Origin: Escherichia coli
GTDB lineage: Bacteria > Pseudomonadota > Gammaproteobacteria > Enterobacterales > Enterobacteriaceae
Reading direction: 5' to 3' (one strand)
NCBI GenBank assembly: GCA_002099625.1
Contig: GCA_002099625.1_4857.1
Length of the DNA stretch: 64,000 nt
Position numbers and translations under genes: made by a program. Of this stretch, positions 1 through 64,000 are shown in pieces. How positions within the stretch are numbered: position 1 is the stretch's first letter; each line of letters begins with the position of its first letter. The notes beneath the pieces were generated by a model. That model was not told the DNA's origin. It saw only the letters and a list, made by a program, of their open reading frames with translations, and ran no database searches.

Positions 1-611
1 GTGATTGCGCGGTTGTAAGCCCAATCGGTAGTGAACTGTTTTTGCAGTTCAGTCCAATCGTAACCATACGCCACATACTCAGCCTGTGGTTTACTAGCAA
101 CCACGAACGGCGCGATGATTGCGCTGAGGTCAACATCCGTCACCACATCCGCCAAGTTCGGGAAGAACTTCGCAAAGCGTAAACGGAAACCACCTTGCCA
201 GGCCAAGCAACCAGGCTTAATAGTCACATCGATTAACCAGCTTTCTCCCAAATCTTTTACTGACTGGTCAACGATATCGTCGGCAACTAAAGACAAGCCG
301 TATTTCGCATTCAGAAACGGCAACAACTCAGAGAGTTTATTTACCGGGTCGGCAACGACTACCGGTATTACGTTCCTGAACAGAATTTCCATTTCGATAC
401 GGTCGTATTCGAGCGTAACGTTGCCTTTGTAGCCCTTGCCGTTCAACCCGTATAAGAGCACACGCGTATTCCGGTCAGCGCCAGGCGTTTGGACAGACTC
501 AGGGAAGCCAGTTGCAACCTGCTCCCATGTGAGTGGATTGGCCGTTAATCCGTTCTGTCGGTTAATAGCATCTAACAACATCTCTTTCGAGGGCTTATCG
601 TAAATAGACAC
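1..611 (-). CDS. hypothetical protein, 3' end beyond window edge
   Basis: Minus frame open from GTG at 611-609 to position 1, checked codon by codon. SD AGGAGG lies 5 nt upstream and overlaps the stop of the upstream gene. Absent from ORF track because no stop lies in the window. Confidence 0.5.
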   Translation of the reverse strand, partial: MSIYDKPSKEMLLDAINRQNGLTANPLTWEQVATGFPESVQTPGADRNTRVLLYGLNGKGYKGNVTLEYDRIEMEILFRNVIPVVVADPVNKLSELLPFLNAKYGLSLVADDIVDQSVKDLGESWLIDVTIKPGCLAWQGGFRLRFAKFFPNLADVVTDVDLSAIIAPFVVASKPQAEYVAYGYDWTELQKQFTTDWAYNRAI

Positions 612-621
612 CTATACCCTC

Positions 622-1419
622 CTAGTTGTTAAAGTGTAGGTTGAGGGTGCCCTGGAAGTTCGTACATTTATCGGTCAGTTGCACTGACACGACTTTCGCG
701 AACGCCGTATTTGCTCCCGGCAAGTCTGCAGGTACGCCGTCGAATACGACAGTGGCACCACGCAGGTTATACGGGGATGGGGTATCTTCAGCTACCCAAA
801 TCTCAGGAACACATTTGTTGAGTTCGATTGCCAACGCCGTGTCATCTACCTCGATACCGACCGCTAAGAGGCTCAGGAAACGAGAGATGTGGCTACAATC
901 GATGTCACGCGAATAGATATACGCCTGACCCAACTGGATGTCCTGGTGATCCGGGTACAGAAGACCGCTCAACTCTGTATTGGTTACTACTTCTGCCAGA
1001 GGTGTAGCAGGTTTCAGCTCGATGACCGCTTGACTTCGCCACTCGTGGGAAGTTTCAACAGCAACGACTGTGTGCGTCTGTCCATCAATGGGGTTATCTT
1101 CGATATCCTCAGGTAAGATAGACAGATTAAAACGCTCGTTAATCGCCGCGAGTAAGTCGTGCGTGGTTTGCACGTCCTCGTCTCCAAAGGCAACATCGCC
1201 TTTAAGGTAGTCCTCTAATGGACGACGATGGTAGTCCACAATCACTTGCGTACCTTCATCACCGCGCATCTTCGAGGTAAGGACTACCTCCGAATCACGA
1301 CCGTCTACTGACACAACCTCCGGCAGTCCGATATCAACATCGTCAAAGGTAAGCGGTGGGCTTATCTTATTCTCTTCGTTGATGAGTTTTAGCAGATTCT
1401 GTTTTGAAGTAAAAGACAT
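622..1419 (-). CDS. hypothetical protein
   Basis: 265-aa ORF; stop TAG overlaps SD of next gene (coupled). Confidence 0.6.
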   Translation of the reverse strand: MSFTSKQNLLKLINEENKISPPLTFDDVDIGLPEVVSVDGRDSEVVLTSKMRGDEGTQVIVDYHRRPLEDYLKGDVAFGDEDVQTTHDLLAAINERFNLSILPEDIEDNPIDGQTHTVVAVETSHEWRSQAVIELKPATPLAEVVTNTELSGLLYPDHQDIQLGQAYIYSRDIDCSHISRFLSLLAVGIEVDDTALAIELNKCVPEIWVAEDTPSPYNLRGATVVFDGVPADLPGANTAFAKVVSVQLTDKCTNFQGTLNLHFNN

Positions 1420-1540
1420 CGCGTTAACTCGAGTTAAGGGATTATTGAGGTCGTAAGATTTTTAGACCCCCTGCCAGCATATTAAAAGCGTAGTGCGTAC
1501 CAGAATCCGAACAAGAGCAAACAAAAAAAGAAAAGGAAAC

Positions 1541-1575
1541 AAAAAAGAAGGGGAGCCGAAGCTCCCTTTTCTTCA
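1541..1575 (-). terminator. intrinsic terminator hairpin
   Basis: Stem gggagc/gctccc with cgaa loop, T-run follows on minus strand; sits after stop of 1573..2004. Confidence 0.55.
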
Positions 1576-2004
1576 CGACTTCGACTGCTCCCATTCAGGA
1601 TAGACGAAGTTTCCATTGTGTTCTTTGTAGTGTTTGTAGAGTTCCTGGACAAGATCAGAAATCTTATCCCCGCAATCATGAAACCAACTATCCCAGCAAA
1701 AGTGCGGGAAGTCGTTCCACGAATAAGATACCTTGTCATTGAAAGCTTCCCAACTGACATACCACCAATAGCCCTTCTGCAGTTCATAGGCATCCCAGAA
1801 CTTATACCCACTAGACGTTTCGTATACCACGATAATCCATTTGACATCGTTCGTCCCTTCGTCGCAGATACCGAAAGCGTGGTCAGTGGTGTCGAACGTG
1901 TAGTCCGTCTTATAGGGTTTGTTTTTGTTGTTTATCCGAATACGTGCACCCTTCGGCATCAGAGCATGGAAAGTATCGCCGTTCAGCTTTTTGATTACGT
2001 TCAC
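1573..2004 (-). CDS. hypothetical protein
   Basis: 143-aa ORF, W/Y-rich; the overlapping 1482..1847 and plus-strand 1618..2379 ORFs are judged spurious. Confidence 0.55.
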   Translation of the reverse strand: MNVIKKLNGDTFHALMPKGARIRINNKNKPYKTDYTFDTTDHAFGICDEGTNDVKWIIVVYETSSGYKFWDAYELQKGYWWYVSWEAFNDKVSYSWNDFPHFCWDSWFHDCGDKISDLVQELYKHYKEHNGNFVYPEWEQSKS

Positions 2005-2025
2005 GACTTTATCCTCAATCGTCGA

Positions 2026-2244
2026 TTAACAGACCCACACAAGGCCGTTATTCTTTGGGCGGTCTTTAACACCGTAGGTTACTTCAACGTTGTCAATCAT
2101 TTTATCGCCGTCTTTCATTGTTTTCATGAAAGCTTTGGCTTCTGCTGCAGACATTTTCAGCAGCAGGTCAATCATGTCAGGCTTACGTTTGGCGGTGGTT
2201 TCAACAACAGGTTTGATTTCAGATTTGGAGAAGAGGTTGCGCAT
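2026..2244 (-). CDS. small hypothetical protein
   Basis: 72-aa ORF in minus operon. Confidence 0.45.
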   Translation of the reverse strand: MRNLFSKSEIKPVVETTAKRKPDMIDLLLKMSAAEAKAFMKTMKDGDKMIDNVEVTYGVKDRPKNNGLVWVC

Positions 2245-2305
2245 GGGATATTCCTTTTTTGTAGATTGCAGGTTGATTGGCGGGACTTTGCCCGCCGGGT
2301 TATTG

Positions 2306-2752
2306 TTAGTGTACTTCTTTTTCTAAACGCAGGCGATGCGTCGCTAAGGCGATTGCACGGTTTTCGAATTCAAGACTGAATGGGCTGATTTGTGCCATGT
2401 ATTTCTTTACGATGTCGTCAGAGACAACTTGACGACGATAATCACGAATCATTTCAGCAAAGCTGCTAGTAGGAAGTTCATCGTATTCGATTTCCATACC
2501 ACGTCTATTGATGTAGTACGAAGCAACCATGTCGTTAAACATTACATCGCCGGCTTCACCTAGAGGGAACTCGTCGCGAGTAGGTTCTGTGGTCTGGAAC
2601 GTGGCTTCTTTGGCGTTGGCGATAATCTCTTCGAAGTCCTCAGTAGTGAATTCGCTAGGGTCTTGTTTGTTGGCCGCCATCACGATTAGGAAAGAAATCA
2701 TAATCGGGTTTTTGCTAGCGTATTTAGTAAGTTCGTTATTCAGAATGTACAT
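2306..2752 (-). CDS. hypothetical protein, first gene after class A promoter
   Basis: 148-aa ORF; SD AAGGAG; class A promoter, hairpin and conserved leader lie about 50 nt upstream. Confidence 0.6.
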   Translation of the reverse strand: MYILNNELTKYASKNPIMISFLIVMAANKQDPSEFTTEDFEEIIANAKEATFQTTEPTRDEFPLGEAGDVMFNDMVASYYINRRGMEIEYDELPTSSFAEMIRDYRRQVVSDDIVKKYMAQISPFSLEFENRAIALATHRLRLEKEVH

Positions 2753-2805
2753 GTTAAAACTCCTTAAGATAATGGTCGATTAGATAAGAGTTAATTGTTA
2801 ACTCT

Positions 2806-2829
2806 CACCTAAGTAATATATATCTGAAA
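2806..2829 (-). promoter_or_regulatory. class A phage promoter-like motif
   Basis: Minus-strand TTTCAGATATATATTACTTAGGTG; near-identical copies at 24757, 54641 and 63146, each about 50 nt upstream of a minus gene start. Confidence 0.6.
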
Positions 2830-2849
2830 ATAATTGTAATCGGACTAGG

Positions 2850-2888
2850 CAAAAAAAGAAGAAACCCTACTCCCGAAGGAGTAGGGTA
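2850..2888 (-). terminator. intrinsic terminator
   Basis: Stem ccctactcc/ggagtaggg with cgaa loop, then T-run on minus strand; after stop of 2924..3352. Confidence 0.75.
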
Positions 2889-2923
2889 CTGCTTTATTCG
2901 CCACCCTTGGGATAAGCGTCATC

Positions 2924-3352
2924 CTAGTTGATGTGGAGTAGAGTGTCCTTCAACGCCTTCTGCTTTTCGTACGACTGACGACACAAGGAAGTCAGCGTCG
3001 AATACGCCGTGCCGGTACGCACCGGTAATTCGCCACCCGCTTCGGTGGGTTCTGTACGAACAAAAGACCCTTCTTCAAACGGCGGCGCTGCGTGTGGGAA
3101 GTTCTTTTTCATGTATCGCTTATACCAGCCGGCCACAACACGGATAACTTTTGGCATCTGAGATCGTCGGTCACGTACTTTCTTCCCGTGCATCTGATTC
3201 ATCTCGGAAGACATGCATAGCGAGGTGTACTGACTGAATCCGTCACTGACCCACTTACCGTCCTGGACCAGTAATTTCTTACCAACTGCTACAGCGATTC
3301 TCGGAGAGAAAATGACCGCACCATCTTTACGTTTCTTAGGCTTAAGCATCAT
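2924..3352 (-). CDS. hypothetical protein
   Basis: 142-aa ORF. Confidence 0.5.
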   Translation of the reverse strand: MMLKPKKRKDGAVIFSPRIAVAVGKKLLVQDGKWVSDGFSQYTSLCMSSEMNQMHGKKVRDRRSQMPKVIRVVAGWYKRYMKKNFPHAAPPFEEGSFVRTEPTEAGGELPVRTGTAYSTLTSLCRQSYEKQKALKDTLLHIN

Positions 3353-4145
3353 TATCGTCCTTGTATAGGGAGTCGTAAGGGCTGTTAGTGTTCATGTTAA
3401 ATTCTTGTTCTACTTCAGGATGTTGTGAAAGGGAATCCAGAAAGATCGGTTGATATCCACCCTCTGTACGTTTCTTTATCATTTCAAGGAACGACTTTCC
3501 ATCAGGAACATCAGGTGTTGATACTAACACCGTGTCAGAGACTGTCGGTAAACGCGTGCAGCCTTCAGTGTTCAGCTGTAGTACCGCGTCTGGTGCGATG
3601 TGTCTGATGTTAGGAAACTTCAACGCGATCTCTTCCATCTTCGCTTTCAATGCATCACCGTTTAGCAGCGGTACAGTCGGCGTCATATAAGCGAACTCAA
3701 CATCTCGATCGGCCACATAATCGCGTAAGTGTTTTCGGGCTGCTACTGTAGCAGAAACTTGCTCTTTATTAGCGTTTATGCCGATGCCATTAAAACGTTT
3801 TAGTTTGTCTAAGAAAACGTTAATGTTTTCCTTCGGCATAGGGCGTGGGAACTTACGCAGAAAATAAAGTTGTTCGCGGCCAGGCACCCAGCTGAGCACC
3901 CAGCACGCTTTTAGTGTACGGAAGATATCACGATAGGGTTTCTTCTCTTGAAAGAAATCCCCTTTTAACTGGCAACGGTCTTCAACCATTGCCTGGAGTT
4001 GGGTGGCTACGTTGGCCATTGCCGACCAGGTGATAAGACGACTACGGTGTTTACCCACGTAGAGACGTCCACCTGTAATACGACGAGACTGTGGATGTAC
4101 TATTTTGACAAACTGTAATCTTTTCTGCTTGCGTGGTTTTAACAT
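3342..4145 (-). CDS. hypothetical protein
   Basis: 267-aa ORF; SD AAGGAG upstream. Confidence 0.55.
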   Translation of the reverse strand: MLKPRKQKRLQFVKIVHPQSRRITGGRLYVGKHRSRLITWSAMANVATQLQAMVEDRCQLKGDFFQEKKPYRDIFRTLKACWVLSWVPGREQLYFLRKFPRPMPKENINVFLDKLKRFNGIGINANKEQVSATVAARKHLRDYVADRDVEFAYMTPTVPLLNGDALKAKMEEIALKFPNIRHIAPDAVLQLNTEGCTRLPTVSDTVLVSTPDVPDGKSFLEMIKKRTEGGYQPIFLDSLSQHPEVEQEFNMNTNSPYDSLYKDDNDA

Positions 4146-4190
4146 TTGAATACTCCTTAAGGTCGTATCTAATTTGAAACTGTTGTTTTT

Positions 4191-4562
4191 TTAAGGATTA
4201 ACGAACAGTCTGCCAACCTCGTAAGATGGCGGTGCCTCGGTACTTTTGCGTTCGGGGCTAATGGGGAAATCGAACACAGGTGTTTCCATAATGTCCGGCG
4301 GCATAACCCCGTCGTTCATTTCCAGAACTCGTCTGCGTACCTTGTCCCTGAACTCGGTATCCTCGCCTTGCCACAATACGGTCAGGATTTCCTCCCGTGT
4401 AAAATCCTTACGAAGCATGTATTCTAGCGCTGCATAAATGAACACTTTTTCTTCATGTAACTGTGCTTCGTATTCTTTCCTGGCAGACAACGCTTGTTTA
4501 TAAAGTTCGCGCTCCTCATGCCCAAAGAACAGACGCCGCCACCACACCATTAATTTACTCAT
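4191..4562 (-). CDS. hypothetical protein
   Basis: 123-aa ORF. Confidence 0.5.
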   Translation of the reverse strand: MSKLMVWWRRLFFGHEERELYKQALSARKEYEAQLHEEKVFIYAALEYMLRKDFTREEILTVLWQGEDTEFRDKVRRRVLEMNDGVMPPDIMETPVFDFPISPERKSTEAPPSYEVGRLFVNP

Positions 4563-4971
4563 CTTTTACCTCGTATCCATGACTACGAAAATACTCGATG
4601 GCCGCAGAACGTTTACCTACACAGGAGAGTTTTTCATAGAGTAACTCAAGGAGTGTCTTTGGTTCCCAACGCCGCTCTATGAAATAGATTAGGGCACCCA
4701 GGTTCCATCCTAACATCTTGTCACGCAGATCCGCATCTCGTCGGGCATCCCGTAGCTCATCTTCGAGTTTCCGGTTCTTAGACTGTTCCTCAGAAAGTAG
4801 TCGTGTAAGCTTACGGCGTTCTTCGAAAGATTCATCAAGATTTCTCTTCCACGCTTCTTTCGAAATTTCTAACTCAGTCTTTGATAGGCTGAGTTCCAAT
4901 TCCAGTATTTCTAATTGGCGGCGCAATTGTTTTTTCTCCTGAAACAGGCCGAACATGTTTTCTCCTTGCAA
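4555..4971 (-). CDS. hypothetical coiled-coil protein
   Basis: 138-aa ORF, E/K/R/L-rich heptad-like sequence. Confidence 0.5.
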   Translation of the reverse strand: MQGENMFGLFQEKKQLRRQLEILELELSLSKTELEISKEAWKRNLDESFEERRKLTRLLSEEQSKNRKLEDELRDARRDADLRDKMLGWNLGALIYFIERRWEPKTLLELLYEKLSCVGKRSAAIEYFRSHGYEVKDE

Positions 4972-5021
4972 TAGCCCTATCGATTCTGTTACGAACTTCT
5001 GCTAACGATAACGTTTCCCAC

Positions 5022-5342
5022 TTAAAATCCATTGCGACCTCCCTGTGCGATGTATAACGCACATTTCGCATTGAGTGCTTCGATATTAGCGATAAGTATC
5101 ATCACGCCGCCGAGTGTTCGTGGTACGCGAACTGCTTCGTACTCGCGACTTTGTGTACGGACACAATATTCATCGCCCAGGAACGCGATTTCGTAATACT
5201 CAGCACGTAACGGCACAAATGACTGTAGCAACATATCTGCGGTTTGATAGTCGTCAGTCAGTTTTCCGCCCTCGAGTAAATATTTCTGAATCTCGTGAAT
5301 GGTCAATCCCTGTAATGAAATAGACACCAGCTTCTCCTTCAT
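5022..5342 (-). CDS. hypothetical protein, start uncertain
   Basis: ORF track 106 aa. Leader motif TAATCGACCAT spans the ATG at 5342; AAGGAG plus 6 nt then GTG at 5327 is an alternative start. Confidence 0.45.
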   Translation of the reverse strand: MKEKLVSISLQGLTIHEIQKYLLEGGKLTDDYQTADMLLQSFVPLRAEYYEIAFLGDEYCVRTQSREYEAVRVPRTLGGVMILIANIEALNAKCALYIAQGGRNGF

Positions 5343-5679
5343 GGTCGATTAATAACAGTTCAGGTGGCACGTCATAGTCGATGGGTGCGGACTCCTCCAT
5401 CACGCTATACAATCGCTGATAGAACTCTCTGGAGGTTTCCAGGTGCCCTCTTGACACGTGTCTGACATGCGGTGTATTAGGATGATAAAACTCGCCGTAG
5501 GTTATCGCTAACTCGACAAACCATAGACATAGTTCTCTTGGCCCGTACCGGTTATAAAACTTTATCACCCCAACATCAAACATCTTGTTGTAATGCGGTA
5601 AATCACGATAACGAAGTTTTAGTGTACCTACACCGATGCGTTGAAGCTCGATAGAGATAGCTACGTCTATGGTTACCAT
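5254..5679 (-). CDS. hypothetical protein
   Basis: 141-aa ORF; 3' end overlaps next gene by 74-89 nt in another frame. Confidence 0.5.
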   Translation of the reverse strand: MVTIDVAISIELQRIGVGTLKLRYRDLPHYNKMFDVGVIKFYNRYGPRELCLWFVELAITYGEFYHPNTPHVRHVSRGHLETSREFYQRLYSVMEESAPIDYDVPPELLLIDHEGEAGVYFITGIDHSRDSEIFTRGRKTD

Positions 5680-5702
5680 TCACAATCACCCTTATCCGCA
5701 GA

Positions 5703-6086
5703 TCATTTAAATCCGCTGTATTCGTCAATGGTGCCGTCTTTGATGTACACGCCCGGCGTCAGTGCGACTTTACGCGGATCTTTATCAGCACGCTCGCCGT
5801 TACACTGGACATTCCATTCGTTGGTTAAACGTTCCATTTCACGACTTGCATACAGCCGCACATTCGTAACTAACTCGCTGGCTTCGCCCAGGTGCGACGC
5901 ATGAAGCACGCTGTTTTCCAGCCCGTAAAGTTTAGCGAGTAGAATCTTGTTAAGTTCTAACGCTGCTTTTGCAACGAGCGCATACCCTTGACGTTGCCCT
6001 TCTGTGCCTGCATTCAGTAACGTCAGCTGATGGTTTTTCATGTGTTCGATTGCCAGTGCTAAGTCGGTGTTCGTTGGCATTTCCAT
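5703..6086 (-). CDS. hypothetical protein
   Basis: 127-aa ORF. Confidence 0.5.
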   Translation of the reverse strand: MEMPTNTDLALAIEHMKNHQLTLLNAGTEGQRQGYALVAKAALELNKILLAKLYGLENSVLHASHLGEASELVTNVRLYASREMERLTNEWNVQCNGERADKDPRKVALTPGVYIKDGTIDEYSGFK

Positions 6087-6406
6087 TAGTATTTATCCTC
6101 ACGTTTGCTAAACTCTTCTAACATCTCGTCGTACGCATTCCTGGTATCTTTTAATCCCTGGACGGCCGCGTCATAGACGCGACGCGCAGGAGACGTAAGA
6201 TGGTAGTGTCCAATACGTTCGATGATATCGTGGCAGCGGCTAATGTGCGTGCAAAGCCTACTCGCGTTAACACCTAGTTTCGCGAGGTCGTGTCTTAACT
6301 GCAAGTTATCGGCCTGTACACGACGGATAGCGGCAGCTAATTCTCGATTTTCTTCGTACAGTTGTTTTTGTCGCTTGTTAATCAGCGCAAGTAACCAGTT
6401 CAACAT
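6086..6406 (-). CDS. hypothetical protein
   Basis: 106-aa ORF; start overlaps upstream stop. Confidence 0.5.
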   Translation of the reverse strand: MLNWLLALINKRQKQLYEENRELAAAIRRVQADNLQLRHDLAKLGVNASRLCTHISRCHDIIERIGHYHLTSPARRVYDAAVQGLKDTRNAYDEMLEEFSKREDKY

Positions 6407-6416
6407 CCTGTCCCCC

Positions 6417-6935
6417 TTAACGCTTCAGATAGATAACGTTATGGTTTTCGTACTTCGCGTCTACCCAGGAAAATTCCCAGTAGTGGCGAGGACGATCGGC
6501 GATTTTCATGTCCAGTTCCAGTATACCGTCTAAAGGTACCTGTCTGAGCACCTCTACGATGCTCTGCAGCTCGTTACGAGGCCGGTCGTGGATTAGCTCC
6601 AGATAACGCTCCAAACGCGCAGGCGTCGCTACAGTGCGAATATGAGTACGTTTATCATCGTCGTGCAGGTAAAGGAAGTTTGGTGTGCGTGGAACGTACC
6701 AGTGCCAGGTACCGATGTACGGGCCAGGCTGATAATCAGACAGTTGCTTGATTGCATTTAATACCGACGAACAACGGAAATACCAGATGTCCCATTCATC
6801 ACGAGGGAACAGTTCCGCGACTTTCACTTTCAGTGGGTCGATACTAATATCCCCCGCAGCCAATACTTCTGGGGCAACGCCAGATTCTAAAACGTTACGT
6901 TCCCGTTTGGTGTACAGGTTCATGATAATATTCAC
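6417..6935 (-). CDS. hypothetical protein
   Basis: 172-aa ORF. Confidence 0.5.
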   Translation of the reverse strand: MNIIMNLYTKRERNVLESGVAPEVLAAGDISIDPLKVKVAELFPRDEWDIWYFRCSSVLNAIKQLSDYQPGPYIGTWHWYVPRTPNFLYLHDDDKRTHIRTVATPARLERYLELIHDRPRNELQSIVEVLRQVPLDGILELDMKIADRPRHYWEFSWVDAKYENHNVIYLKR

Positions 6936-6962
6936 TTAATGCTCCTTAGGATTTAAACTAGC

Positions 6963-7316
6963 TTACTGTTTAGCCCAGTATTCGGCCAACGTTTGGTCAC
7001 CTTTACCGATGCGAGCATGAATGCCCATTTTACGCAACCGGTACAGTTCAAGGGACATGGTGTTTAGTTTGATAAGATTTACGTCCGTTGGACTCTTAAG
7101 GCAATCGTCTAATACATTAACGAATTTATCCAGCGCCTCTTGCGGAACTTTACCTTCTGGGTAGTCGTACAGTGTTATCACTTTAAAGGTGTAACCGTCG
7201 ATATTCGACAACTGTTTTACAGCTTCACTGATATCACGATTTATCATTGGTGTCCTATTGAGACGCATTGGTCTGGCAACACCGACTACTCTACTCATTG
7301 ACCACCCCCAAACCAC
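6963..7316 (-). CDS. hypothetical protein
   Basis: 117-aa ORF. Confidence 0.5.
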   Translation of the reverse strand: MVWGWSMSRVVGVARPMRLNRTPMINRDISEAVKQLSNIDGYTFKVITLYDYPEGKVPQEALDKFVNVLDDCLKSPTDVNLIKLNTMSLELYRLRKMGIHARIGKGDQTLAEYWAKQ

Positions 7317-7623
7317 TTACAGTGGATGCTGCGGGGACATCCAGGTTATTCATCCATAACGACAGCTTGTTCATCTTCGCTGCGGTCTCTGGGCTAGGGT
7401 TATTGCGCAATTCACTTAAAGCCATCGCATACTGGGTTGCCAGTATTTGACTGCCGTAGAAAGCACCACGGCTTACAGGCAACGCTTCGAAGCGTGCATC
7501 GAAATTGTTTGCTTGGTTAAGTTCTTTAACAGTGCTCAGAATGGCTTCCTGCATTCGAAGTTCACCGTCACCTTCAAGGTCAGTTGCCTGACGCAATACC
7601 GCTATGTGATAGACTTTGGACAT
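7291..7623 (-). CDS. hypothetical protein
   Basis: 110-aa ORF; SD TAAGGAG; class B promoter about 60 nt upstream. Confidence 0.5.
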   Translation of the reverse strand: MSKVYHIAVLRQATDLEGDGELRMQEAILSTVKELNQANNFDARFEALPVSRGAFYGSQILATQYAMALSELRNNPSPETAAKMNKLSLWMNNLDVPAASTVSGLGVVNE

Positions 7624-7682
7624 TTTAATTGCTCCTTAATACATGACATAAGTTCTGATTGAAACGTAAATTTCAGAGGTTC

Positions 7683-7706
7683 ACTGAGATAACATCTATC
7701 TGAAAT
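7683..7706 (-). promoter_or_regulatory. class B phage promoter-like motif
   Basis: Minus-strand TTTCAGATAGATGTTATCTCAGTG; related copies at 18184, 26453, 46767 and 47567. Confidence 0.55.
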
Positions 7707-7745
7707 AAAATAAAGCGTACCAGCCACCCCGAAGGATAGCTGGTA
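7704..7745 (-). terminator. intrinsic terminator
   Basis: Stem accagc/gctggt around ccccgaagg, T-run on minus strand; after stop of 7751..10768. Confidence 0.6.
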
Positions 7746-7750
7746 TACAC

Positions 7751-10700
7751 TTAGTTAGTTTCGAGTGGATCGTCTGGAATAGTAAACGTTATATCAAGTG
7801 AAGCTGTTGTGTGGTCGGGGATTGCCAAGTCGTGATAGATATCATGCCCTGCACCATGTTCTTTATAGAGGAGATACAAGCCGATTGCACGCATCGCTTC
7901 CCCGGTATAAAACCCAAAGGCTTGACCGTTATCCGTAGTAGGGTTTGCCCACGGAGACCAGGCACCGTTAATGGCTTTTCCTGGAATGTCTGTGACGGTG
8001 AAGTTGTCACCCATCTCTTTCATCCCCATATCCATAATACGGCTCAACCCTTCCACTGTACAGCCAGCCATTGCTGCATAAGCGCTGCCTGCTATCCAGA
8101 GCGCACACATATGTGCTGTGAAATCGTTCTCTACCCACACCGGTTTATTTGGTGCCGTAGGGAATTCATTCGGCGTGTGGTTGTCAAAGCGGTCTAAGAA
8201 CCCTACGAGCCACTTAGCCCAATTTTCAACGTACACTACTAGCTCAGGTGGAACCTCTTTACCACGCACAACTAATTCGTACCAACAACGCGCAGCGGCG
8301 TTATACGCGCGCGGCTGATAACCTGCCCACGGATGTCCATCTCCCCAATGGAACGTTGTCCACGTATCTGCCGGGCCGTAAGAGTAATTATCCCAACGGT
8401 TCCAAATATACGCCGCACAACCTGGACCTAACTCACCTATCTGCTTTTGGTAGTTGGTTTGTGAATCGTGCATAAACCGAATCTGATTTAAGAGCCAGTC
8501 TTTGTAGCGATCATCGGTGTGTATGGTGTACATAAACGGATACTGATAGCCAGGATACGGCATCCCGTGCCATGCACCTAGCTGATACGTTCCTTCCGAA
8601 TAGATGTTCGAGAACGGTATCGTTCCTGGGCAATACGCGAGCGAGTCAAGACGGTAATCTTTTATCGTACAATCGCCCACTTTACCCGTAAATGCAGAAC
8701 CTCCCCGAATTACAATACGGAACGTTAATGTCCAGCCATCGTCTGCATTAAACAGTGGCGGAACATCGTTTACGCAATACCAGCTAAAGTGCGCATTCTC
8801 CACAGCCGAATCGGGCAGTATGGTTACCTGATCGATAGTTGTATAGTTTGGCGCAGCCGGTTTTGGTTCGACGTCGGTATCGTGGTCAGGTTGATAGCCC
8901 GAGAGTGTTGCGTCTTCAGGGCGAATAATAACCTGTTTCCATTCCCCGTTAGTCGCGGGCAACATCCACCACCAACGCCACTTGTCGGTATCTTCGAAAC
9001 GGAAGTTGAAATCAGCATCAGCACGATAGACAATTGACTGTGGGGGTGCAACTCCGGCATCGGTTAACCAGAAGCCGATAATGAAACCCGCATCGTCGTT
9101 CGGGAATAACGCTTCTACGATTGTGCCTGAACGACCATCGTAAATGTTGTTCTCAAACTTCTCCTGCCACGTACACCCACCGTAGTCCGAACATGCTCGC
9201 GCATCGGCAATGATGTAATCTTCGCCGTTGGCCGGATTGGTCATTCTGGCCAGATGCCCTAAATCGATGTCATGCTGTTCTACTTCCATCGATGTTGATC
9301 CCGGAAGCGTACAGCCGTACCAGTTTACTTCTTCAGTATCCGCTTTGACGGGGTTAATATCCACCATCACTTTACACGCAAGTGCATCACCGTTGTCGCA
9401 AACACCGCCATACGTCACACGTAACTTCGATTGACTGTTTATCCTGAAACGCACGGCTTGCTGTTCCATAAAGTTCTGCACAGCTTTCTCAGAACGGAAC
9501 ACAATATCACCATTTTCATCACGACTGTAAGCGACCTCAACAGTGCTGGGGTATTTATAGTCGTACGAGATACCGTCTGTAAATGGTGTTTCGGCTAGCT
9601 TAGAACGTCGGAAAAACTTGTCCTTCGCATCGATATACGTGTATTCGTGCGCTGTATAGAACACAGAGTCTAGTGCGGCTTTATAGCGCGCTTCACCTGT
9701 GATACGCCAGAGCAGATAGCAGGCATCAATAAACCACACTTCCGCATCTGCCGCGTTACCCATCTGGTTAACAGACCCTTTTAACGGGGTATGAACCGGA
9801 CGGTTGTGCCACGGCTCATTGCGGTCAAACAAATAACCGCCGTGCTCTACAGGTACCTGGGAAGCGTAGTTAATCAAATATACACCGTTAATACTGGTGT
9901 CCTTTAATTGTACGGTTCCTTTCTGGGCATCAGGTAAACCGGATTCGATGACATCGCCGTCTTGAACCTTCTCACCCGTCCACACAACAAACCAGTCAGG
10001 TTCGTACCGCGGACCTTTCGAGGTAGAACCGCCCCACATTGGTGTATATCCGGTTGGGTCGTTTAACATCCTGTTCCAGTCCACCCATGCTTTTACATCG
10101 TAAGGTTTCTCTGGATTGGTGATTAAGTAATCAGGGACTTTAGACCAGTCAATTAACCCGTTTTCCGATTCCTTAATTTTCTGTACGTCGGCATTAACCG
10201 CACCCCAGGTAGGATGGCCACGGTGCGCAGAAAAGAAATTGTTCAGATACTCACCAAAGAATGGTGCGCCTTGGGGTATCTGGCAACGCCCGTTCGTAAA
10301 CGTTACCGGTACACACTTGTAACCACCGTGGGTTGGCTCGGTCGGATGCACTGGATAGTCTGCCAGCACCGGTTCTTTACCGTTAACTAGCCAGTTACAA
10401 ATCCATCGTTGCGGTGAATCGGGAATGGCCTGACCTGCGTAATAGTAGGTAGCGTACGCTTCCCATGCATGAATCGCCGCATCTAACCACATCTGGTTTT
10501 TGGTAGCAATGTACATGTGACAGTAGCCAATAATCAGCAACGATTGACCTTCTGTGGTGGCGTCACCATTAGGTTGATACACTGCCATGGAGTCAGCAAT
10601 GAAATGCCGGTTATTAGATAGCACCCCTTCTGGGTTAATCAGATAATGGTCATTGTGGGCGTCGTTAGTTAAGCCGGTGTTTCGACGAACAAAGTCCTGA

Positions 10701-10768
10701 TGTCCGTAAGCCAGCGACAGTGCGTAGTTCAGCGCATGTCGTTTAGCAGAGATTTTAAATTTGCGCAT
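7751..10768 (-). CDS. large multidomain protein, glycoside-hydrolase-like (alpha/alpha toroid) candidate
   Basis: 1005-aa ORF, W/Y/G-rich with repeated aromatic motifs typical of six-hairpin glycosidases; fold assignment by eye only. Confidence 0.6.
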   Translation of the reverse strand: MRKFKISAKRHALNYALSLAYGHQDFVRRNTGLTNDAHNDHYLINPEGVLSNNRHFIADSMAVYQPNGDATTEGQSLLIIGYCHMYIATKNQMWLDAAIHAWEAYATYYYAGQAIPDSPQRWICNWLVNGKEPVLADYPVHPTEPTHGGYKCVPVTFTNGRCQIPQGAPFFGEYLNNFFSAHRGHPTWGAVNADVQKIKESENGLIDWSKVPDYLITNPEKPYDVKAWVDWNRMLNDPTGYTPMWGGSTSKGPRYEPDWFVVWTGEKVQDGDVIESGLPDAQKGTVQLKDTSINGVYLINYASQVPVEHGGYLFDRNEPWHNRPVHTPLKGSVNQMGNAADAEVWFIDACYLLWRITGEARYKAALDSVFYTAHEYTYIDAKDKFFRRSKLAETPFTDGISYDYKYPSTVEVAYSRDENGDIVFRSEKAVQNFMEQQAVRFRINSQSKLRVTYGGVCDNGDALACKVMVDINPVKADTEEVNWYGCTLPGSTSMEVEQHDIDLGHLARMTNPANGEDYIIADARACSDYGGCTWQEKFENNIYDGRSGTIVEALFPNDDAGFIIGFWLTDAGVAPPQSIVYRADADFNFRFEDTDKWRWWWMLPATNGEWKQVIIRPEDATLSGYQPDHDTDVEPKPAAPNYTTIDQVTILPDSAVENAHFSWYCVNDVPPLFNADDGWTLTFRIVIRGGSAFTGKVGDCTIKDYRLDSLAYCPGTIPFSNIYSEGTYQLGAWHGMPYPGYQYPFMYTIHTDDRYKDWLLNQIRFMHDSQTNYQKQIGELGPGCAAYIWNRWDNYSYGPADTWTTFHWGDGHPWAGYQPRAYNAAARCWYELVVRGKEVPPELVVYVENWAKWLVGFLDRFDNHTPNEFPTAPNKPVWVENDFTAHMCALWIAGSAYAAMAGCTVEGLSRIMDMGMKEMGDNFTVTDIPGKAINGAWSPWANPTTDNGQAFGFYTGEAMRAIGLYLLYKEHGAGHDIYHDLAIPDHTTASLDITFTIPDDPLETN

Positions 10769-10771
10769 GGC

Positions 10772-11245
10772 CTAGTATCCTGTTCCGCAAATGGCCCCTT
10801 TCCAGGTTGTACCGCCATCCGTAGATGACAAAGACAACACATCCTCGGCGTCCAGCTTGTACGATAACGGAGGTTCTGCACCGTTAGGCCATTTAACCGA
10901 AGTCGGCCAGGTGATTTTGTTTGCACCGGTACCCTGACGTAGCGTCAGTAATAATTCATATCGCGTACCCGGAACCGGGTCGGTAATAGGTGTGATAGAA
11001 AGCGCAGTGGTGGGGTCACCTAAACGGATGATGAAGTCGTCCGCAACATTGGGATCTATTTCAACGATACCGTCAGCACCGGATAAGTTTTGGATAGGGT
11101 TTGCGTCTGCCCCACCACCGCCGATTTCACTGAGGGGAAGTTTGTACTCCTTTTCATCAACGCTGATAAGCGCTACTGCGCTCGACTTATCGCCGTTGTA
11201 AGAATCGAGTTCATGCAAACGTTTCTTTTTGACTACAGTTGCCAT
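10772..11245 (-). CDS. hypothetical protein, possible small adhesin or Ig-like structural protein
   Basis: 157-aa ORF, G/T/P-rich; start overlaps stop of upstream gene. Confidence 0.5.
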   Translation of the reverse strand: MATVVKKKRLHELDSYNGDKSSAVALISVDEKEYKLPLSEIGGGGADANPIQNLSGADGIVEIDPNVADDFIIRLGDPTTALSITPITDPVPGTRYELLLTLRQGTGANKITWPTSVKWPNGAEPPLSYKLDAEDVLSLSSTDGGTTWKGAICGTGY

Positions 11246-13194
11246 TATGCATCGTCTCCGTAGGTTAACACTGCATCATCACCGATGCATAAAACAGTTT
11301 CTTCATCCAGACTTGCCACAGCTTCTTTTTCATTAAACGCCGTGAATGTAAAGGTAGCCGTCCATGCCGGCGAATCGTCACTCATCGGTGCAATCAACGG
11401 CTCGTTTGTTGGTGTAATAACCCCTGTCGAGATGTCTTCACGTGACAAGTTTAAACCGCACAACTGGTTTACAACTGTCGCTAAATCAGCATAGGTGTCG
11501 CCGGGAGCTACAGTAACTAGTATCGGTCCTTGCGGGTCGATAATTTTATTAGCGACTAGACGGTCGTAATAGACGGTAACCTTCTTGCCGTTAGGTTTAC
11601 GTGCTTTTGCAATGTACGCTTGCGTGGTACGGGCACTTTCAACACCTAAGTCGATAGGCCCCACTCCGCTTATTACAATCTCGTCAGGCGATAATGACAA
11701 TCCGTTATCGTGATTAATTAACGCCACAACGAGGCCCTTGGAGTCTAATCTAAGGTCAGGTGTAAAACGATTAGGGGGACTGTATTTTGCATTCAGTGCA
11801 GGTTTATCAACTAACCAAAAGCCGCTTGGTACGCAGGCCAAAATCACCCAGGCGGTATTTGTTGTCGACGGCCAATTAGGTAAAGTGTCGTAAGTTGGGT
11901 CATCGCACGAATCGCGATAACCGTGTTCACCCAGGAGAACATCGATATTATTAATTAGTTCAATTGCCCTAGTATCGTTCCCTAATTGTCTTTCAAATAA
12001 GGCAACACCGGCAGTTCCTTCAACCCAAACGCCGTCGACCGCAGTCGGATAACCCAATTCAACCTTATAAGGTGTGTAACCGCTGCATTCGGACGTTACT
12101 GCTCGAAACTTTTCCATGTAGCTGTGACACTGCGAAGCCAGCTCCGGTTTGAACTTAGCGATAAACAATCCACCCCAGCTTGACTGGTCTAAAGCGGCAG
12201 CGTCGTCATCGACATCGGCTCTAACGCCTTGACGCAATCGACCCTCTTCTTCTATCCAAAACTTGTCTAAAATTAGATTGCCTAACTCTATCGCCTTCGC
12301 GGCGTAGCTATCAAATCCAACCCTTCCCAATATCTCGAATAAAAACCACAAATCAACACAATGTTCCAAGGCCGAGAACGGTGCTACATAATTTTCATCG
12401 AACGTTTGCGTACCATCGGGGTTTGTAATAAAGCGGCCTTTACCCCCGAGATATAAGCCGTATCTCCTATCGTTTACATCGCTAACACGGAATCCTTCAA
12501 CCCAACTGAGCGAAAGAGTGAGCTTACTCCTAACTTGACCAACTAAGGTGCCGTTTGGATATTTCTCTAGGTAAAAAGCAAGGGCGTATAATACCCATGC
12601 CACATTGCCCATCCGATAATAGTTACGTGGAGACTTGGCAGACAAACGATTTACATAAAACTTAATACCACCGTCTGTGTCCACTAAAGCACAAAGCCCT
12701 TTAACATATTTCTCAACGGCTCCGTGATCTATAGCCATTAGTGCTAAAGCTGCCACCGCCTGATCGTACGTGTAACATCGATCTTTCATTACCTTGATAA
12801 CATCAGGTTCGGCGTCGCTGGGCATTAAGTAACTGCGTATACATAGAGGAAATTCCAGGGTTGTAATCCACTCTCCAGTTGATATATTGATTAGTCTAAA
12901 CTGTTTAGCACCGGCCCACGTACGTTTAAAAGAAAACGCCCCTGAGGCATCAAGAGGGGCTTCACCTAGCAAATACTCCCCGGTGGTGTAAGCATACATT
13001 ACCACTTTGTGGTTTGTGGGGTTGGTAACGTTGCTTTTTCCCGTCACGACCCCGATATAATCGTAGTCTACATTCTGATCTACGGACAGACTTACACTCG
13101 GGTCGTAGACCTCAGGAAGATCCAAGGTTAGCATTGTCTCTGTAGTATATTCGACCAACTCAGCAAAGTTGCGGATTATAGGTTTCGTCGTCAC
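11245..13194 (-). CDS. glycosidase-like (alpha/alpha)6 toroid protein candidate
   Basis: Start reassigned to GTG at 13194 (SD GGAGG 5 nt upstream); the ORF track start at 13290 would read through the terminator at 13223..13250. Contains YDQAVAALAL-like motifs. Confidence 0.55.
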   Translation of the reverse strand: MTTKPIIRNFAELVEYTTETMLTLDLPEVYDPSVSLSVDQNVDYDYIGVVTGKSNVTNPTNHKVVMYAYTTGEYLLGEAPLDASGAFSFKRTWAGAKQFRLINISTGEWITTLEFPLCIRSYLMPSDAEPDVIKVMKDRCYTYDQAVAALALMAIDHGAVEKYVKGLCALVDTDGGIKFYVNRLSAKSPRNYYRMGNVAWVLYALAFYLEKYPNGTLVGQVRSKLTLSLSWVEGFRVSDVNDRRYGLYLGGKGRFITNPDGTQTFDENYVAPFSALEHCVDLWFLFEILGRVGFDSYAAKAIELGNLILDKFWIEEEGRLRQGVRADVDDDAAALDQSSWGGLFIAKFKPELASQCHSYMEKFRAVTSECSGYTPYKVELGYPTAVDGVWVEGTAGVALFERQLGNDTRAIELINNIDVLLGEHGYRDSCDDPTYDTLPNWPSTTNTAWVILACVPSGFWLVDKPALNAKYSPPNRFTPDLRLDSKGLVVALINHDNGLSLSPDEIVISGVGPIDLGVESARTTQAYIAKARKPNGKKVTVYYDRLVANKIIDPQGPILVTVAPGDTYADLATVVNQLCGLNLSREDISTGVITPTNEPLIAPMSDDSPAWTATFTFTAFNEKEAVASLDEETVLCIGDDAVLTYGDDA

Positions 13195-13207
13195 AATTTC
13201 CTCCAGA

Positions 13208-13252
13208 AACAAAAAAAAATAAGCTACCACACATATGATCGTGTGGTAGCCT
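13208..13252 (-). terminator. intrinsic terminator
   Basis: Stem gctaccacac/gtgtggtagc, T-run on minus strand; after stop of 13265..13660. Confidence 0.7.
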
Positions 13253-13264
13253 ACTCGTACGCTG

Positions 13265-13660
13265 TTAGTGCAGTGTAGCACTGTGCACAACAGTTAACCC
13301 GCGACGTTTGATCTCATCCGCGATGGATTGCAACAGCTTATCGTAACCCACCTTTACAAATTCAGGTAAGCCACGGTCAACCATCTCCATCTCGGTGATT
13401 TCTTCACGGAAAACTTGACAACAGCCTTCTAAATAACGTTTAGCTTCTGTCACGTCATCGACATACCGCGCATAACTCAGGGCGATCGCGTAACCTTCTG
13501 CAATAAACGCATACTTCATGAAGACTTCTGGGTCGAGTTCTTCAACTGCCACGTCTAGACGTGAAGCGGTCTGACGTACAGAGTTACGTAATGATTCAGA
13601 AAACAGTGTAGTCGTAACCATATCCTGATTAGGAACGGTTTTAGGCATAATCAATTTCAC
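13265..13660 (-). CDS. hypothetical protein
   Basis: 131-aa ORF. Confidence 0.5.
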   Translation of the reverse strand: MKLIMPKTVPNQDMVTTTLFSESLRNSVRQTASRLDVAVEELDPEVFMKYAFIAEGYAIALSYARYVDDVTEAKRYLEGCCQVFREEITEMEMVDRGLPEFVKVGYDKLLQSIADEIKRRGLTVVHSATLH

Positions 13661-13671
13661 GAGGACTCTCC

Positions 13672-14055
13672 TTACGATAACTCGCCCATGTAAATTACTT
13701 CATAACCGAACCACTCACCGATTTCAATAAGGTAAGAAACTAGCAAGTGGCGATGACAGAATTTCCCCGGTGGGCAATAGCACATTAGTACGACCTCGCC
13801 CCGGCGGAGAATCTCTATCAGCTTATCAGTGTCTTCATCAAACAACCGACTAAGTTTCTGCAGGTAGCGTTTGGTATACGCAGCTTCTGCGTCGGGGCCT
13901 TTGTCAGACTTCTTGTAGTCCATCAGAAAGTCCCAGTCGGGTGCCAAATATTTCAGCCCCGACTTAACCGTTATATCCAGCTTTGGCAAATTCCGTTTTT
14001 CAGCTATCCGCCACTTCGCCAGTTGGAGCGTCCACAGCTTTACTTGCTTTGGCAT
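13672..14055 (-). CDS. DUF488-like protein
   Basis: Motif VVLMCYCPPGKFCHRHLL (C..C....CHR) and LAPDW region resemble the DUF488/YeaO family; start taken at ATG 14055 (MPKQ); overlaps 3' end of upstream gene. Confidence 0.45.
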   Translation of the reverse strand: MPKQVKLWTLQLAKWRIAEKRNLPKLDITVKSGLKYLAPDWDFLMDYKKSDKGPDAEAAYTKRYLQKLSRLFDEDTDKLIEILRRGEVVLMCYCPPGKFCHRHLLVSYLIEIGEWFGYEVIYMGELS

Positions 14056-15007
14056 TATTCGCTCTCTCTTTTTCTTTCTCCTGAAGCGCTTTAAAATGCG
14101 GTGCATATTCGCACCACTCTTCTGCTGTAAATGACGTGATAAACAGTCTTTCGGTATCTTCAGTTACCGTAAAGGTTGTGTGATTTCTTTTCGGGTCCTT
14201 AAAGTTAGCAAAAGTCGGTACGTCCAAACCCATAGCAGAAATAGCACCACCAAGAGCAGAGCACCATACCCGTCTGTAAGCATCGTTGATTTTAATCTCC
14301 CATCCCACAGACGGTGTAATACCAAGACTACGATAATTCTGCGACTTTGCCGACGGATGGGCATAAACGATGAGCATGTTATTCTCACGGTCTATCGCGA
14401 ATTCGTAGTTGTTGTAGTTACTGACCTGCACCAATCTACGAATGTCTTCCGGCAACTCCTGCCACATTTCCAGTTTCTCTTTATCCCACGCAGGTGTTAG
14501 AAGCGGTGGAACGCGGCCGGCATGATCTTGGAAATACATCAGTTCGCTATAAAGGTTCTTTAAGCGAGCGTACTCGTCTAATGTCCAATCTCCCAGCTCT
14601 AGACTATTCTCCAACGCATCTAACTTATTCCAGCCAACAACTGCATAGGCGTGGTGCTGTTTGCGTGTAATGTCGCACATCAGTTTAGCGAGGCCGTTAA
14701 CAACATTGCCTTGCTGAACCAGAGGCGACCAGCCGTTAGCGTAGCCGGCGCTAACGACAGGCGGAAAGTTCTCTTCCCCGAGCACCGCCCATGTAACACG
14801 ATCGGTTTGTGCGTGGTATCTGTCCATTAACCGTTCAACAATGGCCACACTACAAAGAATTTCCATGAAGTTCGCGTTACCTCCATTCCACATGGAGAAA
14901 TATGCAGGACGGACATGTCGTGCTTCATTGGCCGGTGCTTTGCACAACAGCTGATACATTATCCAGGTGGAATCCAACCCTGCTGAAAACGAAACGAGCT
15001 TCGTCAT
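14000..15007 (-). CDS. PP-loop ATP pyrophosphatase superfamily protein
   Basis: N-terminal SFSAGLDST matches the PP-loop SGGxDS motif (QueC, PAPS reductase, asparagine synthase class); 335 aa. Confidence 0.5.
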   Translation of the reverse strand: MTKLVSFSAGLDSTWIMYQLLCKAPANEARHVRPAYFSMWNGGNANFMEILCSVAIVERLMDRYHAQTDRVTWAVLGEENFPPVVSAGYANGWSPLVQQGNVVNGLAKLMCDITRKQHHAYAVVGWNKLDALENSLELGDWTLDEYARLKNLYSELMYFQDHAGRVPPLLTPAWDKEKLEMWQELPEDIRRLVQVSNYNNYEFAIDRENNMLIVYAHPSAKSQNYRSLGITPSVGWEIKINDAYRRVWCSALGGAISAMGLDVPTFANFKDPKRNHTTFTVTEDTERLFITSFTAEEWCEYAPHFKALQEKEKERANNAKASKAVDAPTGEVADS

Positions 15008-15015
15008 CCTTTACC

Positions 15016-15348
15016 TCACTTTTGTTTCTGTTTTTCTTCACGCATCAACTTAGCGTTCAGGTCGACCATGTAACCCGGTTTTTCCATCACCTGCACTTCT
15101 TCCCAGTTGCTTCCCACCGCCATTTTGAGGGTTCCTTGACGTACCGCGATTTCTTTTGCAGTGTCACGGCAGACCTCTAACGCTTCGTCCAAATCGTTAA
15201 AAGTTGTCTTCTGTGGTCCGTTAAAGGTTTTAGCGCATTCCAGGAATACACGTTCGTAAACATCCTGGTCGAGTAAGAGTGGTTTGTCCGCAGCGTGGGC
15301 AACCATAGGCGCAACGAGTGCGCCTAACAGAACTAAAACTTTCTTCAT
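15016..15348 (-). CDS. secreted small protein with Sec signal peptide
   Basis: Start at ATG 15348 (MKKVLVLLGALVAPMVAHA-AD, AXA cleavage site); ATGA overlap with upstream stop. Confidence 0.5.
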   Translation of the reverse strand: MKKVLVLLGALVAPMVAHAADKPLLLDQDVYERVFLECAKTFNGPQKTTFNDLDEALEVCRDTAKEIAVRQGTLKMAVGSNWEEVQVMEKPGYMVDLNAKLMREEKQKQK

Positions 15349-15830
15349 TGTTTCACCGTACGTAGAAATTGATAACGTGGGGTTTCTTCTGCCACAACAT
15401 CGAAAGATGGGATGCAAACAATCTTCCCATATCCATCGAGTTCTATACGTGGAGAAATCGTGATGGTGCCTGCACGCATCACTTCAATCGCTAACGCTTT
15501 GAGTGGGCCGTATGGTGTGAATTCACCGCGGAGTTGAAAGTAACCATCGACAACGCCATAGCAGACATTCGATACATAACCGCAAACGCGTACGAGTTCA
15601 ATACAACGTATCCGATCAATGGCGGCCTTTACTTCCCCGAACGATTGACACGGTTTAATCACAGGCGCGTCGAATTCACAGAAAACGTGTCCGCGACGTA
15701 ATGCTAACGATATCGTTTCGTCGGGACGGGCCGAGTCTTTAAATTCGTCGCACGGTATAGACAGTAGCAGTCCACTCGCGGATGCCACGGTTTGTGCGGG
15801 TATTTCCTTAACCTCGGTTTGTAGTTTCAT
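15345..15830 (-). CDS. hypothetical protein
   Basis: 161-aa ORF. Confidence 0.5.
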   Translation of the reverse strand: MKLQTEVKEIPAQTVASASGLLLSIPCDEFKDSARPDETISLALRRGHVFCEFDAPVIKPCQSFGEVKAAIDRIRCIELVRVCGYVSNVCYGVVDGYFQLRGEFTPYGPLKALAIEVMRAGTITISPRIELDGYGKIVCIPSFDVVAEETPRYQFLRTVKQ

Positions 15831-15920
15831 TTATTCACTCGATAATTAATGGGGTTAAAATCAAATCCATGTAACCTAGGGTCAATAGCGCCACTATCTC
15901 AATCGGCGTTAAATTCTCCA

Positions 15921-16130
15921 TTAATTTTCCTCTTTGAGTATCATGGCAACCGCTTTACGACACGCATCCACCGCATCAGGATAAGTGTCACTGTTCGGGT
16001 CCACACGGTCAATGCACATCCTAAACGTGCTGGTTGCGGTCTCTCGACGTTCCGCAGTACGAGTGCTGGTACTGATTGCGATATAAATACAAAACAGCAC
16101 CGCCGCGGCGATAGGCCAACGTAAGTTCAT
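15921..16130 (-). CDS. small membrane protein
   Basis: 69-aa ORF with N-terminal hydrophobic segment WPIAAAVLFCIYIAIS; coupled to upstream stop. Confidence 0.45.
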   Translation of the reverse strand: MNLRWPIAAAVLFCIYIAISTSTRTAERRETATSTFRMCIDRVDPNSDTYPDAVDACRKAVAMILKEEN

Positions 16131-16828
16131 CAGTAATCCCCCGTTGCCCCTATCGCAGTCGCTACTTTACTGGCAACCTCGTCAACCGGAAGCACCACCT
16201 CGTCTTTCTTGCTCACAATCTCTGGCACTTCTTTGACATGTTCAACGGTCACGTCAAATTTCCGAGTATAACCAACAAGTAACTTTGCCATATCTGCACG
16301 ACTAACGAACTGTTGTTCTTCTGACAGATGCAACGACGTATCAAGTAGTCCGGAATGCATGAAGTTTTCAATGAGTTGGTCTTCTTCTGCTTTGAAGTCG
16401 TACCGCTCGTTCGGTGCAGCCACAAATGCATAACCGAAATACTTCCCCTCTTCCTGTTCAGGGCGTAACGATTTAACTAACTCCTCAGCGTGTTCACAGA
16501 AGTCCGCCAAAGTATAATCGTCAAGTGTGGCAACTGCGGTTTCTGTTACAATTTCACCGCTGTCGAGTTCGGTGAGGTGCATCACCCACAGGTGCCATGG
16601 GCGCGGTTGGTCGAACAATCCGCCGACTAACATGTCTGTGGCGATAGCACGAATACGTGGACTTGCTGTAAAGTGAAAACCGCGGCCCGCGTACGGGCCG
16701 AGACGGCGAATGGAGCTGCCAATAAAGGTGATGCGGTTCAGCGCGTTTTCAGCGATGGTGTGCGCTGTACGCTCTGTAGCAGCTTTTGGGTTATACTTTT
16801 TGTTACGGGGTTTCTTTTGCTTAGCCAT
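16130..16828 (-). CDS. hypothetical protein
   Basis: 232-aa ORF. Confidence 0.5.
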   Translation of the reverse strand: MAKQKKPRNKKYNPKAATERTAHTIAENALNRITFIGSSIRRLGPYAGRGFHFTASPRIRAIATDMLVGGLFDQPRPWHLWVMHLTELDSGEIVTETAVATLDDYTLADFCEHAEELVKSLRPEQEEGKYFGYAFVAAPNERYDFKAEEDQLIENFMHSGLLDTSLHLSEEQQFVSRADMAKLLVGYTRKFDVTVEHVKEVPEIVSKKDEVVLPVDEVASKVATAIGATGDY

Positions 16829-17298
16829 TACTTAAAAACCTTTTTACAGACAGTGTGGAATACTTTACGAATTTCGCGAAGAGTTTGTTCGGTATGCAGA
16901 TGCCGATACGTTATTTTCCATGCGTTATACGTGTTCTTCAGGGTGATCTCGCTGAGGTCGTAGACGAAATCCTCATCAGGGTACAAGAGTCTCGCCATGC
17001 ACAAATCCCACAGTGGCGGAATATCCGCTTTCATTAACTCAGCGACAAGCTCATGTGCTTTGTGTTCAAAGCCGATGCCAAGAACGAACACCACATGAAA
17101 TTCCCCCGGTGTGTTCTTTTTAGAATATGGTCCGTGTCCATGACACGACCACATTGTCGTGGCACCAGGATAACTACAAATGACCTCACACGCATCCCGT
17201 ACGCCTTTCTCAACCCAACCGTTTACGAGCGCCTTAGACGTTCGTAGTTTAAACCGACCCAGAACATCCAGGTCCACGCCACCGTATAAAACTGGCAT
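16828..17298 (-). CDS. hypothetical protein
   Basis: 156-aa ORF. Confidence 0.5.
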   Translation of the reverse strand: MPVLYGGVDLDVLGRFKLRTSKALVNGWVEKGVRDACEVICSYPGATTMWSCHGHGPYSKKNTPGEFHVVFVLGIGFEHKAHELVAELMKADIPPLWDLCMARLLYPDEDFVYDLSEITLKNTYNAWKITYRHLHTEQTLREIRKVFHTVCKKVFK

Positions 17299-17326
17299 CT
17301 TTAATTCTCCTTAAGGGTGTCTTCAT

Positions 17327-17779
17327 TTAATGGTTATGTTCTGTAAAAATTGCGAGTGCGAGCCAGTGCTCCATCACTCTTTCCATCACATCCGGGTCAG
17401 GTCGATAGTTGAGTCTAAACGTCCAGCTTGGATAACAGAGGTTCGCGTTGCCTTCTTGACGCAGCCAAGTAAAGTTTAACTGAAAACGTTTCCCGTATTC
17501 GTGCGGCTGCCATCCTTCTAATAAATGATTAATGTCTTTAAGACCCGCCTCGGTTGCCACAAATGTTAAGCTGTGGTGTCTACGTGTACGAAGCTTGTCT
17601 CCGTCTTTGCGAACTTCTCCCGTGAATGCCCAAACGGTTGCGATATTCGGCCATTCGCTAAATGCCCTAATGATTGCACGCGTTTTAACATCGACTGGTT
17701 TTTCAGCATCCAGCGCCCGGATTGTGCGCTGCTTGTACGCGGCCAATTCCGCATCATTGACGACTGAACATTGAAACAT
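17327..17779 (-). CDS. hypothetical protein
   Basis: 150-aa ORF. Confidence 0.5.
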   Translation of the reverse strand: MFQCSVVNDAELAAYKQRTIRALDAEKPVDVKTRAIIRAFSEWPNIATVWAFTGEVRKDGDKLRTRRHHSLTFVATEAGLKDINHLLEGWQPHEYGKRFQLNFTWLRQEGNANLCYPSWTFRLNYRPDPDVMERVMEHWLALAIFTEHNH

Positions 17780-17799
17780 GGTATACCCCCCAAAGGGTT

Positions 17800-17840
17800 A
17801 AAAATAAAAAGAACCCTACCTAACCGAAGTTAGGTAGGGG
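17800..17840 (-). terminator. intrinsic terminator
   Basis: Stem ccctacctaa/ttaggtaggg with ccgaag loop, T-run on minus strand. Confidence 0.7.
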
Positions 17841-17845
17841 ACTAT

Positions 17846-18151
17846 TTAAGCGACAACGCGTTTGCGTTTATCGACGACTTTCTTGGTTGCTTTCGCTACC
17901 TTCTTAGTGGCAGGGATGGTATCAACCGGGGTGTCGGCTACCAAGGCACGTTCTACGCCGTCTGCGCGGAGAACACGCAGATTCTTCGCCTGTGGTAAAC
18001 CTTTGAAAGTGATGGTCAAACCCGCGCGGAGACCTTGATACAGAAACCCTTGCAGGTTCAGTTTCTTGGTGGTTGCAGTGCTCTCACAACCTTTCTCCAC
18101 GTACAGCAGAGTCGTACCTGCACGTTTGACAATTGTGTATTGTTTAGCCAT
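17846..18151 (-). CDS. small basic protein, possible nucleic-acid binding
   Basis: 101-aa ORF with K/R-rich C-terminus; class B promoter 33 nt upstream. Confidence 0.5.
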   Translation of the reverse strand: MAKQYTIVKRAGTTLLYVEKGCESTATTKKLNLQGFLYQGLRAGLTITFKGLPQAKNLRVLRADGVERALVADTPVDTIPATKKVAKATKKVVDKRKRVVA

Positions 18152-18183
18152 CTACTTTTTCCTTTCTTTACAGTTAGGTTCAG

Positions 18184-18205
18184 TAAAATAACATCTATCT
18201 GAAAA
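18184..18205 (-). promoter_or_regulatory. class B phage promoter-like motif
   Basis: Minus-strand TTTTCAGATAGATGTTATTTTA. Confidence 0.5.
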
Positions 18206-18213
18206 GTCGTGCG

Positions 18214-18528
18214 TTAAACCACCATCTCTAAGCGCACATACTCCTTACGGCTAGGATGTACCTGCGCCCTAATCCGATGATGCACACGGTCGATGAGTAG
18301 CGTTTCGTTTACGCGCGGAATAAACCGAAATACGTTTAACAGTAACGTGAACTCAACACCCGTCACAATATTAGACAGTGTCATTAGTTCTTCGCCGATA
18401 CCTTTAACTTCTGCAACCACGGAACGATCGTGTACCTCACCACCTAACGGGGGTGTGAACGCCCGAATAAAACGGACGTGCAGTTCCTGGTGCGTCAGTG
18501 TGGGCTCAATGGGGTTTAGGTTCGACAT
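18214..18528 (-). CDS. hypothetical protein
   Basis: Start reassigned to ATG 18528 (MSNLNP); the longer ORF track version overlaps the next gene in another frame. Confidence 0.45.
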   Translation of the reverse strand: MSNLNPIEPTLTHQELHVRFIRAFTPPLGGEVHDRSVVAEVKGIGEELMTLSNIVTGVEFTLLLNVFRFIPRVNETLLIDRVHHRIRAQVHPSRKEYVRLEMVV

Positions 18529-18823
18529 GAAGCTGTCCTGGGGCATACGCGGTACCTTTTTCATTGGTTGTGTTAGCAACGCACCACATCCACTGTTTAG
18601 TTTCTTTGTCTTGCCAAGAAAACAAGATAGAACCCTCGCGGATTTCAGACGCATCAACTTCGGGATGGAATAACATGAATTCGTTTTCATCGTTGTCCAC
18701 CACGACATACTGCCCTTCTTCCATACGGTCGAAGTTAGCGACACCAACGGTAATCGGTTCCGCATCGACAGAAAGGGTCACTTCACGTTTTGGCAGGTCA
18801 CGATGAATAGCACTTAACCACAT
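18506..18823 (-). CDS. hypothetical protein
   Basis: 105-aa ORF. Confidence 0.5.
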   Translation of the reverse strand: MWLSAIHRDLPKREVTLSVDAEPITVGVANFDRMEEGQYVVVDNDENEFMLFHPEVDASEIREGSILFSWQDKETKQWMWCVANTTNEKGTAYAPGQLHVEPKPH

Positions 18824-18875
18824 TCTCTTAATTCCTCTTTACGTGGGTTGTTTCACATAAGTTAGTGGACTGATG

Positions 18876-18918
18876 TAAATAAAAAGGGACCTCCTCACCC
18901 GTGGGCAAGGAGGCGGGC
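18876..18918 (-). terminator. GC-rich hairpin, probable terminator
   Basis: Hairpin cctcc...ggagg preceded on plus strand by A-run; after stop of 18920..19414. Confidence 0.45.
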
Positions 18919-18919
18919 C

Positions 18920-19414
18920 TTACAGTTGGTTTTCTTCACGGTCGTCTGTCAGGACGGCAGCACAGATAAAGCGTGCGAGTTTCAATTTCGCAGCTGCAGT
19001 CTCCTCTGCAGACGGATTCGGGTCAACCGGCGCAGCCAAATCGACATCTGCCAGCTCTTCCGCGTATTTCTCAGCAGCTTCATCGAAGCCTGCACGGATA
19101 CCTGCCAGAAGGTCTTGTACTTCATCACTTGGCACAGGACCATCGATAAGAATCTTCTGAGCATCTGATGGCTCTACATCGGCAAAGTTCATTTCGTTCA
19201 ACATGCCAATGCGTTCTGCGTTAGAGGTGATGAGTTGTGCCAACAGTTTTTCAAAACGGTTGATATGTTCATCGTCCAACGGTTGACCGGTCAGTAGCTC
19301 GTAGTAGCGGGCCATAAGTGTGTTCGCGTCGGCCCCTTCCTCATGACGCACGCCTAAATCAAAATCGTGCTGAGGGAGCTGACCTAATTCGATCATATCC
19401 ATAGTTAACCTCAA
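18920..19414 (-). CDS. acidic hypothetical protein
   Basis: 164-aa ORF, D/E-rich. Confidence 0.5.
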   Translation of the reverse strand: MRLTMDMIELGQLPQHDFDLGVRHEEGADANTLMARYYELLTGQPLDDEHINRFEKLLAQLITSNAERIGMLNEMNFADVEPSDAQKILIDGPVPSDEVQDLLAGIRAGFDEAAEKYAEELADVDLAAPVDPNPSAEETAAAKLKLARFICAAVLTDDREENQL

Positions 19415-19442
19415 CGGTGTTTAAGGGTCATACAATGACGAA

Positions 19443-19733
19443 TTACGCCGTTACCGGAACAGGGGTGATTAACAGCTCCCCTTCCACCTCACGTAACTGA
19501 TAACCGTGCATAACGTTGTAGGATTTAATGCCGTCGCGTTGTTTGGCTTTCGCGACGAGTTTTTCCAACACGCGGCTATGTGCACGAGTCATCTCTTCTT
19601 TCGAATAAACAACTTGGAGTACGTGCTGTTCGTCAATAACGGCACGGAACTGCAGTACATCACCGTCTTCAACGTTGTAAACGACTTCTTTAGACTTCGA
19701 CACTGTACGATTAATTTGCATTATTTTCTCCAT
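19443..19733 (-). CDS. hypothetical protein
   Basis: 96-aa ORF. Confidence 0.5.
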   Translation of the reverse strand: MEKIMQINRTVSKSKEVVYNVEDGDVLQFRAVIDEQHVLQVVYSKEEMTRAHSRVLEKLVAKAKQRDGIKSYNVMHGYQLREVEGELLITPVPVTA

Positions 19734-20523
19734 TAGTAGTTTTCAGGGCACGTCCGTAGACATAACTTTCGGGTAGCCAACCGTTTTCTAATAACCACAT
19801 TGCGGCAGGCCCCCCAGTATATTGGTGGTAGGTGTAAATCAGTTCATCCCCCACCGGTATTTCAGACTGGATACAGTGCATCAACAGCCCGAACTCCTCT
19901 CGGCTTAGAGTAACCACCCCTTCTGCGGTAAACCATCCACCGATAACCCAGCGATGCCCACGGTGCGAAAGCACTGTCAACTTGTAGCTATCAGCGTTTC
20001 GCCACGACATCAGCCTCCCGCCCGTAACGAGCGTTGAGTAGATAGAGCTTGTACCGTAAAGCATTCTAACCCAATCCAAGAACGCTTTCTTACTATCGAA
20101 CAACGAACTGACATCCCCACAGAAATCCTCATCGTGGCTAGGCACCGATGAATTAATTTTGCGGTAGTTTATCGTTTCGCAACAAAAGCCCATGCGAGCA
20201 TATTCGTCCCCTTCCGAACGAGTAAAATGCATCGCGTAGTTACACCCCGCTGAGCGGAGTAAAGCATCCGCAAGCGAGGTTAACTGGGCGTCTAAAGCAC
20301 GAACCATGTTGATAACTTCTAACATGTATCCGTGGTCCAGACAGAGCACGATCGCGTCAGGCGCAACCGTGTCCCGACTGAATACTTCAAAGATTCGGTA
20401 GTAAAGACGGCGTTCATCTTGTAACGTGGAAGGATCGATATCATTTAACAACGATAACGCTTTACGGTCTTCCAACCACGTTCGGTCCAGAATCCTCTCC
20501 GTGCGTTCGATAACTCTCAGCAT
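19711..20523 (-). CDS. hypothetical protein
   Basis: 270-aa ORF. Confidence 0.5.
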   Translation of the reverse strand: MLRVIERTERILDRTWLEDRKALSLLNDIDPSTLQDERRLYYRIFEVFSRDTVAPDAIVLCLDHGYMLEVINMVRALDAQLTSLADALLRSAGCNYAMHFTRSEGDEYARMGFCCETINYRKINSSVPSHDEDFCGDVSSLFDSKKAFLDWVRMLYGTSSIYSTLVTGGRLMSWRNADSYKLTVLSHRGHRWVIGGWFTAEGVVTLSREEFGLLMHCIQSEIPVGDELIYTYHQYTGGPAAMWLLENGWLPESYVYGRALKTTNGENNAN

Positions 20524-20532
20524 ATTCTCTCC

Positions 20533-21336
20533 TTACGCAAGGGTGTAGTGATGTGTGATTACACGATACTCCAACCCTTCGATAGAAGGAAACTCGTGCT
20601 CTATCGCAACGCCCATGTTGACCTTTTTACCTTTCTGTCCCGCCAAATGCAAAATAGCGTGGTAGTGTTTTAGAAACTCTACCGAGTAAGCAACCGGGTC
20701 AAAAGTTTGGCAGCAGAATTGCTCAGTAATGATGCTCTTCGGGAATTCCTTATAAAGCATTAATGAAAACGGTTTCTGGCCGTGCAACCCCACGAACGCA
20801 GAGACAAAACCATTTGCTAATTCACCCAACATCTCACGCGTTCCTGCGTCTTTTAGCGTAGGTCGCATTAGATAGCAAACATCCTGGGTTTGTTCTAATG
20901 ACAATGTCTCCAACGGGACAACCGATGGGTCTGACGTAAAACCGTATTTCGGACTGACAGTAATCTCCACACGCTTCGTTACAGCTTCGAACCCCAGGCG
21001 CTGGTATAGTGCTGCGTGCTCAGTGTCGTGCGGAAAGCAGGTAATATCGAGCATCTGCACTTCCAGGAGTCGCGTTAAACGCTTCCACTCGTGGAACAGG
21101 GGCTCGGAGAGCACGTGAAGCTCGTAGATGTAGTAAACAATACCTGAACGACATCCACGAAAATACATTTGCGCACGACCGCTATTGCTCAACACTAACC
21201 AATGATCGTCTTCTTGGTCTGCGACGGGTCGCAAATCTTGAATCCGTTCGCGGAGTTGCCCCAAGGTGGTCAACCGACCACTAAACTCTACGGTCAGGTC
21301 GTTTTTGTCCATACCGTATAGATTAAATAGTTGCAT
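20533..21336 (-). CDS. hypothetical protein, possible N-terminal acetyltransferase-like domain
   Basis: 267-aa ORF; weak GNAT-like C-terminal motif HAALYQRLGFE, no clear motif A. Confidence 0.4.
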   Translation of the reverse strand: MQLFNLYGMDKNDLTVEFSGRLTTLGQLRERIQDLRPVADQEDDHWLVLSNSGRAQMYFRGCRSGIVYYIYELHVLSEPLFHEWKRLTRLLEVQMLDITCFPHDTEHAALYQRLGFEAVTKRVEITVSPKYGFTSDPSVVPLETLSLEQTQDVCYLMRPTLKDAGTREMLGELANGFVSAFVGLHGQKPFSLMLYKEFPKSIITEQFCCQTFDPVAYSVEFLKHYHAILHLAGQKGKKVNMGVAIEHEFPSIEGLEYRVITHHYTLA

Positions 21337-21345
21337 GTTGGTACC

Positions 21346-22164
21346 TTATAAGGTGCCGATTAGCTCCGTCACCGCTTTACGCTTATTCGCATCCGCAGAC
21401 ATATATCGACCTACTTGAACTTCGCGCCAAGTAAAGCCGTAATAAATATCGCGTGTGAGTAACGTATCTGCGTTTGACAGAACGACCTTATTGCCATCGG
21501 CAGCTTGTTGTTTTAAAAGTTTCGCTAACTCGCGGTGGTCAGCTTGTGAAAATTCTTTGCTGTGATACTGCGCGTGTTTAGCCGTATCCGAAAGTGGGAT
21601 GTAGGGCGGGTCGGCGTATATCACAGCGTTAGATGGGCACTTATTTAGGATGTCGCGGAAGTCCGCGCAGAGCAGCTCGACGTTGGTTTCCGAACAACGT
21701 TTTGCCCACGCCAGAATTTCCTCTTCAGGGAAATAGACACCGTTCGGGTGTTGACCATAGGGCACGTTAAACCCACCCGACTGATTGTATCTGCACAAAC
21801 CATTGTAACCATGACGTGTAAGATACAGGAACATCGCGGCGCGCTGGAGATTAGGTTTCCCCGTGGTTGCTTCGCTGTTAAATCCCTCGCGTCGTTCCAT
21901 GTAGAGACCGCGGTCCGTCCCATTTGCAAAGAGCGCCTTTGCTTCCAGAATCAGCGCTTCCGGACGATCGCGCGCCATGGTCAGTAACTCGATTAAGTCC
22001 GGGTTCGTGTCGCCGAGAATATAGTTCGGGTATTTAGTGTTTAAAAACACTGACCCTGCGCCCACAAAAGGTTCAACGAAATACTCAGCATCCGGAAACA
22101 CCTGTAGCAGCTCGGGCAGTACACGACTCTTACCACCCATCCATTTTAAAATTGGTTTTATCAC
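21346..22164 (-). CDS. dam: DNA adenine methyltransferase (Dam-like, GATC-type)
   Basis: Motifs FVGAGSVFLNT (SAM binding), LYLTRHGYNGLCRYN and DPPY catalytic motif; 272 aa. Confidence 0.85.
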   Translation of the reverse strand: MIKPILKWMGGKSRVLPELLQVFPDAEYFVEPFVGAGSVFLNTKYPNYILGDTNPDLIELLTMARDRPEALILEAKALFANGTDRGLYMERREGFNSEATTGKPNLQRAAMFLYLTRHGYNGLCRYNQSGGFNVPYGQHPNGVYFPEEEILAWAKRCSETNVELLCADFRDILNKCPSNAVIYADPPYIPLSDTAKHAQYHSKEFSQADHRELAKLLKQQAADGNKVVLSNADTLLTRDIYYGFTWREVQVGRYMSADANKRKAVTELIGTL

Positions 22165-22167
22165 CCG

Positions 22168-23169
22168 TTAACATCCTCTCATGCCAGATTGAAACATATC
22201 ACTGATAGTCAGCCTGGTTGTAGTCTCCACCGGAATGCTAGGTTCTTCTTTCAGCACTCGATCGGCGCGGTTCCCATTCACCCGTTTCCAGCTAATAAGT
22301 TCAGGATCGCGTTTCAACGTTAGTGTACGCAGTACCTGCTTGCAACGTAAGATGTTACCGTACAGGTGATTTGCTGGATTATTATCAGCAGCTGTTTCAA
22401 TATAGACTTGGTCGGAATGACGTTGTGCGAAATCGAATAGCGCGCCCATTAGCCGGCGGCCAATGCCACGTTTACGGTGCGTGGGTGCAACGGTTAAACC
22501 AGAAAGTTCAACGACGCCTGGTGTAACCAAGCGCATCTGGGCAATACCGACGATATCATGGCCGTCTCGCCAAATTGCAGTCTCCACATTAGCGTGCTGA
22601 ATTCTTGCTATTACTGTTTCTGCTAACGGACCAATGTGTGTATAGTAGCCACGCATATCGTATTCTAGCTCTTCGCAAATTGCACCGCTAATCAAATTCA
22701 GGATAACGTCTTTATCTTCCTTGGTAAGTTCTGCGTATGCATCACCAGAAATAATCTTGATTTCTGATGCGGTGATTACTTTGTCAAACAGTTTAGAATG
22801 ACATGCCCAAACGATATCTGAAAGAACAAACCCTTTTTCGACCAGTTTTTGTTCAACATCGTCAGTAGGTGCTGGGCACGACATATATTCGAATCCGGTA
22901 TGGTCGAGCACAAGGGCCAAACCAACTTTATCGAATGCCCCAGGTACAAACTCCTCAAAATAGTGACAGGTTAGCGTAGGGTCACCGTGTCGATAGGTGG
23001 CCACTAAATAACCCTCCCAGGTTTCTTTATTCTTCACCACGTAAACAGAATAAGTCTCGTCCTTTAGAAACTCTTTTAGGCGGCGTGCTCGTACAGTATC
23101 GCTACCGACGTTATTTCGGAACTCGGCAGTGCGGATGCTGGTGCGAAACAATTTAGCCACAGTTTTCAT
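22168..23169 (-). CDS. GNAT-family acetyltransferase domain protein
   Basis: C-terminal motif A HRKRGIGRRLMGALFDF; start set at ATG 23169 (MKTVAKLF) so the ORF does not run through the terminator at 23221..23255. Confidence 0.5.
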   Translation of the reverse strand: MKTVAKLFRTSIRTAEFRNNVGSDTVRARRLKEFLKDETYSVYVVKNKETWEGYLVATYRHGDPTLTCHYFEEFVPGAFDKVGLALVLDHTGFEYMSCPAPTDDVEQKLVEKGFVLSDIVWACHSKLFDKVITASEIKIISGDAYAELTKEDKDVILNLISGAICEELEYDMRGYYTHIGPLAETVIARIQHANVETAIWRDGHDIVGIAQMRLVTPGVVELSGLTVAPTHRKRGIGRRLMGALFDFAQRHSDQVYIETAADNNPANHLYGNILRCKQVLRTLTLKRDPELISWKRVNGNRADRVLKEEPSIPVETTTRLTISDMFQSGMRGC

Positions 23170-23220
23170 TGTAATGCCCTCAAAAGGTATTGCTGTCACA
23201 ACATGAGGATAATGCGTAAA

Positions 23221-23255
23221 AAGACAAAAAATTAAGGGGTCCGAAGACCCCTTAA
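23221..23255 (-). terminator. intrinsic terminator
   Basis: Stem aaggggtc/gacccctt with cgaa loop, T-run on minus strand. Confidence 0.7.
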
Positions 23256-23258
23256 TGA

Positions 23259-23915
23259 TTACAGTTCCGGTTTGGAGACAAGCGTCGTCCAAGTTTCGGA
23301 ATGTTTGACACTGACGTGTGCTAGGCGATTCACCATGAACGCAAATTTGTCCATATGTTTCTGCACTTCGTTATCAGTCAGATTGCCAGCGATAACTTTA
23401 CCGTCTTTGGTCAGCACGATATAGCCGTGGTTGTTGTCTACCGTAGTGAACGCCACATCAATCGTAACCGGGTAAAGTTTCACCAGCGTCGGCAGAATGT
23501 GGCCAACACGATCGGCCATACCCGCAAGCTGGCCACAAAGGTCGGCTTTATCCTGCATGAACAAACGCAACATCGCTACTGCAAACACCGGATAGATGTT
23601 TTCGATTTGCGTGTCGTAACGAGACAGGCCGATAACTTCATCACCGCGGGTTAGCACCATGTTGTTCAGATGCGCTCCTTTATAGATGGTAAAGCGTACG
23701 TCGCTACCAAGGTTAACCGAAACGATTTCCTGACCAAGGTCAATCGGAAATTCACGTTCGATGTGAATCGTTTTCAGACGCTCACTGATCGGTACAATCA
23801 CATCCGGCTTCGGAATGCTAGATGTACGCGTGGATTCAGTAGTGCGCGTTTTTGTGGATTTAACCGCGCTGCTTGCCATTGAATCTTTTGCTACAGTTTT
23901 AGGGGCCTTCGCCAT
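23259..23915 (-). CDS. hypothetical protein
   Basis: 218-aa ORF with S/T-rich N-terminus. Confidence 0.5.
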   Translation of the reverse strand: MAKAPKTVAKDSMASSAVKSTKTRTTESTRTSSIPKPDVIVPISERLKTIHIEREFPIDLGQEIVSVNLGSDVRFTIYKGAHLNNMVLTRGDEVIGLSRYDTQIENIYPVFAVAMLRLFMQDKADLCGQLAGMADRVGHILPTLVKLYPVTIDVAFTTVDNNHGYIVLTKDGKVIAGNLTDNEVQKHMDKFAFMVNRLAHVSVKHSETWTTLVSKPEL

Positions 23916-23941
23916 GGTATACTCCTTAAGGTTTACACTAG

Positions 23942-24328
23942 TTAATCCCAGAAAGCTGCTTCTGGAAAGTCGTGTTCAAATGCCCGACGGTCATTCTCTA
24001 CACGGTTTAAATGTGTCGGTAAAGACACGCAGTTATTACAGATACAAAGTTCTTTATCCCCTTGACTGGGGTCAAAGTCGTACCATTTCCATTCAACGGT
24101 ATCTCGTTTCGGGAAGGTACCTTTGCAGTCGTCGCAGACCACTTCTTCAGCTGCAATTTCAGCCTGCAGTTTTTCCCAGCAGTTCTCGCACATGTAGTAC
24201 GTTTCGCGGCCCCATGGGTCGCACTCTGCCGTATAACGTGGAGCTATAGAGCCCACTTTAAGATGTTTACATCGTTCATCCTCTTCCGTCATCACGCGAC
24301 GGGTGATACCATTTACAAACCAATTCAT
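23942..24328 (-). CDS. Cys-rich putative zinc-binding protein
   Basis: Several CxxC pairs (CENCW, CDDCK, CICNNC) in 128 aa. Confidence 0.5.
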   Translation of the reverse strand: MNWFVNGITRRVMTEEDERCKHLKVGSIAPRYTAECDPWGRETYYMCENCWEKLQAEIAAEEVVCDDCKGTFPKRDTVEWKWYDFDPSQGDKELCICNNCVSLPTHLNRVENDRRAFEHDFPEAAFWD

Positions 24329-24339
24329 ACGTTTGCTCC

Positions 24340-24705
24340 CTACATCACTGCAGAAGGTTTACGTGCCATGACTTTAAGTCCCGTATCTCGTACCCGGATA
24401 GGACAATTATTCATGTAATCAATGCAGGATTCAATTTTGAAGCTGTGTCGACATTTACCGTTGATGGAACGGTAGACGATTTCGTAATTCAGGCGCAGTG
24501 TATCGGCAACCCGCATTAACGTTTCAATAGTCACGGCCTTCTCACGTTCATTTTTAATCGCAGATATTTGTGACGGCGAGCAACCTACTAATAACGCAAC
24601 GTCTTTCTGCGTAACGTCCTTCGCAGTAACACGTGTAATAATGTAAGAAAGACGAACCAAAAACGCTTTCTTTGCCAACACAACTGTTTGATGTTTAAAA
24701 CGCAT
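24340..24705 (-). CDS. HTH (XRE/Cro-like) transcriptional regulator
   Basis: Helix-turn-helix signature TQKDVALLVGCSPSQISAIKN; first gene after class A promoter. Confidence 0.55.
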   Translation of the reverse strand: MRFKHQTVVLAKKAFLVRLSYIITRVTAKDVTQKDVALLVGCSPSQISAIKNEREKAVTIETLMRVADTLRLNYEIVYRSINGKCRHSFKIESCIDYMNNCPIRVRDTGLKVMARKPSAVM

Positions 24706-24756
24706 TAGAATACTCCTTTAGATTAATAGTCGATTAGAGAGTTTAGTAGTAACTCT

Positions 24757-24780
24757 CACCTAGGTAATATATATCTGAAA
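24757..24780 (-). promoter_or_regulatory. class A phage promoter-like motif
   Basis: Minus-strand TTTCAGATATATATTACCTAGGTG, followed by hairpin GAGAGTT/AACTCTC and leader TAATCGAC. Confidence 0.6.
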
Positions 24781-24821
24781 TTTAGTGGACTGGAAGCAAA
24801 AAAGCATAAGACTGTTCTGAT

Positions 24822-24866
24822 CTGTAAAAAAGGCAATACCCTCTTACCCGAAGGTAAGAGGGGGTA
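24822..24866 (-). terminator. intrinsic terminator
   Basis: Stem accctcttacc/ggtaagagggggt with cgaagg loop, T-run on minus strand. Confidence 0.75.
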
Positions 24867-24869
24867 CAA

Positions 24870-25493
24870 CTAACCTGCCAAAATTCGTTCAACGATACGG
24901 GCGGCCTGTAACGCCATATCGTCGTCTGCTGCGATTCGCATCAGTGGGAATTTATCACCACCGTCTGTAGTGATGTGGAACGCAAAACGGTAATGGTCGC
25001 GTAATGCGTCCCAATCGGTCTGTGAGCGCAGATACTTCGCTGTCAGTACCTCATCATCCCAGTTCTTACCTTGTGCTTCTACGCGCTTCTTAAAGCGTTC
25101 TGTGGCGGTTTCGTAAGATACATCGGTTGCCACGTAAAGCTTTGGTGCGTTAATGTGGTCTAATACCCGCGAACGGAAAACTTCCCCTTTACCATCTACG
25201 CCCTGGTAGACAATGGTCGATTGACAAAAACGGTCAAAAATAACGACATCGTGCTCTGGTACAACGAAGTCCATTGTATATTGGAAATCCAGACACATCG
25301 CTTTGGCAATACGTTCACTAGAGGCGTGCTGGATAACCAGAGAGCGTGCACTAATACCGGCTTCAGTGGTATTCGTCGGGTGATTGACGATGATGGCATT
25401 AACGCCAGCGGAGCGCAACATCGCTTGAATCATTTTAGCGAGTGTTGATTTGCCAGAAAAATCTGGACCATCCAGCGCCACTGAGTTTAACAT
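24870..25493 (-). CDS. tmk: thymidylate (dTMP) kinase-like P-loop kinase
   Basis: P-loop GPDFSGKST and DRF...YQG motif; start at ATG 25493. Confidence 0.6.
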   Translation of the reverse strand: MLNSVALDGPDFSGKSTLAKMIQAMLRSAGVNAIIVNHPTNTTEAGISARSLVIQHASSERIAKAMCLDFQYTMDFVVPEHDVVIFDRFCQSTIVYQGVDGKGEVFRSRVLDHINAPKLYVATDVSYETATERFKKRVEAQGKNWDDEVLTAKYLRSQTDWDALRDHYRFAFHITTDGGDKFPLMRIAADDDMALQAARIVERILAG

Positions 25494-25549
25494 TTTATTC
25501 TTCCCCAAAAGTTTAATTAATTGTAGTGGTGTCACAATATAGCGACCAG

Positions 25550-25594
25550 ACGTAAAGAAAAAAAATAAAACAGGCACCCCGAAGGATGCCTGAC
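25550..25594 (-). terminator. intrinsic terminator
   Basis: Hairpin caggca..ccccgaagg..tgcctg with long A-run on plus strand (T-run on minus). Confidence 0.6.
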
Positions 25595-25605
25595 ATTAGA
25601 TGTTA

Positions 25606-26364
25606 TTACTCGATAGCCTTGTGGTTCTTCATTTCTGGTGTCCAGGTGTGCTCAATCCATGCTTCGATGACCGGCTTGATGCCCGGACTTTTGAAGAATG
25701 CATTTAATGACGGCCATTCCCCTAACGCGTACTTGTTAGTGAAATTGAGCGACATTACACTGAAGCCTTCGCGTTTGTTAAACAACGCAGAAGGGGCCAA
25801 GGAATAAGACAACATGGCCTGCGGCGTATCCGATTCGGGACGCAGCAGTGTCATGCGGCGGGTGACACGCAGTTCAATATCGTTGAAGTTAGCCCGGAGG
25901 TCTTCTTTAAATTTGACACTGCGGAAGAAACGATTTCCTGTTTCGGATGCTTTATTTACCAATCGCTCGGTTTGCATCACGTCTTTAAAATACGCATTGA
26001 TACATTCTTCAATGAAGACATAGCGTGGTGCAGCTTCACGCAGTGCTTCTAAGTCGAACTCTTTCCACGCGGGTATGAGTTCAGGCTTACGAGCGATGTG
26101 TTTAAAGAACATCCTGGCTGAGACTTCACGCAGTGCTTTCAGCAACCCGCGAATAACATCTTCCCGCGTTGCGTTAGTTGCGAAGAACTCAGTCGTGCCG
26201 TGTACAAAGGTAGCGCCAGTTTTAGCGCTGATGAGCTTATGCTCTATCATAATCGGCATCCCGCCCTTACCGATCATCTCTTCGTTATACAAAAACACAT
26301 AACGATATTCGCCACAGGCAGTGGGGACGGACAGGAACTCTTTCTTCGTAGTATTAACAGTCAT
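25606..26364 (-). CDS. hypothetical protein
   Basis: 252-aa ORF; class B promoter about 90 nt upstream. Confidence 0.5.
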   Translation of the reverse strand: MTVNTTKKEFLSVPTACGEYRYVFLYNEEMIGKGGMPIMIEHKLISAKTGATFVHGTTEFFATNATREDVIRGLLKALREVSARMFFKHIARKPELIPAWKEFDLEALREAAPRYVFIEECINAYFKDVMQTERLVNKASETGNRFFRSVKFKEDLRANFNDIELRVTRRMTLLRPESDTPQAMLSYSLAPSALFNKREGFSVMSLNFTNKYALGEWPSLNAFFKSPGIKPVIEAWIEHTWTPEMKNHKAIE

Positions 26365-26452
26365 GGTATTTCTCTCTTAGTTTAAGTTGGTGAGTTTTAA
26401 CCGACTCACAACGGCTTCTAGCATATGCTAAGGATGAAACGTAAATTTTGCA

Positions 26453-26482
26453 CGTCTCCCTAAGATAATATCTATCCGAAAA
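26453..26482 (-). promoter_or_regulatory. class B phage promoter-like motif
   Basis: Minus-strand TTTTCGGATAGATATTATCTTAGGGAGACGTG. Confidence 0.5.
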
Positions 26483-26518
26483 ACAATAGAGTCGACCCAC
26501 TCCCGAAGGAGTGGGTAT
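26478..26518 (-). terminator. intrinsic terminator
   Basis: Stem acccactcc/ggagtgggt with cgaa loop. Confidence 0.6.
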
Positions 26519-26521
26519 AAC

Positions 26522-27121
26522 TCACTGATGATCAACTTTCGGTTCAGACCACTCGGGGACTGGCGGAAGTTTAATATCAGTTGCGTATTCTGAAGGCACC
26601 GCGAGTGTGGTAAAGCCACGACACGCTAAATAGTGCTGCATTCGTGCTGCCTGATTCGCTGTATCGGTGATCACCAAATGGGTCTTACGCATAAGCGCGA
26701 GTACCGCCTGTCCTTCTTGCGGCGTGGGTGTACGTGGATGCTTACTGATAATACTCATTAACCAGTCACGTGCAATACCACCCACATTACAACTGGCCTC
26801 GCGCAAATCAACCACACCTTCACCCTCGCCCACCACCTGTTTGGTAGAGTTAGGATAAAAGCGATACGGTGCACGACGACGCTTACGACGTACTTCTGAA
26901 ATAGCACGTCCAAGTATCATCTGTGCGTGTTTAACGCTACAGCCGTCCACCGGTCTACGCATGTTCGTTACTAAACAGGCAATTTCTAACACCTTACCGA
27001 TTTGATAGCGACGCTTAAAGCCATGACGACTTATGTCTACGTATTCTGGAAGATTGCCGTTTTTATTGATGTTTGCAACCGTAATCAAAAACAGCGAATC
27101 GAGAATCATCTCAGACATCAC
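26522..27121 (-). CDS. hypothetical protein
   Basis: 199-aa ORF. Confidence 0.5.
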   Translation of the reverse strand: MMSEMILDSLFLITVANINKNGNLPEYVDISRHGFKRRYQIGKVLEIACLVTNMRRPVDGCSVKHAQMILGRAISEVRRKRRRAPYRFYPNSTKQVVGEGEGVVDLREASCNVGGIARDWLMSIISKHPRTPTPQEGQAVLALMRKTHLVITDTANQAARMQHYLACRGFTTLAVPSEYATDIKLPPVPEWSEPKVDHQ

Positions 27122-27130
27122 AGTTTCCCC

Positions 27131-27502
27131 TTAAAACCCCGCAACGACTGCAGACATAAAGTCATGAACGACTTTACGTTGTTCTGCAAGCGGGTAGCCA
27201 AATTTAGTAATGTCGTGCATCCACCGAACCCGGTGAGTCCGACCATCGTGACTGAATGTGGAGCGCAGTACCAGGAAATAATCCGCACTGACTCGGAAAT
27301 GTAACGAGCAGCTGCCATGTTTGGCTCGCACGGTCAACTGAATACGCTTTACGCCGTCGCCTAAATATTTAGCGTCGATGTCGACCTGGTCAACCTCCGG
27401 CACAGCCCGTAAGGCTTGCGCGACGTCTTCCAGGTCCCCGTTCTTGCTCACATTAGCGCCATGGAGCGCTGCGGTACAGAGTTGAAGCTCTCGATAGAAC
27501 AT
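27131..27502 (-). CDS. hypothetical protein
   Basis: 123-aa ORF. Confidence 0.45.
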   Translation of the reverse strand: MFYRELQLCTAALHGANVSKNGDLEDVAQALRAVPEVDQVDIDAKYLGDGVKRIQLTVRAKHGSCSLHFRVSADYFLVLRSTFSHDGRTHRVRWMHDITKFGYPLAEQRKVVHDFMSAVVAGF

Positions 27503-28056
27503 CCTTCTAGTCTCCTGTCCCTCCCATAGTTCAAGGGATTTTTATAATACCAATCTTCATGCACAGGAGTCACGCGGATATACCGGCTGTAAAACAACAA
27601 GTATTTGTAGAAGGTATCAATACTGACGTCTTTGTCTACCGATAAAAAGTAGTTTAAAGACGGGTCGTCTGGGAACGACACAAAGATACCGGTGAAGTAC
27701 GCATCGGCATAGGGGCCATTAAACGGCGTCACTTCACACTTCAGGCAAGGTAAGCCAACCTGAAACGCGTTCTGTCCTGTCCAGTAAATTCCACGTGTGG
27801 TTGCATCGCGTGTTTTCCCATCGGGACGACAAACAACCCCTGCCATAAAACTGGACCGTTGACTTGGGTCAGCCGCATTTAAGAACTGGGCTATTCTGTC
27901 TACTGAAAAATATTTTAACGTGCCGGGCGGTAATTGCCAGAACTGTCCCATCGCACGTACCACCTTCCAACCAGGGCGATTTCTTGCCCCAAAACGCTTT
28001 ACACAAAAAGTATATCGCGAGCCAGTCTGATGTGGCACGCTGCGGACAGCTACCAT
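27448..28056 (-). CDS. hypothetical protein
   Basis: 202-aa ORF; 3' end overlaps next gene. Confidence 0.5.
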   Translation of the reverse strand: MVAVRSVPHQTGSRYTFCVKRFGARNRPGWKVVRAMGQFWQLPPGTLKYFSVDRIAQFLNAADPSQRSSFMAGVVCRPDGKTRDATTRGIYWTGQNAFQVGLPCLKCEVTPFNGPYADAYFTGIFVSFPDDPSLNYFLSVDKDVSIDTFYKYLLFYSRYIRVTPVHEDWYYKNPLNYGRDRRLEGCSIESFNSVPQRSMALM

Positions 28057-28057
28057 G

Positions 28058-28534
28058 TTAAAGCTCCTTTACCATATCCTGGTATTCAGTTCGGAATCCG
28101 AAACGTTCATAAAACGCAATAGCACGGTCGTTATTACCGAGCACGTTAAGCTGCATCCATGCGCAGCCTTTTGATTTGCCATAGTTCTCTACGGCTTCGA
28201 TCAGTTCATGGCCAACGCCTTGTGAACGAACCGATTCATCTACAAAAAAGTTATATACCCAGAGGAAACGTTGTCCCTTTTTGGTGTAGCCAAAGGTGAT
28301 GAAGCCAACAGCCACACCACGGTCATCAACGGCGCAAGCGCACAGCGTACCTTCACCCCAAACCTCCTCCAGTTTTGAGATTTGATTAAACCCTTCACGA
28401 CCGTTTAAGTCGGCGAGTTTTATTTTCTGATCGTCGTATAACTTGTTGTGTAGTCCTAACAAATCCGCGTAGTATTTCTTTCCATACGGGGAGTTGGGCT
28501 TGGTGACAAAAACGATTTTCATCACACCCTCCAA
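28058..28534 (-). CDS. GNAT-family N-acetyltransferase
   Basis: Motif A RSQGVGHELIEAV and motif B AIAFYERFGF; 158 aa. Confidence 0.65.
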   Translation of the reverse strand: MEGVMKIVFVTKPNSPYGKKYYADLLGLHNKLYDDQKIKLADLNGREGFNQISKLEEVWGEGTLCACAVDDRGVAVGFITFGYTKKGQRFLWVYNFFVDESVRSQGVGHELIEAVENYGKSKGCAWMQLNVLGNNDRAIAFYERFGFRTEYQDMVKEL

Positions 28535-29016
28535 TACATCTGGTAAGCACCTACCTTAAAGCCAGCTTTGTCGTAGAGCGACTTCGCGGCAGCGTTACCG
28601 GCGTTCACGGACAGGTGAACAACTGTACACCCTTTTTCCGTTGCGGATTTCTTTACCGCATCCATCAACGCGGTGCCGTAACCTTTACCACGTGCGCTGC
28701 TGCTAACGACCAGTGAGGATACCGACATCATCGTCACACCCTCTTCAGTCATCGTGCGGTATTGCGCAAAGCCATACAAGACACCGTCGTCCACGACCGC
28801 CAGTAAACGACCCCGGAAGCGCTCGGCTAACGATTTAGCCGGCGTAAAACGGACATTAATACCCGTCTCTTTTCGATAGCTTTCTATTTCGCTTTTGTCC
28901 AGCTCGTTATAAAGCGCGAGGATATCTGTGGAATATTTCCTGCCGTTAGCCGTGTCTGGCCCCACTATGGTAATAATCTTCATCAGTTCACCTCGGCCAG
29001 CGATTGCTTCGTCCAC
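28522..29016 (-). CDS. GNAT-family N-acetyltransferase
   Basis: Motif A ARGKGYGTALMDAV and motif B KSLYDKAGF; 164 aa; tandem with 28058..28534. Confidence 0.65.
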   Translation of the reverse strand: MDEAIAGRGELMKIITIVGPDTANGRKYSTDILALYNELDKSEIESYRKETGINVRFTPAKSLAERFRGRLLAVVDDGVLYGFAQYRTMTEEGVTMMSVSSLVVSSSARGKGYGTALMDAVKKSATEKGCTVVHLSVNAGNAAAKSLYDKAGFKVGAYQMYWRV

Positions 29017-30116
29017 TCCATTAGACCCTCCGCCACGCGTACCAACGCCGTGGTGAATGCGTCTTCCATCGCCATTGCATTACGGTAACGTAACGTGGCC
29101 TCCTTCAGCTCATCCCCTTCTAGGTTCTTAAGCTCGGACTTCATCGCTTCCACTTCTTCGTAAATGCCGGTGTAGCCCACAACACGGTTCTTTGTTCCAC
29201 GTGCAGCAATAGATTTGATAAGTGCTTCCACAGCCTCTATTGCTTTCCCACACTGATGCATATCCAGCGATTTAATGGTTTCACCATACTCACCGTCACG
29301 CGCAATTGCCCAACTGACCTTACCACTATGGTGCTCAACCACAACGATATTTCCAGGGACAGGAAAAGCTTCCACCTTTTTAAAGGGATCGATGATGCCA
29401 AGCAACCCAGCAGCACGCTTAACTGCCCAGTTCGTGGACTTGCTGATTTGTTTTAAGCCTGGCCCTTCGAATGCTTTGCTTTTCTTCAGAGCGGTGCGTG
29501 TGTAAACCGTGTACTTTTGCACGACGCCTTCGTACGCATTTGTTTGTTTAGAAAACTTAACACACGCTTCAAAATCGGGTCGATCTTCAAAGCAAACTTT
29601 AGACGTCCAGCTGCTCGTGTGAACGTCGACCGCAGCGAGTGTTTTGTGGTCATCCAATAACGACATTCGTGCTTTGAGCTTATTGAGCTTACGCTCCATG
29701 AAAGCAGCTTTCGAAGTTATTTCTTTCAAACGGTCGGCTTGTTCTTTCGCTAGCGCTTCCGCGAAATCGTAAAAGCGTAATGCGAGCTTTTTCGAAAGTT
29801 TACCCGCGCCCTTTGCGGTTGCGCCTAGTCCAGCACCCACTAACTTTCCAGTACCTTTAACAGCTTTCGCAGTAATGCGCCCTGCTGCGCGATGGATGCC
29901 AGCCCGCGGGTCAGTATCAGTCATAAACTGAGCACGCTCCATCGCTTCGCGCGATTCACGAGCAACCAACATATCTTCACCGTCGTCGGTTAAGCACCAA
30001 CGCTGACGAATCGCGCAAACCGCAGGGAAGTCGGGCTTAACTCCCAGACCTTCGAGTGCGACCAGGCGATCGTAGTCGTCAGTCAGGACTTCTAAATCTA
30101 AATCGAGCGTCGACAT
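28983..30116 (-). CDS. hypothetical protein
   Basis: 377-aa ORF with K/A/G-rich segment. Confidence 0.5.
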   Translation of the reverse strand: MSTLDLDLEVLTDDYDRLVALEGLGVKPDFPAVCAIRQRWCLTDDGEDMLVARESREAMERAQFMTDTDPRAGIHRAAGRITAKAVKGTGKLVGAGLGATAKGAGKLSKKLALRFYDFAEALAKEQADRLKEITSKAAFMERKLNKLKARMSLLDDHKTLAAVDVHTSSWTSKVCFEDRPDFEACVKFSKQTNAYEGVVQKYTVYTRTALKKSKAFEGPGLKQISKSTNWAVKRAAGLLGIIDPFKKVEAFPVPGNIVVVEHHSGKVSWAIARDGEYGETIKSLDMHQCGKAIEAVEALIKSIAARGTKNRVVGYTGIYEEVEAMKSELKNLEGDELKEATLRYRNAMAMEDAFTTALVRVAEGLMEWTKQSLAEVN

Positions 30117-30126
30117 CCCCTGCTCC

Positions 30127-30399
30127 TTACATCCGCGTCAAAGTATAGTAGTAGTTGCGATGTGGCCATCGAACACACAAGGCAAATATCTCTCCCGTAT
30201 CCGGCGTGGTGTAAACTGTCTGAATTGGGTCATTTTCTTGTGGTGCGACTTTCGAATCAAAACCGTGATGTTCCAGGTAATCGAAGAACTCATCTTCAGT
30301 GCCTGGGAACAGACGAAGGCTGGTCACCTTCTTAATCGGTTTTGACGGCGTAGGGAAGAATGCTTCCCACAAACGACGAGCTAAACTGGTAGTTTGCAT
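30127..30399 (-). CDS. hypothetical protein
   Basis: 90-aa ORF. Confidence 0.45.
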   Translation of the reverse strand: MQTTSLARRLWEAFFPTPSKPIKKVTSLRLFPGTEDEFFDYLEHHGFDSKVAPQENDPIQTVYTTPDTGEIFALCVRWPHRNYYYTLTRM

Positions 30400-30429
30400 A
30401 ATAGCGACCTCTGATTAAAGGCAACGTGG

Positions 30430-31029
30430 TCATAATAAGCACAAGCTCTCAAGCCACAGATGTCCTTCAAGCGCATGGTGGTAACAAGGAATACCACACT
30501 GCTTAGCGTATTTCACGCCCATGGCAGTACCGCCGGTCGGATTACCTTGTTTATCTAAAGGCGCAGAGTAATAAACTGCGTCTACAGGCGTTGCTAAATC
30601 ATCGCCCATAATTATATTCAGATTACGGCCATGAAGCGCCCAGGCGAACTCCTGGAGCTTTTCTGGCGCGGGATGAAGCTTACCTACTATCTCACGATAG
30701 CGGTCATCCTGAGGGATTACACGGAACTCTACGTTGGGATTCTGTTTCTTGAGCCAGAGCTTTTTCTCATCGGGTAGGTAACAAATGAACTCATCATCCC
30801 ACACCACTTTCTTGCCGGTATCTTGGTCGATTGTATTCGCCCACTGTCGGGCAAATCGGAATTGCAATTGGTCTGGACCACACCAGCAGCCGCCAGAAGA
30901 AAAATGAATCGTGTAATCCTTGGCGTGCAGCGCATTAAACCCACGTAACAATCGCATGTACATTTCAGACATGGTATCTTCATCAGTCTTCCGAGAACCG
31001 ATTACCGCAATTTTATAAATCTTTTTCAT
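30430..31029 (-). CDS. SLOG/DprA/LOG-like Rossmann-fold protein
   Basis: IAVIGSRK...HFSSGGCWCGPD pattern (GSR plus SGGxxG) typical of DprA/Smf, LOG and SLOG families; 199 aa. Confidence 0.45.
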   Translation of the reverse strand: MKKIYKIAVIGSRKTDEDTMSEMYMRLLRGFNALHAKDYTIHFSSGGCWCGPDQLQFRFARQWANTIDQDTGKKVVWDDEFICYLPDEKKLWLKKQNPNVEFRVIPQDDRYREIVGKLHPAPEKLQEFAWALHGRNLNIIMGDDLATPVDAVYYSAPLDKQGNPTGGTAMGVKYAKQCGIPCYHHALEGHLWLESLCLL

Positions 31030-31062
31030 GGACTTACCTCCTATACGGAGTGGACGATTCGT

Positions 31063-31106
31063 AAGAAAAAAATAAATACCTACCCTCGCTAAACGGGCGA
31101 GGGTAG
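31063..31106 (-). terminator. intrinsic terminator
   Basis: Stem taccctcgc/gcgagggta, A-run on plus strand upstream. Confidence 0.7.
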
Positions 31107-31110
31107 TGTC

Positions 31111-31761
31111 TTAAACAAACACACGATAACGAAAACCGCTAAGCTTCGAGATAGTCACTTCTTCTAACAGCTTACGCCCCCAGAAACCAGCCAAGTCGTA
31201 TTCCAGACCAGGCAGCGTTGTCTTGGTTAAGTCTTGGCCGATATGGTACGGTAGCGTAATACGTGTGCGCGATTCGTAAACAAACGATTCACATTCATAG
31301 ACGAGGATGTATCGATCGGTCAGGATGTCGTACTCTACGTGGCATTGCGCGGGGTTTTCCCACGCCTTACTTACAACGATGCCACGTTCTGCACACGCCG
31401 ATTCAAAACTGGCCATTGCAGGTTCAGACCATACGCGCAAATCGGCCGGTTTACCTTTCGACAAATCAAACCACGTGAGATGATCAGGTCCCAATGTGAT
31501 TATATCATTTAAGCTCAATTTGCGGTAACGCACAACCACATAGTCATCTGGCTTACTCTTATTAGTCAGCAAAGCACTTACACGACCGTCCGGTTCCGGT
31601 GGACCATAACTCTCCACACGGATACGTTCTGTGTTCAGGGGCGTATAAACGGTTTCAGCATTAAAAGCATTGACTAAATCGAGCAAGGTTTGACTATGAT
31701 GGTGGTTAAAGTCAATAACAAAAGACATGCCTCGCTCCTGGTATTTGATTAAGGGGGTCAT
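31111..31761 (-). CDS. hypothetical protein
   Basis: 216-aa ORF. Confidence 0.5.
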   Translation of the reverse strand: MTPLIKYQERGMSFVIDFNHHHSQTLLDLVNAFNAETVYTPLNTERIRVESYGPPEPDGRVSALLTNKSKPDDYVVVRYRKLSLNDIITLGPDHLTWFDLSKGKPADLRVWSEPAMASFESACAERGIVVSKAWENPAQCHVEYDILTDRYILVYECESFVYESRTRITLPYHIGQDLTKTTLPGLEYDLAGFWGRKLLEEVTISKLSGFRYRVFV

Positions 31762-31818
31762 AATACTTCACAGGAAAATAATAAACAGTATAGGGGCCGA
31801 AGCCCCTATACGCTGTGT

Positions 31819-32208
31819 TTAATAATCGTACAAAGGATACCGTGCGGAAATTTCTTTACCTACCCAAAAAGTTAACTGGTGGGTATTAACGCTGCGGTGT
31901 GTTCGTACTGACGGGACAATTTTCGCTTTAACTTTCGGCGAACATGTACCGGCATCTATTGGCTGGTACGTCTTGCGCTTTGTGTTAACGAGATAAAAGC
32001 CACCGCCCGGACACAGTTCAGAACGCCCGTAGTTGACCACGGCAAACTCACCCTTCTCCACTGTCACGACTGGTTCATCTTTGTCGCTAAATTTTACAGG
32101 TGCGTCGGTTTCCCACATCGGTTTATACTGCGGGAAGTCCTGAATGGTAAAGGCGTTTACTGGCGCAGTAACGCAGAGTATAAACACAGCTAATACAGCA
32201 CGCATCAT
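31819..32208 (-). CDS. secreted protein with Sec signal peptide
   Basis: N-terminus MMRAVLAVFILCVTAPVNA-F; 129 aa. Confidence 0.5.
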   Translation of the reverse strand: MMRAVLAVFILCVTAPVNAFTIQDFPQYKPMWETDAPVKFSDKDEPVVTVEKGEFAVVNYGRSELCPGGGFYLVNTKRKTYQPIDAGTCSPKVKAKIVPSVRTHRSVNTHQLTFWVGKEISARYPLYDY

Positions 32209-32210
32209 AT

Positions 32211-32687
32211 CTAGTCCTCTTCCAGATAGGGTAGAAGCCAGTCCATTTTCTCCAAACGGTGAATCATGTTGCGAGTGTTTGGCGATACCTGTAAGGCATC
32301 ATGGAACTGTTTTTTGAAGTGATGCCAGTGATAAGAGAAAGGTTTTGTTGGATAGCCCGCTTCCTTGAGAACTTCTTCCCACTCCAACCTCTGGATAAGG
32401 TGCTCGTCGACCAAAACCTCAACTAAAGCCTTCCAGGCACTCCGACGAAAATGCCGGGACAACCGACGTTTTAAATCGGCATAACTTTTTCTTTTACTGG
32501 ACCGTATTGCTGGTGATGTCTTACTGTGATGAAAAGAACGTCTCGTAAGATTCAGAATCTTAACAGGAGTGCCCCTAAGCGAACTGTCTGCAATATTCAG
32601 TTCATGCTGAGGAACAAGCTCCACACGGCGGATGACGTTTATACGGGTTCCATCCGTATCTCGTGTTTCGTAAGCAACACGTATCAT
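32211..32687 (-). CDS. basic hypothetical protein
   Basis: 158-aa ORF, R/K/H-rich. Confidence 0.5.
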   Translation of the reverse strand: MIRVAYETRDTDGTRINVIRRVELVPQHELNIADSSLRGTPVKILNLTRRSFHHSKTSPAIRSSKRKSYADLKRRLSRHFRRSAWKALVEVLVDEHLIQRLEWEEVLKEAGYPTKPFSYHWHHFKKQFHDALQVSPNTRNMIHRLEKMDWLLPYLEED

Positions 32688-32704
32688 TATACACTCTCGC
32701 TCGT

Positions 32705-33190
32705 TTAGACGAAATGACCTTCTGCCATCGAAAGAAAAATGGGAACGCTTTCGGCGTAATGTGTTAAAAGCTTTTCCTCCGGTGGCGTGTGTGACGAAAT
32801 AACATTGTAGTTCGTCATACGAAAATACCGTTGGCCGTCAGCAGCAATATACCATCGGTCAATCTGGAAGCCTTGTTGGTGAAAGAATCCTAGCGCGGGA
32901 ATGTTGGTCGGGTGAACACGACAGCTGACGTGTTTACGATCGGAGTTCTGCTGAAGATACTTAAGCATAAATCTGCCGACACCGCCCCGGCGCGATTCTT
33001 CGGGCACAACCATATAGACCAAATGGCCAGGTTCCCATGCCATGATTCCCCGCACGATATCATCCTCAACAAACATCGTGAGTTTAATAGGCTCCTCACG
33101 GATACTGTTTAAGTCGCGCACCCATTCAACCAGTTCAGGATAAACATTCGCGGGAATCTTATCCTCGACCACATTAATAACAAGCATCAC
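32705..33190 (-). CDS. GNAT-family N-acetyltransferase
   Basis: Motif A SRRGGVGRFMLKYL and motif B ALGFFHQQGF. Confidence 0.55.
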   Translation of the reverse strand: MMLVINVVEDKIPANVYPELVEWVRDLNSIREEPIKLTMFVEDDIVRGIMAWEPGHLVYMVVPEESRRGGVGRFMLKYLQQNSDRKHVSCRVHPTNIPALGFFHQQGFQIDRWYIAADGQRYFRMTNYNVISSHTPPEEKLLTHYAESVPIFLSMAEGHFV

Positions 33191-33825
33191 TTCTCTCCAC
33201 TAAGCAGGTATCTGGCTTCTGCCAATGACAGGGACGGTTTTAACAGCATGTGTAGCGGCAGGATTGTTGAACGGTGAAACTGTGCCGGTGTTTTTGCCAG
33301 GTGTTCCAGATAGCGATTGACCGACATTTCTTGCCAATCGATAGTAGGACGAACCCAACTTATCTGTAACCATTTCCCCAATGAGACGTCACGCTTACCG
33401 CGTGGCATAATTATACTTAACTTGTACCCGTGGTCAAACTGTCGCGGTGGATGACCCGGCACCCAAGGAACCTCGGGACCTAGCACATCTGTGAGAAACC
33501 CTTCTTTAATTAACACATTTCTGATGGTAGCGAATATCCGTCCTCGTTGCACGGTGATCTCTTTGACATGCGCCATGGCATTTAGTTTACGTTTGGTAAT
33601 CGCAGTAGAGAGTGCACTAACAAACTGCCCTTCAACATACGGCGCGTTCAAACAGCTACGAAACGGCACGACGTAAAACGCTTCCCACAACACTTCTTCA
33701 ACCGCCGACAATAACAACGCTTCTTTCTCAGCTGCAGTAAAATCCACAGACAACATTTTGGTAAACGAACCTAATATAGTGCTAAACGGTAGTAGTACAG
33801 ACCGTTGACGAAATTGTAATTGCAT
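33187..33825 (-). CDS. hypothetical protein
   Basis: 212-aa ORF. Confidence 0.5.
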   Translation of the reverse strand: MQLQFRQRSVLLPFSTILGSFTKMLSVDFTAAEKEALLLSAVEEVLWEAFYVVPFRSCLNAPYVEGQFVSALSTAITKRKLNAMAHVKEITVQRGRIFATIRNVLIKEGFLTDVLGPEVPWVPGHPPRQFDHGYKLSIIMPRGKRDVSLGKWLQISWVRPTIDWQEMSVNRYLEHLAKTPAQFHRSTILPLHMLLKPSLSLAEARYLLSGEK

Positions 33826-33871
33826 TTTTATATTCCTTTTGGTCTTGCTTACACAGTAATTTACGTAGACG

Positions 33872-33917
33872 TAATAAAAAAAATAAGAAGCCTCTTCTCC
33901 CGGAGGAGAAGAGGGCT
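33872..33917 (-). terminator. intrinsic terminator
   Basis: Stem gcctcttctcc/ggagaagagggc, long A-run on plus strand upstream. Confidence 0.75.
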
Positions 33918-33920
33918 TAA

Positions 33921-34493
33921 TTACTCTTTAGGTGCGGTAGTCTGTTGCTTCGCGTTGCTCTTATTCAGCTTATACTCAACGACTTTGGCACCAATGGCCA
34001 TCGAATTGTAAGCAAGCGTCTTAATCGGCCATGTAAAGAACACGGCCTGAGCAAACAAAGGTAAGAGCGCCACAATCAACACATCCGTCAATTCTTGCGG
34101 ATAGTGCAGGTGTGTATCCCAGGCCATTGCTGCGGAGACCAGTACGGTGGTAAGCACCAGTAAAGCGATAAGGACTTTCTGAGGACCTTTTAAATTCGGC
34201 CACAGGGTCAATAACGTTTCTTTGGCGAGCTTTTCATCCATACTCTCCACAGCTGCTTTCGCCTGCGATTCAAACGTCTTCGCCATATTCCCAACCTGTT
34301 CAAGAATCAGGGGGCGCAATGACGTAAGAATCACGTTAGCGGGTTTAGTAACATCAATTTCGACATCACTTCCCAAAGCGGTCTGAGCGGCTGCTTTTAG
34401 TCGGGTGCTCTCTTCCAGGCTTAATTTATTGGTGCCCGCCTGGATAAGAACATCCAACACATCCGTCGAGGCTTCTTGCAAAGACTGCGACAT
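33921..34493 (-). CDS. membrane protein with two predicted TM helices
   Basis: Hydrophobic segments LIALLVLTTVLVSAAMAW and VLIVALLPLFAQAVFFTW. Confidence 0.5.
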   Translation of the reverse strand: MSQSLQEASTDVLDVLIQAGTNKLSLEESTRLKAAAQTALGSDVEIDVTKPANVILTSLRPLILEQVGNMAKTFESQAKAAVESMDEKLAKETLLTLWPNLKGPQKVLIALLVLTTVLVSAAMAWDTHLHYPQELTDVLIVALLPLFAQAVFFTWPIKTLAYNSMAIGAKVVEYKLNKSNAKQQTTAPKE

Positions 34494-34495
34494 CG

Positions 34496-35146
34496 CTATT
34501 TCCTCCGGCGTCTTCCTTTCTGCTTACCGGCCTTAGCTTTAGGAACTTTAACCTTGGGCGGAAGGAGACTATTTAGGTTTAATAAGTTGACCCTGACGAA
34601 GATATTACCCACCGCCACGGCATCGATACTGTGTTCATCCAATACCGATAAGTCGCACCGGGTATGGTTCGCGTAGAGTTTGGTCACCGCTTGTTGCATA
34701 TGCGATTTATCTGTACCCTTTGCTTCCACACCAACGTACGACTTCACAATAATAGGATTAAACCCATGGAGATATTTTTCGGGAAACACGTCCCAAAGCG
34801 TTCGCCGCAACATCAGTTGCAATTCCACCCCAGATTCGTACGCTGAGAGCTTAGCTCTTCGCATGAACGGAGTTTCGGTAGCGACAAAAGTCGGCCTTGC
34901 CAGTTTTAAAAACTCACGAAAGCGTTCTTCTAATTCTACCAAACGCGCATCGCGTTTCCCTACGCACTCACCAAAAGAGCCATTGTGCGTAGGGTCCGCA
35001 ACATGAGCCGTGCCCGCCCAGACAACTTCACCTTGAGGTTGGCCAAATTCCCAGTCGATAACCGCCATCCCAAGATGGGCAGTACCGGGGTCAACAGCCG
35101 CAATCCTCACCATACTGTCGGGTAACCTCGGCTCAGGAATCAGCAT
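34496..35146 (-). CDS. RuvC-like Holliday junction resolvase
   Basis: IAAVDPGTAHLGMAV (catalytic Asp region), ATETPF and DAVAVG motifs; basic C-terminal tail; start may be ATG 35113. Confidence 0.55.
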   Translation of the reverse strand: MLIPEPRLPDSMVRIAAVDPGTAHLGMAVIDWEFGQPQGEVVWAGTAHVADPTHNGSFGECVGKRDARLVELEERFREFLKLARPTFVATETPFMRRAKLSAYESGVELQLMLRRTLWDVFPEKYLHGFNPIIVKSYVGVEAKGTDKSHMQQAVTKLYANHTRCDLSVLDEHSIDAVAVGNIFVRVNLLNLNSLLPPKVKVPKAKAGKQKGRRRRK

Positions 35147-36033
35147 CAGTTAGCTGTCCCTAAAAACCACGGTGCCGGCTGGCCGATACGGATGGTCAGT
35201 GACAGACGATCGTTGGTCTGTGCCAGGTTAGTGAACAGGGAGATGTAGTACAACGCCTGCACACCGATAGCTTCGTCGTAGCTGAACTGTGAACCGGTAG
35301 CCGACTCACCCGTTTCAGGGGTATCAACGCCAGAGCACAGCGCAATTTCAGAGATAATCGAACTGCGTGGCGTACCACGTAGAATCGCCGTCACGTTCAT
35401 GTATTCCTGAACATCAAACTCAGTCCATGGAATCACCAGGTCCGCGCCCGATTCAACATAACGACCGTCGGGGATCTCTACAGTGCCGTCATCGTCGTAA
35501 TCGTAGTCTGGGAGTTCTTTCGGTACCGGGTTCAGTTCCGCATCGGTATAGACGAAATCTTTGACGGTTTCAACACCGTTTTCGCGAGTGATATCCAGGT
35601 CAGTGGTCTTCACTGCGCGCATGTCGATACGTTTCAGATAATACGCCCAGTAATCCCGCGCGCCGATAGTTTCACGAGTACGGAAAGCGTACTGTTTACG
35701 TTGCTCATCAGATAAGTCATTATCCAATGTACGCAGTACCAATGGAACGCGCGAGAACATCCCTGACGTAATCGGGGATTTCGCGACAGGAACAACGTCT
35801 GCCACAACATCAGACTGATCAACGATGTGACCACGGTTACCCACGCACATGTATCCTAAATGCGGACGTGTAGCGCCATCGGGAACTTTCGAGGTCATGA
35901 GTTTATAAAACTCGTTCATCGTGGATTTCTGTGGGTACTGCACGTCAGCACCTGTCAATAACGCGGTCGTAAGTCGCATCGCGTTAAGAGTCACTGTTGA
36001 CAGTTTACCGTCGTAAACTTTGGTGTTAGCCAT
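35146..36033 (-). CDS. hypothetical protein, possible virion protein
   Basis: 295-aa ORF. Confidence 0.5.
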   Translation of the reverse strand: MANTKVYDGKLSTVTLNAMRLTTALLTGADVQYPQKSTMNEFYKLMTSKVPDGATRPHLGYMCVGNRGHIVDQSDVVADVVPVAKSPITSGMFSRVPLVLRTLDNDLSDEQRKQYAFRTRETIGARDYWAYYLKRIDMRAVKTTDLDITRENGVETVKDFVYTDAELNPVPKELPDYDYDDDGTVEIPDGRYVESGADLVIPWTEFDVQEYMNVTAILRGTPRSSIISEIALCSGVDTPETGESATGSQFSYDEAIGVQALYYISLFTNLAQTNDRLSLTIRIGQPAPWFLGTAN

Positions 36034-36553
36034 TTAAAAATTCTCCTGGGCGAAACCCGTCGAGTGCCCGTTTAGTTACCAGCTGCGCCAGCTTACGGGG
36101 AGTTGGGTCAACAAAAGTAATCGCAATCGTGCCTTTGAAAGATAGATGGTGCGGGATTAAGCGCGCCTCATACGATTCCATTTCCGGGGTAATCGGTTCA
36201 ACCATGATATCGTAGGTGTCAAGCTGGAGACCCAGCTCATCGACAATATACGGAACTAATTCATGGCTCCATTCTGCCGCACCCTTCGGGACTTCAACCG
36301 TTACGTCTTTAAGTAACTTGTTTAAGTCCGCACGAGTCAGGTAAAACTCTTGGGTGCCGTGTACCCCATTTACAAAGCGCGCCGCAACTTTAGACTCCAC
36401 ACCTTTAGCGCGTCGCTCTGCTTGGGTTAACGGCCACACCCCACGTGGGTTAAACTCGTAGTTATTTTCACTATACGATAACTTAAAAACGTAATTGATT
36501 CTCTCAACCAGAATCTGTTTCGGGGTTTTTGATAAATCTATACGGTATCCCAT
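36026..36553 (-). CDS. hypothetical protein
   Basis: 175-aa ORF. Confidence 0.5.
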   Translation of the reverse strand: MGYRIDLSKTPKQILVERINYVFKLSYSENNYEFNPRGVWPLTQAERRAKGVESKVAARFVNGVHGTQEFYLTRADLNKLLKDVTVEVPKGAAEWSHELVPYIVDELGLQLDTYDIMVEPITPEMESYEARLIPHHLSFKGTIAITFVDPTPRKLAQLVTKRALDGFRPGEFLNG

Positions 36554-36560
36554 AAGTCTC

Positions 36561-38744
36561 TCACTTTGGTAATTGGTCTAGCCGGAAGCCATCCATGTCA
36601 CGGTCGGCCACGCGCTCGGCAAGCGTCCACTCCTCAAATGACGTCCGCACACGGATAACATCAATAGGCGGCTGTACCATATCGATCACAACATCCTGCT
36701 CGACCTTCACGCGGATACCAGGGTAGACATTCATCCGCAACTTAATACGTTGCGGGATTGCCATTTCCTTTATCACGGGAGCGACAGGGATGGGCTTATC
36801 CGTCGTCATGAATGAACTACGGCTCACACGCTGCACGTCTGTCAGAGGGTAAATGATATTTGTTGTATCGGCAGCCTCTGCGAGAATATCATCCAGAATC
36901 GGGATGACTGGGTCGGTGACATCGTAGGTGTCAGAACCCATACGTGCGGCAAAATGGACAGTGTACGACGAGAGTTTCGTCATTAACCGCACCATCGCGC
37001 GTTGTATTTCAGCTTGTGAGACAGACGCACGTGTTTCCAGATTAGTGGCCACGTTTAAAGCGTCGGTGGCGATGTCCTGCCAGGTTTCCGCGGAGACTAA
37101 CTCGTAATCAAAACCAAACGTTTTGAAGAACTCGTCGTAATCGCGGTAAGGTAGGTCAAGATCGCACTTATAGTCACGGTAATGGTAGGTAAACAGCATT
37201 GTGCCGGCAGCACGGTCGGCTAGCTTGTGTCGATTATACGAGTAACGGTAACGACGACGCTTCTGCACCATGATTTCGCTGATTTCATCGTACAGCTCAT
37301 CTGCAGACATCAAATTGCCGATAACTTCATGATGCGTGTCCGTGTAATAGTTAATCAACGCATTAAAACGGCCGGGCCATGAGCTTGGCAGATGCTGCTC
37401 CATCTCATCAAAACCAACCCAGCGTTTGATTAGCACACCAAACACGTTCCACACCGGGATTTTATCCAGTGCTACACCCGAATAACCTTTGAAGCTCGCA
37501 TACAAGAACAGTGCCAGCAGCTCTTTTGAAGTGAGCTTTAGCGTGTCCCCGTTCGTTGGGTTAAGAATTTCGTGGTAAATGTTGTACTGTCCACGTGCCA
37601 CGATATGCATCCACTCGTTGAACAAGCCATGCATAAATTCCCAACGTTCGATGGCCTCTGGGTCAATCGCCGTTACCTCAACTAACTTCGTTGGCAGGTT
37701 CGGATACTGCGTCAAGCTCAAACGCCGATCGAGGTCTTCCTGATAGTCAGGTTCGTGCACTGGGTTATTGTACGCCAGATTGATTTCTTTCTGGATGATG
37801 TCAGTTGTGCTAACAATGTCCAGGTCACGACCCGAGTCACGTTCAGTATAGTTAAGCGATGACTGGTAGCCGATCGGGAGAGGTGTCAGGTCATCATCAC
37901 TGCCCGTCGTCGGGTCGTGAATCTGCTGGGCGACCTTATATCCAACAGCAGGCATACCCCAACCCGTCAGCAGGGTGTCAATCATCCAGGTAAAGATTTC
38001 TTCCTTACCAGAGTTACGTTCCCAGTAACGGATGTTGCGATACAGTGTGAATTTCTGCTTGAGGGTCAGGTACGGCATGAACTCGTGCAGTTCTTGGTGC
38101 GAAGCCAAGAACTCGGTCACGTAGTAGGAGTGCGTTTCGGTCGTAAACTGTAACCGTTTGCGGATGTACATGATAAGCCCCGGCCACACCGGGTACTGCT
38201 GCATGTAAAAGGCCAGTACGAAACAGTCGTTGTGAACTTTCCAGCCATCGGCCATGAACCGCACATGTGCCGCACGAATAAAGTTCTCAATATGTGTAAT
38301 TAACGACGTCTCCTGCGGTTCAACTAAAGCAGGATCGTAATACAAAATTGAGCAGTCATCGACACGTATCGCGTATGCAATATCAATCGGATTGAAAGTG
38401 CCTCGAATATATACTGCGTAGTCCGGATACTCGGCGATTAAGTCGTCGATATACTCCGGGTTAGAACGATATACGTTTGAGGTCTTTTTATGACGGGAGA
38501 GGTTCTGCGTCGTTAACTCTATCTGCTCTTGCGTGTCGAGTGACGTAATGTATATCGGCTTGTCGATTGCATGTCGTTTACCTGCTAAGTGTAGGTAATA
38601 CCGCCACGTCTCACGGTTCTCGGAAACGAAACCGCCGTTTTTGGTTATTGCCAGGTTCATCTGTTGTGCGATGCTCTCTGATTTGACAATCAGGGATTTC
38701 GCTAACTGGATAGCCTGGTCACGAAAAATGTTAAATCTCTGCAT
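36561..38744 (-). CDS. large hypothetical protein, possible virion protein
   Basis: Start at ATG 38744 (MQRFNIF); head-to-head with plus gene starting at 38756. Confidence 0.55.
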   Translation of the reverse strand: MQRFNIFRDQAIQLAKSLIVKSESIAQQMNLAITKNGGFVSENRETWRYYLHLAGKRHAIDKPIYITSLDTQEQIELTTQNLSRHKKTSNVYRSNPEYIDDLIAEYPDYAVYIRGTFNPIDIAYAIRVDDCSILYYDPALVEPQETSLITHIENFIRAAHVRFMADGWKVHNDCFVLAFYMQQYPVWPGLIMYIRKRLQFTTETHSYYVTEFLASHQELHEFMPYLTLKQKFTLYRNIRYWERNSGKEEIFTWMIDTLLTGWGMPAVGYKVAQQIHDPTTGSDDDLTPLPIGYQSSLNYTERDSGRDLDIVSTTDIIQKEINLAYNNPVHEPDYQEDLDRRLSLTQYPNLPTKLVEVTAIDPEAIERWEFMHGLFNEWMHIVARGQYNIYHEILNPTNGDTLKLTSKELLALFLYASFKGYSGVALDKIPVWNVFGVLIKRWVGFDEMEQHLPSSWPGRFNALINYYTDTHHEVIGNLMSADELYDEISEIMVQKRRRYRYSYNRHKLADRAAGTMLFTYHYRDYKCDLDLPYRDYDEFFKTFGFDYELVSAETWQDIATDALNVATNLETRASVSQAEIQRAMVRLMTKLSSYTVHFAARMGSDTYDVTDPVIPILDDILAEAADTTNIIYPLTDVQRVSRSSFMTTDKPIPVAPVIKEMAIPQRIKLRMNVYPGIRVKVEQDVVIDMVQPPIDVIRVRTSFEEWTLAERVADRDMDGFRLDQLPK

Positions 38745-38755
38745 CGGAGACCCCA

Positions 38756-41500
38756 ATGGAAGATATTAGTAAATTAACGGGCGACCCCGCGGTAGCTGCC
38801 ATACTGCGTAAGTCCACGAGCCCGTCGGCTCAGCAGCAACGCGGTAAGCGTGAAGATGGCGGCGTTACACCAACCCGTACAGAACTCACGGGCATTGCGA
38901 GTAGCCGCATTCGCACCGTTAAAAATGCCGAACGTATCTTTGATGCGCTCCCTGAGTTAGAGGTCATTGTTACCATCGCGACCTCCTCACTCCTGTCCAC
39001 AAAAGATTTGATTAACACCACGCTGATTTACGACAACGTGGCTGATATCCCGATCGACCTGCGTCAACAGTTGTTGGAACCTGTGCGTGAATTCCATGAC
39101 CACACGCGCCAGTTACCCAACAAACTGTATCAGTGGATTTACGATGCACTGAAATCCAAAGGCGCGAGCCCGGTGTTGCTGATTTCAGATACCGGATTCG
39201 ATGAACTCTTCGGCTTAAAGCCGTCTGTTGCAACCGAATCGTTGCGCCGTAGCCAATCTGACTTCTTTGAACGTCAGTTGGGTATCCTGGGCAAGATTGG
39301 CGGTGAAAACAAACCGAAGGTTGGTGTAGAAAGTATTCTGGGCCGTGCACGTGGCGCTGACAAGCCCACCAAGCCACAAACCATTAAACTTAACTTTGCA
39401 GCAGCCCCTAACAGTCCGTTTAAAGCAGACGGTATGTTAGCTTCCCTGGATATCGTTATCACCGACAACCCGCGTATTACCCTGCTACCAGAGGCTTATC
39501 GCCGTGTGGCACAGGAGAATGCTCGCACCGGCCTGTTCGGTCAGTTAGAGCAGTACGCATATGAACAACCTTCTACGCCGACAGGTGCGTCAGAGTATAA
39601 CGCTGACCAGTTCACAGACAGTGAACAAGAGAAGGCAAAACTCGGTTTAATCAACATCGGCGACCTCAACGAAGCGTACCAGAAAACGCCTGAGCAAAAG
39701 CTTTACGGCGAAGTACCGAAGATGAGTTTCTCCGATGCCAACAAAATCGAATACACGGAACGATTACTGCCAGCAGAGTCCACACTCCCGCTCGTTATCG
39801 GCGACGATGTTCGTAACCCCATAGGTTATCTGGCCATCGTTGACGAAATGGGTAACTTCATTAACTCGCGCTCCACACTTTACGGTGATGCGAACTTCAT
39901 GAACTACCTGAACAACGACGGTATGGTGGATTCAACAATCAACCGTGCGAATCTGGGGATGGGCAACACAACCCGAATCACACCAGACATTGCTAACCGC
40001 TTAACAGCGCGTTATGGTGAAATTGCTGAAGACCAGCTAACCAAAGCTCTGGGTGAGGCGTTGGGTGGTGCTGAGATTAGCATGACAGTAACCGAAACGT
40101 TCAGCCGTATCATGCTGGCGCGCCATCTGGCAAAACGTCATACGCAGGTTATCTATATTCCTGCGGAAAACCTTTGCTATTTTGCCACGGACTTTGATGA
40201 AGATGGTATCGGTGTATCTATTACCGAACGCTCGTTCGTTATCTCTACTGTCCGTATGGCGCTGTTGTTCGCTACCATGAACTCTGCGGTGTTGAACTCT
40301 GCACGTCACATGCAGTACGACATTGAGTTGGCACCAGATGACATGAACGGTCAGAAAACAATTGACCAGCTGAAAACAGACATCATGAACTCCTATAACC
40401 GTCGTCAACCGATGTGGGGGGACATGAACGACACCTGGGCAATGACGACAAACGCAGGTATTGCGTTTAACGTTATTGGTAACGACTACTACGGTAGTAC
40501 CAAAGTGTCTGTGTCGGACACTACGCCGGATTATAAATACCCGGATAAGGATTTCGACGAAGGTCTGTTACGACGTACTTGTCACATCGCAGGTGTTGAC
40601 CCTGACCTGGTAATGACCCCCGAGAACATCGAGTTTGCTTCACAGATCTTCTCTAAATCGTTACTGGTCACCCAGCAGGTTGTTAAGAAGCAAGAGATTC
40701 TCTCTAAGCCACTGACACGTTACGTAGTTAATGGGATGTTGGCCTCTCCGTCGTTGCAATCAGCGATGATTAAAATCATTGCAGAGTACATCAATGCTAA
40801 CGGCAATGGGATGACTACTGACCAGATTACGAAAAAGGTCTCTGAGTATCTGGCTGCGTTTATCAACGGTATGAAAGTAACCTTACCACCGCCAGACACC
40901 TCTGCAGCAGCTTCGCAGATGGAGCTGTTCGATAAACGTACGGAGTTCTTTGAGAAGCTGGCTGATCTGGTTGTAACGGATGACATTGCTGCGCAACTCC
41001 AGCAAGAAGGTATCTCGATGGACCCGAACGATCTGAAGACGATGATCAAATCCTTCTATACGCGCAACTGGCTGCGTAAACAAGGTATTGAAACCGACTT
41101 CTTCGATCTGGTTTACGACGATGATTCTCGTCAGGACAACATCACCATGATGACTGATGAAGCGATGGCTGCTTCGAAAACGCTGATTCAATTGGCGAAA
41201 CGTTTCACCGGGCGACTGGAAACGTTAGCGAAGAATGCCGACCTTGATCCTAACGATGCTTCCGGCGGATTCGGTGGTGGTTTTGATGCGGGCGGTGACA
41301 CCGGCGGTGGTGATGGGGATCTCGGCGGTGGGGGTGACGATGATTTAGACCTCGATCTCGATACGGATAACGGCACCGGTGGTGATAGTACAGAGGAAAC
41401 TACTGAGTCGACCGAAACCACGGAAACAACTACCGAGGGAACGGAAGGCACAGAAGGCGGTGAAGGAACTACCGACGACAACCCAGACAACGTCCTCTAA
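38756..41500 (+). CDS. large virion-associated protein, portal-like candidate
   Basis: Continuous 914-aa plus-strand ORF while minus frames are fragmented; C-terminal Gly/Asp/Thr/Glu low-complexity tail; portal assignment is speculative. Confidence 0.55.
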   Translation: MEDISKLTGDPAVAAILRKSTSPSAQQQRGKREDGGVTPTRTELTGIASSRIRTVKNAERIFDALPELEVIVTIATSSLLSTKDLINTTLIYDNVADIPIDLRQQLLEPVREFHDHTRQLPNKLYQWIYDALKSKGASPVLLISDTGFDELFGLKPSVATESLRRSQSDFFERQLGILGKIGGENKPKVGVESILGRARGADKPTKPQTIKLNFAAAPNSPFKADGMLASLDIVITDNPRITLLPEAYRRVAQENARTGLFGQLEQYAYEQPSTPTGASEYNADQFTDSEQEKAKLGLINIGDLNEAYQKTPEQKLYGEVPKMSFSDANKIEYTERLLPAESTLPLVIGDDVRNPIGYLAIVDEMGNFINSRSTLYGDANFMNYLNNDGMVDSTINRANLGMGNTTRITPDIANRLTARYGEIAEDQLTKALGEALGGAEISMTVTETFSRIMLARHLAKRHTQVIYIPAENLCYFATDFDEDGIGVSITERSFVISTVRMALLFATMNSAVLNSARHMQYDIELAPDDMNGQKTIDQLKTDIMNSYNRRQPMWGDMNDTWAMTTNAGIAFNVIGNDYYGSTKVSVSDTTPDYKYPDKDFDEGLLRRTCHIAGVDPDLVMTPENIEFASQIFSKSLLVTQQVVKKQEILSKPLTRYVVNGMLASPSLQSAMIKIIAEYINANGNGMTTDQITKKVSEYLAAFINGMKVTLPPPDTSAAASQMELFDKRTEFFEKLADLVVTDDIAAQLQQEGISMDPNDLKTMIKSFYTRNWLRKQGIETDFFDLVYDDDSRQDNITMMTDEAMAASKTLIQLAKRFTGRLETLAKNADLDPNDASGGFGGGFDAGGDTGGGDGDLGGGGDDDLDLDLDTDNGTGGDSTEETTESTETTETTTEGTEGTEGGEGTTDDNPDNVL

Positions 41501-41565
41501 ACAAAAAAGAAAAAGAAATAAGGTTTACCTCTCCCTTCGGGGAGAGGTACCTTTTCTTTTTTAAT
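41500..41565. terminator. bidirectional intrinsic terminator
   Basis: Stem tacctctccc/gggagaggta with ttcg loop, flanked by A-run upstream and T-run downstream; sits between convergent genes. Confidence 0.75.
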
Positions 41566-41863
41566 CTTCTGTAGCAGCTTTGGGTTTATTAACCAGTTCG
41601 TCGAGCATGATACCAATCGCCAGAGGGTCGTTCTGGAAAGGTTCTAGCTTTTCCAATACCTTTGTATCCTTTGCTGCTTTTAACGCCTTCAGGAGGCCTT
41701 TACGGGCGTTATAGAAGATTTGCCAGCGACGTCCATGACTGATCGCTGTTTTGGCTTTGTGGAAGTCGGCTAAGAAAGCTTCAGTCGCTTTGTTTTCAGG
41801 TAACTCAAAGCGAAAACGCACACTACGCTCAAAATCCATGTTGACAACAATGAACTTTACCAT
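41561..41863 (-). CDS. hypothetical protein
   Basis: 100-aa ORF. Confidence 0.5.
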   Translation of the reverse strand: MVKFIVVNMDFERSVRFRFELPENKATEAFLADFHKAKTAISHGRRWQIFYNARKGLLKALKAAKDTKVLEKLEPFQNDPLAIGIMLDELVNKPKAATED

Positions 41864-41897
41864 GCTCGAACCTCATTATAGAGCTACTCTATAATAA

Positions 41898-42182
41898 TTA
41901 CGCCAGCGTAATGTGGTACTTATCAATGTCAGGGAATCGCTCTTTGATCATCCCGCAGAACATATCTAGCACCGGATCAGTTTTTGCGGCCTTCTCCATC
42001 TCAGGAAAAACGCTACGCAGTGGCACGCCAGGGTTCTGCCCTGCCGTTTTCTTAAGCTCTTCTTTATACTTTGCCAACAGAGATTTAACCCCTGTTGTCT
42101 TCGGGAAGCCACACCCTGCGACCCCATCGTTTTCAAAATAGATTACTGCTTCAACACTAGACATTTTAATACTCCATTTCAC
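41898..42182 (-). CDS. hypothetical protein
   Basis: 94-aa ORF. Confidence 0.45.
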   Translation of the reverse strand: MKWSIKMSSVEAVIYFENDGVAGCGFPKTTGVKSLLAKYKEELKKTAGQNPGVPLRSVFPEMEKAAKTDPVLDMFCGMIKERFPDIDKYHITLA

Positions 42183-42187
42183 GGTAG

Positions 42188-42224
42188 AATAAAAAATAAT
42201 AATAGGAGACCCGAAGGTCTCCGT
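42188..42224 (-). terminator. intrinsic terminator
   Basis: Stem ggagac/gtctcc with ccgaag loop; A-run on plus strand. Confidence 0.7.
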
Positions 42225-42229
42225 ATTAC

Positions 42230-43906
42230 TTAGTACAACACTGGTGCAGTTTTCTCACCATTGCTCAGAAGCAGATAGGTGTGCTGCGGCAGCTGCATCA
42301 ATACAATTGCATGTGGCACGTTTTCCTGCACAGCTTCGTAGATAGATACAACAGGGTCTGCGGTATTGCCCAAAGACGCTACCGTAACCACATCATGCTT
42401 ATCAACGGAATGGTACATGCCTGGAATTACAATAGTGAACTGGCTCTGAATCAGATTAACTACTTTGCCGGAATCGCTCAGCTTAATAGTCAGTTTGCGC
42501 AGAGAGTTCGCCACCATCAAGAACAGGTCACGGAACCAGTCTTCATATTCACTGACGCCGTTGTCGCCAGCGGTTGCAGTGAACAGATCTTTTACGAAGA
42601 AATCAATATCGCTGATTTTGCGTTCGAAATCGATGGCTTTGAACTTCGGCACATCTTTACCGCGCTTAGTGCCCAGCGACAGCGCATTGTGTACCAAGAA
42701 CGTGATGTTCGCCAGGTACGCATTAGCAAAGCGAGAAATCTCACTGATAACCACTTCTGCTTCGCTGCTGTTCGCAATCGCATAATCGTGCAGTTCTTTC
42801 GTGTTCTTACGCAGTTCATCGATCGTACGTTTCACCTTAGCCATGATAGTTTCAACATCTTCTACCAGCGCCAGGCTGTCGAGATCGGATTTCAACGCGT
42901 CGTGCTTAGCAACAAATTGCTTCATGCGTTCGCACATATCAGTGTTAACACCGACCAGATACGCGCGATAACTATCCCGTGCACGCACAATCAGGTCAGC
43001 CCCGTCGTAGAAAACAACCTCTTCATTACCGTTAAAGATATCTTGCAACGGTGTAGCCCAATCACGCGTTTCCGCGTAAACAGATTGCTTAATGCGACTG
43101 TTAGCTTCCTTCGCTGGAATCGACATTTTAAGCTCGGGGGTTTTCAGCTCGTGAAGTGCGTAGTCTTCCATCAAATCAATCTCCTGCAGAATGTTGTTAA
43201 TTGGGCCATTGGTAGTGTCCTTCTCGGTTTCTTCTGTTGCGCCGAGTGGGGAAAGCACTGGGTTATTAACTGTAGCATTAGACACCGGCATTGGTTGTAC
43301 AGGCACCTGTGCTGGTTCAGGCTGGGGCTGTTGTGCTGTGGCTGGGACTACTTGCGCCGGTTGTGGGTTCAGGATAGGATCACTAACCAGGTTAAGACCT
43401 GCACCGCCAGCAATCACGGTTAGTGCCGCATCCGTGTTACCAATCTTAACGCCACCGGATGGCGCAGAAGACATGGTCAAGCCATCAGTAACACGCACAC
43501 CGCCAGAACTGTTACCGCCCAGTAACCCGCCTGCGTTGCTACCACCACCTAAACCACCACTGCCACCCAAACCGCCGGACTGCTGAGAACGAATTTCGGC
43601 AAGAATCTTACCGACTTGTTCCCAAGCATTAACCAGTTTGGTGTGACGATCGTCGTTATACGCGTCGCCTGCGTTATGCACCTGCTGATAGGCAGCTGCT
43701 TTATACGCATCGACTGCATATGCGATAACCTGTGCTTCACTACCCCCTTTGGATGCTGCCCATGCCGCAACATACGTCGCAATCTTTAACGCCTGATCTG
43801 GCGGAATGCTACGACTACGCATCACGTTATTCAACTGCGACAGTACCGCGTCCTGATCGAGGTGTTTAACGATGACGTTTTTGATTTGTTCAACAGTAAT
43901 GCTCAT
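42230..43906 (-). CDS. hypothetical protein with Gly-rich and Pro/Gln-rich low-complexity regions
   Basis: 558-aa ORF; the antisense 380-aa plus ORF is judged spurious. Confidence 0.55.
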   Translation of the reverse strand: MSITVEQIKNVIVKHLDQDAVLSQLNNVMRSRSIPPDQALKIATYVAAWAASKGGSEAQVIAYAVDAYKAAAYQQVHNAGDAYNDDRHTKLVNAWEQVGKILAEIRSQQSGGLGGSGGLGGGSNAGGLLGGNSSGGVRVTDGLTMSSAPSGGVKIGNTDAALTVIAGGAGLNLVSDPILNPQPAQVVPATAQQPQPEPAQVPVQPMPVSNATVNNPVLSPLGATEETEKDTTNGPINNILQEIDLMEDYALHELKTPELKMSIPAKEANSRIKQSVYAETRDWATPLQDIFNGNEEVVFYDGADLIVRARDSYRAYLVGVNTDMCERMKQFVAKHDALKSDLDSLALVEDVETIMAKVKRTIDELRKNTKELHDYAIANSSEAEVVISEISRFANAYLANITFLVHNALSLGTKRGKDVPKFKAIDFERKISDIDFFVKDLFTATAGDNGVSEYEDWFRDLFLMVANSLRKLTIKLSDSGKVVNLIQSQFTIVIPGMYHSVDKHDVVTVASLGNTADPVVSIYEAVQENVPHAIVLMQLPQHTYLLLSNGEKTAPVLY

Positions 43907-43937
43907 TGTAAATAATACTCCTTAAGAGATGTAATAA

Positions 43938-45716
43938 TTAGCGGCCGATTTTAGCAATGTCTTCTTCGGTCGGTCTGATGTACGGGTCCAGTTTAGGATT
44001 CCGCATCATTACCAAACTTGGGTTGGTCTTCATGTACGGGTTGAGGATGTTCGCCTTAAACGGTGCCGACTTAGGAATATAATAGACGTTACCACATTCC
44101 AGATGCGACGCGGATGCGTGCTTAGTACGGTCGTTCAAGTTAACGGTCTTGCCTCCTTTCTTCGAACGCTTAGCATCGGTTTCGGTTTGACCGATGGCGT
44201 GCGTAGACACTGCCAATACCATTGATTCTGTAGAGGCATTGAAGAAACTGATACCGCCGTTGCTCGTAATGGTGCGCATCACCAGATTGAGCACGATCTG
44301 TTTGTTCAGTGCGTCTCGAATAGACTTCGCCGCTGTCTCTGGAGTCCGATGTTCCAACTGCCCCAGCTTCCAACGTATTTTCGAGATCGTTGTGGTAAAG
44401 CCACGTTGGCCCAACAGTAAGTAATCGGTTACCGTGAGACGTTTTCCGTACATAGACGGAATATCATCTTGTTTGGTAAGACGAGTACGCACCATCAGCT
44501 GCGTGGTATACCAGAGGAAATCAAACATATCCAAATCATCAGGGATGGACGGATCGTTTGCCATCAGCTCACCACGGAAGGTGCTGTTGACATAGCGTTC
44601 ACATTCCTGGAAGTGGCTGTCCATACTGCGACTCAGTTCGATATCCGAAGGCTTCAGTCCGCGAATACTGCGGCCCAACACTTCACGCCAAGACGCTGCA
44701 GAGTTGAGGTTTGCAATATCTTCGTCCATTGCCATTTCATTAATCTGTGTAAACAGCCCCGGCAGTGTTGGTGCACGACCGTTCTTACTGTTCTGTTTAC
44801 CTGCGTAATAGTGCGCCGCTTTGAAGAATGCGGCAGTCGCTACCAGCAACAGATGTTCGTTTTGATCCCAACGCCCTGCATCGGTGTTAGGCATATCTTC
44901 ACGTTTAACCAACAGCACGTACTGGATGGTCTTCGCGAGTTGTGGCTCACCGGATTGAATCACCACATACTTCGTTAAGTCCACATCACGTACTTTAATT
45001 GCTGGCCAAATCGCCACATCAACGCCCGCATAACGCTTCACGGCTTGTTTAAAGCCATAACGCCCAAAGAGCCAATACATCAGTGGCTTCTCATCGGTGT
45101 CGTGTCCAATCTGTCCGGTTGAGACAAACAGATTCGATGTACCTGGCAAGAACAGCTGCTCAGGGCGACCATTCACCAGAATCTTCGTTGGTTTCTTACA
45201 GAACTTGATCGACACCTTGCGAGTGAAGTCAAAGTTAATAAAGATACCACCATGCTCACGACATATACCAGGTTGATGGATTACAGGTGCTACGTGGTAC
45301 GTTGTACCATAGTAGTTCATTAAGCCGCCACGACGAATAAACGGCAGGCTCATTGGTCGTTGTACCGGGCGAGGATCACCTGGAACTCGGAACGAGGCCA
45401 TTACCATATACGTGTCAGTGGATGAGATGTTAATAATTGACCGGCCACGATTATTTCGTGAATTGTTATCCGACTTCGATAACTTAAAGATAAAAGCTTC
45501 AAACGGCGACATTTGGCGACAACCTAGTACCGTTAACCCTTCTGGTAATTTCGGGTTATCGATTTCATCATACGTCAACTCACGACGTAGAATGGTTGCC
45601 ACACGATCATGTATCCCATCTTTAGCTTGTGTGTACCCAACTCCTTCTGCAATTGCACGATTAAAAGGCACTATTTCGCCTGCCTCTTTAATCTTCCTAA
45701 TCGCATCTTTAAACAC
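43938..45716 (-). CDS. large hypothetical protein, possible virion protein
   Basis: 592-aa ORF. Confidence 0.55.
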   Translation of the reverse strand: MFKDAIRKIKEAGEIVPFNRAIAEGVGYTQAKDGIHDRVATILRRELTYDEIDNPKLPEGLTVLGCRQMSPFEAFIFKLSKSDNNSRNNRGRSIINISSTDTYMVMASFRVPGDPRPVQRPMSLPFIRRGGLMNYYGTTYHVAPVIHQPGICREHGGIFINFDFTRKVSIKFCKKPTKILVNGRPEQLFLPGTSNLFVSTGQIGHDTDEKPLMYWLFGRYGFKQAVKRYAGVDVAIWPAIKVRDVDLTKYVVIQSGEPQLAKTIQYVLLVKREDMPNTDAGRWDQNEHLLLVATAAFFKAAHYYAGKQNSKNGRAPTLPGLFTQINEMAMDEDIANLNSAASWREVLGRSIRGLKPSDIELSRSMDSHFQECERYVNSTFRGELMANDPSIPDDLDMFDFLWYTTQLMVRTRLTKQDDIPSMYGKRLTVTDYLLLGQRGFTTTISKIRWKLGQLEHRTPETAAKSIRDALNKQIVLNLVMRTITSNGGISFFNASTESMVLAVSTHAIGQTETDAKRSKKGGKTVNLNDRTKHASASHLECGNVYYIPKSAPFKANILNPYMKTNPSLVMMRNPKLDPYIRPTEEDIAKIGR

Positions 45717-45727
45717 ACCGGCCTCCC

Positions 45728-46732
45728 TCAGAGAATCATCCCAACGAGTGCTACCCCTGCAGCCAAATACGCGGGAATGGATTTCAAGAACTCCGAGCTA
45801 TCTTTTCGCTGATAAGCTCGGGACTCGTATTGGTCTTTACGAACATCGGAACGCAACTTAAGCTCATTCGTCTGGATTGCGTTAAGGGTGTTAATCCTCT
45901 CCTTCTCCAGCGCCAGATTATTAAGTTGCGTACGATAATCGAGGTCTTGCCGATTCTTTTTCTCATCGAGATCTTGCAACTTGGCCTGATACGTGGCTTC
46001 CAGCTTCGCACGAACATCTCGCAACTCTGGAATGTTATCGAGCCACCGATAACGCCTCGCTTCATCTTCAGATGCAAACGCCCGGAACGGGGACATCGGG
46101 TCATCGAAAGCGTACATTATCATCTTACCCCCTTCGACACACTCCGCACCACCGATTACCATGTAAATACCCTCGTCGTAATACTTCGATCGAATCGGTT
46201 CGACTTCCAACATCGTTGTATAGAACCTCAGCCACTTTAAAGGTGCTGGGTCTTCGTACTTCTGCACAACTACCACGCCCAAGGCAAATTCTTTACGATC
46301 CCCTCCAGGCTTACCAATAACCTCAGAATCGAGTTTTACTGGTTGGGTAGAGAAAGCCATTCCTAGCTTCTTCAACACCACCAAGTCGCCTCGCATTAAT
46401 GCACCGATATCATCAACTACATACATCAGCGTTGTTTCGCCGTTCGTAGTTAATTCCTTACATATCTGCGCATACTGCTTTGGCGAATGTGCGTCGCGCA
46501 AACCAGATAGGTTAGCACCGTTCGCAAACACCGTATAGGTCACGTAAATAACAATCCCAAATTCCGCCGCTGTGGTGGACGACGGGGCTAAAACAAAATG
46601 CCCGCCACTGAGTTCAGTGACGTAAATGGGAAACCCGGTATTATTTTCGTACGTGATAGTCTTCGACACGGCACCACGGTGCATGGGCCGCTGGGTTAGC
46701 GTTGGCTGAACGTCTAAATCATAACGGTTCAT
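45728..46732 (-). CDS. hypothetical protein with C-terminal TM anchor
   Basis: Start at ATG 46732 (MNRYDL); C-terminus IPAYLAAGVALVGMIL; class B promoter 35 nt upstream. Confidence 0.5.
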   Translation of the reverse strand: MNRYDLDVQPTLTQRPMHRGAVSKTITYENNTGFPIYVTELSGGHFVLAPSSTTAAEFGIVIYVTYTVFANGANLSGLRDAHSPKQYAQICKELTTNGETTLMYVVDDIGALMRGDLVVLKKLGMAFSTQPVKLDSEVIGKPGGDRKEFALGVVVVQKYEDPAPLKWLRFYTTMLEVEPIRSKYYDEGIYMVIGGAECVEGGKMIMYAFDDPMSPFRAFASEDEARRYRWLDNIPELRDVRAKLEATYQAKLQDLDEKKNRQDLDYRTQLNNLALEKERINTLNAIQTNELKLRSDVRKDQYESRAYQRKDSSEFLKSIPAYLAAGVALVGMIL

Positions 46733-46766
46733 TGAGCATCCCAGTAATAATACCAAAAGAATTATT

Positions 46767-46790
46767 CACGTAGATAATATCTATCTCAGA
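46767..46790 (-). promoter_or_regulatory. class B phage promoter-like motif
   Basis: Minus-strand TCTGAGATAGATATTATCTACGTG. Confidence 0.5.
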
Positions 46791-46837
46791 TTACTTTGGG
46801 CACGGGTTCATACCCAGTGCCCGTAACGTAAAAAACT

Positions 46838-47536
46838 TTAGGGTATTAGGCGTTGGGCTATTTCGCGGAGTTGGTCGCGGGTTAAATCAGCCAACTTCTG
46901 GTCGCCGAAGCCCAACTTCAGACCCAGCTCGTATCCAGCTTGCGGATACGTGTTCGTGTTTGCTACTGAGAGGAGTGCATCGGCTATCTTTACCATCGTT
47001 AACTCGAGAGACGCATACGGGGCGGGGATCGGCTGATTCACGATTTGGTAATTATAACGCACTGCGGCGTTATCGTAGTCAAACTCCATCCTTCTGCCGA
47101 GAACGTTAAACGACTCCGCAGAATAACTACCAAATGGGTGATTGGCTTTTTCCCACAAATCTTTCCGTTCAGTAAACCCAGTCGCGAAGTTCTGACGTAT
47201 GGTGTCGAATATTTGCGTTGCCTGGCTAGGGTGTATATTTTTCAGCTCATTGTAGTCGTAGTCGGCGATGGAATATAGAGTGAACACAACACCGTTTATA
47301 TTTAACTGCGGATAATCCATCCGCAGACTATCATCACCTTGTAAATGAAGTTCCCACATCCTCACCCACTGCAATATCGCACTTACCGCATCGTGACTGA
47401 GATAAAAATTAGTAGGTTCTTCAGAATTTTCACGGAAGGGAACAGAGCATTCCGATGCAAAAAAGCCGGCTGCCATAAATCCTCTGCCGTCGAACATAGG
47501 CGCAACTAATCTTGATTTTTCTAAATTGATTACCAT
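46838..47536 (-). CDS. hypothetical protein
   Basis: 232-aa ORF; SD TAAGGAG; class B promoter 30 nt upstream. Confidence 0.55.
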   Translation of the reverse strand: MVINLEKSRLVAPMFDGRGFMAAGFFASECSVPFRENSEEPTNFYLSHDAVSAILQWVRMWELHLQGDDSLRMDYPQLNINGVVFTLYSIADYDYNELKNIHPSQATQIFDTIRQNFATGFTERKDLWEKANHPFGSYSAESFNVLGRRMEFDYDNAAVRYNYQIVNQPIPAPYASLELTMVKIADALLSVANTNTYPQAGYELGLKLGFGDQKLADLTRDQLREIAQRLIP

Positions 47537-47566
47537 TACTGTCTCCTTAAGTTAAAACCGAACGAC

Positions 47567-47595
47567 TCTCTCCCTAAGATAATATCTATCTATAA
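47567..47595 (-). promoter_or_regulatory. class B phage promoter-like motif
   Basis: Minus-strand TTTATAGATAGATATTATCTTAGGGAGAG. Confidence 0.55.
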
Positions 47596-47599
47596 ATTT

Positions 47600-47642
47600 T
47601 TAGAAAAAAAGAAAAAGCTTACTCCCCGAAGGGAGTAAGCTA
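47600..47642 (-). terminator. intrinsic terminator
   Basis: Stem gcttactccc/gggagtaagc with cgaa loop; T-run on minus strand. Confidence 0.75.
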
Positions 47643-47671
47643 ATCTTAGGCAACGTAATCCTTACGGATTA

Positions 47672-49969
47672 TTAGCCGCCAGCGCCTTCACCGCCAGTAC
47701 CTGGCTGGGTACCGCCGCCAACATCACCAGCATTACCACCGTCAGTACCGCCGGTACCGTTGGAAGTAGTAGTGACGTTGAACGCCAGTTTCTCTTCCAC
47801 GAACTTGGTGATACCTTTAATCCAGATCAGACCAGTGATCGGGCAGTGGCAGATGTGCGCGTTACGAGGCTGTACTGCCAGCTCTTTGCTGGTAGCGCCG
47901 TTACGCTGGATGTTGATGTTGGTTACCATGATCGGAGACCAGAAGTGGTTACCCCAGTTCAGAACACAGTAAGAACCATCATCAGCGGTTGGAACTTTCA
48001 GAACCCACTGCAGGCGGCGAGTCCAGCTGCCGTCAGCTTCGTTCTTCACACGCCAGCGGTCATCGTTGGTGGTGATAACTTCGTACTCGTAGCGATCGCC
48101 CAGCAGACGCTGGTCACCCTGAACCAGCAGCAGCATTGCAGCAGTCGGTTCGTCAGTTGCGATAACAACTTTCGGCAGTGCGTTCGGGTCCGCAGTCAGC
48201 AGGCGCAGAGCCGGCATGAAGCGAGAGTCCTGGATAGCACGAGTTACCTGGTCACCGATACGCTGTACCAGACCCTGACGGGCGTTGATGAGCGCATCTT
48301 TGGTATCCAGAGACTGGATCACTTTGTCCACTTCGTAGTCGCTTTCGCTGTACCACGGAGCAACCCAGTGACGGCCCAGGCCGCGGATAGCAGGTTTGTC
48401 CCACGGAGTGATCATGGACGCAGCTGCGTTCTTAACCGCTTCGGTGTAAGACAGAGTCTGAGTGATAGCCAGCATTTCGTTACGGATGTTAACCGCAGAA
48501 ACGAGGTCGTCCAGACGTTCGGTGTCGTCGTATTCAACGCCAACCGGAGATTTGGTCATGATCGGAGAACCGTACTGCAGTTTGTAGTTCTCTTGTTCCC
48601 AAATCGGGTCGAGCAGAAGGCCCTGGGTTCTCCGGTTCTCGTTGGTACGAGTACCGTCGAAGCGCCAGCCCAGCAGCTCCAGTTTCAGGTTGTCGATGAT
48701 CACTTTACCGGTGCCGCTTTCGATATCAACAGCAGTACCAGTTGCGTCGTACAGACCTTCGATTTCCAGAGACGGTGCAGTCACGTCAACACGACCAGAG
48801 AACTGACCGTTGGTGAACAGAGACATGCTGATGTTCATGGAATAACGAATGGTGTAATCGTTCTGTGCCAGAGCGGCCAGTGCCGGGATTTCAGCACCTT
48901 TCCAGTCCAGAGACTTGGCGTTCAGGGAGAACACGGTGCGACGGAACTGCAGGACCAGCTCACGGCCATCACCTTCAGGAGGACGCTGGAAAGTAGCGAA
49001 CTGCATGTCGCGTACGTTCAGTTTGATCAGCGCACCATCTTTCGCTTCTTCGGTCGGCTTACGCACAGACAGCAGCAGGCTACCCAGCGCCGCACCCGGT
49101 GCGATTTCGTCGGTTTCATCGTAACCTTCCTGCACGATACCCGGATGGGCAGACAGCTGGAACAGGTTCAGACGACGTTCAGAGAAGCTCAGGTAGTTGG
49201 TCGGATACGCCGGCACACGACCCAGCTGAACGTTTTCGTTTTCGATGATGTCTTCGGATACGAAGAACTTCGCGTTCTCGCCGGTTTCCATCACGTAAGG
49301 AACGATACGGATAGCATCGTCCTGCAGGACTTTGTGGTTAGACAGCGCGTTATGCAGCGGCTGACGGTTGTCTTCAACCACGTCTTTGGTCAGCAGGGCG
49401 TTCAGGATACCACGAGTTACAGTAGTAACTTTGGTACGAACGGTGATGCCGACGTCGTTGGTGTCCACAGTGATGGTCGGGAACAGGGTTTCTGCAAACT
49501 TGGATTGAGTTTCCAGAGCACGCACGTTCAGCGTCCAGGTCAGACCCAGGTTTTTGTCCAGGTCTTTGTTGGTGTAGTATTCGGTTGCGACCAGCGGAGT
49601 TTTACCGTAGTCAGCAGCCAGAGATGCTGCACCGGAAATAGCGATCGGCATGTAGCTGGCATATTCCGGCTTCGCGCTCTCAGCAGCAACACGGGTCATG
49701 AAGTCATCTTCGTGACCGGCAGCAGCCAGAATCATCGCAGAAGCAACCTGAGCAGCGTGGCTCATGGTTTTGCCAGGGTTTACAGCTTCGTAGTGCTGCT
49801 GAGCAGTGTCACGCAGGTTGGTGAAGCCGGCAGCATTTTTACGTACAGATTCGCCAACGGCTACGGTTTGCCATACGTCATTAGCGGAAGAGCCTGCCTT
49901 GGCAGCAGCGACCAGAGCATTGCCCTGCTGAACCAGCTGGTCCAGACTAGCGATACGGGTATCTTTCAT
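47672..49969 (-). CDS. abundant large structural protein, major capsid or sheath candidate
   Basis: 765-aa ORF with strongly biased codon usage, strong downstream terminator, Gly-rich C-terminal tail; the antisense 715-aa plus ORF has R/V/F/Q-rich junk-like composition. Confidence 0.55.
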   Translation of the reverse strand: MKDTRIASLDQLVQQGNALVAAAKAGSSANDVWQTVAVGESVRKNAAGFTNLRDTAQQHYEAVNPGKTMSHAAQVASAMILAAAGHEDDFMTRVAAESAKPEYASYMPIAISGAASLAADYGKTPLVATEYYTNKDLDKNLGLTWTLNVRALETQSKFAETLFPTITVDTNDVGITVRTKVTTVTRGILNALLTKDVVEDNRQPLHNALSNHKVLQDDAIRIVPYVMETGENAKFFVSEDIIENENVQLGRVPAYPTNYLSFSERRLNLFQLSAHPGIVQEGYDETDEIAPGAALGSLLLSVRKPTEEAKDGALIKLNVRDMQFATFQRPPEGDGRELVLQFRRTVFSLNAKSLDWKGAEIPALAALAQNDYTIRYSMNISMSLFTNGQFSGRVDVTAPSLEIEGLYDATGTAVDIESGTGKVIIDNLKLELLGWRFDGTRTNENRRTQGLLLDPIWEQENYKLQYGSPIMTKSPVGVEYDDTERLDDLVSAVNIRNEMLAITQTLSYTEAVKNAAASMITPWDKPAIRGLGRHWVAPWYSESDYEVDKVIQSLDTKDALINARQGLVQRIGDQVTRAIQDSRFMPALRLLTADPNALPKVVIATDEPTAAMLLLVQGDQRLLGDRYEYEVITTNDDRWRVKNEADGSWTRRLQWVLKVPTADDGSYCVLNWGNHFWSPIMVTNINIQRNGATSKELAVQPRNAHICHCPITGLIWIKGITKFVEEKLAFNVTTTSNGTGGTDGGNAGDVGGGTQPGTGGEGAGG

Positions 49970-49981
49970 TTCAAGTTTACC

Positions 49982-50506
49982 TTATTTAGATAAATGACAT
50001 GCGTACAACTGCGTCAGCACTTCGTGCGCAGCAAACTGCGTCGACGTACTGAACGTATCATCCACGACACGAGTCTTGGGACGCATATATTTAAAAAGTT
50101 CTGCGCAGAACATCTTTTTCGCAGCGTGGTCTTCACTTAAAGAAAAACCCGGTCCGGATTTAGCTTCTGCAAAAGACGCCACAACAACATCGCCACGTTG
50201 TGAGAACACCCAACGTAAACGACCGTCGAATGATTCCCCATATAAATCAGCAAGGGTTTCATTCGTACCTTTCTCAACCAGGTTTAAGACCTGGTCATAA
50301 TAAAGAGTCGGAAGTGCAGGTGGTGCCATAATCGATTTATAAATCGAAATAGGGTCACTCACTGGCAGTATGATGGAACTAAAGCCCGACGAGCAGTCAT
50401 ATAACCAGTTAAAGAAGCTTGCTTGGAGTTCCTCCAACTTTTTAACGCCAGCCCCTTTATCTATGTTAGATTGAACTTCCCACGGTGGACTAAAACGAAT
50501 TTGCAT
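49982..50506 (-). CDS. hypothetical protein
   Basis: Start at ATG 50506 (MQIRFSPPW), 15 nt from the divergent plus-strand start. Confidence 0.5.
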   Translation of the reverse strand: MQIRFSPPWEVQSNIDKGAGVKKLEELQASFFNWLYDCSSGFSSIILPVSDPISIYKSIMAPPALPTLYYDQVLNLVEKGTNETLADLYGESFDGRLRWVFSQRGDVVVASFAEAKSGPGFSLSEDHAAKKMFCAELFKYMRPKTRVVDDTFSTSTQFAAHEVLTQLYACHLSK

Positions 50507-50520
50507 TTTAAGGATGCTCC

Positions 50521-52083
50521 ATGAATAGTAAAATGATGTTGATAACCGCCTTAGCCGCACTGTATACAGAATCTATGCTGACGGACCCTAGCAAGGATCA
50601 TGATGTCATAAGAAAAGTTCTGATGCAGATCAAGCTTCCGGAATATGCGGAAGATGGCGAAGAGCGCTTTGCACTCATCGAGATCAAGGACATTATCACA
50701 TCTATCATAGACGGCGGCATGGAATACGACCACGCGAGCGTTATGAAGCGCTTGAAGCTGGCCACCACTCAAGTACGTCCTCTATACGATACGATTACCA
50801 AATTCCTCGAAGACGATTTGCCCGAGGAAGAAGACAAACGTACCGAGCATCTTAATCGACAACTGTCTCAATATTATTTCCAATTACGTCAATGTTTACA
50901 GAGCGTCGAACTCAAAACAAAAATGGGTCGCGCGTTCGGAGCATTGAATGGAACTGAGACACGTGTTGATCTGAACACCGCAGTGCTCGAACTCAAAGAG
51001 GCGCTATCTACGTTCGGTGAACGCTCTCATAATAAGATTCCATCACTGGTTGGTGAGCTGGTTACGGATAATCGTGCTCCGTTTGTTAAAGTGTTCGACT
51101 CGATTAACAAGAAAGCAGCAGGTAATGGTTTGCAGACGGGCTGGAAAGCCATTAACCAAATGCTCGGTTGTAACAAAGGGATTACCGAAGAACTGTGGCT
51201 AATGCCGGCGTTACCTTTTAACTGTAAGTCTTTGTTCAGTCTCTTACTGAGCTTGTCGATTCCTATCTTCAACACGCCTGAGAAAGTAATGGCGGATGTG
51301 AAGGGCACACTGCAACCAATTATTCTTGACTTGAGTTTAGAAAACGAACTCGACGTTAACTTAGCTTACGGCTATCAAGCACTGTACGGTCATTTTGAAG
51401 GACAAGTTCCACAGATGACCATTGCCCAAGATGCGACCGCTGAAGAGAAGTTAGCACACACAACAGCAATGTCTGATTACCTCTGTGGTAAGATTCGCGC
51501 AAACGGTTGGGACTACGTTTTCCAAAAGCACACCAACTCCGATTTTAAAGTGCACTACATCAACGACCTTATTCTCGACTTACGTCGTCGCGGTTATCAT
51601 GTTGTTGGCATTCGCGCAGACTACTTAGGCACAATCAGCAAAGCAGGACACGGCAACGGTATTGCCGGGAGTGATATCAAAGAAATTTATCGTATTGCTC
51701 GTAACATCCAAGTGGTACGCAACCGTGGGTTCTTAATTGCCCCACACCAGATTTCCCCAGAAGGTAAGCGCTTAAAAGCGTTAGACCCGGTAGGTTTCTG
51801 TAAGAACTTACCTGGTCGTGGTCTTTACGATAGTTGTTCGAGCCTTGATAACGAGGCCGATGGTGAAATGTATTTTAACAAGCGTGTGGTCAACGGCCAT
51901 AGCTTCTTAGAAGTTCAACGCGGTAAGCACCGCACCATTATCGATACTAAAGAATCTTATCACTACACAGTGATACCTTTCCAGGATGTTGGCATCCTGC
52001 CTTGGGATTGTGATAAAGAAGAAACCGTAACAGCGTCGTCTATCAACTTCTTCACCGGTGGAATGGGTGATGATTTGTTCTAA
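50521..52083 (+). CDS. hypothetical protein, plus-strand
   Basis: Continuous 520-aa plus ORF with SD AAGGA; minus frames fragmented. Confidence 0.55.
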   Translation: MNSKMMLITALAALYTESMLTDPSKDHDVIRKVLMQIKLPEYAEDGEERFALIEIKDIITSIIDGGMEYDHASVMKRLKLATTQVRPLYDTITKFLEDDLPEEEDKRTEHLNRQLSQYYFQLRQCLQSVELKTKMGRAFGALNGTETRVDLNTAVLELKEALSTFGERSHNKIPSLVGELVTDNRAPFVKVFDSINKKAAGNGLQTGWKAINQMLGCNKGITEELWLMPALPFNCKSLFSLLLSLSIPIFNTPEKVMADVKGTLQPIILDLSLENELDVNLAYGYQALYGHFEGQVPQMTIAQDATAEEKLAHTTAMSDYLCGKIRANGWDYVFQKHTNSDFKVHYINDLILDLRRRGYHVVGIRADYLGTISKAGHGNGIAGSDIKEIYRIARNIQVVRNRGFLIAPHQISPEGKRLKALDPVGFCKNLPGRGLYDSCSSLDNEADGEMYFNKRVVNGHSFLEVQRGKHRTIIDTKESYHYTVIPFQDVGILPWDCDKEETVTASSINFFTGGMGDDLF

Positions 52084-52216
52084 CGAACACTGGGGAGCTT
52101 AGGCTCCCCTACGGGCAGTTTATGCGTCCTGCCAAGATCAAAAAAAAATACGACGAACTATTTATATGCATGGAATTACCCGAGTGTTCCAGCACTCGGG
52201 TAAGAGTTATTTCATG

Positions 52217-52363
52217 TTAACTTTTGTTTAGTAGTATTTCACCTCCTAAACCCTTGATACGACGAACAGTGTTCTGCTTGGGCGCAGTCAACTGTTGTAC
52301 ACGTTGGTTGAATTGGGTTTGCTTAACGTAATAGTTAAGTATTTGCGAACGTAGTTGTTCCAT
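52217..52363 (-). CDS. micro-protein, paralog A (48 aa)
   Basis: ATG 52363 with SD AAGGAGG; ends IKGLGGEILLNKS; paralog of 52476..52622. Confidence 0.5.
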   Translation of the reverse strand: MEQLRSQILNYYVKQTQFNQRVQQLTAPKQNTVRRIKGLGGEILLNKS

Positions 52364-52379
52364 GTAGTGCCTCCTTAGG

Positions 52380-52400
52380 CAGGTTGTTAATATATCGCTG
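52380..52400 (-). promoter_or_regulatory. class A-like promoter variant
   Basis: Minus-strand CAGCGATATATTAACAACCTG shares the ATATATTA core; low confidence. Confidence 0.3.
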
Positions 52401-52439
52401 CGCTGTGGTGGTACACAATGCACCGATATACTGTCACGG

Positions 52440-52468
52440 GAGTTAAAAGGGGTGCTCGAACACCCCTG
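52440..52468 (-). terminator. intrinsic terminator
   Basis: Stem aggggtg/cacccct; T-run on minus strand; after stop of micro-ORF B. Confidence 0.6.
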
Positions 52469-52475
52469 GTTAGTG

Positions 52476-52622
52476 TTACTTCTTATTGAAGATGATGTCA
52501 CCTCCTAGTCCTTTAATGGTACGGGTGGAAGTCTGCGTTGGGCGGCTAACCTCTTGCAGACGTTGTTGAAAAGCGACTTGTTTCAGCTGTTGCTGACGCA
52601 GTTGTTGCATAAAGGTATTCAT
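52476..52622 (-). CDS. micro-protein, paralog B (48 aa)
   Basis: ATG 52622 with SD AGAGG; ends IKGLGGDIIFNKK; below the 60-aa cutoff of the ORF track. Confidence 0.5.
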   Translation of the reverse strand: MNTFMQQLRQQQLKQVAFQQRLQEVSRPTQTSTRTIKGLGGDIIFNKK

Positions 52623-52648
52623 GTTAACCTCTAAGTGGATGTGAATAA

Positions 52649-52690
52649 GCTCTCTCCTTCGGGAGAGAGCGCCTTTTATTTTCTTTTCGG
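52649..52690 (+). terminator. hairpin with plus-strand T-run
   Basis: Stem gctctctcc/ggagagagc with ttcg loop followed by ttttattttcttttc on plus strand; also lies in the 5' UTR of micro-ORF B. Confidence 0.4.
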
Positions 52691-52731
52691 AAAATAAATA
52701 TAAAACCCTCTTACCCGAAGGTAAGAGGGGT
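52690..52731 (-). terminator. intrinsic terminator
   Basis: Stem ccctcttac/gtaagaggg with ccgaagg loop; A-run on plus strand. Confidence 0.7.
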
Positions 52732-52735
52732 ACTA

Positions 52736-53596
52736 CTACGGTTTATAATCAACTTCGTTGATCTTGCCGCAAGCCGGACAAGCAATGTTCATTGTCTGCG
52801 AAGTATAGCGATGGGTTCTCGGTACTGTAGCGACATGGTTGCGGTTACAGCCGGAACACGTCCAGCCAACCACTGGTGCCTTCGATTGTTTCTGGGCAGG
52901 TGTGTCTTCTTTTAACAATGCGACTACCGCGTGAAATTTACGAAGCTCTGCGTTAACATGCGCTTCCCAGTCGGCGTCCAAACGCGCCGTGAACCAACGT
53001 TGAATCTTCTGGCCAAGTCCGTCTTGATTTTCTTCTTCATGGGACATCACAAACTTGAGATTTGCACGACCCCATTGCACGACGTTCTCTACTTTAATCC
53101 CGTCTACGGTGTCGCTGATTGGCGTATAGTTAAAAGTTGGATAGGTGAGATAACAAGCTTCAGCTGTTGCAAAGACAGTATTGCCTTCAAACAGTGCCAT
53201 GGCCTCATCGCCCTTAGCATCCTTCTGTGCGGCTTCCAATCGTGGGCAATGGAAACCTTCAAGTTGCTGGATTTTGGTCGTTAGCACATTGATACCCTGT
53301 AGCACGGCAATGCGCTTTTTGCTGTCTGTGATCGTCGCCATTACCTTGCACAACGCGCGCGAGATAGCGCTATACATTGACGTTTTGCGGTTTTCATCGA
53401 GGAAACGCTCTTGCTGCTCCAGGTCGTAAGAAGACAGGCCGTAGCTCTGCCCTTCGACCAACACGACATAAGTACGACGTTTGTCGCGGTCCAGCTGGAC
53501 AATGGCCGCATCGGTTAACGGATCGCTAGCCAATACTTCGTGGTTGGGAGGTAGGGGGAAATCCGAACTTTTGATAAAATCAGTAATGCTGTACAT
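52736..53596 (-). CDS. hypothetical protein with C-terminal zinc ribbon
   Basis: 286-aa ORF; C-terminal CSGCN...CPACGK. Confidence 0.55.
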   Translation of the reverse strand: MYSITDFIKSSDFPLPPNHEVLASDPLTDAAIVQLDRDKRRTYVVLVEGQSYGLSSYDLEQQERFLDENRKTSMYSAISRALCKVMATITDSKKRIAVLQGINVLTTKIQQLEGFHCPRLEAAQKDAKGDEAMALFEGNTVFATAEACYLTYPTFNYTPISDTVDGIKVENVVQWGRANLKFVMSHEEENQDGLGQKIQRWFTARLDADWEAHVNAELRKFHAVVALLKEDTPAQKQSKAPVVGWTCSGCNRNHVATVPRTHRYTSQTMNIACPACGKINEVDYKP

Positions 53597-53599
53597 TTT

Positions 53600-54016
53600 T
53601 TAGTCCTTAAGAGAGTTAATAAAGTCATCTAAACTAATATCACGGAATGGGAAGTAAACACCTTCAAGCGGAATCGTGTAGTGTTCACTAATGGCACGTT
53701 GCCAATCCAGAACAGTTGCAGGGTAGTTCACAACCTCAAAGTTAGGATGCGTGATTGGCGGAATTGCGTTGTAAACATAGCCGTTAATATTTTTCGATGG
53801 GAACGCTGCACGGAACTTCGGCTCCATGTAGAACATTTCTTCTTTTACTTCCTGGCCTTCCCAGAAACGATAGCCACCCTTACCGTCAGGAATATAAATC
53901 GCCTTGTCACGGGGTATAGGGGAATCCTTGGATAGCGGAACAAATCGCCCGTACTGGTCAAGAACCATCCAGTCAGTGTCATTCTTTAAATACTTTTGGA
54001 GCTTCTCATTAATCAT
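53600..54016 (-). CDS. hypothetical protein
   Basis: Start probably ATG 54016 or 54022; the ORF track N-terminal extension runs through the terminator. Confidence 0.5.
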   Translation of the reverse strand: MINEKLQKYLKNDTDWMVLDQYGRFVPLSKDSPIPRDKAIYIPDGKGGYRFWEGQEVKEEMFYMEPKFRAAFPSKNINGYVYNAIPPITHPNFEVVNYPATVLDWQRAISEHYTIPLEGVYFPFRDISLDDFINSLKD

Positions 54017-54032
54017 TTTCATGTTCCTTAGG

Positions 54033-54062
54033 CAAAAAATAATACCACCCGTAGGTGGTATT
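54033..54062 (-). terminator. intrinsic terminator
   Basis: Stem accacc/ggtggt with cgta loop; A-run on plus strand. Confidence 0.6.
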
Positions 54063-54074
54063 AAATTATCTATA

Positions 54075-54263
54075 CTACTTCTTCCCGAGTTCCCCACGGA
54101 ACTTCGCCAGCTCTTCTTTCCAGTCCGGCTTCGGTAGTGCGCTTTTCGGCCCCACGATAAACGTACGTTCTGAGGTTTGCGGATTCACCTCTACTGTTTC
54201 GTTATCTTCCACTTCGCGAAGCACGATTCCGTTTTTACCATCGTAATTAACTAAAACGCCCAT
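54075..54263 (-). CDS. small hypothetical protein
   Basis: 62-aa ORF. Confidence 0.45.
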   Translation of the reverse strand: MGVLVNYDGKNGIVLREVEDNETVEVNPQTSERTFIVGPKSALPKPDWKEELAKFRGELGKK

Positions 54264-54445
54264 TAGTAAATCTCCTGCTGCATTGGAAACACATTACCTG
54301 TCGGTGAGACGAGTAAGACTTGCGCGGTAACGTGAACAATTTCTTCTTCGTCCTGATGACGAACACCGTTAGTGAGATTATCCCACTCACGTTTAACACG
54401 AGGGTGAGATAAGAACTCGGCAAACTGCGTATCAGAAAAGTCCAT
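54263..54445 (-). CDS. small hypothetical protein
   Basis: Start ATG 54445 overlaps stop of upstream micro-ORF (TAATG coupling). Confidence 0.45.
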   Translation of the reverse strand: MDFSDTQFAEFLSHPRVKREWDNLTNGVRHQDEEEIVHVTAQVLLVSPTGNVFPMQQEIY

Positions 54446-54588
54446 TAGCCGCGACCTGTGCACATGGCAACAGAGTTACCGTTATCGATGCATTTGTTGT
54501 AATCTTGAGTTACAGTGATAGACAGTACCGCGAAAGCAACAACAGCAACGATTGCGAAGATGGCACGTTTATGGTTACGAGTTAACAT
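54445..54588 (-). CDS. small membrane protein (47 aa)
   Basis: MLTRNHKRAIFAIVAVVAFAVLSITV...; single TM; first ORF after class A promoter; not in ORF track (under 60 aa). Confidence 0.45.
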   Translation of the reverse strand: MLTRNHKRAIFAIVAVVAFAVLSITVTQDYNKCIDNGNSVAMCTGRG

Positions 54589-54640
54589 GGTAATACTCCT
54601 TTAGCTTAATAGTCGATTGAGTTGATAGATTGTCTTCTAT

Positions 54641-54664
54641 CACCTAGGTAATATATATCTGAAA
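54641..54664 (-). promoter_or_regulatory. class A phage promoter-like motif
   Basis: Minus-strand TTTCAGATATATATTACCTAGGTG followed by hairpin GATAG/CTATC and leader. Confidence 0.6.
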
Positions 54665-54689
54665 TTATTTTTATTCAGAGTACACCCTC

Positions 54690-54795
54690 TATAACGCTCT
54701 CAAACGCGTTTTGAGAGCTTTTATCACTTTAGAGGGTCGTTCTACCGTTAGAGTGGCTTTAGAAGGTTGTGTGTGCGTTTAGAGGGCTAAAATAA
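54690..54795. repeat. intergenic palindrome plus four TTAGARKG direct repeats
   Basis: Inverted repeat gctctcaaa-cgcgt-tttgagagc at 54696..54718; repeats tttagaggg, gttagagtg, tttagaagg and tttagaggg follow over about 60 bp. Confidence 0.5.
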
Positions 54796-54824
54796 AGAGA
54801 CCTGGTCTCACAAGGAGACCAGGC
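54786..54824 (-). terminator. intrinsic terminator
   Basis: Stem cctggtctc/gagaccagg; A-run on plus strand upstream. Confidence 0.65.
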
Positions 54825-54830
54825 ACACTT

Positions 54831-55628
54831 TTACATCAAATCCAGGCTCTGAGAGACCGCAACTTCCGGTTCACTGATGCCGCTGGTCACTGACAATGTA
54901 AAGCGACGATCGTTAATCACTTCAACTGCCTCGCTCGCACGCAGTGAATACTTATCGGCGATTGGCAGTACACTGTTATCGTTCTGTGGCGGCAGAATCT
55001 GTGCCGGGAACGGAATGTACGAGTTGAAAGTGATATACGGACCGACTTGCATCATCGGGAACACTTCGTTCACGTTATTCGACATCCCTTCATCCGAAGA
55101 GATAACGGAGTGACGCAGACAGGCACGCAAGCCAACGGTGTACTCCGGATCGCGCGATTCGCCGATCAGTGCGAAACGGAACACGTTGAAATCGTAGTCG
55201 TCTGCAGCGAAGTGTTCTGGCAGGATACGCTGTACGTATTCAGGGTAAGTGGTCACGTCACCCGGAATAACATTCACGGCGAGTTTCTGTGCCAGGAAAT
55301 ACGCATTCGCGAAACCGTACTGCCCCGCCAGCGCAGCTGATATCGGTGCAGTGGTTACGCAGTGCAGGAACAAGTGATAACCCAGCCCGCCTTTATCTTC
55401 GATTGCCAGGTCCTTCTTACTCTGCACACCGTCAGCAGTATAAATAACTGCCACTGTTTTATCCAACGTTGATGCCATGACAAAATCCAACTGCACCTCA
55501 CCGCTTTGCGGCAGTACCTTAACCAGGCGATCCCAGAGCTTGGTCGGTTTGGTGAAGTTAGCGGCTTCGTACGCATCAATGTCGAGAACAGTTTGGCCGG
55601 TCATGCGAAAGGTGTGAATCGCTTTCAT
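54831..55628 (-). CDS. hypothetical protein, possible virion protein
   Basis: 265-aa ORF. Confidence 0.55.
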   Translation of the reverse strand: MKAIHTFRMTGQTVLDIDAYEAANFTKPTKLWDRLVKVLPQSGEVQLDFVMASTLDKTVAVIYTADGVQSKKDLAIEDKGGLGYHLFLHCVTTAPISAALAGQYGFANAYFLAQKLAVNVIPGDVTTYPEYVQRILPEHFAADDYDFNVFRFALIGESRDPEYTVGLRACLRHSVISSDEGMSNNVNEVFPMMQVGPYITFNSYIPFPAQILPPQNDNSVLPIADKYSLRASEAVEVINDRRFTLSVTSGISEPEVAVSQSLDLM

Positions 55629-55671
55629 TGCAATATTTTCCTTAAGGTTACTTACGGGTCATACTAGATGA

Positions 55672-56985
55672 CTAAGCTGTAAATTTTTCATCTTTGAGCC
55701 AAAGACTCAGTTGTGATTGGGTGTTATAGCGTCCTGATGCCATCGTTTGACCGTCGACAGCAGACTGGAACACTTCACCCACCAACGTGCCGTAGCGGGT
55801 ATAGACCCCATACTCGTTGGCAAAAACGTATTTTACTGGCATACCGGGATATAGGATGCCGTGCGTTGATCGGTTCCAGGTTGTTTGCACAATCGTACCC
55901 AGACCCATCTCCAGTTTAGACCGCTGTGGTTTATCGGTATCGCTAAAGTGCTTATCAGGATCGATTGGTGCGTTAACCACACCACCTGGATACGCAGCAG
56001 GGTCGGCCTGTGCCACAAATTTATCAGGTGTGGTCATACTGATGTCGCCAGGCGTAAATGAACTACTACGCCCATCCAACACACGTACAGACCCTACCCG
56101 GTAACCCGTACCCTGGTTAAGCGCGGCCTGGTCACGGTATTCCAAACTACTGGTGTCGCCGCCACAAATCAGATAGATAACATTACCCGCGATATCGGTG
56201 GTGCGGTCAATGTGAGCAGCCTGTTCACGAGGCAAGTTATAAATGACCAGTTTAGGCTTCGTTGTGTTATTAAACTTCAACGAGTCCCAAGGTCGATACA
56301 GATACCATCGTTGTAGGTATTGGAAGACCCCAATACCTTTGCTGTAAACACCGTAATGGTTCTGCAGATAATCAAACACGCTTAAGAAGTCTTCGGAGTC
56401 TGGTATAACGATGTCCCGATATGCCTGCTGTTCTTCTTCATCGTATTCAATCCCTTTCAACTGCCCCTCTGCAGCCACCCCTTCCGGCAACGTATCCGCC
56501 AATATCGAGCGAGCCACTGTTAACCCATCTGTTTCGTGGTAGATGCCGCCCACTTGACGATTACGCAGGAACCACATCGACTCATCCATCAGCTCCAATG
56601 TTACCAATGCGATAGATTTCTCATCAGACTGACTCAAGAACATCGTCGGTGATTCCGCGTTGTGGTCGCGGTTATTTATCACGATGCCGCGGTAGTTAAA
56701 GACCCCTGCGATTTTCTGTCCACGACGCAGTAACAGCTTTACCTTCAAATCCCCTTCTGCGGACGATGTGATCATTCGCATGTGGCTGTAGGGGATAGCC
56801 AAGGTGAGATGTGTCAATAAACAGATATCACGCGTAAAGTGACCGGTGTGAATGATAGACAGCATCTTCAACACCGTCACTGGGGCACCGTGCACCGTGA
56901 GGAATATCCCGTAGTCGATAGCCGGTAACCCCCGAGCATTAGCGATGTGACCGTTCGCCATCTGTTGTAACCGACCAAACGACAT
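55672..56985 (-). CDS. hypothetical protein, possible virion protein
   Basis: 437-aa ORF. Confidence 0.55.
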   Translation of the reverse strand: MSFGRLQQMANGHIANARGLPAIDYGIFLTVHGAPVTVLKMLSIIHTGHFTRDICLLTHLTLAIPYSHMRMITSSAEGDLKVKLLLRRGQKIAGVFNYRGIVINNRDHNAESPTMFLSQSDEKSIALVTLELMDESMWFLRNRQVGGIYHETDGLTVARSILADTLPEGVAAEGQLKGIEYDEEEQQAYRDIVIPDSEDFLSVFDYLQNHYGVYSKGIGVFQYLQRWYLYRPWDSLKFNNTTKPKLVIYNLPREQAAHIDRTTDIAGNVIYLICGGDTSSLEYRDQAALNQGTGYRVGSVRVLDGRSSSFTPGDISMTTPDKFVAQADPAAYPGGVVNAPIDPDKHFSDTDKPQRSKLEMGLGTIVQTTWNRSTHGILYPGMPVKYVFANEYGVYTRYGTLVGEVFQSAVDGQTMASGRYNTQSQLSLWLKDEKFTA

Positions 56986-57524
56986 TAGCGACCTCCTCGG
57001 GCTCTATAAGCGTACTCAATACGTTTCATAATCGTATCATTAAAACGGTGGAGTTTAGACTCCAGGCGGACCTGTCCAAATAACGACTGAACACAGTCCG
57101 CCATCGTTGCGGTGGGTTTCTTGAAATACCCGTAGCGGTTAGCCACAGGAAACAGTTTCGAAGCCAGCACATTGAACTGACGCAACCCTTCGATAGGGAC
57201 TTCCCGGTAAATCAGCGTCGGGTTCTCCAGATAGTTCAGCCAGTCCGCAAGGTGTTCCATAATCCACCCGTACACTTTAATCCCGTCATGCGGGTCGTGT
57301 ACATCCAACGCACCACCTGTCGCTAAATACTCGGCAGCTTCTGAGGGGTGCAGATAGATAGGCTTCATGTTCAGTAACAACGCTTGTCGTTTCTTCGGGT
57401 CTTCTGGCAAGAACAATCCGTGTTCCTGACTGGCGTAGGTTGTGATGGTTGCGTATTCCGGTACCCGGAAGAACACCCACGCTTTAAACAGCATAAATGC
57501 TGCACTGCGCTTCTTCTCCGACAT
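56985..57524 (-). CDS. hypothetical protein
   Basis: 179-aa ORF; coupled starts and stops. Confidence 0.5.
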   Translation of the reverse strand: MSEKKRSAAFMLFKAWVFFRVPEYATITTYASQEHGLFLPEDPKKRQALLLNMKPIYLHPSEAAEYLATGGALDVHDPHDGIKVYGWIMEHLADWLNYLENPTLIYREVPIEGLRQFNVLASKLFPVANRYGYFKKPTATMADCVQSLFGQVRLESKLHRFNDTIMKRIEYAYRARGGR

Positions 57525-57526
57525 TA

Positions 57527-58882
57527 CTACCTCGCGTATTTCAAAATCACGTAGACCATCGGGACGTAATAGAACTGACTGTCCTTCGGTAAAGCCAGCA
57601 CCAATTCTGCTAAACGCGCAGCCACTTCACTAGGTACTGGTTGTTTGTTCAGATACAGGTACAAACAATGCTCCAGAACCGAGCTATACGAGCCGCTATA
57701 GAACGTTTCGCTTAACAGGTAGGGTTTATACGTCAACGGCAGAAAAGCCACCATATCCTCGCCTGCGTTGCCCTGATACTCAGGGAACATAACCGGTTCG
57801 AATGCTTCGAACTCTGGCCACTCCCCATCGTACGTTGCCAACTGACGAATCTGTGATGTAAAGTAACGCGTTGAACTGAACTGTGACCATGCGATGGTGT
57901 TGCGGGTCTGCATCGTTCTGAACGTGCGCGGGTTAACTGCGCTGCATTCTTTCTCGACGTAAGGTAGCAGTTCTGGCTGTTGATTTAACAACACCGTGAA
58001 CAGCGTTTCGATATCTTGCACGGGTTTCGGCGGGTGCGGGTAAATACGGATATCTTTACCAACGGTTCGAAGACCGATACCCTTCACAAACATCGCCAAG
58101 AAGACGTCGTAGTAGCCGCCTGCCTTTAACCCGTCGAGTTTCCAGTCGCGTGGATAAGCAAGGGTTTCTAAACTGGTATCGTAGAAGCGACGGACAAACG
58201 TCGTCTCAATGTCCTTAATGCGGTCTCCCAGCTCCAGGAACGTACGATATTCGTTGGGGGTCAGTAAGGTATCACCACCGGTCCACGCACGCTCACGGAC
58301 GTAATGGAGCGTTCTGACGGTACACAGACGAATCGTCTCTGCAATCTGCGGCGTAATCTCGTACAACATCGTGTAACGTATTTGATACGTTGCAATTTTG
58401 TTGTTCGACATTCGGGTAACGGTAGTGATGTTAAACAGTCCGTGTCGATGATCACCTATTGGGGCAACGAAGAAGTCTCCTTCATTCGGTGTAATCGATG
58501 CTACCAAGGTCGACGTCCCGGTCAGTTCGAAAGTCTTACGTTGTTCGTCCTGCGTACGGTCGAGCGGTGCGTTAACACGTAATGACAGATTAACAATCTT
58601 AAGCAGCTGTTGCGTAGGGCTGTCATTCTGAGTATCGAACATCGTCTTCGGATCGTTACGACCCGACAACGCGTGATAAAAATCAACCGGCCATTCAGAA
58701 CCTTCGTTGTATTGCAGGAGATACTGTTTCGGAATCCTGTCGAAGTCCGTTACCGTGGTGCGGGTTGGAATCGTTACCAAGTTGCTGGCTTCTTTCACCC
58801 CGTCCTGCGGTTTATTGATAATCGGAATTTCAGGTTCAACAGGAACGAATTTAGTATCACCCCTCTTGTTCGCCTTGAGCAT
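57527..58882 (-). CDS. hypothetical protein, possible virion protein
   Basis: 451-aa ORF. Confidence 0.55.
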   Translation of the reverse strand: MLKANKRGDTKFVPVEPEIPIINKPQDGVKEASNLVTIPTRTTVTDFDRIPKQYLLQYNEGSEWPVDFYHALSGRNDPKTMFDTQNDSPTQQLLKIVNLSLRVNAPLDRTQDEQRKTFELTGTSTLVASITPNEGDFFVAPIGDHRHGLFNITTVTRMSNNKIATYQIRYTMLYEITPQIAETIRLCTVRTLHYVRERAWTGGDTLLTPNEYRTFLELGDRIKDIETTFVRRFYDTSLETLAYPRDWKLDGLKAGGYYDVFLAMFVKGIGLRTVGKDIRIYPHPPKPVQDIETLFTVLLNQQPELLPYVEKECSAVNPRTFRTMQTRNTIAWSQFSSTRYFTSQIRQLATYDGEWPEFEAFEPVMFPEYQGNAGEDMVAFLPLTYKPYLLSETFYSGSYSSVLEHCLYLYLNKQPVPSEVAARLAELVLALPKDSQFYYVPMVYVILKYAR

Positions 58883-60359
58883 TATCGGCTCCTCTGATGG
58901 CTATAATCGTGGTATTAAATTGCGTCAACAGGACACGGCGATAGAACTTCGTGATTTCATCAATCACACTTGGTGGTAACACAGGTTTATCCCACCACCA
59001 ATCCGGGCAATCCCAATCTGGGAATAACCACTCAATAAGCACTTTTGCCGCTTTTGGATAAAGATGCAGTGGCCATAAGTCCAGATTACGCCAGTCGTGT
59101 ATTGCCGACTCTGTTAAGTAGTACGCTTTCTCGACATGAACTTCACGGTTACGTAGCGAGAAGACACCGTTTTCCCAATGGTAGAAACGTGGTTCAATGA
59201 TTTGACCGTTCTCGAACAACTCCATACGGATAATGCCCGTCTGACCTGTCGGGTCTATCGTGCGGCAGTGTTCAATATAAGGAACCACCTCAGCGTTCCA
59301 AACATACGGCAGGTCGTCAATGCTACAAACTTCAGGATCGGTCATGTTTTCTTCACCGAATGCTACATCGGTGCCGAACACATGCAGAAGCTTTGCTTTT
59401 AGCGGCGAGTGTGTACGTTCAAACTGTTCTGTCGGTGACAGCAGATACGGTAGGCGTAAGAACTGGCGAGATTCATTAATCCACCAAGTACCGTCAAGGT
59501 TCTTTTGCTGTTGGTGACGTTGCACGCCCTCTTCATTACTCACAAACGGTGGGTCTATCTCAGGCCACCATTCATCAGGCAACGGTGTCTGGTTGATGAT
59601 GTACGGGTAGGTAATCACCACCTCTTCGGGTCGCTGATATGAGAAGCGTATAACGAAGCTGGTCTCGTAATGGTTTTCGTCGTTATCCCAGGTAGGAGAG
59701 ATAACATCGTAAACCGTCTCGATACGGGTTGGTGCGTAGCGTACCGCTAAGACATTCTGACCACCGGCGACATTACCTGTGGTGAAAACGTCTGGTGTGA
59801 AGTGCGCCTTTAGATAATCTTTAAAGTCGTCGTACTTCGGCACACGTGTCCCTGCGGCGATATAGCATTCGTTCAATAGCTTAAGCGCGGGCTTTGGAAT
59901 CAGGTAGTACGCTTCGGATTCCGTCATGGTCGAATAGCGACCCATGTCGATAAGTGAATCCAGGCGGTTCGCCCAACGTAACAATTCGTCGCGTGATGGG
60001 CCGACACGCCGGAGCGTGATGGTCACGTTATACATTACGCGGACAGGAGCAGCGCGTACTTGGTCTTCGGGATTATGGAAGAATGGAATCTCTGCCGCTA
60101 ACCCAACTTGACGGTTAATGCGTGCGCGTTCATCACGTTCTTCTTCCACTTCGACGTAGACACGGTTCGGTGCTGAATAGTCCACCGGTGTCTCATCGCC
60201 GAGCGTAGAGCCTGGCTGATGGGCGGTGTTGAAGCTATCCGTGAAAACAACACTGGCACGTTCAATACCAGATTCGTTTAGCACACGTTCTACGACGCCG
60301 TCGACCACAGCTTTGCGCATGGTCTTGTCCAACGACGGAATTTCAAAATACTGTTGCAT
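58857..60359 (-). CDS. hypothetical protein, possible virion protein
   Basis: 500-aa ORF. Confidence 0.55.
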   Translation of the reverse strand: MQQYFEIPSLDKTMRKAVVDGVVERVLNESGIERASVVFTDSFNTAHQPGSTLGDETPVDYSAPNRVYVEVEEERDERARINRQVGLAAEIPFFHNPEDQVRAAPVRVMYNVTITLRRVGPSRDELLRWANRLDSLIDMGRYSTMTESEAYYLIPKPALKLLNECYIAAGTRVPKYDDFKDYLKAHFTPDVFTTGNVAGGQNVLAVRYAPTRIETVYDVISPTWDNDENHYETSFVIRFSYQRPEEVVITYPYIINQTPLPDEWWPEIDPPFVSNEEGVQRHQQQKNLDGTWWINESRQFLRLPYLLSPTEQFERTHSPLKAKLLHVFGTDVAFGEENMTDPEVCSIDDLPYVWNAEVVPYIEHCRTIDPTGQTGIIRMELFENGQIIEPRFYHWENGVFSLRNREVHVEKAYYLTESAIHDWRNLDLWPLHLYPKAAKVLIEWLFPDWDCPDWWWDKPVLPPSVIDEITKFYRRVLLTQFNTTIIAIRGADNAQGEQEG

Positions 60360-60396
60360 TAGCTGTCCCTCGTTGTAGTCATATCACTGGCCTAAA

Positions 60397-60430
60397 ACGC
60401 AAAAAAAAGAAAGGGAGCCGAAACTCCCTT
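60397..60430 (-). terminator. intrinsic terminator
   Basis: Stem gggag/ctccc with ccgaaa loop, A-run on plus strand; nested in a larger imperfect inverted repeat. Confidence 0.6.
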
Positions 60431-60436
60431 CGTGTT

Positions 60437-60766
60437 TTAGTGGGCCAGCCAAGCTAGCTGCCACTTCTTACATTTTATTCCGCTGTGTCCAACCGGATTG
60501 CGGATAATGTCCATCGTTTTCCCGACAACGAATTCAATCATCTTGTCTGATAGCATTTTACCCATCGCGATAGAGAGGGCCGTAACCTGATCAGGGTCAT
60601 CGATGTACGCATAGACCGGCTCATTACTGCCGAAGATAAGATAGAAGGAACCCTCGCAGGCCACGATTGAGGTCAGTGGCACGATGCACCCGGTATACAC
60701 TCTCGCCAGTTCAGCCGCTTTTGGGGTTACTTCCATTACGTAACCCTTAACAGATTTCTTTTCCAC
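60437..60766 (-). CDS. hypothetical protein
   Basis: 109-aa ORF. Confidence 0.5.
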   Translation of the reverse strand: MEKKSVKGYVMEVTPKAAELARVYTGCIVPLTSIVACEGSFYLIFGSNEPVYAYIDDPDQVTALSIAMGKMLSDKMIEFVVGKTMDIIRNPVGHSGIKCKKWQLAWLAH

Positions 60767-60767
60767 T

Positions 60768-61319
60768 TTAAACTCCAGCGATACGATTTAAAATTTGATA
60801 CGTCCAACGGTGCGTGTGTTTCTGGCCGTCGGGTAAATGGGTCATGGTGTAGTCGACTTGAAAAACATCTCTGTCGATTTCTGGGAAGAAAGCATCGGCA
60901 CCTTCAACAGCGATGTCAATACGCGATAGATAGATACGATCCACTCGAGCGAGGGTTTGATGATAAATTGATGCGCCACCAATAATCATCACCTCTTGCT
61001 CTTTCCCGGTATCTTTCTCAATACGTTCCAGAGCTTTGATAGCTAAGTCAATACTCGTGTGATACGTCACCAAACGCATGTCCGTGTGTTCTTCCCGGCC
61101 ACTAATATAAGCTTCTGGGTTACGAGTAACGATTAAGTTACCGCGGTTAGGCAAAGGACGACAACCTAACGATTCCCAGGTCTTACTACCCATGATAACG
61201 TTCTTCCCTGTGGTAATTGCCTTAAAGTTAGCCAGGTCGGCAGGCAGACGCCACGGCAGTTCATTGTTTTTACCGATGGCATTGTTGCGGTCCATCGCGA
61301 CGATAATAGAGAGTTTCAC
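60768..61319 (-). CDS. dihydrofolate reductase
   Basis: Strong similarity to bacterial FolA signatures: IVAMDRNNAIGKNNELPW, LPADLANFK, VIMGSKTWESLG, MIIGGASIY; 183 aa. Confidence 0.85.
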   Translation of the reverse strand: MKLSIIVAMDRNNAIGKNNELPWRLPADLANFKAITTGKNVIMGSKTWESLGCRPLPNRGNLIVTRNPEAYISGREEHTDMRLVTYHTSIDLAIKALERIEKDTGKEQEVMIIGGASIYHQTLARVDRIYLSRIDIAVEGADAFFPEIDRDVFQVDYTMTHLPDGQKHTHRWTYQILNRIAGV

Positions 61320-61687
61320 GGTTTGCTCCTACGGGCTTTAGATAATTCTTTCATTGCGTGGCGTAAATGGCGACTAAATTCAAGACGGCTATACGAGAAT
61401 GTCACCGGATAGTCCAGAATCACCGACAGTGATACCGTTCTGGCATCCACATCGACCAACAGACTGTTCGTACAGCAACCTGCAAACATCCCACCACCAA
61501 CCAACGGCCTCTTAAGCCTAATAGTTAGCGTGCCAAGCCATTCCCTGTCGCCGAGCAGCAACAAGGCCTCTGCCAGGTCTTCTTCAACTATCGCTAGACA
61601 GTATTCGTCATCTCGTACACGGAGGCGAATCTGCGGTTCTACGTTTGCGGTTTCTGGCATCATCTCAAATTTAAATTTATCGGTCAT
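61316..61687 (-). CDS. hypothetical protein
   Basis: 123-aa ORF; 4-nt overlap with DHFR start. Confidence 0.5.
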   Translation of the reverse strand: MTDKFKFEMMPETANVEPQIRLRVRDDEYCLAIVEEDLAEALLLLGDREWLGTLTIRLKRPLVGGGMFAGCCTNSLLVDVDARTVSLSVILDYPVTFSYSRLEFSRHLRHAMKELSKARRSKP

Positions 61688-61696
61688 CTCACAATC

Positions 61697-61729
61697 CCAA
61701 AAAAGAAGGTGGCTTGTTAGGCCACCTTA
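61697..61729 (-). terminator. intrinsic terminator
   Basis: Stem aaggtggc/gccacctt; A-run on plus strand. Confidence 0.7.
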
Positions 61730-61734
61730 TTAAA

Positions 61735-62280
61735 TCATTGAACCATACGCTGCGCGTCGTAAGACGGTGCGAGGTTCACAACACGACCATGTAGAGTTTG
61801 CTCTGCTTCGTCTAACAGGTCATCGCGTACGAGCGTCTGGCGAATGTAAAGCGTTGCCCGTATCCCCTCAGCGCTGTAAGGCGCGGTGACCATTTTGGTC
61901 TGGTAACCTTCAATCGTCACCGGAACACGCTCGCCATTACGACGAACAAAATGCTCCAGCTTACCGTAATCGTGACTGCAGACTTTAGACATGTCAGACA
62001 ATCCCGCATCGATTAAGTATTTCCAAAGACTGACGATGCCTTCTGAGCAATGTTTGTTAAGTTCACCTTCGACGACAAACTCGTACCCACCGTACGTTAG
62101 AATGTGCGTGCCTGCTGAACGACGGTCACATTCTAAAATGAACACGCCCAGACCAATCATAACCGGACGTGGGATTGTCATGACACTGGTACTAAATTGC
62201 AGCGTAGTAACCTCATCCCAAAGGGGCGATGATTTGTCGTTGCTTACACTAATAACATCTTTGAGATTGACACGTTTCAT
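61735..62280 (-). CDS. hypothetical protein
   Basis: 181-aa ORF; conserved leader TAATCGACCATTA and SD AAGGAG upstream. Confidence 0.55.
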   Translation of the reverse strand: MKRVNLKDVISVSNDKSSPLWDEVTTLQFSTSVMTIPRPVMIGLGVFILECDRRSAGTHILTYGGYEFVVEGELNKHCSEGIVSLWKYLIDAGLSDMSKVCSHDYGKLEHFVRRNGERVPVTIEGYQTKMVTAPYSAEGIRATLYIRQTLVRDDLLDEAEQTLHGRVVNLAPSYDAQRMVQ

Positions 62281-62317
62281 TATAAATACTCCTTACGATT
62301 AATGGTCGATTACATAC

Positions 62318-62346
62318 GGTTTCAGGCTAACGTAATATTTACGCTG
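62318..62346 (-). promoter_or_regulatory. class A-like promoter variant
   Basis: Minus-strand CAGCGTAAATATTACGTTAGCCTGAAACC; overlaps the 3' end of 62339..63100. Confidence 0.4.
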
Positions 62347-63100
62347 CTGGTTCTTCAGCGGTTTTCACTTCAACTGGTTTCATCAACGAGTTCGCACAGT
62401 CGAAGATAGCATCCAGGAAACCACGGAACGGCTTCATGGCTTCACGCTGGGCGTTCTGACGTTCTTCTTCAATTGCTTCTTCTTGCGCCTGAATTTCTTC
62501 AGCAGTCAGCTCTGGGTGTTCCGTCATGCTTTCTGCCAGGGTCATCACTTTCGGCTGCGCATTCAGAATCGGAATACGGCGGATGACCTTGGTGATATTC
62601 CCGAGCTTCATGCCACCCAGCATGGTATCGAACAGCGTACCGAAATCTTGCAGTGGGTCTTCGCTGATTTCCAGTACCGCCGGAGTCGCAACCAGACCAA
62701 AGGCAATGACCAATTCAACGGCAGTGTCAGTGACGTGCGCAGCGAACGGGGTGTCTTCCATCTGCAGGTAATTGTTGCCATTATAGGTCACCGGAATGAA
62801 TTTGATTTCTTCCCCTTTCTTCAGTCGCAGTGTATCGACTGCGGCTTTGTACTGAACTTCGTACAGTTCCGGTTTAACACCGTCAACGTTATCCAGTGTA
62901 AAGAGCAGGTCACCAACCGCCATACGGCGCGGCAGTTTGCGTTTGTTGATTTCGCGCAGCCAGACTTGTAAGCCGGTGAATTGAATTGGGGACAGTCTAA
63001 TTTTAAAGCCGTTGGTTGCTTGCAGGATAGCACCGTCGTCTTCGCTACGTTCGATAGAGCCATTAGCCAGAGTAAGCAGATTGATAGTTTTCATTTTCAT
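62339..63100 (-). CDS. hypothetical protein
   Basis: 253-aa ORF, acidic C-terminus; first gene after class A promoter. Confidence 0.55.
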   Translation of the reverse strand: MKMKTINLLTLANGSIERSEDDGAILQATNGFKIRLSPIQFTGLQVWLREINKRKLPRRMAVGDLLFTLDNVDGVKPELYEVQYKAAVDTLRLKKGEEIKFIPVTYNGNNYLQMEDTPFAAHVTDTAVELVIAFGLVATPAVLEISEDPLQDFGTLFDTMLGGMKLGNITKVIRRIPILNAQPKVMTLAESMTEHPELTAEEIQAQEEAIEEERQNAQREAMKPFRGFLDAIFDCANSLMKPVEVKTAEEPAA

Positions 63101-63145
63101 ATTCCTTAAGTAATGGTCAGTTAGTAAAGCAAATCATTGTTTGCT

Positions 63146-63169
63146 CACCTAGGTAATATATATCTGAAA
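63146..63169 (-). promoter_or_regulatory. class A phage promoter-like motif
   Basis: Minus-strand TTTCAGATATATATTACCTAGGTG followed by hairpin GAGCAAA/TTTGCT. Confidence 0.6.
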
Positions 63170-63185
63170 ATTATTGTAATCGGAG

Positions 63186-63229
63186 ACAAAAAAAGAAGAG
63201 GTAAATCCCCCACCGAAGTGGGGGATTCG
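63186..63229 (-). terminator. intrinsic terminator
   Basis: Stem aatccccca/tgggggatt with ccgaag loop; T-run on minus strand. Confidence 0.75.
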
Positions 63230-63238
63230 CCAGTCTAA

Positions 63239-64000
63239 TTACTTAGACTTTTCATACGCACCGATACCAGCGCTGATGTAGCCGTTAACGCCGGCGATCA
63301 GGTTTTTCTGGCCAGTTGCAACGCAACGTTCGGTCCAGGAGATGTACTGGTTCGCAACGGTGATTGCACGACGCGCAACACGGACGTTGGAAGTCAGTTC
63401 AGCATTGTCATCGATCTTCACGCCGTCGATACGTTTCAGCAGCGCCTCAATAGCCCGCTCGTACGATTCTTGAGCCTGGTTATTTTTGTGGTACGCTTTC
63501 ACGTTCTCTTCGACTGCTTTACCCAGCTGGTTGAAGAACGCAACCAGAGAAGACAGCGTCTGAGCAGACGGAGTAGAAACAGATTTTTCTACGCTGCCTT
63601 CAGCATCGATAACGGTGAAGGAAGCTTCCAGGTCATCCCCGTTCACTTTCACGTCAGCTTTACCGATCTGGTTACCCAGCAGTTGAACTTCGCCCGCTTT
63701 GCCTGCAGTGGCTTTGTTAACCGCTGCTGCGAAGCCGCTGTTCAGTTTGCCGCCTTCAACTGCGCTGACCATGCTGGTTGCAGCTTTGACCACTGCATCC
63801 TGCTCGCCGTAGATGCTGCCGATAGTAGACAGAACACCTTTCAGTGCATTGATGTCGTCACCAACAAACTTACCACCGGTGGTCAGGTTCTTAATGAACC
63901 CACCGCTAATGGTGTCTTTCTTCTGCTTGCCCAGGCCACGCAGAGCCGCGTCATATTTCTTAGCGCGCGCCTGAATGGATTTACCCTGGTTGCTGAACTT
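63239..64000 (-). CDS. abundant-looking protein, 5' end beyond window edge
   Basis: Minus frame open from 64000 down to stop at 63239; the ORF track start at 63793 is only the first in-window GTG; biased codon usage and strong terminator. Confidence 0.55.
   Translation of the reverse strand, partial: KFSNQGKSIQARAKKYDAALRGLGKQKKDTISGGFIKNLTTGGKFVGDDINALKGVLSTIGSIYGEQDAVVKAATSMVSAVEGGKLNSGFAAAVNKATAGKAGEVQLLGNQIGKADVKVNGDDLEASFTVIDAEGSVEKSVSTPSAQTLSSLVAFFNQLGKAVEENVKAYHKNNQAQESYERAIEALLKRIDGVKIDDNAELTSNVRVARRAITVANQYISWTERCVATGQKNLIAGVNGYISAGIGAYEKSK

Follow-up and report, generated by a model that had tools for sequence, protein, structure and literature searches.

What is the 24-nucleotide sequence on the minus strand at 24757..24780, and why does it recur ahead of other genes in the same DNA? 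The window, which is the whole stretch of 64,000 nucleotides analysed here, contains four copies of it. A sequence-only reading had described them as a compact promoter for a phage RNA polymerase and not for host sigma70, and every sequence-level test agrees with this description. The 24-mer is with high probability an early promoter at which the multisubunit RNA polymerase packaged in the phage virion (vRNAP) initiates. The predicted start nucleotide (+1), the polymerase and the label 'early' rest on homology with the phages phiKZ, AR9 and phiR1-37, and are very probably correct.

The repeated motif and its surroundings

On nucleotide identity, the window is assigned to a giant Salmonella phage of the SPN3US type (Seoulvirus), a relative of phiKZ. 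Over 6 kb around the motif, it shares 96.6-98% identity with SPN3US-group Salmonella phages of the genus Seoulvirus, and 60-80% with a group of jumbo phages of Erwinia amylovora. The SPN3US group and its Erwinia relatives are nucleus-forming and phiKZ-related, and encode two multisubunit RNA polymerases.

A whole-window search with TTTCAGATATATATTACYTAGGTG finds four copies with 0 mismatches, all on the minus strand, at 2806-2829, 24757-24780, 54641-54664, and 63146-63169. No match occurs in 100 dinucleotide-preserving shuffles, even when three mismatches are allowed, so that the four copies claimed from the sequence are exact and none is expected by chance. The claimed placement 46-54 nt before the first gene and after a terminator is likewise borne out. 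The distances from the 3' end of the 24-mer to the next minus-strand ATG are 54, 52, 53, and 46 nt (2806, 24757, 54641, and 63146, respectively), and a minus-strand intrinsic terminator lies 33-136 nt upstream of all four copies (2864-2887, 24839-24862, 54800-54824, and 63203-63228). At the flagged copy, the terminator at 24839..24862 belongs to the upstream thymidylate kinase unit, lies 58 nt before the promoter, and is kept in relatives. The first gene of the flagged unit (24340..24705, minus strand) encodes a 121-aa Cro/C1-type HTH protein (Pfam HTH_3, E = 9e-8; phrog_7126).

Two 'looser variants' listed in the same reading did not hold up as promoters. The variant at 62318-62346 has a background score in the family matrix (-5.4 bits at 62325-62348) and keeps only the downstream leader box and Shine-Dalgarno sequence, and the variant at 52380-52400 is also at background (+1.1 bits at 52380-52403), against 28.9-41 bits for the genuine sites.

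Nine sites in two classes

A relaxed search reveals a second, looser set of same-strand sites with the core AGATAGATATTATCT. A weight matrix was built from these sites and then iterated on the complete SPN3US genome. Its scores in the window are bimodal, with nine minus-strand sites at 28.9 bits or more and, below these, only reverse re-reads and background. The matrix derives from this same phage family and its counts are partly circular, which is offset by a test with the published OBP consensus, which comes from a Pseudomonas phage and does not depend on this genome. The 24-nt OBP pattern, with up to three mismatches, finds the same nine window sites as the matrix, with 0 expected by chance. 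Minus-strand ORFs of at least 90 aa leave 10.5% of the window uncovered, and all nine sites fall wholly within this fraction. Each of them heads a run of minus-strand genes. The composite of terminator and promoter is present at 4/4 class A and 2/5 class B window sites.

Class A: The four class A sites are the copies described above. The flagged copy (24757..24780, minus) has its predicted +1 at G 24757, scores 37.8 bits, and has 2 mismatches to the OBP consensus. The site at 2806..2829 (minus, predicted +1 2806) has an ortholog in Asesino at 117113 that is identical over 24/24 positions. The site at 54641..54664 (minus, predicted +1 54641) precedes a 47-aa ORF at 54445-54588 (phrog_8574), and its Asesino ortholog is at 66941. 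The site at 63146..63169 (minus, predicted +1 63146) has orthologs at SPN3US 56290 and Asesino 57388.

Class B: The five class B sites at 7682, 18181, 26458, 46767, and 47572, all on the minus strand, were missed by the first reading. The site at 7682..7705 reads TTTCAGATAGATGTTATCTCAGTG, with a terminator at 7718-7745, 12 nt upstream. The site at 18181..18204 is the weakest (28.9 bits), lies 30 nt before the ATG at 18151, and has its ortholog at Asesino 101955. The site at 26458..26481 has a 94-nt leader to the ATG at 26364, and this leader contains a 5'-terminal hairpin. The site at 46767..46790 heads the operon with the non-virion RNA polymerase (nvRNAP) beta-N gene, and its 24-mer is 24/24 identical in Asesino. 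The site at 47572..47595 follows a terminator at 47616-47641, 20 nt upstream.

Apart from the HTH protein at 24340-24705, none of the products of the first genes downstream of the window sites has a known function, which is typical of jumbo-phage early genes. Some of the nine sites may be inactive, the weakest being 18181; the precedent is AR9, in which one deviation from the consensus can silence a predicted early promoter (PMC5312081).

Anatomy of the motif

The anatomy is given with the last G of the 24-mer as +1. It comprises an invariant A-29, an A/T-rich tract at -28..-24, TTT at -23..-21, the core AGATAKATATTA, and then G+1 followed by A. The core runs from about G-18 to A-8/-7, is centred near -12, and varies little or not at all among 39 sites of two genera. 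The G is located 6 nt past the core in 39/39 sites of SPN3US and Asesino (12/12 class A and 27/27 class B). The final G of the 24-mer is taken as the predicted +1 because the G sits 6 nt after the core, as it does in mapped promoters. The first reading had found no conservation upstream of the motif and no separate -35 element. The second part stands, as there is no -35-like element. The first part is nearly right, the exceptions being A-29 and the A/T-rich tract at -28..-24, which are conserved in the 39 sites of two genera.

Both classes have A-29, the core from G-18 to A-8, and G+1 in common. They differ at two positions, with T-14/C-7 in class A and G-14/T-7 in class B, and the two positions co-vary in 38/39 sites, with one hybrid. 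The class A consensus of SPN3US and Asesino (n=12) is tTnnAAanna at -33..-24 and TtTCAGATATATATTACcTAgGTG at -23..+1, with AGAg after +1. The class B consensus of the same phages (n=27) is ntcnAanann at -33..-24 and tttcaGATAGATaTTATcttngtG at -23..+1, with a after +1. In class A, including the flagged copy, TATATTAC spans -14..-7. The class A core corresponds to the phiKZ/201phi2-1 form, and the class B core to the OBP/AR9 form. The class A copies are much more alike than the class B copies. The core also contains a partial inverted repeat (AGATA-N5-TATCT), which is the source of weak reverse-strand matrix matches.

Comparison with published early promoters

Predicted early-promoter consensus sequences are tabulated for phiKZ, 201phi2-1, OBP, and N1M2 in PMC7058600. 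The consensus is TATATTAC for phiKZ, TTTRARR_BTATATTACDWHDGTG for 201phi2-1, and BSHAWWWWWTTTYARRYAKATATTATYWWADTG for the Pseudomonas phage OBP, and that of N1M2 is almost the same as that of OBP. In AR9, phiKZ, and phiR1-37, the mapped start lies 6 nt past the AT-rich element, and the AR9 promoter is AAATATATATTAT-(6N)-G(+1) (PMC5312081). By dRNA-seq, phiKZ promoters combine an extended -10 with a T-rich element that lies upstream of -19 (PMC8244752). By ONT-cappable-seq, 201phi2-1 has an AT-rich motif about 10 bp upstream of the start (PMC11512511).

At the sequence level, the sites described here have the features of vRNAP early promoters, which are the AT-rich element, the G 6 nt downstream, the T-rich block, and the A/T-rich tract upstream. 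They thus resemble the early promoters of phiKZ-related phages in their AT-rich core, in the G six nt on, in the T-rich block near -21, and in the A about 6 nt upstream of this block. Class B fits the OBP consensus almost perfectly, and the phiKZ/201phi2-1 element is found in class A. The likeness of the ATATATTAC core to phiKZ early promoters, which the first reading had suggested, is thereby verified from published consensus sequences. The sites also head main-strand operons, nvRNAP genes among them, as in the relatives. Copy numbers are similar, with 23 in SPN3US against 28-32 in phiKZ, 31 in N1M2, and 41 in AR9.

There are also differences. Two discrete core classes coexist here, whereas the literature searched describes a single early consensus for each phage. 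Class A leaders have a predicted length of 46-54 nt, against typically 31-40 nt in phiKZ. Class A leaders open with a conserved hairpin, and none is mentioned in the phiKZ-family promoter literature searched. Searching publications for the core sequences as literal strings gave unrelated primers only, and the literature search found no promoter or transcriptome study, start sites, timing, or rifampicin data for SPN3US-like phages. The kind of signal is well known, and the present sites extend phiKZ-like early promoters to another genus group with added detail. The two genus-conserved classes, the obligatory +1 hairpin of class A, and the box anchored to the start codon may be new details of an incremental kind.

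Genomic distribution and the two polymerases

The motif is not unique to the window. In the complete SPN3US genome the matrix finds 23 sites with 29 bits or more, every one on the coding strand, and the first 150 kb of Asesino have 16. Markov-shuffled genomes have 0-1 positions even at a 14-bit cut-off. About 87% of SPN3US genes are on that strand, so that the strand bias alone is weak evidence.

An early polymerase must transcribe the genes of the non-virion polymerase, and the genes of the virion polymerase are late. The SPN3US sites are distributed in this manner. A site is located 26-2263 nt ahead of the nvRNAP genes gp23, gp34, gp35, and gp77, and for the five vRNAP genes the closest upstream site is 5.7-28 kb away. 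RefSeq tags were converted to published numbers as ACQ60_gpX = SPN3US gp(266-X), which was checked against the protein lengths in PMC5105663. [quoted passage not shown]

The window contains the equivalent of the SPN3US gp77 gene at 43938..45716 (minus, 592 aa), which matches PHIKZ123 (PDB 7OGP chain E, E = 3e-20) and lies downstream of the class B promoter 46767. A Pfam search of this 592-aa nvRNAP subunit gave no match, and its identity comes from the PDB sequence search. In SPN3US, the ortholog of site 46767 has its predicted +1 1051 nt upstream of the gp77 gene. Because class B heads nvRNAP operons, it must be read by the virion polymerase. Both classes are treated here as vRNAP promoters because of this position of class B and because the class A core is of the phiKZ vRNAP type.

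Conservation in Erwinia and Salmonella phages

Asesino (genus Erskinevirus) was scanned over its first 150 kb. Its 16 sites are all on the coding strand and correspond one to one with the 16 SPN3US sites of the collinear region, and the class is the same in 16/16. The 24-mers of SPN3US-Asesino pairs are 85% identical, against 70% in the flanks (60 nt upstream plus 44 nt downstream). With a 1.5-kb query around the flagged copy, the alignment to the more distant Erwinia phages Machina, Huxley, Parshik, and Kwan is confined to the terminator-promoter-leader segment, in which these four phages have no annotated feature.

The order of terminator, motif, short hairpin, and Shine-Dalgarno sequence is kept in the intergenic region between the thymidylate kinase gene (tmk) and the HTH gene, while the spacers diverge. 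This tmk-HTH arrangement is kept in Asesino, Machina, pSal-SNUABM-04, pEa_SNUABM_29, and STsAS. Kwan has the same arrangement, but before a different gene (gp124). STsAS has an extra gene between the promoter and the HTH gene, flanked by a leader box on either side. At the tmk-HTH site, Machina has a class B-like motif and pEa_SNUABM_29 a hybrid. The Machina site gave rise to the idea that classes A and B are freely interchangeable, against which the 16/16 class conservation between SPN3US and Asesino argues, at that distance.

The class A leader

Hairpin: Class A leaders were collected from the window, SPN3US, Asesino, Kwan, and STsAS, and all 15 distinct ones have a stem that begins at +1..+3 with a dG of -5 kcal/mol or lower, compared with 4.5% of shuffled leaders on average. 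Such a stem is found in 10/24 class B leaders, even at the looser cut-off of -3. All four window stem-loops are on the minus strand and 5'-terminal. The flagged leader has its stem-loop at +1..+21 (24737..24757, GAGAGTT/AACTCTC), with a dG of -7.8 kcal/mol and z of -4.0. The leader of 2806 has one at +1..+21 (2786..2806; dG -7.5 kcal/mol, z -3.9), that of 54641 at +1..+18 (54624..54641; dG -5.9 kcal/mol, z -3.0), and that of 63146 at +1..+20 (63127..63146; dG -5.0 kcal/mol). The stem varies in sequence between sites and orthologs yet stays paired, with compensatory pairs at +3..+7. Orthologs of the 24757 stem covary as AGCATT/AATGCT, AGCGTT/AACGC, and GACAT/ATGTC. The 63146 stems are AGCAAA/TTTGCT in the window, AGATTGC/GTAATCT in SPN3US, and AGATTC/GAATCT in Asesino. 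Rfam covariance models at gathering score gave 0 matches in the whole window.

Leader box: A second leader element, the box AATCGACYATTA, has 6 matches in the window against 0.49 expected. It precedes the start codon by 17-19 nt and is closely followed by a TAAGGAG-type Shine-Dalgarno sequence. It is present at most class A sites, and degenerate at 63146. In the flagged leader, the box reads AATCGACTATTA (24724..24735, minus), 18 nt before the ATG, and is followed by the Shine-Dalgarno sequence TAAAGGAG; it is kept in Asesino, pEa_SNUABM_29, and STsAS. The boxes of the next two leaders are AATCGACCATTA at 2770..2781 and AATCGACTATTA at 54607..54618, both on the minus strand. The box at 62300..62311 (minus), with its Shine-Dalgarno sequence, precedes an operon-internal gene without a promoter, and accounts for one of the 'looser variants' mentioned above. 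Similar promoter-less boxes before operon-internal genes are found at SPN3US 57146, 167592, and 224197, and in Asesino. Because it also precedes internal genes that have no promoter, the box points to a role at the mRNA or translation level and not in promoter recognition. A translational enhancer acting by 16S pairing was considered and rejected, as the complementarity of the boxes to E. coli 16S rRNA is no better than that of shuffled boxes (87/300 and 279/300 reach the observed value).

Proposed mechanism: The vRNAP would enter the cell together with the phage DNA and initiate at the terminal G of the 24-mer. The class A module comprises, in order, the intrinsic terminator, the promoter, the stem-loop from the predicted +1 (first 18-21 nt), the box, and the TAAGGAG-type Shine-Dalgarno sequence. 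The fully paired 5' end may shield the triphosphate end from RppH and from 5'-end-dependent RNase E, and would thereby prolong the life of the mRNA. The unstructured region of the box and the Shine-Dalgarno sequence would allow efficient translation. In E. coli, a fully paired 5' end is the classic protection from 5'-end-dependent decay (Emory, Bouvet, Belasco 1992; Bouvet, Belasco 1992; as cited in PMC3997798).

Alternative explanations

Different enzymes: Classes A and B might be read by different enzymes or by factor-loaded forms of one, with class A as a separate temporal regulon, which is improbable. In variants of this explanation, one class requires a co-injected or early factor, or is a middle promoter of the nvRNAP. 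It would account for the discreteness of the classes (the -14 T/G and -7 C/T pair), for the identical class at all 16 orthologous sites of Seoulvirus and Erskinevirus, and for the leader, whose 5' hairpin is always present in class A alone and whose box is found at most class A sites. A possible 'pre-early' subgroup among AR9 early transcripts, described in PMC5312081, is in line with it. However, class B stands directly before nvRNAP genes, which the nvRNAP cannot make first, and the TATATTAC of class A is of the phiKZ type, the one mapped for the vRNAP. The middle and late motifs of phiKZ (TACT near -22; TATG at +1) resemble neither class, and the tmk-HTH site switches class over a longer distance, as seen in Machina and pEa_SNUABM_29.

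Operator: It is very unlikely that, instead of being a promoter, the motif serves as an operator to which a phage protein binds, for instance the HTH protein 24340-24705. The invariant A-29, the TTT, and G+1 fall outside the partial inverted repeat of the core on which this explanation draws, and the weak reverse matrix matches that the repeat produces reach 6-25 bits, against 29-41 bits for forward reads in the window and SPN3US. In SPN3US these reverse-strand matches are few (14-25 bits) and are re-reads of the repeat. One class A site does precede an HTH_3 gene, but the motif always has the orientation of the downstream gene, and it matches experimentally mapped promoters of relatives.

Host sigma70: It is likewise very unlikely that the sites are host sigma70 promoters in which the AT-rich core acts as the -10 element. 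The core does contain TATATT/TATATA-like hexamers, but a search for sigma70-like -35/-10 pairs (at least 9/12, 16-18 nt spacing, -10 inside the motif) found none at 32 sites, and no -35-like hexamer stands 16-18 nt from the in-motif -10 candidates. Across the window, sigma70-like matches do not exceed the chance level (9 against 12.6 expected, 19 against 21.7, and 22 against 26.8). One marginal 9/12 match (46761-46789) overlaps the class B site 46767, and is within this chance expectation. The conserved TTTCAG and CTAGGTG have no sigma70 counterpart, and phiKZ development is independent of host RNA polymerase.

Mobile cassette: The class A copies could be a dispersed mobile or recombination cassette without a regulatory function of its own, given their greater likeness, the upstream ccgattacaatWat shared by two of them, the extra gene of STsAS flanked by boxes, and the precedent of T4-type PeSL cassettes (PMC4122927), but this is scarcely credible, as positions and classes are stable between genera, the hairpin covaries and is not copied, the placement after terminators at the heads of gene runs is what a promoter needs, and a shuffling role would add to a promoter function and not replace it.

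Relation to other systems

PeSL cassettes: The promoter-early stem-loop (PeSL) cassettes of T4-like phages are likewise short conserved units of a terminator and an early promoter that recur between small genes of unknown function (PMC2839356, PMC4122927). The sites described here have a single PeSL-like case, STsAS, of a gene inserted between repeated leader elements. In contrast, PeSL promoters are host sigma70 early promoters and mark hyperplastic regions, whereas the present sites are not sigma70-like and their positions are stable between genera.

ompA/papA: The class A hairpins resemble the 5' stem-loop stabilisers of E. coli ompA and papA in having the stem within 2 nt of the 5' end and no single-stranded tail for the RppH/RNase E sensor. 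They differ in being short (5-9 bp, -5 to -9 kcal/mol), and their transcripts would be made by a phage polymerase, possibly inside the early infection vesicle.

Phage N4: The N4 virion RNA polymerase is also delivered with the virion and acts at the start of infection, and each of its promoters has a small hairpin. In N4, the hairpin forms in the DNA ahead of the start, and it is the hairpin that the single-subunit polymerase recognises. In contrast, the hairpin here is at +1..+21 and variable in sequence, and the conserved element is a non-hairpin duplex motif upstream.

Significance

These sites leave the overall picture of jumbo-phage transcription unchanged. The motif maps the early transcription units of SPN3US-group phages, with nine predicted starts in the window and 23 in SPN3US, including the nvRNAP operons. 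SPN3US-group phages are a genetic model for giant phages, and are considered for Salmonella and Erwinia control. The genus-conserved difference between the classes at two positions (-14 and -7) is a natural experiment on the bases that the vRNAP reads; the jumbo-phage literature searched describes no characterised vRNAP-promoter complex.

The class A leader, with its +1 hairpin, box, and strong Shine-Dalgarno sequence, is a compact portable expression module, and is a candidate for the protection or favouring of the first phage mRNAs. A further suggestion is tentative and on balance unlikely. It holds that two functionally distinct vRNAP promoter classes are kept across genera, and that class A, marked by the +1 hairpin and the AATCGACYATTA box, is an immediate-early post-transcriptional regulon. 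According to bioRxiv 10.1101/2023.09.20.558163, it is not known how mRNA gets out of the early infection vesicle. If the suggestion is true, class A leaders would be selected for the survival, the early-vesicle export, or the preferential translation of the first phage mRNAs.

Predicted early promoter sub-types and RNA polymerase

Beyond the sites listed in the sequence-only reading, a second sub-type of predicted early promoter, class B, with the motif AGATAGATATTATCT..GTG, adds five minus-strand sites in the window (7682-7705, 18181-18204, 26458-26481, 46767-46790, and 47572-47595). These five match the published consensus of phage OBP near-perfectly. The class B core is partly palindromic, and at SPN3US 191598-191624 (41598-41624 of genome piece L004) it also scores 24.9 bits against the family weight matrix on the opposite strand. 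This copy lies in a divergent intergenic region and faces a minus-strand gene; it may be a bidirectional site.

The minus-strand gene at 43938-45716 encodes a 592-aa subunit of the non-virion RNA polymerase, a homolog of the phiKZ subunit PHIKZ123 (PDB 7OGP, E = 3e-20). The protein has no match in Pfam, and in the public records searched it carries only the label 'polymerase'.

Leader box

Some genes without a promoter of their own also have the box AATCGACYATTA and a TAAGGAG-type Shine-Dalgarno sequence, 17-19 nt upstream of the start codon. Such promoterless copies occur at 62300-62311 on the minus strand of the window and, in SPN3US, at 7146-7157 of L002, 17592-17603 of L004, and 24197-24208 of L005. 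The box thus goes with the region where translation starts rather than with the promoter.

When compared to the window, Salmonella phage STsAS has an additional unannotated ORF (L010 1364-1930) between the class A promoter, the first predicted early sub-type, and the helix-turn-helix (HTH) gene that follows it. A leader-box copy precedes both the extra ORF and the HTH gene. The arrangement has the look of an insertion, with a gene added where a leader element is repeated, and recalls the PeSL-mediated shuffling of T4.

Terminators

Conserved terminator motifs are on record for phiKZ and 201phi2-1. In the window, the 24-nt terminator hairpin CCCTCTTACCTTCGGGTAAGAGGG occurs as two identical minus-strand copies, at 24839-24862 and 52706-52729, against 0 expected, and Erwinia relatives keep it at the terminator of the thymidylate kinase gene tmk.

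At SPN3US 165683-165790 (15683-15790 of L004), an intrinsic terminator, GCTACCTTCGGGTAGC with a T-run, lies at about +25..+55, downstream of a class A promoter with its +1 hairpin (the predicted 5'-terminal stem-loop of the leader) and upstream of the next gene. The terminator could produce a short leader RNA or act as an attenuator, and the candidate resembles the 5'UTR-derived short RNAs of phiKZ and 201phi2-1.

The region 44001-64000 of the window contains 46 terminator-like hairpins, about twice the 20.1 +/- 4.4 of shuffled sequence, and many of them have a TTCG tetraloop. This excess fits the presence of many short, insulated transcription units there.

Follow-up and report, generated by a model that had tools for sequence, protein, structure and literature searches.

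Two adjacent GNAT genes on the minus strand of the DNA that we analysed, a 64-kb stretch hereafter called the window, lie in a conserved head-protein module, and the explanation that we favour overall, with somewhat better than even confidence, is that they encode GNAT N-acetyltransferases of this module that would be delivered by the capsid, the one nearer the end of the pair (copy 1) having shifted away from spermidine. A capsid-delivered N-acetyltransferase is the likeliest role. Genome identity and synteny assign the window to an SPN3US-like (Seoulvirus) jumbo phage, SPN3US being a giant Salmonella phage, and both GNAT genes are already annotated in databases. In themselves, GNAT genes that carry an annotation already, in phages that have been studied well, are an ordinary finding. 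What is new is the link between two literatures on gp95, the SPN3US orthologue of copy 1, between which there is no cross-citation. The polyamine study (Li et al. 2023, PMC9992855) included gp95 among its candidates for spermidine acetyltransferases (SATs) and says nothing of the capsid, of packaging or of a location in the virion, and the head-proteomics papers count gp95 among the head proteins and do not note that it is an enzyme.

Sequence profiles and a structural model indicate that both copies are genuine GNAT acetyl-CoA-dependent acyltransferases of one phage-specific family, phrog_3810. Copy 1 (28058..28522, minus strand, 154 aa) matched Pfam PF00583 (Acetyltransf_1) at 65.0 bits (E 9.8e-18) and copy 2 (28522..28983, minus strand, 153 aa) at 63.7 bits (E 2.3e-17), both against a cut-off of 20.7, while their alignments to phrog_3810 covered profile positions 1-153 (E 2.5e-59) and 1-149 (E 9e-25) of 155, respectively. 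Motif A of copy 1 is RSQGVG and that of copy 2 is RGKGYG, with the Arg and both Gly conserved across the clades of the two copies, and the motif-B Tyr lies within AFYERFGF and SLYDKAGF. The AF2 model of copy 2 (pLDDT 88, pTM 0.81) has GNAT topology and matches 690 PDB GNAT chains at E<=1e-3 (Foldseek), although these neighbours, like the PDB sequence neighbours of the tandem GNATs, are generic. The profile searches and motifs thus confirm the two adjacent GNAT genes with motifs A and B that had been described in the initial annotation, and the GNAT fold is upheld by the HMM search and, for copy 2, by the structure prediction. The open reading frames given there, 28058..28534 and 28522..29016, are likewise real, but they are the longest ORFs, beginning at a TTG (28534) and a GTG (29016). 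The true starts are almost certainly the ATG codons at 28522 (copy 1) and 28983 (copy 2), because the N-terminus MKI is conserved, the SPN3US gene is annotated at 465 nt, Shine-Dalgarno sites lie upstream of the two ATGs (GGAGGG at 5 nt and GAGGTG at 7 nt), and the starts fall in TGATG overlaps. Two TGATGAA stop/start overlaps, between gp94 and copy 2 (28979..28985, minus strand) and between copy 2 and copy 1 (28518..28524, minus strand), connect these genes, and each GNAT is predicted to be translationally coupled to the gene that precedes it, in the order gp94, copy 2, copy 1.

The block 27131..30399 had been proposed to be an accessory island with unknown neighbours. This did not hold, since the block is syntenic in three genera, Seoulvirus, Erskinevirus and Machinavirus, and the SPN3US proteins gp94, gp95 and gp97 have been experimentally detected as head proteins; the region around the tandem GNATs is a conserved head-protein module, in which only copy 2 is accessory. 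The adjacency of gp94 and a GNAT gene is common to all three genera. Upstream of the pair is the gp94 homologue (28983..30116, minus strand), a phiKZ-type internal head protein of 377 aa (phrog_2497, E 6.6e-89, with a weak match to PF12699) that keeps the putative prohead-protease site AME-60. Downstream of copy 1 and in the same transcription unit is the gp96 homologue (27448..28056, minus strand), a basic protein identified by phrog_9255 and synteny, and the gp97 homologue (27131..27502, minus strand; phrog_8535), known as a head protein in SPN3US from proteomics, is part of the same block. Strong hairpin terminators on the minus strand, one upstream of gp92 (31080..31106) and one after gp99 (25571..25592), are the probable 5′ and 3′ boundaries of a gp92-gp99 transcription unit, and no terminator was found between gp94 and the tandem GNATs. 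A scan for sigma-70 promoters gave fewer matches than in shuffled sequence and was uninformative, as the phage has its own RNA polymerases.

The evidence for a virion location comes from SPN3US, whose gp95 (YP_009153389 / AEP83928; database annotation 'putative GNAT family acetyltransferase') occupies the same slot after gp94 and shows no difference from copy 1 in protein sequence (100% identity). In purified SPN3US virions, gp95 was detected in 2017 by 8 unique peptides at 56% coverage, with an SC/M of 0.85, compared to 0.84 for gp94 and 0.93 for the portal. In the 2023 study, purified tailless heads yielded 29, 29 and 39 PSMs versus 39, 38 and 46 for whole virions (ratio 1.11), and gp95 was classed as Head; the sub-location differs between studies, however, since a 2020 supplement gives it as 'Tail'. 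The protein, of 17.6 kDa, was found in the lowest gel slice, with no sign in the published data of prohead protease processing. Low-copy virion proteins can be adventitious passengers. It is conceivable that the GNATs are head-assembly enzymes, with targets such as gp94, internal head proteins or polyamines packaged with the DNA, and that gp95 is merely trapped in the capsid. Such a role would agree with the co-transcription and translational coupling of the GNATs with gp94, with the equal abundance of gp94 and gp95 in virions, with the retention of the gp94-GNAT adjacency across three genera, and with the presence of RimI and N-terminal acetyltransferases among the weak matches. We nevertheless consider it distinctly unlikely, because the SPN3US papers examined describe no acetylation of a head protein, RimI (TIGR01575) scored 43.2 and 47.6 bits, below its cut-off of 86.4, and distant relatives of the family are located among small genes and tRNA genes, away from any annotated head-protein neighbour. 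The head-protein adjacency looks specific to the SPN3US-like group, since no head-protein gene is annotated next to the GNAT relatives in Klebsiella FBKp24 and Serratia Moabite. The literature searched contained nothing relevant on a virion-packaged phage acetyltransferase or on the virion proteomes of the Erwinia relatives, and no reports of gp95 ejection into the host or of gp95 activity before new protein synthesis.

Slot, identity and clade together place copy 1 in a spermidine-acetyltransferase-like phage clade, as the positional orthologue of experimentally verified SATs, which copy 2 is not. Two Erwinia phage proteins, phiEaH2 YP_007237670 and vB_EamM_Caitlin YP_009292176, which are 72% and 53% identical to copy 1 and whose genes come immediately after the one for the internal head protein, were positive in the SAT assay, whereas SPN3US YP_009153389, the copy 1 protein, produced no N-acetylspermidine in E. 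coli delta-speG (Li et al. 2023, PMC9992855). A poorly expressed protein or an inactive enzyme would account for the negative result just as well. The idea in the initial annotation that these GNATs could modify small molecules has in part been put to experiment already: the copy-1 orthologues acetylate spermidine, but the identical SPN3US protein did not. An alignment with human SSAT2 pairs His90 and Asp129 of the active phage SAT with Glu92 and Asp131; in SSAT, Glu92 is the proposed general base and Tyr140, on helix alpha4, serves as the general acid or orients the acetyl group. In copy 1, Gly129 replaces the clade-invariant Asp and Tyr90 stands where the active enzymes carry His, while copy 2 has Ser at the His90-equivalent site and Ala at the Asp129-equivalent site, and the general-base position on strand beta4, which SSAT fills with Glu92 and the active phage SATs with His, therefore holds neither residue in either copy. 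The change of Asp129 to Gly is the sole one at a position that is invariant outside Seoulvirus yet altered in all Seoulvirus members, and under a relaxed rule His90 is the second Seoulvirus-altered site. Tyr138 of copy 1 and Tyr137 of copy 2 align with SSAT Tyr140, and this residue is invariant in 21 of 21 sequences. A human SSAT1 sequence was used for the residue alignment and the charge comparison, and the Glu92 and Asp131 equivalences are backed independently by the SSAT2 alignment.

These data bear on the possibility that neither copy is more than an ordinary spermidine/polyamine N-acetyltransferase with which the phage would deplete or buffer the polyamines of its host, a role that has been put forward for the orthologues in Erwinia phages, and that the SPN3US negative is an expression artefact. 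We regard this as unlikely, if worth weighing: SAT activity has been shown for the positional orthologues (72% and 53% identity), the solved structure most closely related to the active phage SAT is SSAT2, which is also among the copy 1 matches, and SSAT together with AAC(3) heads the Foldseek list of copy 2. On the other hand, the SPN3US protein identical to copy 1 made no N-acetylspermidine, copy 1 is devoid of the clade-invariant Asp129 and of the His at the general-base position, and copy 2 is devoid of both and is strongly basic (pI 9.4, net +6), a charge ill suited to a polycationic substrate. In addition, copy 1 reached 23.6 bits with the NCBIfam SAT model (NF053587, SpmdActasePaiA) against a cut-off of 250, and copy 2 was not listed for that model. 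The two-residue hypothesis (Gly129/Tyr90), if true, would explain the loss of spermidine activity in one orthologue and would help to define the substrate determinants in this phage GNAT family.

All the curated NCBIfam equivalog models were far below cut-off for the tandem GNATs and none assigns a substrate; for the AAC(3)-I and AAC(6′) models the best scores were 28.8-32.4 bits against cut-offs of 140-300. It is accordingly far-fetched, in our view, that the pair confers resistance to drugs or toxins, in the manner of aminoglycoside, streptothricin or phosphinothricin acetyltransferases, and so shields phage replication from antibiotics. AAC(3)-Ib/Ia are the top Foldseek matches of copy 2, its sequence matches in the PDB include PA4866, the tabtoxin-resistance protein and an AAC(3), and there are weak matches to many AAC, Sat and ArsN1 NCBIfam models, but the scores fall far under the curated cut-offs (e.g. 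30 versus 200 for AAC(3)-I), the similarity is limited to the generic acetyl-CoA core, and polycationic aminoglycosides would bind poorly to a basic protein.

Copy 2 has a more restricted distribution than its neighbour. It is 30-34% identical to copy 1 and forms a separate clade, with 26-32% identity to members of the copy-1 clade, which led us to reject a recent tandem duplication. The SPN3US genome is without this extra GNAT gene between gp94 and gp95; copy 2 is an exact one-gene indel relative to SPN3US and is missing from most relatives as well, and it is dispensable, as these phages manage without it. In GenBank it is present in only four phages, Escherichia phages vB_EcoM_Lh1B and EC001 and Salmonella phages JN03 and 1252, with 100% protein identity and an identical tandem arrangement; the homologues are annotated as GNAT in Lh1B, EC001 and JN03 and as hypothetical in 1252, so that database records of other phages already include the annotated tandem pair. 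Only 3 of 1.84e9 representatives scored below 1e-30 with copy 2, and an IMG/VR scan for further relatives gave 88 pattern matches, of which 0 were confirmed. A Caitlin-like contig, however, carries a copy-2 homologue in the identical slot that is 47% identical and whose divergence is similar to that of the neighbour genes. This disfavours a recent acquisition and suggests, because the slot is the same, that copy 2 is an old sister gene, ancestral and repeatedly lost, being now absent from most lineages. The loss probably occurred via recombination between the two TGATGAA junctions, which in the alignment of SPN3US and Lh1B form the upstream (gp94/copy 2) and downstream (copy 2/copy 1) microhomologies of the indel.

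Sliding identity further revealed an allele-swap patch within copy 2 (28522..28797, minus strand; codons 63-153), which shows 64-75% DNA identity to L005/L007 inside DNA that is otherwise 95-100% identical. In this comparison, codons 1-62 had 0 differences, compared to a pS of 0.92 and a pN of 0.175 in the patch. The C-terminal two-thirds of copy 2 has thus been exchanged between phages by recombination, and the pN/pS of about 0.19 indicates purifying selection on the swapped part; positive selection on the divergent patch was rejected on the grounds of this ratio and of the saturation of synonymous sites. The gp99 gene, near the tandem GNATs, is likewise allele-swapped.

With a broad GNAT HMM, the number of GNAT ORFs in the window came to exactly four, each of which lies between 22.2 and 33.2 kb, and SPN3US carries one further GNAT at 172.5 kb. 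The clustering is only modestly non-random, with three of four independent loci lying within 11 kb of the 240-kb genome (p about 0.024 by simulation). The estimate of four to five GNATs within 13 kb is therefore settled at four. Besides the tandem pair, these are the gp88 homologue (32705..33187, minus strand; previously 32705..33190), a third and more divergent GNAT (Pfam 25.9 bits versus 20.7; phrog_7861, E 1.3e-78) whose SPN3US counterpart is missing from the 2017 virion list, and the gp104 homologue (22168..23169, minus strand; phrog_8663), a 333-aa protein with a C-terminal GNAT domain (Pfam E 3e-14) that is classed as non-virion in SPN3US proteomics and whose gene is directly upstream of a Dam methylase gene. 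The suggested fifth member, the gp106 homologue (20533..21336, minus strand), failed every test: it has no Pfam or NCBIfam match, hhalign against the GNAT profile gave a 13% probability, over a motif-B-like string of 23 residues only, the sequence shows nothing beyond the motif-B-like AALYQRLGFEA, and its AlphaFold model, with only four usable homologues, is unusable at pLDDT 40. AMR59843.1, the 'ribosomal-GNAT-like' example of the Iyer review, is not among the GNATs of this region.

An anti-defence role of the tandem GNATs is conceivable, but we find it very unlikely that the block as a whole serves, as first envisaged, as an accessory island against host defences or modifies DNA in the manner of Mom. 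The presence/absence polymorphism of copy 2 and its swapped alleles form a pattern that is frequent in host-interaction genes, gp99 nearby shows such swapping too, and gp104 adjoins Dam. However, the block is a conserved one with genes for head proteins, selection on the swapped patch is purifying rather than diversifying, and no Mom-like or known anti-defence family was found among the Pfam, PHROG, NCBIfam and PDB matches of the GNATs, a statement that for Mom is to be read with the presence of Mom models in each library unconfirmed. The proposed modification of DNA bases thus found no counterpart in these matches.

Under the capsid-delivery explanation that we favour, copy 1, and possibly copy 2, would be loaded into the capsid together with gp94 and would enter the cell with the DNA, where, as infection begins, they would transfer the acetyl group of host acetyl-CoA to the nitrogen of a primary amine. 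The family may originally have acted on a polyamine, Seoulvirus copy 1 would have moved away from spermidine, and the basic copy 2 may act on a different, non-polycationic substrate such as a protein or an anionic metabolite. A more elaborate version, which we offer only tentatively and hold to be improbable in its entirety, likens the system to injected T4 Alt: gp94 and the GNATs would form a capsid-loading module, in which gp94 would bring one or two ready-made acetyltransferases into the head at about 1:1, to acetylate host targets ahead of all phage gene expression, with the optional copy 2 as a second injected effector against a variable host factor (a defence or translation component) and with Asp129Gly/His90Tyr as the switch from polyamine to a new substrate. 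If the acetyltransferase is indeed packaged, its action would begin at time zero of infection, and its function would call for a different kind of probing, and the presence or absence of copy 2 and its allele swapping provide natural, isogenic-like phage pairs for assessing the contribution of the second enzyme.

Among the closest known systems, besides SPN3US gp95, are the phiEaH2 and Caitlin SATs, which resemble copy 1 in their slot after the internal head protein gene and in their phrog family but have His90 and Asp129 where the spermidine-negative copy 1 has Tyr90 and Gly129; they are 30-32% identical to copy 2, which differs in being basic and in carrying Ser and Ala at those sites. Human SSAT1/SSAT2 (PDB 2bei and 2b3u, among others) have the GNAT fold, the motif-A loop and the Tyr140 equivalent in common with both copies, at an identity of about 20-25%, whereas Glu92 is replaced by Tyr (copy 1) or Ser (copy 2) and Asp/Glu131 by Gly or Ala. 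T4 Alt, an ADP-ribosyltransferase that travels in the capsid and is injected along with the DNA, and the GNAT Rac of phiKMV, whose target is the alpha subunit of host RNA polymerase, bear no sequence relationship to gp95, and the chemistry of Alt differs from that of a GNAT; both stand as functional analogies to gp95 only, Alt for delivery with the DNA and Rac for the acetylation of a host protein.

Between 27000 and 30500 (27000..30500), the DNA is 95-98.5% identical to that of Seoulvirus jumbo phages of Salmonella and Escherichia, with Salmonella phage 1252 as the closest match and SPN3US, whose original gene numbering we follow, at 95.5%; every gene in the 19-35 kb part of the window lies on the minus strand. 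The initial annotation had read two tandem open reading frames here as GNAT acetyltransferases, and profile searches agreed: Pfam Acetyltransf_1 scored 65.0 bits for the downstream copy 1 (gp95, 28058..28522) and 63.7 bits for the upstream copy 2 (28522..28983), against a cut-off of 20.7, and PHROG family 3810 ('acetyltransferase') matched them with E-values of 2.5e-59 and 9e-25, respectively. Both frames are real, but their limits had been taken as the longest ORFs, and the true starts are the ATGs at 28522 (copy 1) and 28983 (copy 2), as indicated by conserved MKI N-termini, the 465-nt SPN3US annotation, Shine-Dalgarno sites and TGATG stop/start overlaps. Both copies fell far under the cut-offs of the curated NCBIfam models (RimI, AAC, Sat, ArsN, SAT). 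The structure prediction that had been proposed as a check gave an AlphaFold model of copy 2 with standard GNAT topology (pLDDT 88), whose structural neighbours are generic small GNATs, namely AAC(3)-I, an integron cassette GNAT, the diamine acetyltransferase SSAT and RimI-like proteins.

Two further GNATs had been recognized correctly, gp88 (32705..33190; Pfam 25.9 bits) and the C-terminal domain of gp104 (22168..23169; Pfam E 3e-14), a 333-aa protein whose N-terminal half scores only marginally as a GNAT (domain E 0.002) and which the 2023 SPN3US proteomics classes as non-virion. The gp104 gene is directly upstream of that for the Dam-type methylase gp105 (21346..22164; the two together 21346..23169) and of two conserved genes of unknown function, gp107 and gp106 (19711..21336). 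A weaker GNAT proposed in gp106 (20533..21336) found no support: Pfam and NCBIfam searches returned zero matches, comparison with the GNAT profile recovered only a 23-residue motif-B-like string (hhalign probability 13%, domain E 0.0014), and the AlphaFold model was unusably poor (pLDDT 40). A broad GNAT HMM identified exactly four GNAT ORFs across the 64-kb window. With the tandem pair taken as one locus and the SPN3US gene at 172.5 kb included, three of the four loci fall inside 11 kb of the 240-kb genome (p about 0.024 by simulation), so that the claimed GNAT-rich cluster stands without its fifth member and is real but modest. Outside the window, about 80 kb from the cluster, the phage group has a fifth GNAT gene (SPN3US NC_027402, 172536..173024); AMR59843.1, the 'ribosomal-protein-GNAT-like' example of the Iyer review, is, given an accession offset, probably this 172.5-kb gene rather than any within the window.

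The best-supported reading is that the tandem genes form part of a conserved head-protein module. The adjacency of the internal head protein gene gp94 (28983..30116) and a GNAT gene is common to Seoulvirus, Erskinevirus and Machinavirus; in the more distant Klebsiella phage FBKp24 and Serratia phage Moabite there is no annotated head-protein gene beside the related GNAT. Thus, although the original observation was largely right, its interpretation as an accessory or anti-defence island was largely not borne out. Downstream of copy 1 lie gp96 (27448..28056), of unknown function, and the head protein gene gp97 (27131..27502). A strong hairpin terminator stands at either end of gp92-gp99 (31106-31080 and 25592-25571), and between gp94 and the GNATs there are zero strong hairpins (10-bp stem), the lone weak match lying inside the copy 2 coding sequence. 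Such G+C-rich minus-strand hairpins with a T-rich tail were also seen at 33914-33891, 31811-31788, 24862-24839 and 23256-23231; the loop is 4 nt in five of the six (TTCG in four) and 7 nt in 31106-31080. Lying in short intergenic gaps, they seem to mark the transcription-unit boundaries of the phage.

Several features of this unit were noted in passing. Its first gene, gp92 (30430..31029; RefSeq label 'DprA-like DNA recombination-mediator protein'), is 77-84% conserved at the amino acid level even in a Caitlin-like contig, far above gp94 (37%). Near the gp94 N-terminus (29937..30116), the window protein has retained A-M-E at residues 58-60, which the SPN3US papers regard as a candidate site of cleavage by the prohead protease. 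In divergent contigs of the SPN3US-like and Caitlin-like types (L004:3529-4858, L010:1279-1632), the gp93 and gp94 homologues are separated by additional genes that the window lacks, among them one whose 107-117 aa product matches Pfam PF20137 (BubE).

Annotated database records of these genes already existed, and copy 1 had been partly characterized, its protein being 100% identical to SPN3US gp95 (YP_009153389). In SPN3US virions, mass spectrometry detected gp95 (17.6 kDa) with 8 unique peptides, 56% coverage and an SC/M of 0.85, compared with 0.84 for gp94 and 0.93 for the 12-copy portal. In the 2023 triplicates, gp95 gave 39/38/46 PSMs in whole virions and 29/29/39 in purified tailless heads (ratio 1.11), and it was classed as Head together with gp94 (0.98) and gp97 (1.22), whereas an earlier supplement had labelled it 'Tail'; virion association is therefore robust, while its assignment to the head depends on the most recent data. 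In phage SEGD1, the gp95 orthologue is annotated as a truncated 321-nt CDS (L016:7501-7821) and no CDS stands at the expected place of gp104 (L016:12762-13880), anomalies that are probably assembly frameshifts rather than real gene loss.

Candidate spermidine N-acetyltransferases (SATs) have been expressed in E. coli delta-speG (Li et al. 2023, PMC9992855), where N-acetylspermidine was made by the proteins of Erwinia phages phiEaH2 (YP_007237670) and Caitlin (YP_009292176) but not by that of SPN3US. The two active SATs, to which gp95 is 72% and 53% identical, respectively, are each encoded immediately after the gene for the internal head protein and are thus positional orthologues of gp95. The best solved relative of the phiEaH2 enzyme is human SSAT2, whose Glu92-Asp93 and Asp131 align with His90-Asn91 and Asp129 of the phage protein; Glu92 of SSAT is the proposed general base. 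Among 13 members of the gp95 clade, Asp129, replaced by Gly, is the sole position invariant in all ten non-Seoulvirus sequences and altered in all three from Seoulvirus, and relaxing the rule adds only His90, replaced by Tyr or Ser. These two changes are one possible reason for the negative SPN3US result, and an expression failure in the published assay is another. With the motif-A loop and the Tyr140 equivalent intact in all sequences aligned, copy 1 looks like a functional GNAT with a changed substrate site rather than a decayed gene.

Copy 2 shares only 30-34% identity with copy 1 and falls in its own clade. The window and SPN3US differ here by exactly this one gene, an indel with an identical TGATGAA stop/start overlap on either side; the overlaps couple translation and supply a 7-nt microhomology through which the gene could be lost precisely. 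Four GenBank phages (1252, Lh1B, JN03 and EC001) carry a 100% identical protein, just three of 1.84 billion representative proteins matched below 1e-30, and an IMG/VR scan confirmed none among 88 pattern matches. Other SPN3US-like contigs have divergent versions (85% and 76% identity) at the equivalent position, and in a Caitlin-like contig (head protein 89% identical to that of Caitlin) a 47-49% identical copy 2 stands between the head protein gene and the copy 1 orthologue. Since this divergence is in line with that of the neighbours (47% for copy 2, 52% for copy 1 and 37% for the head protein between the window and this contig), the pair predates the Seoulvirus/Machinavirus split, and copy 2 is an old, optional paralogue that has been lost on several occasions (SPN3US, Caitlin, phiEaH2 and Asesino).

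Allele replacement has also marked copy 2. Against two comparison contigs (L005 and L007), the locus is 95-100% identical in DNA except at 28522..28797 (codons 63-153), where identity drops to 64-75%, codons 1-62 being identical. Synonymous sites in this patch are saturated (pS 0.92) with a pN of 0.175, so that it is an old allele, imported by recombination and maintained by purifying selection, rather than a case of rapid adaptive change. A second such site is gp99 (25606..26364), where the window has an SPN3US-type allele (98.8% aa) and L005 and phage Lh1B a 254-aa allele only 41% identical to it, in DNA otherwise 95-100% identical.

None of four SPN3US head-structure and proteomics papers, two of which were checked directly, is among the literature containing both 'SPN3US' and 'acetyltransferase', and the polyamine paper (PMC9992855) nowhere mentions capsid, packaging or virion location; the link between packaging and enzymology had thus not been made in the literature searched, and it is one of the new elements here, the others being the proposal on the two residues and the evolutionary history of copy 2. 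We propose that the capsid holds copy 1 as an enzyme present in few copies, possibly with gp94 as its carrier, since the abundance of copy 1 equals that of this translationally coupled protein; copy 2 may be packaged as well. The ancestral substrate of the family was probably a polyamine, which Seoulvirus copy 1 has probably given up for another substrate, and copy 2 is likely to have a different target. The copy 2 clade is consistently basic (pI 9.2-9.6, net +5 to +8) and the active SATs and copy 1 are acidic to neutral (pI 5.6-6.7), a difference that speaks against a polycation as the substrate of copy 2. By functional analogy with T4 Alt, which is likewise head-packaged, copy 1 would most probably enter the cell together with the DNA and there N-acetylate an amine from host acetyl-CoA, much as Rac provides the precedent of a phage GNAT acting on a host protein.

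Follow-up and report, generated by a model that had tools for sequence, protein, structure and literature searches.

The DNA-processing domain of DprA/Smf (Pfam PF02481; structures 3MAJ, 3UQZ and 4LJK/4LJR) is a known relative of the phage protein described here. DprA binds ssDNA, forms dimers and, through contact with RecA, loads the latter on ssDNA. Bacterial DprA typically carries an N-terminal SAM domain and a C-terminal DML1/winged-helix domain, and single-domain DprA also exist in some bacteria (PMC3950713). Two ssDNA-binding signatures, G-[STA]-R and [FLY]-x-x-R-[ND], were proposed for DprA by Wang et al. and were contrasted with the P-G-G-x-G-T-x-x-E signature of LOG (PMC3950713). In the case of H. 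pylori DprA, a thymine base inserts into a pocket, where R52 acts as the gate arginine and F140, R143 and N144 hold the inserted base; the R52E mutation cuts ssDNA affinity 315-fold and R143E 173-fold (PMC3950713).

Other SLOG proteins have been described in quite different settings. The LOG (Lonely Guy) cytokinin-type phosphoribohydrolases (PF03641) carry PGGxGTxxE with its catalytic Glu. The SLOG domain of ThsA is the sensor of 3'cADPR in the Thoeris effector (7UXS). ShosA, the DprA-like antitoxin of ShosTA, carries a SAM domain as well as additional C-terminal elements, and its partner is a PRTase toxin. The viral YAcAr/DUF2493-type SLOGs, among them gp153 of Erwinia phage RAY, belong to the same superfamily, are phage-encoded and are often fused to NADAR, Macro or DUF4326. 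SLOG domains were found in 31% of jumbo phages, with fusions to Macro, NADAR, DUF4326 and SF1 helicases, and viral SLOGs were predicted to detect or break down immune signals derived from ADP-ribose (Iyer et al. 2022). The RAY 'DprA' gp153 localises to the phage nucleus (Prichard et al.).

The whole stretch analysed, 64,000 nucleotides of contig GCA_002099625.1_4857.1 in an Escherichia coli assembly (hereafter the window), comes from an SPN3US-like jumbo phage (Seoulvirus), which is phiKZ-related and nucleus-forming. A region of 4 kb is 97.5-98.5% identical to Proteus phage 7, to the Salmonella SPFM and SPLA phages and to other Seoulvirus genomes (~240 kb). The SLOG gene is 96.2% identical to its SPN3US counterpart, YP_009153386.1, of which it is the ortholog, and 96-100% identical genes are found across Seoulvirus genomes. 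The counterpart is the 92nd CDS of SPN3US, a numbering that was checked by finding the major head protein at CDS 75. RefSeq and Pharokka-annotated genomes already name the gene "DprA-like DNA recombination-mediator protein". The gene, its family and the DprA-like naming are thus already in databases, and both functional hypotheses are already in print: recombination and immune-signal degradation, which the initial annotation had suggested, are those already published. A search of the literature for an experimental study of PHROG 768, the family of this protein, or of SPN3US gp92 found none. What is added here is a motif-level test of membership, the recognition of gp153 as a NADAR-like plus SLOG fusion, and a reading that reconciles both published views.

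The ORF is complete (Table 1) and, to judge from its relatives, it is a real gene, far beyond chance: the 199-aa protein matches PHROG 768 with E 1.8e-47 (residues 4-189 on profile positions 3-170 of 191), its orthologs in jumbo phages of Salmonella, Proteus, Escherichia and Erwinia are 58-99% identical, and the family profile recovers 1,822 cluster representatives (E ≤ 1e-3; 50% identity clustering of the library). Its GC content is 46.8%, compared with 48.0% for the window. In eleven Salmonella phage records (LR535901, LR535903-LR535908, LR535911-LR535913 and LR535917; phages SPFM1, 5-10, 12, 14, 15 and 20) the gene is 97-99% identical and lies in 7-10 aligned pieces. These broken copies yield odd 'hypothetical proteins' that match short stretches only (P0026, P0027, P0029, P0030 and P0032), and the fragmentation looks like the product of frameshift-rich assemblies rather than biology.

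A terminator-like hairpin, on the strand of the gene, separates it from its upstream neighbour. The nearby genes comprise PHROGs without assigned function, an internal head protein and three GNAT-type acetyltransferases (PHROGs 3810 and 7861). Since these neighbours include the PHROG 2497 gene, the SLOG gene lies among a mixture of head-protein, acetyltransferase and unassigned genes and not in a replication/recombination module. The three GNAT genes lie within ~2.5 kb on either side of it and are too diverged to be mutually detectable by BLAST at E 1e-3. Further upstream, a second hairpin with a perfect stem (GTATAGGGGC...GCCCCTATAC) scores as terminator-like on both strands.

Table 1. Positions in the window of the SLOG gene, of its motifs and signals, and of surrounding features (residues numbered in the 199-aa protein)
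Feature	Position	Strand	Remark
GNAT-type acetyltransferase gene	28058..28534	minus
GNAT-type acetyltransferase gene	28522..29016	minus	adjacent to the preceding gene, overlap 13 nt
Internal head protein gene	28983..30116	minus	377 aa; PHROG 2497 'internal head protein', E 7e-89; two genes downstream of the SLOG gene
SLOG gene	30430..31029	minus	199 aa
Stop codon TGA	30432..30430	minus
C-terminal helix end W-L-E-S-L-C-L-L, residues 192-199	30433..30456	minus	conserved only in the jumbo-phage clade
G166-G167-T168 loop after strand 4	30526..30534	minus	corresponds to DprA S-G-[ST]; aligns with HpDprA SGS; invariant in 36/36
DprA motif 2, [FLY]-x-x-R-[ND]: L132-H133-G-R135-N136, pocket helix	30622..30636	minus	aligns with HpDprA F140-L-A-R143-N144
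H119-P120 'HP' motif	30670..30675	minus	family-specific; H in 32/36 and P in 30/36 relatives
Glycine loop after strand 2: S45-G-G-C-W-C-G51-P-D53	30871..30897	minus	corresponds to DprA S-G-x-A-x-G-x-D; aligns with HpDprA SGGALGVD
Peptide HFSSGGCWCGPD, residues 42-53	30871..30906	minus	quoted in the initial annotation
IAVIGSRK, residues 7-14	30988..31011	minus	quoted in the initial annotation
DprA motif 1, G-[STA]-R: G11-S12-R13, loop after first core strand	30991..30999	minus	aligns with HpDprA G50-T51-R52 (hhalign)
Start codon ATG	31029..31027	minus
Shine-Dalgarno AGGAGG	31037..31042	minus	7 nt 5' of ATG; direct sequence reading
Terminator-like hairpin	31080..31106	minus	10 bp stem with 7 GC pairs, T-rich tail; consensus scan, pattern match only
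Upstream gene	31111..31761
Hairpin with perfect 10-bp stem	31788..31811	both	between genes 31111-31761 and 31819-32208
Gene	31819..32208
GNAT-type acetyltransferase gene	32705..33190	minus

The protein itself has no Pfam match even at E ≤ 10 and no NCBIfam match. Two profiles were employed, A1 from close orthologs and A2 from 36 diverse relatives. Searches of PDB sequences with the single protein or with A1 returned noise only; A2 found DprA chains and nothing else, at E 7e-5 to 5e-4. Individually, 11 of the 36 relatives match DNA_processg_A (PF02481), with E values reaching 3.7e-6 and the scores shown (20.7, 23.0 and 19.1 bits) below the cutoff of 29.6, three match LDcluster4 and two YAcAr; a match to LOG (Lysine_decarbox, PF03641) or YpsA was found in none of the 36. 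The protein does not match the YpsA (DUF1273) and YAcAr (PF10686) family models. In an hhalign comparison of A2 with the single E. coli Smf the N-terminal half alone was aligned (76%), and for this reason a DprA profile was built from four DprA-domain sequences, rebuilt from printed PDB alignments, together with E. coli Smf. Against this profile A2 aligned over 152 columns, the whole domain, with 96.6% probability and E 6e-10. Homology to the DprA domain is thus seen only at the profile-profile level, where that probability applies.

The AlphaFold2 model, obtained with 21 orthologs (pLDDT 93.6, pTM 0.90), shows a Rossmann-like β-α-β core with a terminal helix. The predicted structure therefore keeps the SLOG fold, whose loss would have spoken against the assignment in the initial annotation, the conserved pocket residues are present, and the protein falls within the SLOG superfamily (Smf/DprA-LOG Rossmannoid fold). 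In structure comparison DprA scores above LOG and above the ThsA SLOG domain, to which no sequence-level match was found; the phage protein carries neither SIR2 nor another effector domain. In the BFVD the YAcAr/DUF2493-type SLOGs occupy ranks 21-33 with TMq of 0.40-0.47, against 0.62-0.74 for PHROG 768 proteins. At the family level the protein is DprA-like and not LOG-like. Unlike typical bacterial DprA it is a single domain without SAM or DML1/winged helix; nevertheless, missing accessory domains do not exclude DprA membership, as some bacterial DprA are single-domain too. Taken together, the comparisons point to a divergent, minimal, single-domain and phage-specific DprA-like branch of SLOG, and not to a bona fide DprA.

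This assignment finds support in the motifs. Both peptides quoted in the initial annotation are present, though the loop described there as GGxxG is actually GGxxxG (G46-G47-C-W-C-G51), followed by P-D. Among the 36 relatives, G11 and R13 of motif 1 are invariant and S12 is kept in 35; in motif 2, H133, R135 and N136 are found in all 36 and L132 in 30. S45, G46, G51 and D53 of the glycine loop are invariant or nearly so, and most relatives read S-G-x-A-x-G-A-D. The loop after strand 4 reads P-T-G-G-T-A-M-G, in which the position three after the Thr is Ala or Gly in 36/36 and never Glu, so that the LOG signature PGGxGTxxE is not matched. By these readings the DprA base-pocket signature is intact and the LOG catalytic signature missing. 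Of the proposed SLOG/DprA/LOG-like character, the SLOG fold and both DprA motifs were borne out, while the LOG part fell away with the absence of PGGxGTxxE and of any LOG Pfam match in the 36 relatives. Two features set the phage family apart: H133 is an extra, family-specific invariant inside motif 2, and the HP pair was not found as conserved in an alignment of five DprA sequences. The invariant histidines could be catalytic. The C-terminal end, W-L-E-S-L-[RC]-L-L in the 21 close orthologs, has W192, L193, R197, L198 and L199 nearly invariant there, but beyond this clade the family does not conserve it; it may serve the clade as a motif for interaction or targeting.

RAY gp153 (KU886224.1 113629-114510) was found to be a two-domain protein, with a NADAR-family domain at residues 16-115 and a short SLOG domain at ~161-293. 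The former was detected by a search seeded with YbiA, at E 0.6 in a single pass and E 8e-28 after iteration. By its domain architecture, gp153 is a NADAR-like plus SLOG fusion rather than a canonical DprA. It is not an ortholog of the window protein, which has no N-terminal NADAR-like domain, and is more distant; its SLOG part matches the latter weakly (phmmer E 1.5e-3 in a small database; BFVD rank 22). We take the soluble signals of host immunity to arise, and to be sensed, in the cytoplasm of the host. In view of the nuclear localisation of gp153, an architecture that has been used to argue for the processing of soluble signals sits with the phage DNA.

Candidate partners were located in SPN3US. 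The protein YP_009153510.1 (NC_027402.1 187951-189444), a 'hypothetical protein' in RefSeq, is a full-length homolog of the UvsX-like gp150 of RAY (phmmer E 5e-47), from which it follows that SPN3US-like phages have a RecA/UvsX-family recombinase; the RAY UvsX query detected it, and a query with E. coli RecA detected no RecA homolog in SPN3US. UvsY is absent from SPN3US-like phages. A stand-alone ORF at 194358-195209 (YP_009153518.1) matches the N-terminal domain of gp153 with E 1e-7 and the YbiA-seeded profile with E 2e-3, and a separate Macro-domain protein is encoded at 174459-174959. The NADAR-like ORF, the Macro protein and the SLOG gene would be a 'split' version of the fusions seen elsewhere.

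The family is very common: by tblastn at E ≤ 1e-5 it occurs in 421 of ~50,700 phage records, which include rV5-like, T4-like, Acinetobacter, Pakpunavirus-like and jumbo phages. The 146 best representatives comprise 86 stand-alone proteins of up to 240 aa, 35 of 241-1000 aa and 25 of more than 1000 aa. A Pfam census of 43 multi-domain relatives found NADAR in five, an SF1 RecD/PIF1-type helicase in three, DUF7831 and 2OG-FeII_Oxy_2 in two each, and DUF4326 and Macro in one each. The NADAR domains of P0064, P0079, P0101, P0124 and P0147 were confirmed by the search seeded with E. coli YbiA, a genuine NADAR, which added P0087, P0120 and P0134. Both 2OG-FeII_Oxy_2 matches are weak (E 2.7e-5). A query with E. 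coli AlkB did not detect these two fusion proteins and ten further fusions have no informative Pfam domain, for which reasons the AlkB-type link stays weak.

At the upper end of the size range, 11 representatives exceed 3,000 aa. P0068, from the crAss-like metagenomic contig Ga0496408_001495 (10001-22441 of the piece examined), has 4,146 aa with the domain at ~3941-4099, in its C-terminal part; about ten further representatives of 3,000-5,700 aa carry the SLOG domain as well, mostly near the C-terminus. The P0068 gene directly follows the crAss ring and muzzle genes, a location which we take to be the crAss-like block of virion-packaged, ejected proteins. A scan of the giant fusions P0068 and P0100 found no other Pfam domain.

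To look for a conserved operon partner, 80 viral loci were compared; 70 of them were usable and represent 48 lineages at 70% identity. As none of the neighbours is shared by more than 7 lineages, guilt-by-association gives no answer here. The recurrent neighbours are a ClpP-like protein, the RNR small subunit, PhoH and a methyltransferase-like protein with an NPPY motif; a Macro-like neighbour in 4 lineages is a weak, sub-threshold match. RNA ligase 2 is encoded immediately before the SLOG gene in several T4-like genera, with a 1-nt overlap in Enterobacter phage AS6 (3006-4555 of the stretch examined), and the same adjacency is seen in Klebsiella JD18/Roth20-type phages. T4-like phages with this pair already have UvsX and UvsY. 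The adjacency, of which we found no discussion in the 2022 survey, hints at an RNA-repair or accessory-region association.

The explanation we favour begins with the pocket. The SLOG protein keeps the DprA base pocket, with the gate arginine in GSR, a hydrophobic platform and an Arg-Asn pair on the L-x-x-R-N helix, and the SGGxxxGxD and GGT loops. Such a module would grip single-stranded nucleic acid with one nucleotide or base inserted in the pocket, as H. pylori DprA does, and in the nucleus-forming SPN3US-like phages it would work on phage DNA during replication or recombination. One possible role is to assist the UvsX-like recombinase, as an accessory factor that binds ssDNA or as a mediator; another is to direct base-repair hydrolases, for instance the NADAR-like or Macro proteins, to nucleic acid. 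Since the DprA pocket holds a single ssDNA base, its conservation fits a nucleic-acid ligand and a free-nucleotide ligand alike, and the choice between them rests on context. The nuclear localisation of gp153, the UvsX homolog, the helicase fusions, the weak AlkB-type matches and the crAss context of P0068 lead us to favour a DNA-directed module. Against this reading count that gp153 is not an ortholog, that T4-like phages with UvsY also keep the SLOG gene, and that the invariant histidines could be catalytic. The ORF, the fold, the DprA homology, the conserved motifs and the fusions of relatives are shown here; that the protein binds ssDNA, where it acts and with which proteins, we infer. We give a non-LOG, DprA-like module that grips ssDNA by base-in-pocket contact and acts on phage DNA about an even chance.

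The main competitor is the prediction of Iyer et al. 2022 for viral SLOG domains, extended to this protein. Its targets would be soluble immune signals or toxins derived from ADP-ribose (cADPR isomers, ADPr-phosphates) and produced by TIR, SIR2 or ART defences of the host; it would sense, sequester or degrade them, with the SLOG pocket binding the adenine-ribose part of the molecule. Fusion of relatives to NADAR, Macro and DUF4326 fits this proposal. However, the sequence-level affinities all lie with the DprA clade and none with ThsA-type sensors or LOG, the LOG catalytic Glu is absent, and gp153, the one experimentally localised jumbo-phage protein with the NADAR-like plus SLOG architecture, is found inside the phage nucleus with the DNA. 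Moreover, the SF1 helicase fusions and the weak AlkB-type matches are explained more simply by a nucleic-acid substrate. We regard the soluble-signal proposal as rather doubtful, with a modest chance of being correct. A LOG-type phosphoribohydrolase, which would cleave the N-glycosidic bond of nucleotides and so, for instance, deplete or remodel their pool or release a modified base, shares the SLOG fold. It was rejected on the motif evidence, the family having no Glu at the T+3 position, and neither PGGxGTxxE nor a Lysine_decarbox match was found; DprA is also the better structural match, and the sequence searches led to no other family. The absence of the catalytic Glu leads us to infer that the protein is not a LOG-type glycosidase, and the chance that it is one seems to us very slight.

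The DprA-like character of the family also recalls the antitoxins ShosA and PsyrA, which alone were matched by the family in PADLOC. The phage protein could accordingly be imagined as an anti-defence mimic of ShosA/PsyrA, with their ssDNA binding and RecA engagement, that neutralises a ShosTA/PsyrTA-type toxin-antitoxin system once infection has deprived the host of its antitoxin. In PADLOC the family matches these antitoxins over no more than ~45 residues at the N-terminus (E 1e-3 to 6e-6), and for the window protein itself no match was obtained. It also lacks the SAM domain and C-terminal parts of ShosA, and its gene has no PRTase toxin as partner and no conserved neighbour. In a nucleus-forming phage the protein may sit in another compartment than the host toxin. 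We consider the antitoxin mimic quite improbable.

A narrower version of the DNA-directed reading, which we consider unlikely though worth stating, is that the SLOG module belongs to a phage system for undoing ADP-ribosylation of bases, or base damage of another kind, in phage DNA, and that it is the half that targets the lesion or the ssDNA. A nucleotide flipped out of ssDNA would be caught in the pocket and passed on to the other half, an enzyme of the NADAR-like, Macro, DUF4326 or AlkB type. RAY gp153 and many metagenomic proteins have both halves in one chain; in SPN3US-like phages they are encoded by separate genes. NADAR acts on ADP-ribosyl-guanine, and DarT on thymidine in ssDNA. Such a system would reconcile the DprA-like signature with the ADP-ribose-type fusion partners and the nuclear localisation; it would suggest that the phage counters defences of the DarT type, which ADP-ribosylate DNA.

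Two incompatible functions are in circulation for these proteins, that of a recombination mediator in databases and that of an ADP-ribose-signal enzyme in comparative-genomics papers. If the DNA-directed reading holds, thousands of annotations would be given a foundation, and a defence of phages against ADP-ribosylation of their DNA would become conceivable.
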